Assembly (NCBI RefSeq): GCF_000021865.1
Contig: NC_014034.1
Span: forward strand, 2,880,001-2,912,000
Source of the DNA: Rhodobacter capsulatus SB 1003
GTDB lineage: Bacteria; Pseudomonadota; Alphaproteobacteria; Rhodobacterales; Rhodobacteraceae
Reading direction: 5' to 3'
Length of the DNA stretch: 32,000 nucleotides
Shown: positions 1 through 32,000 of the stretch, piece by piece
How the letters are laid out: each line of letters begins with the position of its first letter
Numbering within the stretch: the first letter of the stretch is position 1
Notes under the pieces: generated by a model
Database searches by the model: none
What the model was told of the DNA's origin: nothing
Seen by the model: the letters and a program-made list of their open reading frames with translations, nothing else
Made by a program: the position numbers and the translations under genes

Positions 1-513
1 CCGCCCGTAATGATCCGTGCCGGGCTTCGCCACGATCCGCTCGGCCACCTCTTTTTGAAACATCAAGGTCAGGCTTTGCCAGAACGGCGGCCAGACCGCG
101 GGGGTCAGCCAGCGGATCAGAAGCTCTGTCCCGACGTTATAGGGCAGGTTCGCCGCGATCCGAATGGGCGGGGTCAGATGCGCCAGAACGTCGACCGCCA
201 AAGCATCGCCGTTGATCACTTCAAGCCGCCCGGGGTAATGCGCCGCGATCTCGGCCAGCGCGGGCAGACAGCGGCTGTCCTTCTCCACCGCCAGCACGCG
301 CCGCGCGCCCTCGGCCAGAAGCCCGCGCGTCAGCCCGCCCGGCCCCGGCCCGACTTCGAGCACGTCACAGCCGGTCAGATCCCCCGCCGCCCGCGCGATC
401 TTCGCGGTCAGATTCAGATCGAGCAGAAAATTCTGCCCCAAAGCCTTCTTCGCCACCAGCTCATGGGTCGCGATCACCTCGCGCAAGGGCGGCAGCCCGT
501 CAATCGCAGCCAA
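1..513 (-). CDS. rsmA: 16S rRNA (adenine1518/1519-N6)-dimethyltransferase RsmA/KsgA, partial (C-terminus outside window)
   Basis: My translation of the minus strand gives [44 protein letters not shown]...[15 protein letters not shown]...[16 protein letters not shown]. This contains the KsgA GQNFL, SAM-binding VGPGxGxLT and NLPYN motifs. Probable TTG start at 513-511 with an in-frame TGA just upstream. It lies downstream of pdxA, as in the conserved lptD-surA-pdxA-rsmA operon. This ORF is not in the supplied track. Confidence 0.85.
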
Positions 514-531
514 AGCCCGTCCCCTTCCTTT

Positions 532-1584
532 TCATCTTGCTTCAAATATCCCGGGGGTCCGGGGGCAGAGCCCCCGGCGGCCCGCCGCCCCCATCTTCGC
601 CGCCATCGTCAAGGCCGCGATCAGACTGTGCGGGCTGGCCTTGCCGGTGCCCGCAATGTCATAGGCCGTGCCATGATCGGGCGAGGTCCGCACGAAGGGC
701 AGCCCCAGCGTCACATTCACGCCGCCGTCGAAATCCAGCGTCTTGATCGGAATGAGCGCCTGATCGTGATAGGCGCAGATCGCCGCGTCATAGCGCGCCC
801 GCGCCGCGGGGTGAAACATCGTGTCGGGCGGCAGGGGCCCGGTCACCGCCAGCCCCTCGGCGCGCAGACCCGCCACCACATCGGCGATCCAGTCGATTTC
901 TTCCTGCCCCATCGCCCCGCCCTCGCCCGCATGCGGGTTCAGCCCCGCCACCGCAAGGCGCGGATTTTCAAGGCCGAAATCGCGCCGCAGCCCCTCGGCG
1001 GTCAGCCGCACCACCTCGCGCAGAAGCGCGGGCGTATAGGTGTCGAAGACCTCGCGCAGGGCGATGTGGATCGTCGCGGGCACGACGCGGCAGGGCGGAT
1101 CGACCCGGTCGGAGGCCAGCATCATCACCACCCGCGCGCCGCCCGCCAGATGCGCCAGATATTCGGTATGGCCCGGAAAGGCGAAGCCCGCCCCGTCCTT
1201 CAGCGCCTTCTTGTTGATCGGCGCCGTGGTCAGCGCCAGCCCCGCGCCGCGGGTGACCAGATCGACGCCGCGCGCGATCACGTCGATCACCGCTTGCGCA
1301 TTGGCCGGATCGGGTTGCCCCGGCACCGCCGCCGCGGGGAACGGATGCGGCAACACGCAGAGCGCCGCCCCGGCATGGGTCATCGCCTGATCGGGCGTGT
1401 CGATTTCGCGCACCGCCGCGCCGCGCGGCAGATGCGCCGGATCGCCCAGCCAGACAAAGGGCAGCCGCGCCCCCAGCGCCTGGCTCGCCCGCACCGCCAG
1501 TTCCGGCCCGACCCCGGACGGATCGCCGCAGGTCAGGATCACCGGCCGGTCGCCCCCCGCCGCCTCGGTTGCGCGCAGGCTCAT
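532..1584 (-). CDS. pdxA: 4-hydroxythreonine-4-phosphate dehydrogenase PdxA
   Basis: ORF 532..1734 trimmed to the ATG at 1584 (MSLRATEAAGGDRPVILTCGDPSGVGPELAV...). PdxA-like motifs are present: GDPSGVGPE, FPGHTEYLA, NPHAGEGG and RTSPDHGTAYDIAG. The start overlaps the surA stop as ATGA. Confidence 0.9.
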   Translation of the reverse strand: MSLRATEAAGGDRPVILTCGDPSGVGPELAVRASQALGARLPFVWLGDPAHLPRGAAVREIDTPDQAMTHAGAALCVLPHPFPAAAVPGQPDPANAQAVIDVIARGVDLVTRGAGLALTTAPINKKALKDGAGFAFPGHTEYLAHLAGGARVVMMLASDRVDPPCRVVPATIHIALREVFDTYTPALLREVVRLTAEGLRRDFGLENPRLAVAGLNPHAGEGGAMGQEEIDWIADVVAGLRAEGLAVTGPLPPDTMFHPAARARYDAAICAYHDQALIPIKTLDFDGGVNVTLGLPFVRTSPDHGTAYDIAGTGKASPHSLIAALTMAAKMGAAGRRGLCPRTPGIFEAR

Positions 1585-2849
1585 TTCCGCACGATCACCG
1601 CTTCGGCGCGCAGCTGCGCCAGCAGCCGGTCGGCCAGGGCGCCCACGCGGGCATTCAGCAGCTGATCCCGCGTCCCCTCGCGCGAGGGGCCGGTCTCGCC
1701 CACCGCCGCGTTGATCGCCCGGCCGCGGTCGCACAGCATCACCAGCACGTCATTGCCGCCGCGGGTCAGGACCGTCATCTCGCCGATGTCCATCCGCGGC
1801 AGGACCCGCGCGATATCGGCCGGGATCTGCCCGGCCCGCGCCGCCTCGACCCGCTCCAGCCGCTCGGGCGGCAGCTGCGCCGCCACCGAATAAAGATCGT
1901 CGCAGCGCTGCGCATCGGCCTCGGCCTTGGCACGCCAGCCCGCCGCCTCGGGCGAGCCCGAGGCGCCCAGAAGCAGCGTCGCATAGCCCTGGGCCACGGT
2001 CTGCGGCGTCAGCGGCGCGCCCTCGTCCAGACCGCGCAGGAAGAAGACCGACACCGAATTCGGCGTCTCGACCGGCGCCGAGGCGCGGCCGGGCCGCAGC
2101 CCCAGCACGGTTTCGCGCACTTCGGGCGGCAGCGCGGTGACCGGCATCCAGTCCAGCCGCCCGCCCTGCCCCGCGCTTTTCGCCGAGGACAGCTCTTTTG
2201 CCAGCGCGGCAAATTCCGCCTCGGTCTTCGCCGCGGCGGCCTTGCGCGCCTTGGCCATGGTCTCGGCATCGCGGCCGGGGAAATTGCGGATCACGATTTC
2301 CGAGATCAGCACCTTCGGCGGCTCGGGCTCGGCGCCCTTCGGCGCCTCATGGGCCAGCGCCCGGTCGATCTCGGCATCGGAAATCTGGATCCGGCCGCCG
2401 CCATAGGTCGTCTTGACCACCTCGCGCCAGATCACCCCGGAGGTGACGAAATCGCGATAGGTCTGCGCCTCGACCCCGGCCCCGGCCAGCGCCTTGAGGA
2501 AATCTTCGGCGCTCAGATTGGCGCGGGCGGCGAATTCCGCCATGCCGCGGGTCACCGCCTCGCGCGACACCGAAATGCCAAGGCTCTGCGCCTTCCAGCC
2601 CTGCAGCCGGTCGTCGATCAGCGCCTCTTCGGCCATCTTGCGCACGTCGCCCGTGGCGCCGAGCAGTTCCATGAACCGGGCGCGCTGCGCGATTTCATAG
2701 CCGCTGATCGCCAGGCCGTTGACGGTGATCGCCGGGGCGAAATCGCCCGTCGCCTGCGCCTGCAGCGGCGCGGCGGTGCCCAGCGCCAGCCCGGCCGTCA
2801 GAACCCATCCGAGAAGCGAGGGAAAATGCCGCATCATTCGTTCCGTCAT
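1581..2849 (-). CDS. surA: SurA-like periplasmic chaperone / peptidyl-prolyl isomerase family protein
   Basis: 422-aa ORF with an N-terminal signal-like segment (MMRHFPSLLGWVLTAGLALGTAAPLQAQ). It sits between lptD and pdxA, as in the canonical operon. The start could instead be the ATG pair at 2837/2834. Confidence 0.75.
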   Translation of the reverse strand: MTERMMRHFPSLLGWVLTAGLALGTAAPLQAQATGDFAPAITVNGLAISGYEIAQRARFMELLGATGDVRKMAEEALIDDRLQGWKAQSLGISVSREAVTRGMAEFAARANLSAEDFLKALAGAGVEAQTYRDFVTSGVIWREVVKTTYGGGRIQISDAEIDRALAHEAPKGAEPEPPKVLISEIVIRNFPGRDAETMAKARKAAAAKTEAEFAALAKELSSAKSAGQGGRLDWMPVTALPPEVRETVLGLRPGRASAPVETPNSVSVFFLRGLDEGAPLTPQTVAQGYATLLLGASGSPEAAGWRAKAEADAQRCDDLYSVAAQLPPERLERVEAARAGQIPADIARVLPRMDIGEMTVLTRGGNDVLVMLCDRGRAINAAVGETGPSREGTRDQLLNARVGALADRLLAQLRAEAVIVRK

Positions 2850-2905
2850 CCGTTCGTCGTTTCTTCGTCGTTTCCTTGCGCGGCCGTGCGCCTGCGGGCC
2901 CGGTC

Positions 2906-5116
2906 TCAGCGCCGACAGACCCGCTCGGTCCGGTTGCCCCCCGATCCGGCGCCAAAGCCCGCAAGCGAGATCGACAGGCCGAAGTCGGTTTCGGGCTCCA
3001 CACTAGTGGAGGACGTGAACCGGCGCGAGAGGGAAAGATCGACGGTGACGCATTCGTTTGAATATTGCAGGCCCAGCGACGCCTTGGCGGCGCGGTCGGC
3101 GACAAGGTCGTAACGGGTGTCGAAACCGGTGGACCAGCCCCGGCGTAGCTGCCAGTCGGATTCGAACAAAAGCTCGGATGTTTTCGGCGTCGCCTCGGTT
3201 TCCAGCATCCACAGATAGCCCGCCGCCACCTGCGCCCGCTCTCCCAGATAGGCCAGCCGCAATTCGTCGCGGTCAAAGTCCAGATCGTCATCGACCAGCG
3301 CCCGGTTCGACAGCACGAGCCCGCCCGCCGTGCTCAGATGCGTGGCGATCAGCCAGTCGGACCGGCTGCCCGAAAGCCCGGAGCCCTGCGCGAAATCATC
3401 CAGATCATCCAGCCGGATCACCCGCCCCGCCGTCAGCCCCAAGGACCAGCCCGAGGCATCATGCCGCGTCCAGCTGAGCCCGAGATTGGCCCGCGTGCCG
3501 CGTTCGCGCCGGTCGCCGCCCGGATAGCGGGAAAAGTCGAACAGGTTGCCCTCGTCGAATTCGGTCAGCAGGCTGTCCTCGTCGGGCAATTCCTTCAGGC
3601 TCTTGCCGCTCCAGATGATCTGCGCGACCGGCTCGATCACCTGCGCCGCGCGGCCTTCGCTTTTCACCCAGGGCCAGCGCAGCTCGACGCCGAGCGAGGG
3701 CAGCGCGCGCAGGCTTTCGCCGGAAAAATCCCGGTCCTGACGCACCGCCGTCGCGTCGATCGCCAGCTCGCCTTCCAGCGCCGCCAGCACGCCGCCGCCC
3801 AGAAGCCAGTTCCGCCGCCAGTCCGCCACGCCCGAAAGCCGCGTCACGTCGCGCCCGTCGGCGGCGTCACCGGCATCGGCCCCGTCCGTCGCCAGATCCG
3901 AGGCCCGCCAATGCGCATGCAGGCTGCCCTCGAAGCTGAGTTCGCCACCGATCAGCCCGGGCCGCCAGACCCGCGTCCAGGCCGCATCGGCCGAGCGCAT
4001 CGGCTCGGTCTCGTTGCTTTCGCCCTCGCGCAGGGAATGGGTCTTGCCGATCTTAGCCTGCACCATTTCCGTGGCGCGCACCCGCCCCAGCGTCACCCCC
4101 GACCACAGCCGGTCATCCTCGGTCACGTCGTAATTGAGCAGATAGGACGGGTCCGAGACCATCCGCAGCTGCAACCCGAGCGTGTAATCAGCGGGCAGCG
4201 CAAAGGTGCCGGTGCCAAAGAGATAGCCGCGGGTCCTGCCCTCGCGGATGGAATCGCGGCTCGCGGCGCCCTCGATCTCGAAACTGCCGCTGCGCAGCGC
4301 CTGACGGTAGCGCAGCCCCAGCGTGCGGGTGTAATTCGCCGACAGATAAGGCGTCACCGTCAGATCGGCCGAGGGGCCGAAGGTCAGGAAATAGGGCACC
4401 TTGAGCCCCGGCCCCAGCAGCGAGGTGGTGCGCAACGTCGGGCGCAGCACGCCCGACATCCGTTCCACCGTCGGATCGGGCATGCGCAGCCGCGGCAGCC
4501 AGATCAGCGGCACGCCCATGGCGCGGAACTGCGCGCTTTCAAACAGAAGCTGGCGGGTTTCGGTGTCATGGGTGATGGTGCGGGCGCGGATTTCCCAAAG
4601 CGGTTCGGGATCGGTCAGACAGACCTTGCAGGAGGAGGCGACGACCTCGCGCAGCACGGTGCGGGTGCCGCCCTGCCGCTCCATCCGGTTCGCCGCCAGC
4701 TGCAATTCGCGCGACAGCACCATCCGCGCGCCGCTCAGCACGCCGTTTTGCAGATCGCGGCTCAACTCGGCGGTATCGGCCAGAACGACCGAGCCGGTCG
4801 CCCCCGGCTGCACCAGCCGGATCGGCCCCTCGATCGCCAGCCGGTCGCTGGCCTTGTCATAGGTGATGCGCTCGGCGGTCAGCCGGTGCTCGTGCCAATA
4901 GACCTTGACATGGCCCGAGGCGATCAGCCGGTCGGTGCCGGTGACCTCGATCCGGTCGGCGAGCAGCGTCGCGGCATCGGAATAAAGCGGCGCCGCCAGC
5001 GCGGGGGCGGGGGCAGCCGGGGTCTGCGGCCAGGCCGGGACGGCAAGCGTCAGCGCCAGAGCCGAGCCCAGAGCCGTACCCAGCGTCCAGTTCCGCAAGC
5101 GGCGGTTGCGCATCAT
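2906..5116 (-). CDS. lptD: LPS-assembly outer-membrane protein LptD (OstA)
   Basis: ORF 2906..5764 trimmed to ATGATG at 5116 (MMRNRRLRNWTLGTALGSALALTLAVPAWPQ, a signal peptide). It has an OstA-like N-terminal segment (DRIEVTGTDRLIASGHVKVYWHEHRLTAERITYDK) followed by a long beta-barrel-like region. The region upstream of 5116 in this ORF is Arg/Gly-rich and overlaps lptG. Confidence 0.9.
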   Translation of the reverse strand: MMRNRRLRNWTLGTALGSALALTLAVPAWPQTPAAPAPALAAPLYSDAATLLADRIEVTGTDRLIASGHVKVYWHEHRLTAERITYDKASDRLAIEGPIRLVQPGATGSVVLADTAELSRDLQNGVLSGARMVLSRELQLAANRMERQGGTRTVLREVVASSCKVCLTDPEPLWEIRARTITHDTETRQLLFESAQFRAMGVPLIWLPRLRMPDPTVERMSGVLRPTLRTTSLLGPGLKVPYFLTFGPSADLTVTPYLSANYTRTLGLRYRQALRSGSFEIEGAASRDSIREGRTRGYLFGTGTFALPADYTLGLQLRMVSDPSYLLNYDVTEDDRLWSGVTLGRVRATEMVQAKIGKTHSLREGESNETEPMRSADAAWTRVWRPGLIGGELSFEGSLHAHWRASDLATDGADAGDAADGRDVTRLSGVADWRRNWLLGGGVLAALEGELAIDATAVRQDRDFSGESLRALPSLGVELRWPWVKSEGRAAQVIEPVAQIIWSGKSLKELPDEDSLLTEFDEGNLFDFSRYPGGDRRERGTRANLGLSWTRHDASGWSLGLTAGRVIRLDDLDDFAQGSGLSGSRSDWLIATHLSTAGGLVLSNRALVDDDLDFDRDELRLAYLGERAQVAAGYLWMLETEATPKTSELLFESDWQLRRGWSTGFDTRYDLVADRAAKASLGLQYSNECVTVDLSLSRRFTSSTSVEPETDFGLSISLAGFGAGSGGNRTERVCRR

Positions 5117-6213
5117 CCCTCCTCCTGCTGCAGAACCAGCGTCAGCGCCAGCATCAGGGCGATGGCCGGCGGCGCCCAGGCCGCCAGCGCGGCGGGGATC
5201 TGCCCGTTGTCTCCCAGAACCTGTGCGACATTGCGCAGGAAGAATAGCGCAAGTCCGGCCAGAAGCGCCAGCATCACCCGCCCGCCGGTGCCGCCGAACC
5301 GCGCCGGACGCATGGTGAAACCCGCCGCCACCAGCACCATCGCGGCCAGCATCAGCGGCTGCGCCAGTTCCACCTGCAGCCAGACGATGTGACGGCGCGC
5401 GGAAAAGCCCGCCGCCTCCAGCGCGCGGATGAAGCCCGGCAATTCCCAGATCGGCATCGCCGAGGGGGCGCCGAAACTGTCGGCGATGCTTTCGGCGGTC
5501 AGCGTCGAGGGCAGCGAGATCGTCTGTGCCCGCGTCGCGTCGCGTTCGGGGTTGGTCGAGCGGCCCAGCGGCCAGTCCTTCGCCTCTGACAGCACCCAGG
5601 CGCCGGGCGTCAGCCAGGCCGAGGCGGCATCGATCCGGCGCACCGGCCCGGCCTTGGCGTCGAACAGAAGGAAGGTCACCTGGTAAAGCGCCGTCGCATC
5701 GGCATTGCCGCGCATCGCATGGATCACCGCCTGCCCGCCATCGGCCGTGCCCTGCCGCATCCACAGCCCCTCGCGGCCGATCGAGACGGTCTGCCGCCCC
5801 TCGGCGCGCAGCTGGCCCTCGATCTCCTCGGCGCGCTTGCTGGTGGCGGAAACGATCGGATTGCCGACCGCGACCAGCAGGACGCCGATCAGCAGCGCCA
5901 CCGTCACCGGCGCCAGCAGCATCCGCAAGGCCGAGCGCCCGGCGGCGCGGATCACCACCAGTTCCGACGACCGCGCAAGGCCCAGAAAGGCGACCACGCC
6001 CGACAGCATCACGACCAGCGGAAAGATCGTGTAAAGCGTCGAGGGCACCGACAGCGCCGCCAGATGCGCCGCATCCGAAAGCGCGCCGCGGGCGGGGTCA
6101 AGACGGCGGATCTGCTCGACCATCTCGATCAGGAACAAGACCCCCCAGAACGCCCCGGCGACGATCAGGAAGGCCTGCCCGAAGCGGCGCGCGATATAAA
6201 GCGACAGCGTCAT
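5113..6213 (-). CDS. lptG: LPS export ABC transporter permease LptG
   Basis: ORF 5113..6606 trimmed to the ATG at 6213 (MTLSLYIARRFGQAFLIVAGAFWGVLFLIEMVEQIRR...), a typical LptG N-terminus with multiple TM segments. The stop TGA overlaps the lptD start and the start overlaps the lptF stop (ATGA). Confidence 0.88.
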   Translation of the reverse strand: MTLSLYIARRFGQAFLIVAGAFWGVLFLIEMVEQIRRLDPARGALSDAAHLAALSVPSTLYTIFPLVVMLSGVVAFLGLARSSELVVIRAAGRSALRMLLAPVTVALLIGVLLVAVGNPIVSATSKRAEEIEGQLRAEGRQTVSIGREGLWMRQGTADGGQAVIHAMRGNADATALYQVTFLLFDAKAGPVRRIDAASAWLTPGAWVLSEAKDWPLGRSTNPERDATRAQTISLPSTLTAESIADSFGAPSAMPIWELPGFIRALEAAGFSARRHIVWLQVELAQPLMLAAMVLVAAGFTMRPARFGGTGGRVMLALLAGLALFFLRNVAQVLGDNGQIPAALAAWAPPAIALMLALTLVLQQEEG

Positions 6214-7340
6214 GCCCGGTCCTCCGCCGCCGTCAGGGGCGGTGCCTTGCGCCGCCGCCCGGCCCAGGACAGCGCCAGCGCCACCCCCGCAAGCCCGGCC
6301 AGCGCGGGCATGTAATGCAGCGCCCACAGCGCCGGATCGGCGCGGGTCATCGAGGTGGCGACATTCGACAGCGACTGCAGCCCGATCAGCGCCAGCACCG
6401 CCAGCCCGATCTGCCGCCACAGCCCCAGCCGCGAAAACCCGCCCAGCATCATCGCCGCCGCCGCGATCAGCGCCGCCACCGGCGCCATCAGGGGCTGCGC
6501 CAGCCGGTCGTTCAGCTCCAGATGCGCCGCCGCCACCGTCGATCCGGTCGCGGCCAGCAGCTCCGGCCCCGGCGCGATCAGATCGCGGCTGGGCACTTCC
6601 TCCCAATCGATGCGCCCGCGCAGGCCGGTGCCGATCGCACCGCCCAGATCATAGGTGAAATCGGAAAACCGCGTCAGCGCCAGCGACCCATCCGAGGGCC
6701 GCAGCGTCTGCGCCGTGCCGTCGAACATCACCAGCTTCGGCCCGGCCTCCGAGGGCACGATCAGCGCCTTTTCCGCGGTATAGATCGTCTCGGCTCTCTG
6801 GCCGCGGGCATCATAAAGAAAGATGTCCAGAAGCTCGCCCAGATCGGAAATCTCGCGGATATAGACGGTGATGCCCGCGGTGGGGGTCTGGAAGCTGCCC
6901 TCGGTCAGAAAGCGCGCGGTGACATCTTGCGACACCTGCGCCTGCCGCTCGGCCAGCCTTGCGCGCGAGGCGGGGACCAGCTCATGCACGAGGGCGAGCA
7001 TCAGCGCCGCGACGATCAGCCCGAAAACGGCGACCGGCCGCGCCAGCCGCCACGGGCTTGCCCCCGCCGATTGCATCACCACCAGTTCGGATTCGCCCGA
7101 AAGCCGGTTGATCGCGTAAAGCACGGCGGCAAAGGCCGCCACCGGCAGCACCAGCGAAATCACCTTGGGCAGGGTCAGCGCGGTGAATTCCAGCACCACC
7201 CAGGCGGTCTGGCCGTCACCGATCAGCTTGTCGAACAGCAGCACCGCCCGGTTCACCCAATAGACCGAGACCAGCACCAGCGCGAAAAATCCGAAAATCG
7301 CCATCAGCTGGGACAGGAGATATCGGTCCAGGCGTTTCAA
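6210..7340 (-). CDS. lptF: LPS export ABC transporter permease LptF
   Basis: 376-aa ORF beginning MKRLDRYLLSQLMAIFGFFALVLVSVYWVNRAV, a typical LptF/YjgP N-terminus. It is followed by lptG and is divergent from pepA-holC, as in E. coli. Confidence 0.88.
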   Translation of the reverse strand: MKRLDRYLLSQLMAIFGFFALVLVSVYWVNRAVLLFDKLIGDGQTAWVVLEFTALTLPKVISLVLPVAAFAAVLYAINRLSGESELVVMQSAGASPWRLARPVAVFGLIVAALMLALVHELVPASRARLAERQAQVSQDVTARFLTEGSFQTPTAGITVYIREISDLGELLDIFLYDARGQRAETIYTAEKALIVPSEAGPKLVMFDGTAQTLRPSDGSLALTRFSDFTYDLGGAIGTGLRGRIDWEEVPSRDLIAPGPELLAATGSTVAAAHLELNDRLAQPLMAPVAALIAAAAMMLGGFSRLGLWRQIGLAVLALIGLQSLSNVATSMTRADPALWALHYMPALAGLAGVALALSWAGRRRKAPPLTAAEDRA

Positions 7341-7505
7341 GGTCGGATCTCTCCCGCGGGGTTTGCCCTTCTCTAGCGCGGGATCACAGCCGGGAAAAGC
7401 CCGAAGACCCGGGGTCGCGCAGCTTCCCGCCCATCATCGCGCGGCTATACAATCGCAGTGGCGCCGCATAGGCTTGCGCCGAACCAACCAGCCGCAGGGA
7501 CTGCC

Positions 7506-8972
7506 ATGATCCACCCCGTCGCCCTTCGTTTCACCGCCTCCGACGCCGAGGCCCTTGCCCCCCGCGAAGGCCGTCTGGCGCTGATCGTGCCGCCCGAGGG
7601 CAAGCTGGGCCAGTTGGGGCGCAAGCTTGACCGGCTGACGCGGGGCGCGGTGACGCGGGCGCTGGCCTCCGAGGGCTGGGGCAAGCTGGCGGCGGGTGAT
7701 TCGCTCGATCTCGGCTTTCCGGGCGGGCTGGCCTGCGAGACGCTGGCGCTGGTCAAGCTGGACCGCCGCGCCAGCGTGGCCGAGGCCCGCAAGGCAGGCG
7801 CAACCGTCGCCAAGGGGCTGGGGGAAAAAGGCGCGCTGGTGATCGCCGAGGCGCATCCGCGGGCGGCCGACATTTCCTTTGGCCTCGCGCTGCGGGCCTA
7901 TCGGTTCGACTACCTGAGCGAGCCGAAAAAGCCCTTCGGCCCGGTCGAGATGATGGTCTCCGCGCCTGAAACCGTCGCCGCCGAGGCCGCGCCGCATGCC
8001 GCGCTGGCCGAAGGCGTGTTTTTCACCCGCGATCTGGTGAACGAACCGGCAAACATCCTGACCACCGACGATTTCGCCGCCCGGCTGGCGGCGATGCATG
8101 AACTGGGCCTCGAGGTCGAGATCCTGGACGAGGACGAGCTGGAAAAACTCGGCTTCCGCGCGCTGCTGGCGGTGGGGCAAGGCTCGGAAAGCCCGTCGAA
8201 GGTCGTGGTGATGCGCTGGCAGGGCGGCGAGCCCGATGCCGCGCCCTTGGCGCTGGTCGGCAAGGGGGTCTGCTTCGACAGCGGCGGGATTTCGATCAAG
8301 CCCGCGGCGGGCATGGAAGAAATGACTATGGACATGGGCGGCGCGGCCGTGGTGGCGGGCGTCATGCGCACGCTCGCCCTGCGCAAGGCGCGCGCCAATG
8401 TCGTGGGTCTGGTCGGTCTCGTGGAAAACATGCCCGACGGGCGGGCGCAGCGTCCGGGCGATATCGTCAAAAGCCTGAAAGGCGACACGATCGAGGTGGT
8501 CAACACCGATGCCGAGGGGCGGATGGTTCTGGCCGATGTGCTGTGGTATGCGCAGGAGCGCTTCGCCCCCGCCGCGGTGATCGATCTGGCGACGCTGACG
8601 GGCGCGATCATCGTGGCGCTTGGCCATGATCATGCGGGCATTTTCAGCAATGACGACAAGCTTTCGGGCGATCTTCTGAGCGCCGCGAAATCCGAGGGCG
8701 AAGGTGCCTGGCCGATGCCGCTCACCCCCGGCTATGATCCGCTGATCAAGTCGCGGCTGGCCGATATCAAGAACTCCGGCGGGCGCTGGGGCGGCGCGAT
8801 CACCGCGGCGGCGTTTCTGAAGCGCTTCATCAAGCCCGATGTGCCCTGGTGCCATATCGACATCGCGGGCGTCGCCCTGCCGCCGGGCGAAAGTGCGCTG
8901 GCGCCCAAGGGCGCGACCGGCTGGGGGGTGATGACGCTTGACCGGCTGATCCGCACCCGGTTCGAGGCCTGA
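7506..8972 (+). CDS. pepA: Leucyl aminopeptidase (M17 family) PepA
   Basis: ORF 7458..8972 trimmed to the ATG at 7506 (MIHPVALRF...), preceded by the SD-like AGGGA. It carries the M17 catalytic-domain motifs VGKGVCFDSGGISIKP and VNTDAEGRMVLAD. Followed by holC. Confidence 0.9.
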   Translation: MIHPVALRFTASDAEALAPREGRLALIVPPEGKLGQLGRKLDRLTRGAVTRALASEGWGKLAAGDSLDLGFPGGLACETLALVKLDRRASVAEARKAGATVAKGLGEKGALVIAEAHPRAADISFGLALRAYRFDYLSEPKKPFGPVEMMVSAPETVAAEAAPHAALAEGVFFTRDLVNEPANILTTDDFAARLAAMHELGLEVEILDEDELEKLGFRALLAVGQGSESPSKVVVMRWQGGEPDAAPLALVGKGVCFDSGGISIKPAAGMEEMTMDMGGAAVVAGVMRTLALRKARANVVGLVGLVENMPDGRAQRPGDIVKSLKGDTIEVVNTDAEGRMVLADVLWYAQERFAPAAVIDLATLTGAIIVALGHDHAGIFSNDDKLSGDLLSAAKSEGEGAWPMPLTPGYDPLIKSRLADIKNSGGRWGGAITAAAFLKRFIKPDVPWCHIDIAGVALPPGESALAPKGATGWGVMTLDRLIRTRFEA

Positions 8973-8975
8973 CCC

Positions 8976-9428
8976 ATGCCCGCGCTTTTCTATCACGTCA
9001 CCCAGTCGCCGGTCGAAGGGGTGGTCGAAACGCTGCTCACCCGCGCCCTGGCGCAGGGCTGGCGGGTGGAATTGCGCGGGGTGTCCCCCGAGCGGATGGA
9101 CTGGCTGGACCAGAAACTCTGGCTTGGCCCCGAGGAAGACTTTCTGCCGCACGGGCTGGCGGGCGGGCCGCATGATGCGCTGCAACCCGTGCTCTTGACC
9201 ACCTCCCCGCGCCCCGAGGGGCGGCAGGCGGTGATGACGCTCGACGGCGCCGAGGTCACCCCCGCCGAGGTGGCGGCGGCCGAACGGGTCTGGATCCTGT
9301 TCGACGGCCGCGACGAAACCGCCGTCGCCCGCGCCCGCGATCAGTGGAAGGCGCTGACCGGGGCGGGCACCGCGGCGCAATACTGGCGCGAGGAAAGCGG
9401 GCGCTGGCAGAAGAAGGCCGAAAAGTAG
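8976..9428 (+). CDS. holC: DNA polymerase III chi subunit
   Basis: 150-aa ORF beginning MPALFYHVTQSPVEGVVETLLTRALAQGWRV, with chi-subunit-like size and N-terminus. It starts 3 nt after the pepA stop, matching the conserved pepA-holC pairing. Confidence 0.8.
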   Translation: MPALFYHVTQSPVEGVVETLLTRALAQGWRVELRGVSPERMDWLDQKLWLGPEEDFLPHGLAGGPHDALQPVLLTTSPRPEGRQAVMTLDGAEVTPAEVAAAERVWILFDGRDETAVARARDQWKALTGAGTAAQYWREESGRWQKKAEK

Positions 9429-9466
9429 CGCCCCCTCGCGCCCCCCCCGCAAAACACAGTTTTCGC

Positions 9467-9494
9467 TTGCAGCTTTGGCGCGGGGCCTTATGGT
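9467..9494 (+). promoter_or_regulatory. Candidate sigma70-type promoter of the thi operon
   Basis: TTGCAG (9467-9472), a 16-nt spacer, then TATGGT (9489-9494). This places a transcription start just before the THI-box aptamer. Based on pattern match only. Confidence 0.4.
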
Positions 9495-9502
9495 CCGGTC
9501 TC

Positions 9503-9586
9503 ACCTCGGGGTGCTCTGTCAGGGGCTGAGATGCGTTTTCGCAAACCCGTTGAACCTGAACCGGTTAAGACCGGCGGAGGGAAGGT
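9503..9586 (+). promoter_or_regulatory. TPP (THI-box) riboswitch aptamer
   Basis: The sequence CUCGGGGUGCUCUGUCAGGGGCUGAGAUGCGUUUUCGCAAACCCGUUGAACCUGAACCGGUUAAGACCGGCGGAGGGAAGG contains the conserved THI-element blocks GGGGUGC, GCUGAGA, ACCC, UGAACCUGA and CGGAGGGA. They occur in the correct order, directly upstream of thiB. Confidence 0.9.
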
Positions 9587-9638
9587 ATCCGGGCACTCTC
9601 CCGGCCTGACCCCGCCCGTCACGCCATTGGAGAGAAAG

Positions 9639-10628
9639 ATGAAAACTGCTCTGATGCTGGCGGGTTGCGTGCTTGCCGCAACCCCTGTTCTGGCCGGGGA
9701 CAAACCCGTCCTCACCGTCTATGCGCCCGATTACTTCACCAGTGAATGGGGCCCCGGCCCGGCGATCGAAAAGGGTTTCGAGGCGGACTGCGGCTGCGAT
9801 CTGCAATTCGTCGCGGGCGATGTGCTGCCGCGGCTGATGCTGGAAGGCGCGAAGACCGAGGCCGATGTGGCGATCGGGCTGAACACCGACATCACCGCCC
9901 GCGCCCGGGCGACCGGGCTTTTCGCGCCCCATCATCAGGATCTGTCGCGGCTGAGCCTGCCGATTGCCTGGGCGGATGACACCTTCCTGCCCTTTGACTG
10001 GTCCGAGGTCGCCTTTGTCTATGACAAGACGAAACTGACCGCCCCGCCGCAATCCTTTGCCGCGCTTCTCGACGCCCCCGACGACGCCTTCAAGATCGCC
10101 CTCGAAGACCCGCGCTCGTCCACCGCCGGGCTCGCGCTGCTTCTGTGGGTCAAGCACATCTATGGCGACAAGGCGGGCGAGGCCTGGGCGAAGCTTGCGC
10201 CCAAGGTGCTGACCGTGACGCCGGATTGGTCCGAGGCTTACGGGCTTTTCACCGAGGGCGAGGCCGACATGGTCCTGTCCTTCACCACCTCGCCCGCCTA
10301 TCACCGCATCGCCGAACAGGATGACAGCAAGGCGGCGGCGATCTTCCCCGAGGGGCATTATTTCTACACCGAACTGGCGGCGCAGCTGAAGACCTCGGAC
10401 CAGCCGGAGCTGGCGCAGAAATTCATGGATTACATCCTCTCGGACGGGTTTCAGGGCATGATCGCCACGGCGAACTGGTCCTATCCGGTGATCGAGAAAC
10501 CCGGCTTCCTGCCCGAGGGGTTCGCCACCCTGCCCCGCCCCGCCAAGACCTTCTTTTACACCGAAACCGAGGCCGAGGCCCTGCGCGGCCCGGCGCTGGA
10601 AGAATGGCGCGCGAATTTCGGCAAATGA
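9639..10628 (+). CDS. thiB: Thiamine ABC transporter periplasmic substrate-binding protein
   Basis: ORF 9531..10628 trimmed to the ATG at 9639 (MKTALMLAGCVLAATPVLAG, a signal peptide), preceded by the SD GGAGAG. It sits downstream of the TPP riboswitch and upstream of the permease and ATPase genes. The upstream part of the ORF is the riboswitch. Confidence 0.85.
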   Translation: MKTALMLAGCVLAATPVLAGDKPVLTVYAPDYFTSEWGPGPAIEKGFEADCGCDLQFVAGDVLPRLMLEGAKTEADVAIGLNTDITARARATGLFAPHHQDLSRLSLPIAWADDTFLPFDWSEVAFVYDKTKLTAPPQSFAALLDAPDDAFKIALEDPRSSTAGLALLLWVKHIYGDKAGEAWAKLAPKVLTVTPDWSEAYGLFTEGEADMVLSFTTSPAYHRIAEQDDSKAAAIFPEGHYFYTELAAQLKTSDQPELAQKFMDYILSDGFQGMIATANWSYPVIEKPGFLPEGFATLPRPAKTFFYTETEAEALRGPALEEWRANFGK

Positions 10629-12148
10629 TCCCGGCGGCATCGGCGGCGGTCCTGGTGGCCGCGCTGGTGCTGGCCCCCCTCGGCGCGGTGATGATCCGCG
10701 CCGGGGGGCTTTCGGCGCTGAGCGCCGCCGATCTTGCGGCCCTGCGCTTCACGCTCTGGCAGGCCGCGCTCTCGGCGCTTTTCTCCTGCCTGCTGGCGAT
10801 CCCGCTCGCCCGGGCGCTGCACCGGCGCCGCTTTCCCGGCCGCGGCCTGTTCATCGCCGCGCTTGGGGCGCCGTTCCTGTTGCCCACCCTTGTCGCGGTG
10901 ATGGGGCTTCTCGCCATCTTCGGCCGTCGCGGGCTGCTCAATGGCGCTCTGGACGCGCTGAACCTGCCCGGCGTGTCGATCTATGGGCCCTGGGGGGTGG
11001 TGCTGGGCCATCTGTTCCTGAACCTGCCCCTGGCAACGCGGATGCTGCTGCAGGGCTGGCAGGCGATCCCGGCCGAGCGGGTGCGGCTGGCGCTGTCGCT
11101 GGGTCTTGGCCCGGCGGACATCGCAAGGCATCTGGAGGCGCGGATGCTGCGCGCCGTCCTGCCCGGGGCCTTTCTGGCGATTTTCCTTGTGTGCCTCTCG
11201 TCCTTCGCCGTCGCGCTGACGCTGGGCGGCGGTCCCCGCGCCTCGACGCTCGAGGTGGCGATCTATCAGGCCTTCCGCTTTGACGCCGATCCGGGCCGGG
11301 CCGCGGCGCTTGCGGTGCTGCAGGTCGCGCTGGCGCTGGCGGCGCTGGGCATCGCCGCGCGGCTGACCCTGCCGCCCGGCTTTGGCGCGGGGCTCGACCG
11401 GGTCTTGCCGGTGCCCCTGGCGCCGGGGCTGCCGCATCGGATCGGGGATGCGCTGATCCTGAGTGCCGCCGCAGCCTTCCTGCTCTCGCCTCTGGCAGCC
11501 ATCGCGCTGCGCGGCCTGCCCGCGCTGGCCGATCTGCCCGCACAGGTCTGGCAGGCGGCTTTCACCTCGGTCTGGCTGGCGCTCGGCGCCGCGGCGCTGA
11601 CGATGGTGCTGGCGCTGCCGCTGGCTTTGGCCGCGCCGCGCCACATCTGGGCCGAGCCCGCGGCGATGCTGCCGATGGCGGCCTCCTCGCTCGTCCTTGG
11701 CACCGGGCTGTTCCTGATCGCCCAGCCCTTCGTCGCGCCGACCGCGCTGGCCCTGCCGGTGACGCTTTTGACCAATGCCGCGCTCAGCCTGCCCTTTGCG
11801 CTGCGCCTGCTTCTGCCCGAGGTCCGCGCGCTGCAGGCCGATTACGACCGGCTGGCCGACAGCCTGAACCTGCGCGGCCTGGCCCGGCTGCGGTTCCTCA
11901 CCCTGCCCCGGCTGGCCCGGCCGACGGGCTTTGCCGCGGGGATTGCCGCGGCCTTTTCGATGGGCGATCTGGGCGCCATCTCGCTGTTTTCCGATGGCCG
12001 CAGCCAGACCCTGCCGCTTGCCGTCTATCAGCTGATGGGCAGCTATCGCATGGATCAGGCCGCGGGCGCGGCTTGCCTTTTGATGGCGCTGACCTTTGCC
12101 CTTTATGCCGCCTGTGACCGGATCGGAGCCCATGCTGACCCTCGATAA
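10625..12148 (+). CDS. thiP: Thiamine ABC transporter permease
   Basis: About 507 aa and highly hydrophobic, consistent with a duplicated ABC-permease protein. Its ATG at 10625 overlaps the thiB stop (ATGA). An alternative upstream ATG lies at 10604. Confidence 0.8.
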   Translation: MIPAASAAVLVAALVLAPLGAVMIRAGGLSALSAADLAALRFTLWQAALSALFSCLLAIPLARALHRRRFPGRGLFIAALGAPFLLPTLVAVMGLLAIFGRRGLLNGALDALNLPGVSIYGPWGVVLGHLFLNLPLATRMLLQGWQAIPAERVRLALSLGLGPADIARHLEARMLRAVLPGAFLAIFLVCLSSFAVALTLGGGPRASTLEVAIYQAFRFDADPGRAAALAVLQVALALAALGIAARLTLPPGFGAGLDRVLPVPLAPGLPHRIGDALILSAAAAFLLSPLAAIALRGLPALADLPAQVWQAAFTSVWLALGAAALTMVLALPLALAAPRHIWAEPAAMLPMAASSLVLGTGLFLIAQPFVAPTALALPVTLLTNAALSLPFALRLLLPEVRALQADYDRLADSLNLRGLARLRFLTLPRLARPTGFAAGIAAAFSMGDLGAISLFSDGRSQTLPLAVYQLMGSYRMDQAAGAACLLMALTFALYAACDRIGAHADPR

Positions 12149-12827
12149 CCTCCTGATCGAACAGGATGATTTCCGCCTGAGCGCGGATTTCGCCATCCCC
12201 CCGGCCGCGCGGGTGGCGCTTTTGGGCCCCTCGGGCGCGGGGAAATCGACGCTGCTTGCGACGCTGGCGGGGTTTCTGGCGCCCGGCCGTGGCCGGATCC
12301 TGTGGCGCGGCGCCGACATCACCGGTCTGGCGCCGGGGGCGCGGCCGCTCTCGATCCTGTTTCAGGACCAGAACCTGTTTCCGCATCTGAACGTGGCGCA
12401 GAACCTCGGGCTTGGCCTGTCGCCAAAGCTGCGGCTGGCCCGTGCCGATCACGCGCAGATCGCGGCGGCGCTCGACCGGGTCGGGCTTTCGGGGCTGGGG
12501 GATCGGCGGCCCGCGACGCTTTCGGGCGGGCAGCAAAGCCGGGTGGCGCTGGCGCGCTGTCTGTTGCGGGCGAAACCGCTTCTGCTTCTGGACGAGCCCT
12601 TTGCCGCGCTGGGCCCCGCGCTCAAATCCGACATGCTGGCGCTGGTGGCCGAGATCGCCGCGGACCAGCACGCCACCGTGCTGATGGTCAGCCACGAGCC
12701 CGCCGATGCCGTCGCGCTTTGCCCGCAAACCGTGCTGGTGGCCGAGGGCGTCGCCCATCCGCCCGCCGCCACCGCGGGCCTTCTGGCTGATCCGCCGCCC
12801 GCCCTTGCCGCCTATCTGGGCAAATGA
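12132..12827 (+). CDS. thiQ: Thiamine ABC transporter ATP-binding protein
   Basis: Contains Walker A GPSGAGKST, the ABC signature LSGGQQSRVALAR and Walker B LLLLDEPF. The start is taken as the ATG at 12132 (MLTLDNLLI), which overlaps the end of thiP. Confidence 0.88.
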   Translation: MLTLDNLLIEQDDFRLSADFAIPPAARVALLGPSGAGKSTLLATLAGFLAPGRGRILWRGADITGLAPGARPLSILFQDQNLFPHLNVAQNLGLGLSPKLRLARADHAQIAAALDRVGLSGLGDRRPATLSGGQQSRVALARCLLRAKPLLLLDEPFAALGPALKSDMLALVAEIAADQHATVLMVSHEPADAVALCPQTVLVAEGVAHPPAATAGLLADPPPALAAYLGK

Positions 12828-12932
12828 TCGAAAAAGCCGCCCAATCACTGCAACTTGGGTTCTCAACCGTCTTTCCGGCCTGTATAGAAAGGGCGATTTC
12901 GCGGCCTTGCCGCATCTGCCGGATGGAAGACC

Positions 12933-13274
12933 ATGCTCACCAAATATGCCCTTCTTGCCCTTGCCGCGCTGAGCCTGACCGCCTGCGGCCCTTCGCCTGA
13001 AGAAGAAGCCGCCGCCGAGCCCGCGCCGACCCCGCACATGACGCAGCCGGTGTTCCAGACCGGCGTGCTGGAAAACCGCTCGCCCGACACCTGCCACGCG
13101 GCGCAATATGCCTCGGCGCTGGGGCAGCCCGCGGCGATCATCCCGACGCTGGGCATCACCGATCCGGTCAACGTGATCGAATGGCGGGGCATCGAGCCGC
13201 AGGAATACAATTCGCACCGCGTGGTGTTCCGCCTTGATCCGAAAGGCAACATCTTCAACATCGACTGCGGTTGA
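12933..13274 (+). CDS. Small lipoprotein, peptidase-inhibitor I78-like
   Basis: Signal peptide with lipobox (ALAALSLTAC). A C-terminal module has a Cys near its start (DTCHAAQYASALGQ) and ends in ...RLDPKGNIFNIDCG. This resembles the bacterial I78 family pattern. Confidence 0.6.
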   Translation: MLTKYALLALAALSLTACGPSPEEEAAAEPAPTPHMTQPVFQTGVLENRSPDTCHAAQYASALGQPAAIIPTLGITDPVNVIEWRGIEPQEYNSHRVVFRLDPKGNIFNIDCG

Positions 13275-13278
13275 GCCG

Positions 13279-13599
13279 ATGCGGGCGAAAGCTCTTGCCC
13301 GGCTGGCGGTCGGTCTGACGCTGGTCAGCCTGTCCTCGGGCTGTTTTCTGGTCGTGCCGGTGCCGCTGGGCACTGCCGTCGTGCCGCCCGCCACCGCGCC
13401 TTCCGGGCCCGACAACTGCGGCGCGGCCGGGCTGAAGGATCTGATCGGGCAGCCGAAATCCGCGCTGGACGGGCGCGATCTGGCGGCCGGGACCCGGGTC
13501 CTGCATCCCGGTCAGCCGGTGACGATGGAGTACAGCGCGACGCGGCTGAACATCCTGATCAACCGCAAGGGGCGGATTTCCAGCCTGAATTGCGGCTGA
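13279..13599 (+). CDS. Small lipoprotein, peptidase-inhibitor I78 family-like
   Basis: ORF trimmed to the ATG at 13279 (MRAKALARLAVGLTLVSLSSGC, lipobox). The sequence CGAAGLKDLIGQ...RVLHPGQPVTMEYSATRLNILINRKGRISSLNCG matches my recollection of the I78 family consensus. It is a tandem paralogue of the preceding gene. Confidence 0.65.
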   Translation: MRAKALARLAVGLTLVSLSSGCFLVVPVPLGTAVVPPATAPSGPDNCGAAGLKDLIGQPKSALDGRDLAAGTRVLHPGQPVTMEYSATRLNILINRKGRISSLNCG

Positions 13600-13613
13600 G
13601 CGGGCCGGGATCG

Positions 13614-13645
13614 CAAAAGCAAAGGGGGCCGCGGCCCCCTTTTTC
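13614..13645. terminator. Bidirectional intrinsic terminator between convergent genes
   Basis: Self-complementary GGGGGCCGCGGCCCCC (13624-13639) is flanked by an A-rich run upstream and TTTTT downstream. It lies between the end of the I78 gene (13599) and the stop of the cytochrome gene (13644). Confidence 0.7.
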
Positions 13646-14102
13646 ATTGCAGCTTGAAGCGGCCGTGGCAGTCCTTGCAGGCCGCCTGCACCGGCGCCAG
13701 CGTGTCCGCCAGCGCCCCGGGCTCCGACCCGTCCAGCGCCGCCGCGGTCTTCACCAGCTTCGCCGTCTTTTGCCGGAATTCCGACGGCGCGGCCCAGATC
13801 TCGGGCAGCGCCTGCGAGGCCGGATCCTCGGCGCGGCTGCGGAACGCCGGGGCCAGTTCCCCGGCCCCCGCCTGCAGCGCCGCGATCGCCGCCGCGACCC
13901 TGTCGGCCGCGAAGGGCTGCGCCCCCGAAGCGGCCTCGGTCAACAGTTTCATCTGCGCCTTGTAGCCCTGCATCAGCTCGACCCGGGCCCTGACCTCCGG
14001 GTTGCTGACGCCCTCGGCGGCATAGACGATGCCCCCGACAAGAGCCAAGGCGACGGTCAGGCCAAGATGAATGGCCACATACAGTCGTCGTTTCAATTGC
14101 AT
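13644..14102 (-). CDS. Class II cytochrome c (cytochrome c-prime / c556 family)
   Basis: The single heme-binding CKDCH motif lies almost at the C-terminus (...VQAACKDCHGRFKLQ), and the body looks like a helical bundle with a signal-like N-terminus. The start is set at the ATG at 14102, preceded by AGGGAG with a 6-nt spacer. The longer ORF extends to 14171. Confidence 0.75.
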   Translation of the reverse strand: MQLKRRLYVAIHLGLTVALALVGGIVYAAEGVSNPEVRARVELMQGYKAQMKLLTEAASGAQPFAADRVAAAIAALQAGAGELAPAFRSRAEDPASQALPEIWAAPSEFRQKTAKLVKTAAALDGSEPGALADTLAPVQAACKDCHGRFKLQ

Positions 14103-14442
14103 GAAGTTCTCCCTCTTCATGCCTCCACATGAGAGCGGAAGGGGGCACATGGCAAGCGCCGCGCTGATCACGAAAAGGAAAGCCCCGCCCGGGTTGGGGC
14201 GGGGCTCTCGGTGCGAAAGAGCGCCCCGGCGAACGAACTGGGTGGGGGCTGTTGACCGCCCGCCGGGGCTTCAGCGTTTTCCGCTGCCGTCAACTTTGCG
14301 GGCCAATCGCGGCGCAATCGCGCTGGTCAAAGGGCATTTTGCGGGCCTTTTCGCGGCAGGATCCGGGCAGGATGAATCGCGCGAAAGCCCTTTCAAACAA
14401 GGGCGGATTGATTTTTCGCCGCAGGAATGCCACGCTTTCGAC

Positions 14443-14790
14443 ATGACGCTTCAGCCGCCCACGCCCTTCCCCGGACCCGCCCCTGCGCCCGCGCAGGTGA
14501 CCTTTGATCGGCGCGAACTTGGGGCCATCCTGGCGGTCTACGGACGCATGGTCGCGATGGCCGAGGCGCGGGATTACGCGCTCAGTTTCGGGCGCGAGGC
14601 GGCGGTCTTTGCGATCTTACGCCGCACCATGGAAAGCCCGCTCTACCGCCTGGAAAAGCGGCCGGCGCTGCGCAACCGGCAGGGGATCTATGCGCTGATC
14701 GGCGCCGAGGGGCAGGTTTTGAAGCGCGGCCATGAATTGGCGCCGCTTTTGCGGGTGATCGAGCGCAAGCTGATCCGCGCGGTGGAATAG
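14443..14790 (+). CDS. DUF2794-like small conserved protein
   Basis: ORF trimmed to the ATG at 14443 (MTLQPPTPFPG...VTFDRRELGAILAVYGRMVAMAEARDYALSF...LYRLEKRPALRNRQGIYALIG). This matches my recollection of the alphaproteobacterial DUF2794 family. The function call is from memory only. Confidence 0.55.
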   Translation: MTLQPPTPFPGPAPAPAQVTFDRRELGAILAVYGRMVAMAEARDYALSFGREAAVFAILRRTMESPLYRLEKRPALRNRQGIYALIGAEGQVLKRGHELAPLLRVIERKLIRAVE

Positions 14791-14811
14791 GCGGCGAATC
14801 ACCCGCCGCCG

Positions 14812-15639
14812 TCAGAATGGCCGCTTGCGCCCGAAGTAACGGCTGCCCTCGGTGGCGGCGATGCGGGCCAGACAGGCCCCGATCGGCTCGCGGCTGACCT
14901 GCATCGCATGGCCGTTGGCGTGCAAAAGCGTGCTGTCATCGAGCGCGATCGCCACATGCCCGGACCAGAAGAACAGATCCCCCCGTTCGGTCAGCGCGGC
15001 TTCGGGCAGGAAATCGCCAAACGCGGCGCGTTGCTGGTCGCTATCGGCGGGGCAGGCGCGGCCCGCCAGGGTGAAGGCCAGCTGCACCAGGCCCGAACAA
15101 TCGATGCCCGCGGCGGAATTGCCGCCCCAAAGATAGGGCGTGCCGAGAAGCCGTTCCGCCACCGCGACCGGATCTGGCTCGGGCTCGCTCAGCGGGCGCA
15201 GGTGGCTGGCGGGGATGAAACCATCGGCCGTGCGGGCCAAAGCGCCGTCTTGCCCCAAGACCGCGACGCGGGCGCCAAGGCTGAGCGCACCGATCTCGCC
15301 GCGCTTGATCGAGGGCGCGCGATACAGATGCGTGCCGCGGCTGGCGACGACATGGGTGGCGGGCACCGGCGCGGCCAGCGCGGCCTCGGGCAGCCAGCCG
15401 CAGGCGCCATCCAGCGCCGCCTGCGCAAAGGCGAAACCGTCGCGGCGGTCGATCACCGTGACGGCGGCGCCGTGCAGCCATTGCCGTTCGCGCGGGCCCC
15501 CGGGATCCGGCGCCAGATCCGCCAGCATCGCGCCGATCCGCGCCGGTTCGCCCGCACTGAAGGCCGGGGCGTCGATCTGACCGCGCAAGGACACGTGCGC
15601 GACCCGGCCCGAAAACGGCAGCAGACGGCGGTCGGTCAC
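14812..15639 (-). CDS. NlpC/P60 (C40) family peptidase with N-terminal SH3-like region
   Basis: The C-terminal domain has YLWGGNSAAGIDCSGLV (catalytic Cys) and FWSGHVAIAL (His). The GTG start at 15639 overlaps the stop of the upstream aminopeptidase (GTGA). Confidence 0.8.
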   Translation of the reverse strand: MTDRRLLPFSGRVAHVSLRGQIDAPAFSAGEPARIGAMLADLAPDPGGPRERQWLHGAAVTVIDRRDGFAFAQAALDGACGWLPEAALAAPVPATHVVASRGTHLYRAPSIKRGEIGALSLGARVAVLGQDGALARTADGFIPASHLRPLSEPEPDPVAVAERLLGTPYLWGGNSAAGIDCSGLVQLAFTLAGRACPADSDQQRAAFGDFLPEAALTERGDLFFWSGHVAIALDDSTLLHANGHAMQVSREPIGACLARIAATEGSRYFGRKRPF

Positions 15640-17039
15640 AGCCCCAGCACCTCGGAGAGCGCGCCCAGAACGGCGCGGCCGCCCTGCCCCAGCCCGCCCT
15701 TGCTCCGGCCCGGCGCGGCCGTCGGTTGCCAGGCGTAAAGGTCGAAATGCACGAAACGCTCGGTCTCGGTGACGAAGCGGCGCAGGAACAGCGCGGCGGT
15801 GATCGAGCCCGCCATGCTGCCCGCGGGGCAGTTGTCGAGATCGGCCAGGCTCGGCTCGATCAGCGGCTCGTAAGGCGCCCAGAACGGCATCCGCCAGAGC
15901 GGATCGCCATTGCGGGTGCCCGAGGCCGTCAGCGCCGCCGCCAGATCGTCGTCATCGGTATAAAAGGGCGGCAGATCGGCGCCCAGCGCCACCCGCGCCG
16001 CGCCGGTCAGCGTCGCCATGCACAGGATCAGATCGGGCGCCTCCTCGTCGGCGGCGGCCAGCGCATCGGCGAGGATCAGACGCCCTTCGGCATCGGTGTC
16101 ATTGACCTCGACCGTCAGCCCCTTGCGCGAGGTGTAGATGTCGCCCGGCCGCATCGCATTGCCCGCCACTGCATTTTCGACCGCGGGGATCAGCAGACGC
16201 AGCTTCAGCGGCAGGTTCAGCGCCATGATCATATGCGCAAGCGCGAGCTGGTTCGCCGCCCCGCCCATGTCCTTTTTCATCAAGGCCATATAGGCCCCGG
16301 TCTTCAGGTTCAGCCCGCCGGTGTCGAAACAGACGCCCTTGCCGACCAGCGCCAGATCGGGGCCATCCGTGCCCCAGCGCAGCTCGATCAGCCGCGGCGC
16401 CCGGGCGCTGGCGCGGCCGACGGCATGAATGAGCGGATAGCCCTGCGCCAGCAGATCCTCGCCGGTGATCACCGCGACCTTTGCGCCATGCCGCGCGGCA
16501 AGGTCGCGGACGGCGGCTTCCAGCTCATCCGGCCCCAGATCATTGGCGGGGGTGTTGATCAGATCGCGGGCCAGAGCCTCGGCCTCGGCCATGATTTCCA
16601 GCCGCGCGGCATCAAGCCCCGCAGGCGCCACCAGCCGCGCCTCGGGCACGGATTGCGTGCCGTAACGGTCGTAGCGATAGGCTTCAAGGAGCCAGCCCAA
16701 AGCCTCGGATTTTTGCACCTCGGCCGGAAGCGGGCTGGCCAGAGCCCAGGCCCCGGCGGGCAGTTTTGCCGCTGCCGCCGCCAGCTGGAACCGCGCCCGC
16801 GCCCGTTTGCGCGCCTCGCCGTAGCCGAACAGCGCCGCGACAATCGCCCCGGTCTCGTCGGGCAGCAGGCACAGGCTGCCCAGCGCGCCGGTGAAGCCCT
16901 GCGCCGCGGCAAAGGCCCGTTGCGCCGGGCTCAGCGTCGCGGGCAGATCGGCCCCCGTCTCGACCAGATGCAGCGGACGCGCCGCGGCATCGGCGGGCGC
17001 AAAGCGCATCTCGGGACGGAAACGGAAAAGATCGGACAT
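15636..17039 (-). CDS. M17 family leucyl aminopeptidase paralogue
   Basis: 467 aa with VGKGVCFDTGGLNLK and VNDTDAEGRLILAD motifs. This is a second M17 enzyme in the window, distinct from pepA. Confidence 0.85.
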   Translation of the reverse strand: MSDLFRFRPEMRFAPADAAARPLHLVETGADLPATLSPAQRAFAAAQGFTGALGSLCLLPDETGAIVAALFGYGEARKRARARFQLAAAAAKLPAGAWALASPLPAEVQKSEALGWLLEAYRYDRYGTQSVPEARLVAPAGLDAARLEIMAEAEALARDLINTPANDLGPDELEAAVRDLAARHGAKVAVITGEDLLAQGYPLIHAVGRASARAPRLIELRWGTDGPDLALVGKGVCFDTGGLNLKTGAYMALMKKDMGGAANQLALAHMIMALNLPLKLRLLIPAVENAVAGNAMRPGDIYTSRKGLTVEVNDTDAEGRLILADALAAADEEAPDLILCMATLTGAARVALGADLPPFYTDDDDLAAALTASGTRNGDPLWRMPFWAPYEPLIEPSLADLDNCPAGSMAGSITAALFLRRFVTETERFVHFDLYAWQPTAAPGRSKGGLGQGGRAVLGALSEVLGL

Positions 17040-17128
17040 GCTCGGGCCTCCTGCGACTGTCGCGCCAGCCTAGCGCGGCGATCGGCGCCCGCAAGCCCCG
17101 TTCGCCGCCCGCAGCCGCCCGCAGCCGG

Positions 17129-17563
17129 TCAGAGCTGCATGTCCTGATAATCCCAGACCGCCGTCAGCGAGCGTTCGGCCAGCCGCACCAGCCGCGCCAG
17201 AACCGAGGCCTGCGCCACCGCATCGCCCCGCGTGACACAATCGCGCAGATCCTGCGCCACCCGGGCCAGAAGCACCATGCCGACCTGCCGCGCCAGCCGC
17301 GCGATCTCGGCCGCGCCATGGTCAAGCACCTCGCTCCGCCGCTCCTGGGCCGCGAGCTGCACCGCCACCAGATGCACCGCCAGATCCTCCATCGCGGCGG
17401 CAATCAGCCGTTCTGCCGCGAATTGCCCCAACTCGGCATACAGAACCACAAGCCTGTCAGGATCAAGCCGCACCGGCTCGTCCATCCGCAAATTCTCGAT
17501 CGCGCTCACCCCAGCCTCCGTCTGCGTCTTGGTATTCCCAGCCCCCACGGCCTGCCCCACCAT
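17129..17563 (-). CDS. Hypothetical protein (all-helical, no recognised motif)
   Basis: Open frame with high third-position GC. The start is uncertain: TTG at 17572, ATG at 17563, or GTG at about 17509 preceded by GGAGG. I recognise no family. Confidence 0.4.
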   Translation of the reverse strand: MVGQAVGAGNTKTQTEAGVSAIENLRMDEPVRLDPDRLVVLYAELGQFAAERLIAAAMEDLAVHLVAVQLAAQERRSEVLDHGAAEIARLARQVGMVLLARVAQDLRDCVTRGDAVAQASVLARLVRLAERSLTAVWDYQDMQL

Positions 17564-17651
17564 GGCGCGCAAGTTTCAAGAAAAGGTTGAGGCGCGGCGA
17601 AAAAGCCCTCGCATTCAAGCGGGTTGACGCCTATCTGATCTGGAACTTGCG

Positions 17652-18314
17652 ATGGGGATGACAATGAAAGAGCACGTGCGGCCCTTGCCCTCCTACCTGA
17701 CCAACCGCTACCACGGCTGGCGCGCCACCACTTATACGGAAAACCGCCCCTGGTATCGCCGTCTGGCCGATGCCGGTCAGCACCCGCGGGCGATGGTGAT
17801 TTCCTGCTGCGACAGTCGGGTGCATGTCACCTCGATCTTCGGCGCGGACGAGGGCGAATTCTTCATTCACCGCAACATCGCCAACCTGGTGCCGCCCTAC
17901 AATCCCGACGGCGATCACCACGGCACCTCGGCCGCGATCGAATATGCGGTGCGCAATCTGAAGGTGGCGCATGTGATCGTGCTCGGCCATTCGCAATGCG
18001 GCGGCGTCGCGGGCTGTCATGCCATGTGTTCGGGCCATGCGCCGGAGCTGGACGAGAAGACGTCGTTCGTCGGCACCTGGCTTGATCTGCTGCGGCCCGG
18101 TTTCGAGCGCGTCAAGGACAAGCCCGAGACCGAGCGGGTCACCGCGCTGGAACGCGAAGCGGTGGTGATCAGCCTGGAAAACCTGCTGACCTTCCCCTTC
18201 GTGCGCGCCGCGGTCGAGGCGGGCGACATGAGCCTGCACGGGCTTTGGAACGACATCGGCGAGGGGATGCTCTGGCAGTTCAACCCGGAGAGCAAAATTT
18301 TCGAGCCGATCTGA
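17652..18314 (+). CDS. Beta-class carbonic anhydrase
   Basis: Zinc-ligand motifs CCDSR and GHSQCGG are present, and the size is typical of a beta-CA. The start may be the ATG at 17664, which has GGGGA 5 nt upstream. Confidence 0.88.
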   Translation: MGMTMKEHVRPLPSYLTNRYHGWRATTYTENRPWYRRLADAGQHPRAMVISCCDSRVHVTSIFGADEGEFFIHRNIANLVPPYNPDGDHHGTSAAIEYAVRNLKVAHVIVLGHSQCGGVAGCHAMCSGHAPELDEKTSFVGTWLDLLRPGFERVKDKPETERVTALEREAVVISLENLLTFPFVRAAVEAGDMSLHGLWNDIGEGMLWQFNPESKIFEPI

Positions 18315-18350
18315 ATCAACCTTAATTCGATTCACCTCGTATTAAGGTCG

Positions 18351-18815
18351 ATGCGCGAATCTGACGACATGACCCAGCACCGACTCGTCACCCTTCGCCT
18401 TCCGACGGACCTGATCGCCAAGATCGAGGCCGCCGCCCGCCTGCAGGAGGAAACGCCTGCAGAGCTGATCCGACGCTCGCTGAGCGACGCGCTGCGCGAG
18501 GCCCCGAGCGTCGTGCAAAAAAACGAGATGGCGGTGATCACCGCCGCCTTCGACAAGGCGCAGGGATGGCTTGATCTGCAAGCCAAGCTGCGCAAGGCCG
18601 GCTTCGTGCTGCGGCTCGAGGACGAACGGCTTGGACTGCACGAATGGCCTTCGGACCGGTTCGTGCTCTGGATAGAAGAGATCGGCCATTCGCTGACCGA
18701 TCTGATGCTGCAATACCGCGCCCCCTTCCCCGGCGCGCTGACCCGACGGGCGGGGCTTGCCCCGCGCGAGGTCGGTGTGACCGGCAGGGGACGACACCCG
18801 GGGCGGGCCGCCTGA
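18351..18815 (+). CDS. Ribbon-helix-helix domain protein, function unknown
   Basis: The N-terminus HRLVTLRLPTDLIAKIEAAARLQEETPAELIRRSLSDAL fits a strand-helix-helix (CopG/Arc-like) pattern. The ATG at 18351 is preceded by AAGG; an alternative ATG lies at 18369. Confidence 0.55.
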   Translation: MRESDDMTQHRLVTLRLPTDLIAKIEAAARLQEETPAELIRRSLSDALREAPSVVQKNEMAVITAAFDKAQGWLDLQAKLRKAGFVLRLEDERLGLHEWPSDRFVLWIEEIGHSLTDLMLQYRAPFPGALTRRAGLAPREVGVTGRGRHPGRAA

Positions 18816-18878
18816 AGGCGACCCCGCTGCACCGCCAGAATGGCGGCGTGATCCGGCCCCCCGCATGCGGGGCCAGGG

Positions 18879-18916
18879 CCTGACCGGCGGCAGAACGCCT
18901 CCGGTCAGGTTTTTTC
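18879..18916 (+). terminator. Intrinsic terminator downstream of the RHH gene
   Basis: CCTGACCGG (18879-18887) pairs with CCGGTCAGG (18901-18909), followed by TTTTTTC. Confidence 0.55.
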
Positions 18917-19108
18917 TTTGCCGGTCCGGCCCGATGACCGGCGGGCGGCGTCCCGTCGCCCGCGGGCGATCCGCCGGAATACCAGCCCCACCGCCGCGGC
19001 CCAAAGCCCGGAGATCAGCGCCACCTCCAGATTCGACAGCGCCCCGTCGGTCCCGCGCAACAGGGCACAGACCCCGGAGCCGATCAACAGGGCCTTGAGG
19101 ATCTCCAT
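18905..19108 (-). CDS. Small hypothetical membrane protein (67 aa)
   Basis: Has two hydrophobic segments and high GC3. Its ATG lies 11 nt after the DUF4139 stop. The SD is weak, so coding status is uncertain. Confidence 0.4.
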   Translation of the reverse strand: MEILKALLIGSGVCALLRGTDGALSNLEVALISGLWAAAVGLVFRRIARGRRDAARRSSGRTGKEKT

Positions 19109-19119
19109 AAGCCTGGGGC

Positions 19120-20724
19120 TTACTGCAGCACCTGATCGGCGGGCCAGCGCATCTTCGTGTCAAGCCGGATCGCCTGCGTCGCCCCGGCCGCCAGATCGAA
19201 CTCCCAGGCCAGAACGCCGCGCATGTCGTCGTAATCGGTCGTGGTCGCGGGCGGCGTCGCGGCATGGGTGATCTGCAGATCCTCCTGTTCGGCATAGGGC
19301 ACGCGGTCGATCACCCGCAGCGCCCAGGGCTTGCCGGTCAGGTTCTCCACCGTGATTTCGGCGGTCTCGGTCCGTTCGTTCGATTTCGTGATCAGGCCGC
19401 GGTCGCCCTCGTTCGTCTGCGGGATCACCCGCTTCAGCCGCAGCCCGTCGATCGCGCCAAAGCCCAGCCGCAGCCTGTCGCCCGCCGCGATCAGCGGCAG
19501 ATCCGCCGCCCCCACCACCGCGCCATCAAGCCAGAGCACCGCCGGGCCGGGCAGGATCGGCTCTGCCCCCGCGGTCCGCCCCTCGACGACCCGATAGGCG
19601 GTCTCGTCGAACATCGGCACCGCCTCGGCCAGCAGCTTGACCGGCGTCTCGATCCGATCCAGCTTCAGGCGCAGGTTTTCCACCCCGTCGCGGATATCGA
19701 CCGCGCCCGGATAGGTGTAAGTCACGGTTTCACCTTGCAATTCCATCGCCATCCGGCCCGCCGCCGGGGCCGGGGCGGCCTCTGCCACCGGGACGGCATA
19801 GCTGTCCATCGCCGCTTTCGGCGCCGCCATCCCCACCATCGGCGGCTCGGCCGGGCCGATGCGGCGCAGATCCGACCACATCTGCGACGGGTCGGTGCGC
19901 TCCGAGGGCCGCGCCGTGGACAGCACCAGCGCCACCCCGCGCCAATCCTCGCCCGAGGCCTGATGCACCGAGACGAACCGATCCAGCGCGAGGCTGCCCG
20001 CCGCGCTGTCCAGCCGCGCATCGTAACTCGGCGCCCAGCCCGCCTCGGCCACAAAGGTCGTCACCGTGACCCTGCCCGCGCCCGAGACCGTCAGCAGCAG
20101 CGAATCGCTGTCCTTTTTCGGGTTTTGCAGCGCGTCGAGCGCCTGTTTCGCCCGCGCCACCGCCTCTTTCGCCGGTTTCAGCGCCGCTTCCGCCGCGCGC
20201 ACCTCGGCCCGGGCGGCGATCCGCGCCTGTTCGGCCGCAAACACCCCCTCGGAGACCGTCCGCGCCAGCGCCGTCACCTTGTCGGGCGGCGTGTTCGAGG
20301 TATCGAGCGCGGTGAAGAAATCGGCCTCGGCCTCGGCCGCGGTGATCTTGGCGCGCAGCGCGGCCAGCTTGTCCTGCTGCGCGGCCAGATCGGCCCGCGC
20401 GGCCTCGAGCGCGGCGCGGGCCGCGCTGACCTCGGCCGAGGGCGCGCGTTCGGCGGCGGGTTCGCGCGCGTCCATCAGCGTCACCGCGCCGATCTCCACC
20501 CCCTCGCCCATCACGCGCAGGCTGGCGGGATCGGTGCCGTCGGGCAGATCGGGCACCAGCACCTCGGTCACGCCCGCGGGCACGGTGACGGAACGAGTCA
20601 CCTGCGCGCCTTCGGGGAAAAGCGTGACCGTGGAAAGGGTTGCGGGAATTTCCGCGGGCGCGGCAAACAGCGCCGCGGGGGCGCAGGCAAGGCAAAGGCT
20701 GGCGAAAAGCGGCAGACGGGGCAT
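19120..20724 (-). CDS. DUF4139 / mucoidy-inhibitor MuiA-like secreted protein
   Basis: ORF trimmed to the ATG at 20724, preceded by GGGAGG (MPRLPLFASLCLACAPAALFAAPAEIP, a signal peptide). It has a long Ala-rich coiled-coil-like central region and a beta-rich C-terminal half. The family call is from memory of the TIGR02231/DUF4139 architecture. Confidence 0.6.
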   Translation of the reverse strand: MPRLPLFASLCLACAPAALFAAPAEIPATLSTVTLFPEGAQVTRSVTVPAGVTEVLVPDLPDGTDPASLRVMGEGVEIGAVTLMDAREPAAERAPSAEVSAARAALEAARADLAAQQDKLAALRAKITAAEAEADFFTALDTSNTPPDKVTALARTVSEGVFAAEQARIAARAEVRAAEAALKPAKEAVARAKQALDALQNPKKDSDSLLLTVSGAGRVTVTTFVAEAGWAPSYDARLDSAAGSLALDRFVSVHQASGEDWRGVALVLSTARPSERTDPSQMWSDLRRIGPAEPPMVGMAAPKAAMDSYAVPVAEAAPAPAAGRMAMELQGETVTYTYPGAVDIRDGVENLRLKLDRIETPVKLLAEAVPMFDETAYRVVEGRTAGAEPILPGPAVLWLDGAVVGAADLPLIAAGDRLRLGFGAIDGLRLKRVIPQTNEGDRGLITKSNERTETAEITVENLTGKPWALRVIDRVPYAEQEDLQITHAATPPATTTDYDDMRGVLAWEFDLAAGATQAIRLDTKMRWPADQVLQ

Positions 20725-20770
20725 GGGGGTCCTCCCGGGAAAAGATGCTCTCAGCGTCCCTTGGGTCGCG

Positions 20771-20806
20771 CGCAAAAGCAAGAGGGCGCCCCGGGGGGAC
20801 GCCCTC
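20771..20806 (-). terminator. Intrinsic terminator after asd
   Basis: GAGGGCG and CGCCCTC form a stem (20782-20806). On the minus strand it is followed by TTGCTTTTG. It lies about 25 nt downstream of the asd stop. Confidence 0.5.
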
Positions 20807-20829
20807 ACGTTTCAGCGGGTGGCGCGTGA

Positions 20830-21852
20830 TCAGCCTTTTTTCAGGCAGCGTTGGCCCAGCACTTCGGCGATCTGCACCGCATTCAGCGCCGCGCCCTTGC
20901 GCAGGTTGTCCGAGACGCACCACAGGTTCAGCCCGTTCTCGATCGTGCTGTCCTGCCGGATGCGCGAGATGTAGGTGGCATATTCGCCGACGCATTCGAC
21001 CGGCGTGATGTAGCCACCGGCTTCACGCTTGTCGACGACGAGCACGCCCGGGGCTTCGCGCAGGATCTCGGTCGCTTCTTCCCAGTCGAGGAATTCCTCG
21101 AACTCGATGTTCACCGCTTCCGAATGGCCGACGAAGACCGGCACGCGCACGCAGGTCGCGGTGACTTTGATCGACGGATCAAGGATCTTCTTCGTCTCGG
21201 CCACCATCTTCCATTCTTCCTTGGTCTCGCCGGAATCAAGGAAGACGTCGATATGCGGGATCACGTTGAAGGCGATCTGCTTGGGGTAAACCTTGGGCGC
21301 GACTTCCTGACCGGGGACATACATGCCCTTGGTCTGGTTCCAAAGCTCGTCCATCGCTTCCTTGCCGGTGCCCGAGACCGATTGATAGGTCGAGACCACG
21401 ACGCGCTTGATTTTCGCGCGGTCATGCAGCGGTTTCAGCGCCACCACCATCTGCGCGGTCGAGCAGTTCGGGTTCGCGATGATCATCTTGTTGGTGTAGC
21501 GCACGACGTCATCAGCGTTCACCTCGGGCACGATCAGCGGGATTTCCGGGTCGTAACGGTACAGCGAGGAGTTGTCGATCACCACGCAGCCCTGCGACGC
21601 GGCTTTCGGCGCGTAGACTTTCGTCGCGTCCGAGCCGATCGCGAAGAGCGCGATGTCCCAGCCGGTGAAATCGAACGTGTCGAGGTCCTGGGTCTTCAAA
21701 GTTCGGTCGCCAAAGCTGACTTCGGTGCCAAGCGACTTGCGCGACGCCAGCGCCGCGATTTCGTCCACCGGAAACTCGCGCTCGGCGAGAATGTTCAGCA
21801 TTTCCTTGCCAACGTTGCCCGTGGCACCGACGACGACGACCTTGTAGCCCAT
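20830..21852 (-). CDS. asd: Aspartate-semialdehyde dehydrogenase
   Basis: This is the C-terminal 340 aa of the 1248-aa track ORF. It begins MGYKVVVVGATGNVGKEMLNILAEREFP (Rossmann GxxGxxG) and contains IANPNCSTAQMVVALKPL with the active-site Cys. A strong SD (GAAGGAGG) lies 5 nt upstream of the ATG at 21852. Confidence 0.93.
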   Translation of the reverse strand: MGYKVVVVGATGNVGKEMLNILAEREFPVDEIAALASRKSLGTEVSFGDRTLKTQDLDTFDFTGWDIALFAIGSDATKVYAPKAASQGCVVIDNSSLYRYDPEIPLIVPEVNADDVVRYTNKMIIANPNCSTAQMVVALKPLHDRAKIKRVVVSTYQSVSGTGKEAMDELWNQTKGMYVPGQEVAPKVYPKQIAFNVIPHIDVFLDSGETKEEWKMVAETKKILDPSIKVTATCVRVPVFVGHSEAVNIEFEEFLDWEEATEILREAPGVLVVDKREAGGYITPVECVGEYATYISRIRQDSTIENGLNLWCVSDNLRKGAALNAVQIAEVLGQRCLKKG

Positions 21853-22149
21853 CCGGACCTCCTTCTCGAAAGAACGACCCCCGCTAGCGGAAACGGGGGG
21901 GTTTGGAAAGGGTTCGGGAAGTTTTCGGGAAAGTGGTGCGCAAAGGTCCCGGATCGGATCGGGCGGATCAGGAAACGCGACCCGCGTTTCCCCGCCCGTC
22001 GGTGCAGCGTCTGCCCCGGGGCCGATCTGCGCCAGGCGCGACAGAGGCCAGCGCCAGCCCCGGGCGGCGCGAAAGCGCCCGCCATGGGGCGGGGCGGGCG
22101 CTGGCCGGGGGCCTTTGGGCCCCCGTCTGACAAGGGGAACCGTCTCGCA

Positions 22150-22173
22150 GGGCGAAGGCGATGGCCTTCGCCC
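22150..22173 (-). terminator. Stem-loop immediately after the MFS transporter stop (possible terminator)
   Basis: A 10-bp perfect stem, GGGCGAAGGC with GCCTTCGCCC, starts 2 nt past the stop codon. There is no clear U-tract. Confidence 0.35.
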
Positions 22174-22175
22174 CC

Positions 22176-23354
22176 TCAATGGGGCCGCGCGCGCGAGAAC
22201 AGATAGACCGCCAGACCGGCCACGACCGGGATCAGGAAGAACAGGAAAAGCGCCCGATAGGCCGCCACCGGATCGCCCGCGCTTGAGGCCGCGGCAAAGA
22301 CCGGACGCGACAGGAAGAGCCCGATCCCCGCCCCGGCGATCGAGAACAGGTTCAAAAGCGTCACCCCCCGGCCCACCAGATGCGGCGGCAGGAAGGTCCG
22401 CCCATGCGCCATCAGAACCGGGAAGGAGGCGCCAAAGAACCCCACCGCGGCCAGAAGCGCCGTCGCCTGCCACAGCCCCGCATCGGGCGCGAAGGCAAGC
22501 GCCGCAAGCGCCAGACAGAGCACCAGATTGCCCGCAATCGCCACCCGCTTGTGGCTGCCAAGGATGCGGTCGGCCGGGCCATAGGCGAAATTGCCCAGCA
22601 CCATCGCCACCCCCATCGCCAGCGTGACCTTGCCGATCAGGCCCGCATCGGCGTCCTGCAGCGCGCTCAGCCAAGGTCCCGCCCAAAGCCCCCGGATCGC
22701 CGCGGCGGCAGTGTAATTGGCAAAGATCAAGGGCAGGATCAGCCAGAAGCCGGGCAGCCGCAGGATGTCGAAAACATTGCCCTTTTGGCCCTTGTGCGCG
22801 ATGCGTTCCGGGTCGCGGGTAAAGATCAGGATCGCCAGCGCCACGACTAGCGTCACCCCGGTCAGCCCCCAAAGCGTGGCCCTCCAGCCGAACGCGTCGA
22901 TCGCCGCGGCAAGCGGCGCGGCGCCTGCCAGATTGCCCAGACTGCCGACCCCGATAACCGCCGCGGCCAAAGTGCCGAAGATCGCGGGGGAAAAACTGCG
23001 CGCAAAGATGTAGTAAGATCCCATCAGAACGGGCGAGCAGCCGATGCCGATCAGCACCATCGCCAGATGGATGCCCCAGGGTCCGGTGGCCAGCGCGAAG
23101 GTCGCCGCGCCCCCGCCCCCGCCCAAGGCCAGCAGCCAGCCCACGGTCCGGCGCGGCCCGATCCGGTCGAGCGCCTCGCCCACCGGGATCTGCATCAGCG
23201 CGAAGGCCAGATACCAAAGGCCAAGCGAGACGGCCAGATCCTCGGCCGAGGCCCCCAGTTCCGTCTTCAGAACCGGCGTCAGCACCGCAAGGCAGGCACG
23301 ATAGAACTGGCTGAGCACATAGCCCGCCACAAGAAACGCAATCGACAGTCGCAT
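22176..23354 (-). CDS. MFS transporter
   Basis: ORF trimmed to the ATG at 23354, preceded by GGGGAGGG (MRLSIAFLVAGYVLSQFYRACLAVL...). About 392 aa with roughly 12 hydrophobic segments. The substrate is unknown. Confidence 0.8.
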   Translation of the reverse strand: MRLSIAFLVAGYVLSQFYRACLAVLTPVLKTELGASAEDLAVSLGLWYLAFALMQIPVGEALDRIGPRRTVGWLLALGGGGGAATFALATGPWGIHLAMVLIGIGCSPVLMGSYYIFARSFSPAIFGTLAAAVIGVGSLGNLAGAAPLAAAIDAFGWRATLWGLTGVTLVVALAILIFTRDPERIAHKGQKGNVFDILRLPGFWLILPLIFANYTAAAAIRGLWAGPWLSALQDADAGLIGKVTLAMGVAMVLGNFAYGPADRILGSHKRVAIAGNLVLCLALAALAFAPDAGLWQATALLAAVGFFGASFPVLMAHGRTFLPPHLVGRGVTLLNLFSIAGAGIGLFLSRPVFAAASSAGDPVAAYRALFLFFLIPVVAGLAVYLFSRARPH

Positions 23355-23517
23355 GATCCCTCCCCGGAGCCGGGCCAAGCTGCCTTGGGACGTGCGCAAA
23401 CACAAGGGTCTGCGACAAACCGGGGGTCTGCGGCGCGTCAAGATCGCGCCTGCTTGCTTGCGGGCGTCCTGCGGCTGCCCTAACCTCGCCTCCGTTTTCC
23501 GCACGAAGGGCCGCTCC

Positions 23518-24153
23518 ATGTTCGACTACACCGCGCTGCACTGGTCGGGCTTTCTGACCGCCGCCGTGCTTTTGAACCTGTCCCCCGGCCCGGACATGGC
23601 CTTCATCCTCGGGCAAACCCTGCGCGGCGGTCGCAAGGCGGGGTTCGCGGCGATGACGGGGGTCTGGACGGGCGCCCTCGGCCATGCGCTTTTTGCCGCC
23701 GCCGGGCTGTCGGCGCTGCTCGCCTCCTCGGCGCTGGCCTTCGCGCTGGTGAAGGCGATCGGGGCGGCCTATCTGATCTTTCTCGGCCTCAAGGCCCTGC
23801 GCGCGCCCGGGGGCAGCTTCGTCTCCGAGGCGCCCGAAGGCCTCTGCCCGGGCTGGCAGGTCTGGCGTCAGGGCGTGTTCGTGTCGCTGCTGAACCCCAA
23901 GGTCGCGATCTTTTTCCTGGCCTTCCTGCCGCAATTTGTCGTGGCCGGTGCGGGGCCGGTGTGGGCACAGCTGTTCCTGCACGGGTTTCTGGTGATCGCG
24001 GTCGCGGCGCTGATCGAGCCGCCCCTGGTCCTGATCGGCGCGACCGTGACGCGCGGATTGCGCGATCGCCCCGGGGTCGGACGCTGGCTGGACCGGGCCC
24101 TTGGCACGCTGCTGGTTGGTCTTGGGGTCAGATTGGCGCTGCAGCAGCGGTGA
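23518..24153 (+). CDS. LysE/RhtB family amino-acid exporter
   Basis: ORF trimmed to the ATG at 23518 (MFDYTALHWSGFLTAAVLLNLSPGPDMAFILGQTLRGGRKAG...). This is a typical LysE-family N-terminus, with about 211 aa and 5-6 TM segments. Confidence 0.82.
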   Translation: MFDYTALHWSGFLTAAVLLNLSPGPDMAFILGQTLRGGRKAGFAAMTGVWTGALGHALFAAAGLSALLASSALAFALVKAIGAAYLIFLGLKALRAPGGSFVSEAPEGLCPGWQVWRQGVFVSLLNPKVAIFFLAFLPQFVVAGAGPVWAQLFLHGFLVIAVAALIEPPLVLIGATVTRGLRDRPGVGRWLDRALGTLLVGLGVRLALQQR

Positions 24154-24312
24154 TCCGGCGCGGCGCGGATCCCGGGGGAACGGCGGATGCCGCCGGACCG
24201 GGCCTGCGCCGCCGCAGCGCCCCGGGCGGCAGAGCCCCTCATCTGCCTGTGGCCACCTGCCGCACAGAATTAGCTCTTGTTCTGCCCTGCCGTGCCGCAT
24301 ATACGAGCAGAC

Positions 24313-24402
24313 GGAGCGGTGGCCGAGTGGTCGAAGGCACACCCCTGCTAAGGGTGCAGGCGGGAAACCGTCTCGAGGGTTCGAATCCCTTCCGCTCCGC
24401 CA
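24313..24402 (+). tRNA. tRNA-Ser (anticodon GCU)
   Basis: GGAGCGGTGGCCGAGTGGTCGAAGGCACACCCCTGCTAAGGGTGCAGGCGGGAAACCGTCTCGAGGGTTCGAATCCCTTCCGCTCCGCCA. The acceptor stem is GGAGCGG/CCGCTCC and the anticodon loop is CUGCUAA. It has a long variable arm, the T-loop GGTTCGAATCC and an encoded CCA. Confidence 0.93.
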
Positions 24403-24428
24403 CTTGCCCCCGCGAAAGCGTTCTCCCG

Positions 24429-24452
24429 ATCCGGCTGCGGCCGGATTTTTTC
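24429..24452 (+). terminator. Intrinsic terminator of tRNA-Ser
   Basis: ATCCGGC, loop TGCG, then GCCGGAT, followed by TTTTTT. Confidence 0.75.
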
Positions 24453-24763
24453 GTTGTTTTCGAGGGTTATGCGGGAGGGGCTGAGCACCGGCGTCAGCAC
24501 CTGGAGGCCCGGAAGCGGTCTCTGAGGACTGATATTCTCCGGACCTCATGACTGCCAAGTTCCAGTACTGAGCCATTATCTAATTGATTTTATTTGAGAT
24601 TTCTGGGATCACCCTGAGCACTTCGCTTTCTGTGCCATTCGCGAGTTGGAACAGAAATCAAACATATCCGGCGCGCTCCTATGCGTTGATGCCTCGGAAT
24701 TGTGACGCCGTCAGCCGTCGGCCTTCGACGGGTTGCGCCTCAGCTCGGTCGCCAGTTAGGGTC

Positions 24764-25783
24764 CTATGGCGGCAACAGCGCCCGTTCTACTGGTGCGAGG
24801 GCATCGATCCGCGCCTTGCCGAGTTGTCGACAACCGGCAAGTTCAGTCAGAAATCGCACCCCTGCCACGCCTGCGGGGAGTGGTGGCCTGATGGCTGGGA
24901 TCACGCTCATATCGTACATCCGCAGGGAAGAGGTCGCACGGGCTAGGTCGAACGACCAGCCCAGCGCCGACTGCATATCTCGCCCGAGTGTGTCGGCCAC
25001 CACGGTGCGAAGCTTCAGTATGAGGTCGTGAAGCTCGATCCGCGCCTCGATATCGGAAACAAGCTCTGCGAGTGAGAAACCGCCTGCGGCCGGCTGAACG
25101 ACCAAAGAGGATAGAATCCCTGTAGTACCTGGTGGTGGATTTGCCTGTTCGAAAGAGACCTCATGTGCCCGGCGGTCCGTGGTGGTAGCCTTCGCGTCCA
25201 AGCGAAGGGAGCCCACGGCGAAGTCATAGCGCTCGTCTTGGTCTACGCGCCAGGCGCGGACAGCTGATGCGGGGTCAGTTGCGGCCCGGATGACGAGCAA
25301 CTCGCCAGCCAATCCGACCATGTTCTTCCTTGGCGTTTTGGCGAGCCGCTGAAAAAGGTCCACCAAGCGGTCCACAACCTCGGCAACTGCGGCCACCGTT
25401 GGATTGGGGCCGAGTGTCGCAGCGAGGAACTCCATCGTGGTGAGAAAGTATCGCTCGGCCGCACGTTCCTGAGACCTGCAAGAGACGACCGTCAGATTCT
25501 CGGTCCGGACTTCGCCGTCGCGCTCTTCAATGCGACAGGCGACGCTGAAGCGCGCCTCGATACCCGCAAGGACCAACGGCACCCGGTTTGTGGCCCCTGA
25601 GGTCCGGATCAGCAGTGCTGCGTAACCGGAGTTGTCCCGCCCCACGTAGTAGGCAGCTTCTGTTGGCGCCGCGGCGACGCTGAACGTGCCAGCCTGATCT
25701 GGCCTAGGCAGCCGTTCAAGCAGAGCGGGCAGTTGGCTGATCAATCTTGCACTTCCTGACCAGCTTGCAGTTGCACCAGCCAT
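24764..25783 (-). CDS. PD-(D/E)XK-motif protein (candidate nuclease effector)
   Basis: Last gene of the operon. It contains GLAGELLVI ... ERYDFAVGSLRLDAKAT, which fits E...D-x(10)-DxK of the restriction-endonuclease fold. The ATG at 25783 gives a 43-nt overlap with the upstream gene. An alternative TTG at 25744 has AGGAAG 7 nt upstream and overlaps the upstream stop (TTGA). Confidence 0.6.
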   Translation of the reverse strand: MAGATASWSGSARLISQLPALLERLPRPDQAGTFSVAAAPTEAAYYVGRDNSGYAALLIRTSGATNRVPLVLAGIEARFSVACRIEERDGEVRTENLTVVSCRSQERAAERYFLTTMEFLAATLGPNPTVAAVAEVVDRLVDLFQRLAKTPRKNMVGLAGELLVIRAATDPASAVRAWRVDQDERYDFAVGSLRLDAKATTTDRRAHEVSFEQANPPPGTTGILSSLVVQPAAGGFSLAELVSDIEARIELHDLILKLRTVVADTLGRDMQSALGWSFDLARATSSLRMYDMSVIPAIRPPLPAGVAGVRFLTELAGCRQLGKARIDALAPVERALLPP

Positions 25784-27987
25784 TCCTTCGCGAGATGTGG
25801 GGGAATGTGGATCGCCAGAAGCGGAACTGCGGCAGCCTCAATCGGCCCTCGATCTGTGTAAGACAGGTCGAAGCGATGGAGCTGAATGGTCGGCCGGTCA
25901 TCCATGGCAAACGCCGAGTCGCCCGGATAGTTTCGGCCTCCACCTGCTAAACGTGTCGGACCCTGCTGGAACCCCTTCTCGAGATTTCCAAACTCGGAGA
26001 CAGTACGACGAGAACCACTTGCGTTAGGTCGCATTCGATAGACAGCCACCGCAGTGTCAGCATTACGGCGGAGCGCTTCGCCAAGCGTCACAAGCATGCC
26101 AGTAAAGTGTGCAGTGTCGCGTGGATCCTCGAGTCTGTACTCTGAAAGCATGTCAATGACCGCTGTAATCGGTACTTCCCGCGCGACGAAGTGCCTTTGG
26201 CTGTCCTCGGTCGACAGATAAGTCTGAGTGTCCTCGGAAAAGCTGAACGCCTGAGCAAAGGCTTCCAGCAGATCGGCGTTCTTAGCACGAAGCTCCTCGG
26301 AGATGAGCGCACCTTTTTGCTGGGTCCACCCACCCGCACGTGTCCCTCTAAAAAAACTGTCCGACACTACGCTTCGCCGACAGGGCTGTAGGGAACTGTC
26401 GAGGACAAAACGGCGCCGCCACTTGTTTAGGCCGCCGGGCGTGGTCTCCATCAGCTTCAACTCACGCCGCATAAGGTTCTCGTGCTCCACGTACCCCTCG
26501 AAGGCCGAACGAGTGTCAGCTTCGAGCCAGATGCGACAGATCCCTAAGTACTTGCGTTTGTATCCAAAAAAGCGCGCCCTCTGTTGAACGGTGTCGGCGT
26601 TCCCTACCCCAACGCTGCGGGGCATATATGTGACTGTCAGACGGTCCACCGTAAAGCCTCGATCGACGGCTTGCCCGCCGACCAAGATCCAGCCCTCGGA
26701 GTTGCGCCAAGTGATTTCTGGCGTTCGCGGACGGCCATTTGTGTTGAATTCGATGATGGTGGTCTGCCGGAGTGCCCTAGGCATCTTGCCGAGGACATCC
26801 TCGAACGACGGGAGATGCGCGTCTGTAGTCGCTAAATGGTCGTATGAGGCGCGGAAATCCGCGACAAGTTCAATCCTGTCAGGGTCCGCTTCCTTCAAAT
26901 TAAGCACAGTTAGCCAAGCCGACTTGGCCTCGGTTACCCACTGCACGAACTGCCTGTGGTCCGCGCGCAACCGAGACGGATGGATCAGCATAGACCGACG
27001 TAGCCCGTCGCGGATCAAGCTGCCAGCGAGGCCAACAAAGAAGACCCTCAATGCCTCCAGCATGCTCTCAGGAGGATCATTGCCTTGCGCAAACTCCTGC
27101 GGGGGGATGTTCCTGATATAAGGAGAGCCGGGAGCGAAGAACTCTTGGCCCCCAACGTAGTCCGCACCAGGCTCAAGTACCTTGGGGAAATCAGGGGATA
27201 GGACGTCGGCGATGTTGATTAGAAGAGGTGCCTGCGGTGTGGCGGTGTATTGCAGGTAGGTGTGGCAGGGTAGTGCGTCCCGGAGTTCACGCAGCTTGGT
27301 GTAGGTGGGGCTCTCGCCGCCCTGCTGGGCACGCGTGTTGAGGCTGGCCTGATCGGCCTCGTCGTCAACGACAAGAACTGGTACGCGCTTGAGGTCCAGC
27401 TTACGGAGTAGCATTGTCAGGCTTTCAAGTCGCTGCCGCTGCTTCAGCACGGTCACAATGAGCGTTGGACGTTCATCATCCTCGAGTTCATCGTTCTGCC
27501 ATGCTTCGATGGCCTGCCGGATGGATTGCTCGTCGTGAGCGTCGTTGGCCTGGACGTTCTTCTGTATCTTCCACGAAGGAAGCCCTTCACCAGCGTTGAC
27601 GTTCAGATCCTTCTCGAGCCGCTCGTGCGACTGGTTGAGGAGATTTACTTTCGTCCCAGCGATAACAATGACCAACGGGAACCCGTTGTCCCGCGCAAGC
27701 CCGATGACAGTAGTGAACGACATGGTCTTGCCGCTCTGTACATTTCCAACCACCAACCCGGTTGCTGAACCATTCGGGTTACAAGGATCAACACCACGGC
27801 CAAGAATTTCGGCTGCATCCGCAATGAGCCTTGCCTGTGATGCCGCGTCGACTCCGCTTCGCCGGACTACACCGGTCGCCTCCTCTCCCTGGACGGGCAC
27901 CCACTTCATCTGTGGATTTGGCAGGGATGCAGAAAGCGGGATTGCTTGTCCCGGGTGTGCAGCTGCGGCGTCACTGTCTTGGGTCAT
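25741..27987 (-). CDS. SF2-like P-loop NTPase with Z1-type architecture
   Basis: 748 aa. Walker A is GNVQSGKT (27724-27747) and the DEAD-like Walker B is VLVVDDEADQAS (DDEAD at 27352-27366). A large C-terminal region follows. The VQSGKT...IVIAG...N-terminal pattern and the gene neighbourhood match my recollection of Z1 domain (PF10593) proteins. The ATG overlaps the upstream stop (ATGA). Confidence 0.7.
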   Translation of the reverse strand: MTQDSDAAAAHPGQAIPLSASLPNPQMKWVPVQGEEATGVVRRSGVDAASQARLIADAAEILGRGVDPCNPNGSATGLVVGNVQSGKTMSFTTVIGLARDNGFPLVIVIAGTKVNLLNQSHERLEKDLNVNAGEGLPSWKIQKNVQANDAHDEQSIRQAIEAWQNDELEDDERPTLIVTVLKQRQRLESLTMLLRKLDLKRVPVLVVDDEADQASLNTRAQQGGESPTYTKLRELRDALPCHTYLQYTATPQAPLLINIADVLSPDFPKVLEPGADYVGGQEFFAPGSPYIRNIPPQEFAQGNDPPESMLEALRVFFVGLAGSLIRDGLRRSMLIHPSRLRADHRQFVQWVTEAKSAWLTVLNLKEADPDRIELVADFRASYDHLATTDAHLPSFEDVLGKMPRALRQTTIIEFNTNGRPRTPEITWRNSEGWILVGGQAVDRGFTVDRLTVTYMPRSVGVGNADTVQQRARFFGYKRKYLGICRIWLEADTRSAFEGYVEHENLMRRELKLMETTPGGLNKWRRRFVLDSSLQPCRRSVVSDSFFRGTRAGGWTQQKGALISEELRAKNADLLEAFAQAFSFSEDTQTYLSTEDSQRHFVAREVPITAVIDMLSEYRLEDPRDTAHFTGMLVTLGEALRRNADTAVAVYRMRPNASGSRRTVSEFGNLEKGFQQGPTRLAGGGRNYPGDSAFAMDDRPTIQLHRFDLSYTDRGPIEAAAVPLLAIHIPPHLAKEWLVQLQAGQEVQD

Positions 27988-29516
27988 GCGCGTGACAAAG
28001 CCTCTCGCAGGATTTCGTTTACGTTACGCCGGATGGTGCCAGCCAATTTCACGCCAGCTCGCCGGGCCAGTTTTTCCGAAACGGCGATCGCAGAGCCGAC
28101 TCGGATCAGAGCCTCGATGTTACTGGGGTCCGTTTGTGCAAATAGAACCATGAATGGGTGAGCCATCGCGAGACGGATCTCAAGCTTCTCCGCACCACCT
28201 TCAGAGGACTGCTGATCACTCACGGTAAGCCAATCACCTTCGGCTGGGTCATCGGAAAGTTCGATGTGAATGACCCAGACTTGCCCTCGGAATTTCACTG
28301 TTAACTCGCGCGTAGCGAGCGTCGGCTGCGGCGCCAAAGGCTCCTTTTGGGTTTCGACCGGTATGGCATCAGCGACACGTTGGAGCACATCCGGAATGGA
28401 CTCTTCGATAACCTTTGTGGTCCGATCCAGCGCCTTGCTAGCGGCGGCTGCGCGGTCAGCTTTTGCCGCCCGTGCTTGGTAATTGTCGGCCTGCTTAAGA
28501 AGGGGCAGATCAGCACTGTCTAGGTGCTCTCGGAGCAGATCGAGAAAAGGCTGCTCATCATCGTCATTCCAACGAAACCCGTCCTTTGTATGGCTCACCT
28601 CGAACCCATCGAGTTCCAATTCCCCGAAGAGGCGCAGATGGCGGAAGCTTCCTGGGAGCTGAAAGATGTGGTGGGGGCGGTAACCATCCTCACCACTTCC
28701 TTGGATTAGCCTACCACGACGGAAAAGTGCAAAACCTGAACGAGCGTGACTTCCGGGGTCGCGAAGGGCCGCAAAACCCTTCACTTTCTGACCCTGTCCG
28801 AGGTCGAACGCAATTTCCTTTCTCCAGGTTCTAGGCTTACCGCCATCTTCCCGAGCATAGGGAGTAACAAGGATGTTTGGCGGTTCGTAGACGCAGGCCT
28901 CGCCGTTGAAGCGCAGTTCGAGTGTACCATTTCTAACAAAAACGCGGTATATGTCCGTCAGGTGTTCCCGGATCTTTCCGATGGTCCTTTTCACTGGAAT
29001 GTGGTGAAGGCCCTCCAGCACGATCTCTGTGTAGTGTGCGTTCGGCGCAGCAGGTTCTTCGTGGATGTCGAGTTCCTCGATTTCGTCGTTGACGATCCGT
29101 GAAATGTCGAACTTGACGGTGCGCTCGACGGGTTCACCGACGGCCTTCGTCCGAACGCGCCAATGGCTTGAGAACCAGCATGCCGCGCTTTTCATACCCA
29201 TGCCGAATTCGCTGAGGCCCGACGCATCCAACGGGACGACTGCGGGACGGAATGCTCGCGGAAACTCTGATCCAGCGATGCCTGCTGCGTTGTCCCGGAT
29301 AGTGATCCGGCCGGGCGGCGCGGAATCGATCTCGATGGAAACCCTCAATCGTTGGGAGCCGCCGTCAGCCAAGTCCAGTCGATCACGACTAGAGAGGTGG
29401 CTTTGAATGGCATTGTCAACGAACTCGGCTAGCGCGAACCATGGCTTGTAGTTCAGGTAACGCAGAACCGCTAGAACACTCACACCAGGCCGAATATCGA
29501 CTGTATTCACCGACAA
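27984..29516 (-). CDS. GHKL-superfamily (MORC/MutL-like, HATPase_c_3-type) ATPase
   Basis: 510 aa. Bergerat-fold motifs are present: N-box EFVDNA (29409-29426), G1 IRDNAAGI (DNAAG at 29280-29294) and G2 SEFGMGMKSA. The TTG start at 29516 has AAGGGGAGG 7 nt upstream. The C-terminal roughly 300 aa carry no motif I recognise. Confidence 0.75.
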   Translation of the reverse strand: MSVNTVDIRPGVSVLAVLRYLNYKPWFALAEFVDNAIQSHLSSRDRLDLADGGSQRLRVSIEIDSAPPGRITIRDNAAGIAGSEFPRAFRPAVVPLDASGLSEFGMGMKSAACWFSSHWRVRTKAVGEPVERTVKFDISRIVNDEIEELDIHEEPAAPNAHYTEIVLEGLHHIPVKRTIGKIREHLTDIYRVFVRNGTLELRFNGEACVYEPPNILVTPYAREDGGKPRTWRKEIAFDLGQGQKVKGFAALRDPGSHARSGFALFRRGRLIQGSGEDGYRPHHIFQLPGSFRHLRLFGELELDGFEVSHTKDGFRWNDDDEQPFLDLLREHLDSADLPLLKQADNYQARAAKADRAAAASKALDRTTKVIEESIPDVLQRVADAIPVETQKEPLAPQPTLATRELTVKFRGQVWVIHIELSDDPAEGDWLTVSDQQSSEGGAEKLEIRLAMAHPFMVLFAQTDPSNIEALIRVGSAIAVSEKLARRAGVKLAGTIRRNVNEILREALSRA

Positions 29517-29548
29517 ATGGCGGCCTCCCCTTAAACGAACGCAGGCGC

Positions 29549-30904
29549 TTAGGCCGCCGATACAAGTTCCCGAGTAATTTTCTCGTCCCGGACATCACTG
29601 CCATTTGGCGGCACTTGTGAACTTTGAAGGCTTTGCCCAGGAAGTAAGGCCTCTGCAACCGCAGCGATGACATCGACATTCACAGCGTTGCCAAGTGCCT
29701 TGTGCGCGGCTGCCTGGTTTTCGGGAAGATGCTTCAACTGCCCCATGCTCTGAAGCCGAGCGCATTCGCGCATAGTCATGTATCGGCGCTCCCAAGGAAT
29801 CACGGGCACCTGACTTGTTGTTAGGGCAACAAGTGATGGTGCAGCTGTCGGTCGCTTGGCTCGAATACCTGATGCCCGAAACTGGATGACTGACTGCCAA
29901 AGGTCGCGCGGTCCACCTTTCCAGTTCCACTCGAGCTTTTGAAAGCTAGGTGCGAAGTCCATGATCCTTGGAATCCAAGGATCAATTATGGCTTTGTGCC
30001 GGAGGTAGAAATCCCTGTTCTGCCGGATGAAGTTCTTCTTCCAGTCCGGAAAATGGGAAACCTGATCTCGCGCATACGAGGGAAGTGCAGCCTTCACCGC
30101 CTCGTGCTTCAAGCCCTCAAGCGAGCGCCCCAGCGCCCCCGTAAATGCGCCCATTCGATTGAGCCCGATGGCATGGGGCGTACTATCAAGGTAAGGGTAT
30201 GTTGCGCCGAACTCCATTGCCCATATTGGGAATGATGGCAGTTGCTCGTCTTTCGGCAGAGCGTCGATGAGCGATTGCCACGTTTCAAGATATTGAATGA
30301 AGCGAGGACCGAGCGGTCGAGCCTCTTTTGGTTTCTCGTCCAGGACGCTCTTGATCGTGACTTGGTCAAGTTGGTGGGTCGGCTCAGGCCATGAAAAATG
30401 CCTTAGACCTGTCCTTGATCCAACGATAATTGCGCGCTCTCGTACTTGAGGCACACCAAACATGAATGGCGAGAGCTTTTTCTTGTCGACTTCATATCCT
30501 AGCTCTTCGAGTCGCACCTTGATTTTACCCCATGTCCTCCCGCCGTCGTGCCGCAGAAGATTAGGCACGTTCTCGATCAGCAGATAGGAAGGCTTGTGCT
30601 TGTCGAGAATTTCAAGAACGTAATTGAACAAATCACCCCACTGTGGGCAGTCAAAACCAAGTTGCTCACCTGCTTTAGAAAATGGCTGACAAGGGAAGCC
30701 AGCACATAGGATGTCGTGAGGCGGCACATCATCAATCGCTTCACGGATATCTCCGTGCGGACGAATGCCAAAGTTCTTTTCGTAGAGGTCGGCAAGCCCG
30801 CTATTGAGTTCTGAAGCGAATACACAAGTGTGTCCAAGACCCTCAAGCGCCTGATGAAAACCACCCAGGCCCGCGAAGAGATCGGCGAATTTCAAGTTTC
30901 CCAT
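29549..30904 (-). CDS. DNA (cytosine-5)-methyltransferase
   Basis: All hallmark m5C motifs are present: I DLFAGLGGF, IV GFPCQPFS (catalytic Cys72, codon at 30689-30691), VI LIENVPNL, VIII QVRERAIIVG, IX RYMTMRECARLQSM and X ALGNAVNV. About 200 aa lie between motifs VIII and IX. Confidence 0.93.
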   Translation of the reverse strand: MGNLKFADLFAGLGGFHQALEGLGHTCVFASELNSGLADLYEKNFGIRPHGDIREAIDDVPPHDILCAGFPCQPFSKAGEQLGFDCPQWGDLFNYVLEILDKHKPSYLLIENVPNLLRHDGGRTWGKIKVRLEELGYEVDKKKLSPFMFGVPQVRERAIIVGSRTGLRHFSWPEPTHQLDQVTIKSVLDEKPKEARPLGPRFIQYLETWQSLIDALPKDEQLPSFPIWAMEFGATYPYLDSTPHAIGLNRMGAFTGALGRSLEGLKHEAVKAALPSYARDQVSHFPDWKKNFIRQNRDFYLRHKAIIDPWIPRIMDFAPSFQKLEWNWKGGPRDLWQSVIQFRASGIRAKRPTAAPSLVALTTSQVPVIPWERRYMTMRECARLQSMGQLKHLPENQAAAHKALGNAVNVDVIAAVAEALLPGQSLQSSQVPPNGSDVRDEKITRELVSAA

Positions 30905-30907
30905 AGC

Positions 30908-31087
30908 TTAATTGTCCAAGGGAAGAGCGAGTTGGCGCGTGGCGTGCTTTTCCAGCAAGTCTTTAACCGCGACATTCAATATGTACTGCAAGGAGAGAGG
31001 CGGGCGGTGGCCCTCAGCCATGGCGCGCAAGGCGTCGTAGTCTTCCACCTCGAGCGAGATGGACAAACGCTTCTTTGAACTAGACAT
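30908..31087 (-). CDS. Ribbon-helix-helix (CopG-like) protein, candidate controller of the operon
   Basis: 59 aa: MSSSKKRLSISLEVEDYDALRAMAEGHRPPLSLQYILNVAVKDLLEKH... It shows a strand-helix-helix pattern. Its stop lies 3 nt before the methyltransferase ATG. The rest of track ORF 30908..31684 is Arg/Gly-rich and was rejected. Confidence 0.65.
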   Translation of the reverse strand: MSSSKKRLSISLEVEDYDALRAMAEGHRPPLSLQYILNVAVKDLLEKHATRQLALPLDN

Positions 31088-31097
31088 GCCCACACCG

Positions 31098-31121
31098 CAC
31101 CTGTTTGCACCAGAGTGCACC
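31098..31121 (-). promoter_or_regulatory. Three phased direct repeats (candidate RHH operator)
   Basis: The minus strand reads GGTGCA-ctct-GGTGCA-aaca-GGTGCG with 10-bp periodicity. The repeats end 10 nt upstream of the RHH ATG. A TCGACA hexamer (31140-31135) lies 13 nt upstream of the first repeat. Confidence 0.4.
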
Positions 31122-31227
31122 AAAATGGCCGTCTTGTCGATCCTTGATTGCCCTCCCATGACCAAACCCCGAGAGCAACATCCCTTCCAACGAGGGCATC
31201 GTTCATCAGCCATACGGAGCCAGTTCC

Positions 31228-31611
31228 TCATCCAAGTTGCTCCTGCTGTTCGAGCCATTCCATGGGGAACGGCTTCAGCGCCCGTTCCAGCGACACATCC
31301 CGCCCCTGCGTCCCGCAAACTATCGCTTCCACGATGTCGGGCGAGAGCAGTGTCAGGCGCAGGATGCGGGTCATGTAGGACTGTGCGATGCCCTCGCGCT
31401 TGGCCAGTTCGGCGATGGTGGCGTACTCGCCCGACTCCAGCAGGCGCTTCCAGCGGAACGCCCGCGCCAGCGCCTTGACCAGTGTATTGTCCGTCCGGCG
31501 TGGCGGCGATGCACCGTTCGGCAGTTGCATTTCTTTCCGCCCGCCGCGCTTCACGACGCGGAACGGTACGTGGAGCGTCACCGTCTCGGGGATCGGAGCC
31601 GCGCGGGTCAT
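31228..31611 (-). CDS. Small HTH-containing protein translationally coupled to the serine recombinase
   Basis: ORF trimmed to the ATG at 31611, which overlaps the recombinase stop (ATGA). It is 127 aa with an HTH-like segment, ATIAELAKREGIAQSYMTRILRLTLLSPDIVEAIV. The function is unknown. Confidence 0.55.
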   Translation of the reverse strand: MTRAAPIPETVTLHVPFRVVKRGGRKEMQLPNGASPPRRTDNTLVKALARAFRWKRLLESGEYATIAELAKREGIAQSYMTRILRLTLLSPDIVEAIVCGTQGRDVSLERALKPFPMEWLEQQEQLG

Positions 31612-32000
31612 GCGGCTTCCCCAATGCCCCCGGCCAGCATCTCGCGAGCCAGACCTCCGAGCCCATCGACGCGCAGTCGGACATTCAGACCATCTATGCC
31701 GATTTCGACGCGCTCGACCAGCAGCGCTACGATGCGAGCCTGTTCGGCGGGGAAGAGTTCGTCCCACAGCGGGTCGAACTTTTGCAGGGCCTCGCGGGCG
31801 TCGGTCTCTGTGATATCGGCAGCCTGCGTTCGCGCGGCTTTCCAGGTGCCCGCGACGATCTCGGGTTGGTGGAACGCGGCGCGGAGCCGGTTGATCACGG
31901 CCGCTTCGACCTCGCCTGCGGGCACGCGGCCGACCGGGCAGGATCCTGCGCCATGCTTCAGCACCGTCTGGCTGACATAGTAGCGATAGAGTCGCCCACC
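31608..32000 (-). CDS. Large serine recombinase, C-terminal part (N-terminus outside window)
   Basis: The frame is open to the window edge. It reads GGRLYRYYVSQTVLKHGAGSCPVGRVPAGEVEAAVI (recombinase zinc-ribbon pattern), then the coiled-coil tail ...FDPLWDELFPAEQARIVALLVERVEIGIDGLNVRLRVDGL. This is typical of alphaproteobacterial large serine recombinases. Confidence 0.75.
   Translation of the reverse strand, partial: GGRLYRYYVSQTVLKHGAGSCPVGRVPAGEVEAAVINRLRAAFHQPEIVAGTWKAARTQAADITETDAREALQKFDPLWDELFPAEQARIVALLVERVEIGIDGLNVRLRVDGLGGLAREMLAGGIGEAA

Follow-up and report, generated by a model that had tools for sequence, protein, structure and literature searches.

What does an ATPase of the GHKL (Bergerat-fold) superfamily do in an operon whose other genes are those of a restriction-modification (R-M) system? 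The question is raised by a minus-strand gene of Rhodobacter capsulatus SB 1003, located in the 32,000-nucleotide stretch of DNA that we analyzed (the window), which a preliminary description had called a MORC-like ATPase. Our answer, to which we assign a probability of roughly 0.7, is that the gene encodes the MORC-family (GHKL plus S5) ATPase subunit of a four-component ATP-dependent R-M cassette on a mobile island, and that this subunit acts as a clamp coupling a Z1 motor to a nuclease.

The gene is a single open frame that runs without interruption from 29516 to 27984 on the minus strand, encodes 510 amino acids, and matches Pfam HATPase_c_3. Its start codon is TTG (29516–29514) and, as had been noticed earlier, stands behind a strong Shine-Dalgarno sequence, AAGGGGAGG (29524..29532, minus strand), with a 7-nt spacer. 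A GTG in frame two codons 3' of the TTG is a possible alternative start, and the stop codon overlaps the start of the Z1 gene in a shared ATGA. The protein has 5081 homologues, the nearest being 96% identical, and its family comprises 1845 clusters at 50% identity; on these sequence grounds, 27984–29516 is a real gene.

The ATP-binding domain occupies residues 1–195 (28932..29516, minus strand), as delimited by Pfam, the AF2 model, conservation, and hhalign. HATPase_c_3 covers residues 23–151 (E 2e-14, 54 bits against a cutoff of 25 bits). The N-box, G1, and G2 motifs listed in the preliminary description were located as motif I (E31-F-V-D34-N35-A), motif II (D75-N-A-A-G79, a variant of DxGxG), and motif III (G105-M-G-M-K109), and motif IV is H161xT163, of which T163 is conserved. 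Among 93 diverse relatives (33–54% identity), no substitution occurs at D34, N35, D75, G79, G105, G107, or K109, and E31 is kept in 99%; judged from this alignment, such conservation is far beyond chance. The position of the NxxD aspartate is taken by Gln38. Given this substitution and the DNAAG in place of DxGxG, the ATPase kinetics may depart from the textbook case. A role in histidine-kinase signaling was rejected: there is no DHp domain or H-box, the model matched is HATPase_c_3 and not a kinase-type one, and the genomic context is wrong for it. When the Pfam threshold was relaxed to E up to 5, 46 members of the family matched HATPase models only.

The AF2 model of the protein (pLDDT 76; a predicted, not an experimental, structure) was compared by Foldseek with known structures, MORC proteins included, as had been proposed. 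The top structural match was to the N and M domains of TRAP1/Hsp90 (E 5e-14), and MORC3 (5ix2_B; E 7e-12, TM 0.50) and SMCHD1 (6mw7; E 7e-12) matched at 13–17% sequence identity. The Bergerat fold claimed for the protein is thus borne out both by the Pfam match and by the predicted model, and motifs I–IV together with this predicted fold place it in the GHKL superfamily. Sequence searches of the PDB reached less far. The protein alone gave no matches, a narrow profile gave one chance-level match to MutL and nothing else, and a profile of the diverse family found HtpG (E 4e-4) and, weakly, the MutL N-terminal domain (E 0.04) and reached none of the MORC chains. The hhalign alignment with human MORC3 was confined to GHKL motifs I–III (E 9.4e-5, probability 59%). 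No close relative with a solved structure was found for the GHKL, Z1, or DUF4420 protein.

The remainder of the protein had been proposed to hold a transducer or S5-like domain and a further domain, with no motif that could be named. Residues 199–316 (28569..28922, minus strand) form an S5-like transducer domain, which is beta-rich in the AF2 model and delimited also by conservation. The sequence G261FALFRRGRLI271 fits the MORC S5 signature GhXhhpXXRhl at every position, and the domain also carries S308HTK311DGF with a conserved lysine; G261, L264, and R269 are kept in at least 90% of the relatives and K311 in 98% of the 93. A GHKL domain followed by an S5 domain with a conserved basic residue, the arrangement of MORC proteins, is therefore present in the model. 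The top-scoring local alignment places both S5 motifs in line with GIMMYHRNRLI...THNKQDF of MORC3, the pairwise likeness of the domain to eukaryotic MORC being weak and of marginal significance (z = 2.8; the score was reached by 46 of 2000 shuffles), and a short-peptide query from S5 returned chance ankyrin matches only. The invariance of the ATP site, together with the near-invariance of the S5 lysine, indicates an active ATPase and not a relic. [quoted passage not shown] When residues 318–510 were modeled separately, Foldseek found no significant match in the PDB (best E 0.33), and the resemblance to the HtpG C-terminal domain was faint (E about 0.8–1). The earlier statement that the C-terminal half has no nameable motif thus holds for residues 399–508, which have no significant match, but not for the transducer with its MORC signature and K311. 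The C-terminal domain is possibly a dimerization or partner-binding module; dimerization is a guess, because no significant structural match was obtained. Exchange of this domain together with the partner genes was rejected, as relatives with an unalignable C-terminus still adjoin Z1 and DUF4420.

With TRAP1/Hsp90 heading the structural matches, HtpG and MutL being the only profile matches in the PDB, and the C-terminal domain faintly HtpG-like, the protein might instead serve as an Hsp90-like chaperone that assembles the Z1-nuclease complex and makes no contact with DNA. We regard this as very improbable: the match is about as good with MORC3 and SMCHD1, whose action is on DNA or chromatin, the S5 domain bears a MORC-type signature, and no Pfam HSP90 match was found. 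Moreover, family members are fused to Dcm, MTaX1, SAP, HARE-HTH, and HTH domains, which are DNA-binding or DNA-modifying and point to GHKL action on DNA beside a methylase. Set beside the eukaryotic MORC2/3/4 and SMCHD1 proteins, the present protein has GHKL motifs I–III and S5 motifs that align with those of MORC3 and a structural match to the ATPase modules of MORC3 and SMCHD1; it has no CW, coiled-coil, or SMC-hinge domain.

The R-M context that had been claimed was confirmed by the neighboring genes, which lie tightly packed on the same strand in the order small ribbon-helix-helix (RHH)-like ORF, Dcm, GHKL, DEAD-Z1, and DUF4420. Dcm (29549..30904, minus strand; 451 aa) is a C5-cytosine DNA methyltransferase (Pfam DNA_methylase E 1.1e-62; TIGR00675 E 5e-60). 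The DEAD-Z1 protein (25741..27987, minus strand; 748 aa) is an SF2 helicase-like motor (Pfam Z1 E 1.9e-34; PADLOC Helicase_II E 2.2e-55) with Walker A GNVQSGKT, Walker B DDEAD, and motif VI DTVQQRARFFG. The DUF4420 protein (24764..25783, minus strand; 339 aa; Pfam DUF4420 E 2.7e-22) is a PD-(D/E)XK nuclease with the catalytic pattern E161...D187...D196-x-K198, of which E161, D187, and K198 are conserved. GHKL and Z1 are adjacent in all 80 related genomic loci, which belong to many phyla, and the four-gene order is kept at 30–45% GHKL identity and on an actinobacterial plasmid, the cassette persisting down to about 30%. DUF4420 was detected in 58 of the 80 loci. Among the other 22, four are on contigs that end before or inside its expected position, several more have housekeeping genes after Z1, and the DUF4420 HMM revealed no diverged copies. 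The nuclease is therefore not obligatory, or is encoded elsewhere.

This gene set, supported here by the Z1, DUF4420, and Dcm profiles and by synteny in 80 loci, is that of the MORC/paraMORC, Z1 helicase, novel restriction endonuclease (RE)-fold nuclease, and Dcm operons described in 2008 by Iyer, Abhiman, and Aravind (Biol Direct 3:8; PMC2292703). Their third operon type combines an SFII helicase carrying Z1 (DThhQXuRhFG) with an RE-fold protein (E-D-ExK), often with Dcm, and they proposed the same functional logic for it (PMC2292703). The present locus shares with it the GHKL and S5 domains, the GhXhhpXXRhl signature, DTVQQRARFFG in Z1, the E-D-ExK nuclease, the Dcm link, and lateral mobility, and differs in nothing essential; it has in addition a fast-evolving C-terminal alpha/beta domain, DNAAG, and Gln for the NxxD Asp.

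The operon type was noted again in 2022 by Miller et al. (PMC9523054), who compared Z1, PD-(D/E)XK, and Dcm cassettes with mzaABCDE. In the MZA system, too, a GHKL ATPase (MzaB) and a Z1 protein (MzaC) are paired in a defense operon, and weak matches to both were found here (E 8.8e-4 and E 3.6e-24, respectively). Abortive infection or another Mza-like defense, in which the GHKL protein senses infection and Dcm does not lay down a self-protecting mark, is nevertheless unlikely. The scores fall far short of what NCBIfam requires (17.7 bits for MzaB, NF041932, where the cutoff is 850, and 84.8 bits for MzaC, where it is 1500), and identity with MzaB was rejected, the match being limited to the N-terminal GHKL domain and PADLOC giving no MzaB match. 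The AIPR and sigma-factor parts of MZA are lacking within the window, the cassette being completed instead by Dcm and DUF4420. Finally, all 80 loci contain Dcm, and in 75 of them it lies directly upstream in the same orientation, as would be expected of a protective methylase.

Other defense systems resemble the cassette in part. CglI, NgoAVII, and BceSIV also combine a C5-methylase, a DEAD-Z1 SF2 motor, and a separate nuclease, and in CglI/NgoAVII the Z1 motor translocates dsDNA and licenses cleavage, which is ATP-dependent. Unlike the present cassette, they have no GHKL subunit, and their nuclease is of the PLD family with a B3 recognition domain; an R-M system of this type was thus rejected for a locus with a DUF4420 PD-(D/E)XK nuclease and an extra GHKL subunit. 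VcSduA (paraMORC3/GHKL-Shedu) likewise places a PD-(D/E)XK nuclease under the control of an N-terminal GHKL ATPase, and its ATPase mutants as well as its nuclease mutants lose defense. Its DUF4263 nuclease is fused to the GHKL domain and needs no methylase or helicase, whereas the nuclease here is the separate DUF4420 protein; no DUF4263 was found by Pfam in 46 members, nor any nuclease-like match or motif in the C-terminal domain. Three further paraMORC classes were excluded as follows: ExxxH occurs only at residues 148 and 168, within the GHKL domain and not in the C-terminal part of S5 (paraMORC2); neither the protein nor its neighbors match a TIR domain (paraMORC4); and the HxH motif is absent from the whole protein (paraMORC5).

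The grouping of a GHKL-S5 ATPase with a helicase, a PD-(D/E)XK nuclease, and a methylation mark also recalls MutL with MutH/Vsr and UvrD in methyl-directed mismatch and very-short-patch repair. Iyer et al. remark on this parallel and leave room for the recruitment of some versions to repair. Accordingly, the cassette might correct T:G mismatches arising from deaminated Dcm 5-methylcytosine, with GHKL acting as MutL, Z1 as UvrD, and the PD-(D/E)XK protein as MutH/Vsr, and in two loci a Vsr-type ORF does follow Z1 in the usual place of DUF4420. Vsr genes, however, accompany many ordinary Dcm R-M systems. The cassette has no linked MutS-type mismatch sensor, characterized Z1 motors act in restriction, and MutL identity was rejected by the lack of Pfam matches to DNA_mis_repair (S5) or the MutL C-terminal domain, even at E up to 5. 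The genomic setting also argues against repair, which we consider quite unlikely. The operon lies in a low-GC island alongside a serine recombinase, where GC drops from about 0.68 to about 0.55; the boundary of the island is a tRNA-Ser(GCT) gene identified by ARAGORN (24313..24402, plus strand), at which homology to related islands begins. Relatives of the cassette include IMG/VR prophage calls and one plasmid, and its distribution is sporadic over unrelated phyla. A search for direct repeats of att type matching the end of the tRNA gene gave short chance repeats only, the island extending past the window, and scanning for promoters and terminators yielded nothing of use beyond the tRNA terminator.

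For the R-M reading, we built a mechanism on the domain identities, catalytic-residue conservation, operon linkage, and island context, all of which are shown by the analysis. No biochemical or other experimental study of the MORC-Z1-DUF4420-Dcm operon type was found in the literature, and so every step, including dimerization, clamp action, the choice of the subunit that reads sequence and methylation, and the order of events, is our inference. Dcm would mark host DNA as the protective modification subunit, and the restriction side would comprise the MORC ATPase, the DEAD-Z1 SF2 translocase, and the DUF4420 nuclease. The MORC protein may be a constitutive dimer, possibly joined via its C-terminal domain, whose N-terminal GHKL domains would close upon ATP binding, with Lys311 of S5 completing the active site. 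The closed dimer would form a gated clamp on DNA, comparable to a MutL-like matchmaker, and at an unmethylated target it would link CglI-like translocation by the Z1 motor to the switching on of a latent nuclease, after which ATP hydrolysis would reset the complex. An ATP-gated dimerizing clamp or matchmaker between translocase and nuclease on unmethylated DNA is thus the likely role of the MORC protein. A further and doubtful proposal is that there is no dedicated specificity subunit: Dcm would read sequence and methylation in a Type III-like manner, and the MORC clamp would bridge it to Z1 and the nuclease, with the fast-evolving C-terminal domain as an adaptor. If this is true, the cassette offers a present-day model for the origin of the coupling between MORC ATPases and cytosine methylation.

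In eukaryotes, the MORC and SMCHD1 ATPases use ATP-driven clamping to silence methylated DNA, and their bacterial forerunners are predicted to serve cytosine-methylation R-M systems. The preliminary description called ATP-driven dimerizing clamps in defense unexplored. This is right in that no biochemistry was found for the present operon type, but it overstates the novelty: the type was described in 2008 (PMC2292703) and re-noted in 2022 (PMC9523054), and GHKL ATPases of other defense proteins, VcSduA among them, have since been probed by mutagenesis. The call itself was correct and reveals no new kind of system or principle, because comparative genomics had predicted this operon type in 2008; we regard the cassette as a member of a type that is computationally defined and experimentally uncharacterized. 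[quoted passage not shown]

The small ORF directly upstream of dcm (30908..31087, minus strand; 59 aa, beginning MSSSKKRLSISLEVEDYDALRAMAE) has no Pfam match and is putatively RHH-like by its sequence pattern. It is a candidate controller protein, kept upstream of Dcm in 11 of the 80 genomic loci and in five loci on viral contigs.

The GHKL gene runs without interruption on the minus strand from 29516 to 27984 and encodes 510 amino acids. Translation begins at a TTG codon (29516–29514, minus strand) that lies 7 nt downstream of the Shine–Dalgarno sequence AAGGGGAGG (29532–29524, minus strand), and the only alternative start nearby is an in-frame GTG two codons downstream. The Bergerat motifs reported in the preliminary description were found in the protein as E31FVDN35A, D75NAAG79, and G105MGMK109, and residues 23–151 matched Pfam HATPase_c_3 (E 2e-14). 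A word-indexed search recovered 5081 homologues, with a top identity of 96%, and an exhaustive HMMER scan yielded 1845 clusters at 50% identity with E ≤ 1e-3 and 682 with E ≤ 1e-30. When 93 diverse representatives (33–54% identical) were aligned, D34, N35, D75, G79, G105, G107, and K109 were invariant, and E31 was 99% conserved. This is a genuine gene that selection has maintained.

The identification of the protein and its restriction–modification (R-M)-type operon also held, as genes for Dcm, a Z1 protein, and a DUF4420 protein lie alongside on the same strand, tightly packed. The first ORF (30908–31087, minus strand; 59 aa, MSSSKKRLSISLEVEDYDALRAMAEGH...) stops 3 nt short of the dcm start. 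It resembles a ribbon-helix-helix controller protein but had no Pfam match; 11 of 80 genomic loci and several viral-contig loci keep it upstream of Dcm. Dcm (29549–30904, minus strand; Pfam E 1e-62) precedes the GHKL gene, whose stop overlaps the Z1 start in ATGA. The 748-residue DEAD-Z1 protein (25741–27987, minus strand; Z1 E 1.9e-34, PADLOC Helicase_II E 2e-55) and the 339-residue DUF4420 PD-(D/E)XK protein (24764–25783, minus strand; E 2.7e-22) complete the cassette. Dcm retains PCQ and ENV motifs, the Z1 protein GNVQSGKT, DDEAD, and DTVQQRARFFG, and the DUF4420 protein E161, D187, and D196-x-K198; judged from these motifs, all four genes look functional.

[quoted passage not shown] The Foldseek comparison that the preliminary description had proposed was run against the PDB and returned TRAP1/Hsp90 N+M structures (E 5e-14 onward), the mouse MORC3 ATPase (5ix2_B, E 7e-12, TM 0.50 over 395 columns), and the SMCHD1 ATPase module (6mw7, E 7e-12). 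In MutL, Hsp90, topoisomerases, and MORCs, GHKL domains come with an S5/transducer domain. The matches assign the first two-thirds of the C-terminal portion, formerly unassigned, to such a domain, so the guess of an S5-like domain was right. That the protein acts as an Hsp90-like assembly chaperone, a reading on which the TRAP1/Hsp90 matches bear, is very unlikely; MORC3 and SMCHD1 stand beside them among the matches.

Residues 318–510 were also modelled separately (pLDDT 71), and this model had no significant match in the PDB (top E 0.33), the C-terminal dimerisation domain of HtpG reaching only E ~0.8–1. The C-terminal domain evolves faster than the rest of the protein, its mean identity to the window protein being 30% versus 46–49% for the GHKL and S5 domains, and in distant relatives it can no longer be aligned, although they retain the same neighbouring genes. 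By comparison with MutL and Hsp90, the domain may serve in constitutive dimerisation or in binding a partner.

The MORC family is defined by the signature GhXhhpXXRhl (Iyer et al. 2008, PMC2292703). The S5 domain holds G261FALFRRGRLI271, which fits this signature at each position, and S308HTK311DGF, whose lysine is 98% conserved among the 93 representatives. With hhalign, GHKL motifs I–III of the family profile aligned with those of human MORC3 (query sequence identical to PDB 6o1e_A; E 9.4e-5). The best local alignment of the S5 domains placed GFALFRRGRLI on GIMMYHRNRLI and SHTKDGF on THNKQDF of MORC3 with a single gap, and its score was modestly above those of shuffles (z 2.8; reached by 46 of 2000). 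In the PDB, the family profile matched HtpG (E 4e-4) and MutL (E 0.04), with no MORC chains among its matches. The GHKL protein carries neither the S5 signature ExxxH of paraMORC2 nor those of paraMORC3 (RE nuclease), paraMORC4 (TIR), or paraMORC5 (HxH). On its MORC signature, we placed it in the MORC/paraMORC radiation; a specific link to eukaryotic MORCs at the level of sequence profiles is no more than possible.

MORC and paraMORC GHKL+S5 ATPases have been described in R-M operons, a "third type" of which combines an SFII helicase with a Z1 domain (DThhQXuRhFG) and a novel RE-fold protein with E-D-ExK, frequently with Dcm and Vsr genes; the ATPases were proposed to act like MutL or a topoisomerase in DNA looping and nuclease–helicase coupling (Iyer, Abhiman and Aravind 2008, PMC2292703). 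DUF4420 was placed in the PD-(D/E)XK fold in 2012, and the Z1, PD-(D/E)XK, and Dcm core was re-found as a MORC-associated "putative defence system" (Miller et al. 2022, PMC9523054). The window cassette is a further member of this kind, which is already known and was defined by computation. It does not depart from the kind, and what makes it interesting is that the kind lacks biochemistry: our literature search found no experimental work on the MORC–Z1–DUF4420 cassette. No close relative of the GHKL, Z1, or DUF4420 protein has a solved structure.

We give the overall reading, a MORC ATPase acting within an R-M cassette, a probability of about 0.7; the identity of the protein and cassette is very probable, and the mechanistic role is about evenly balanced. 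In this mechanism, Dcm would protect host sites, and the MORC protein would be a dimer serving as an ATP-gated clamp or matchmaker. ATP binding would close the GHKL domains, Lys311 completing the active site, and on unmethylated DNA the clamp would link the Z1 translocase with the DUF4420 nuclease, in the way that MutL couples MutH/Vsr and UvrD. In CglI/NgoAVII, the characterised DEAD-Z1 motor translocates dsDNA and permits a PLD-B3 nuclease to cleave; unlike the window cassette, those systems have no GHKL subunit. An abortive system resembling Mza is unlikely; MzaB and MzaC are only distant relatives.

Among GTDB species representatives, the cassette was compared in 80 related loci, drawn from Alphaproteobacteria, Acidobacteriota, Chloroflexota, Planctomycetota, Poribacteria, Bacteroidota, and others. 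In all 80, the next gene after GHKL is Z1; Dcm is likewise present in all, co-oriented and directly upstream in 75; and DUF4420 was detected in 58. A Rathayibacter plasmid is annotated in the matching order (dcm, ATP-binding protein, Z1 domain-containing protein, PD-(D/E)XK motif protein), and IMG/VR contigs keep the order down to ~30% GHKL identity. Some GHKL relatives are fused to Dcm or to MTaX1, SAP, HARE-HTH, or HTH domains, which ties the protein to DNA and the methylase. The N-terminal fusions (relatives P0124, P0123, P0128, P0177, P0183, P0185, P0190, P0202, and P0215) comprise a complete Dcm methylase in P0124, which is one cluster only and possibly read-through, and otherwise MTaX1 with or without SAP, HARE-HTH, or HTH_3 domains.

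DUF4420 was undetected in 22 of the 80 loci, in four of which the sequence ends before or inside its position. Two of the 22 carry a Vsr-type ORF after the Z1 gene (L028, 11759–13762; L008, 11677–12093); in L028 the Vsr match (residues 6–71) continues into an aldehyde dehydrogenase within one ORF, so the match is probably what is left of a truncated Vsr. About one-fifth of related loci (L004, L010, L011, L017, L018, L022, L040, L048, L053, and others) have Dcm–GHKL–Z1 without detectable DUF4420, and the genes that come directly after are housekeeping genes with no relation to the cassette (TPP enzyme, amidohydrolase, DUF3422). These absences and neighbours suggest that the nuclease partner may be replaceable or dispensable; in the copies lacking DUF4420, either it is dispensable, or it is located elsewhere, or the copies are decaying. 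A repair module instead of restriction, on which the Vsr-type ORFs bear, is very unlikely. In a phage-like IMG/VR contig (L106, 4727–7803), Dcm is followed by a 602-residue GHKL protein (30% identity over residues 6–352) with collagen triple-helix repeats in its C-terminal half; Z1 and DUF4420 are absent there, and the genes downstream encode a lysozyme-domain protein and an HNH endonuclease.

The operon lies in a low-GC island that occupies 24400–32000, its opposite end beyond the window. At its edge, tRNA-Ser(GCT) (24313–24402), GC falls from ~0.68 to ~0.55, and nucleotide homology to four related islands (L001, L002, L082, and L083) extends from the tRNA to the window end, where ORF fragments (31228–31964, minus strand) are similar to a large serine recombinase at its C-terminus and to the HTH protein following it. 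In L082 (88% identical; region 2111–3909), the operon comes after DUF2924 and a large serine recombinase that is complete, and it sits at one end of a contig of 42 kb classed as viral by IMG/VR; in six IMG/VR contigs (L082–L087), the R-M cassette occupies the contig end. In the high-GC host region (19000–24500), both strands carry spurious ORFs of great length. A 1248-residue ORF (20830–24576, minus strand) is real only in its last ~346 codons, which encode aspartate-semialdehyde dehydrogenase (20830–21870, minus strand); the other genuine genes ahead of the tRNA encode an MFS transporter (22176–23519, minus strand) and a LysE exporter (23353–24153, plus strand).
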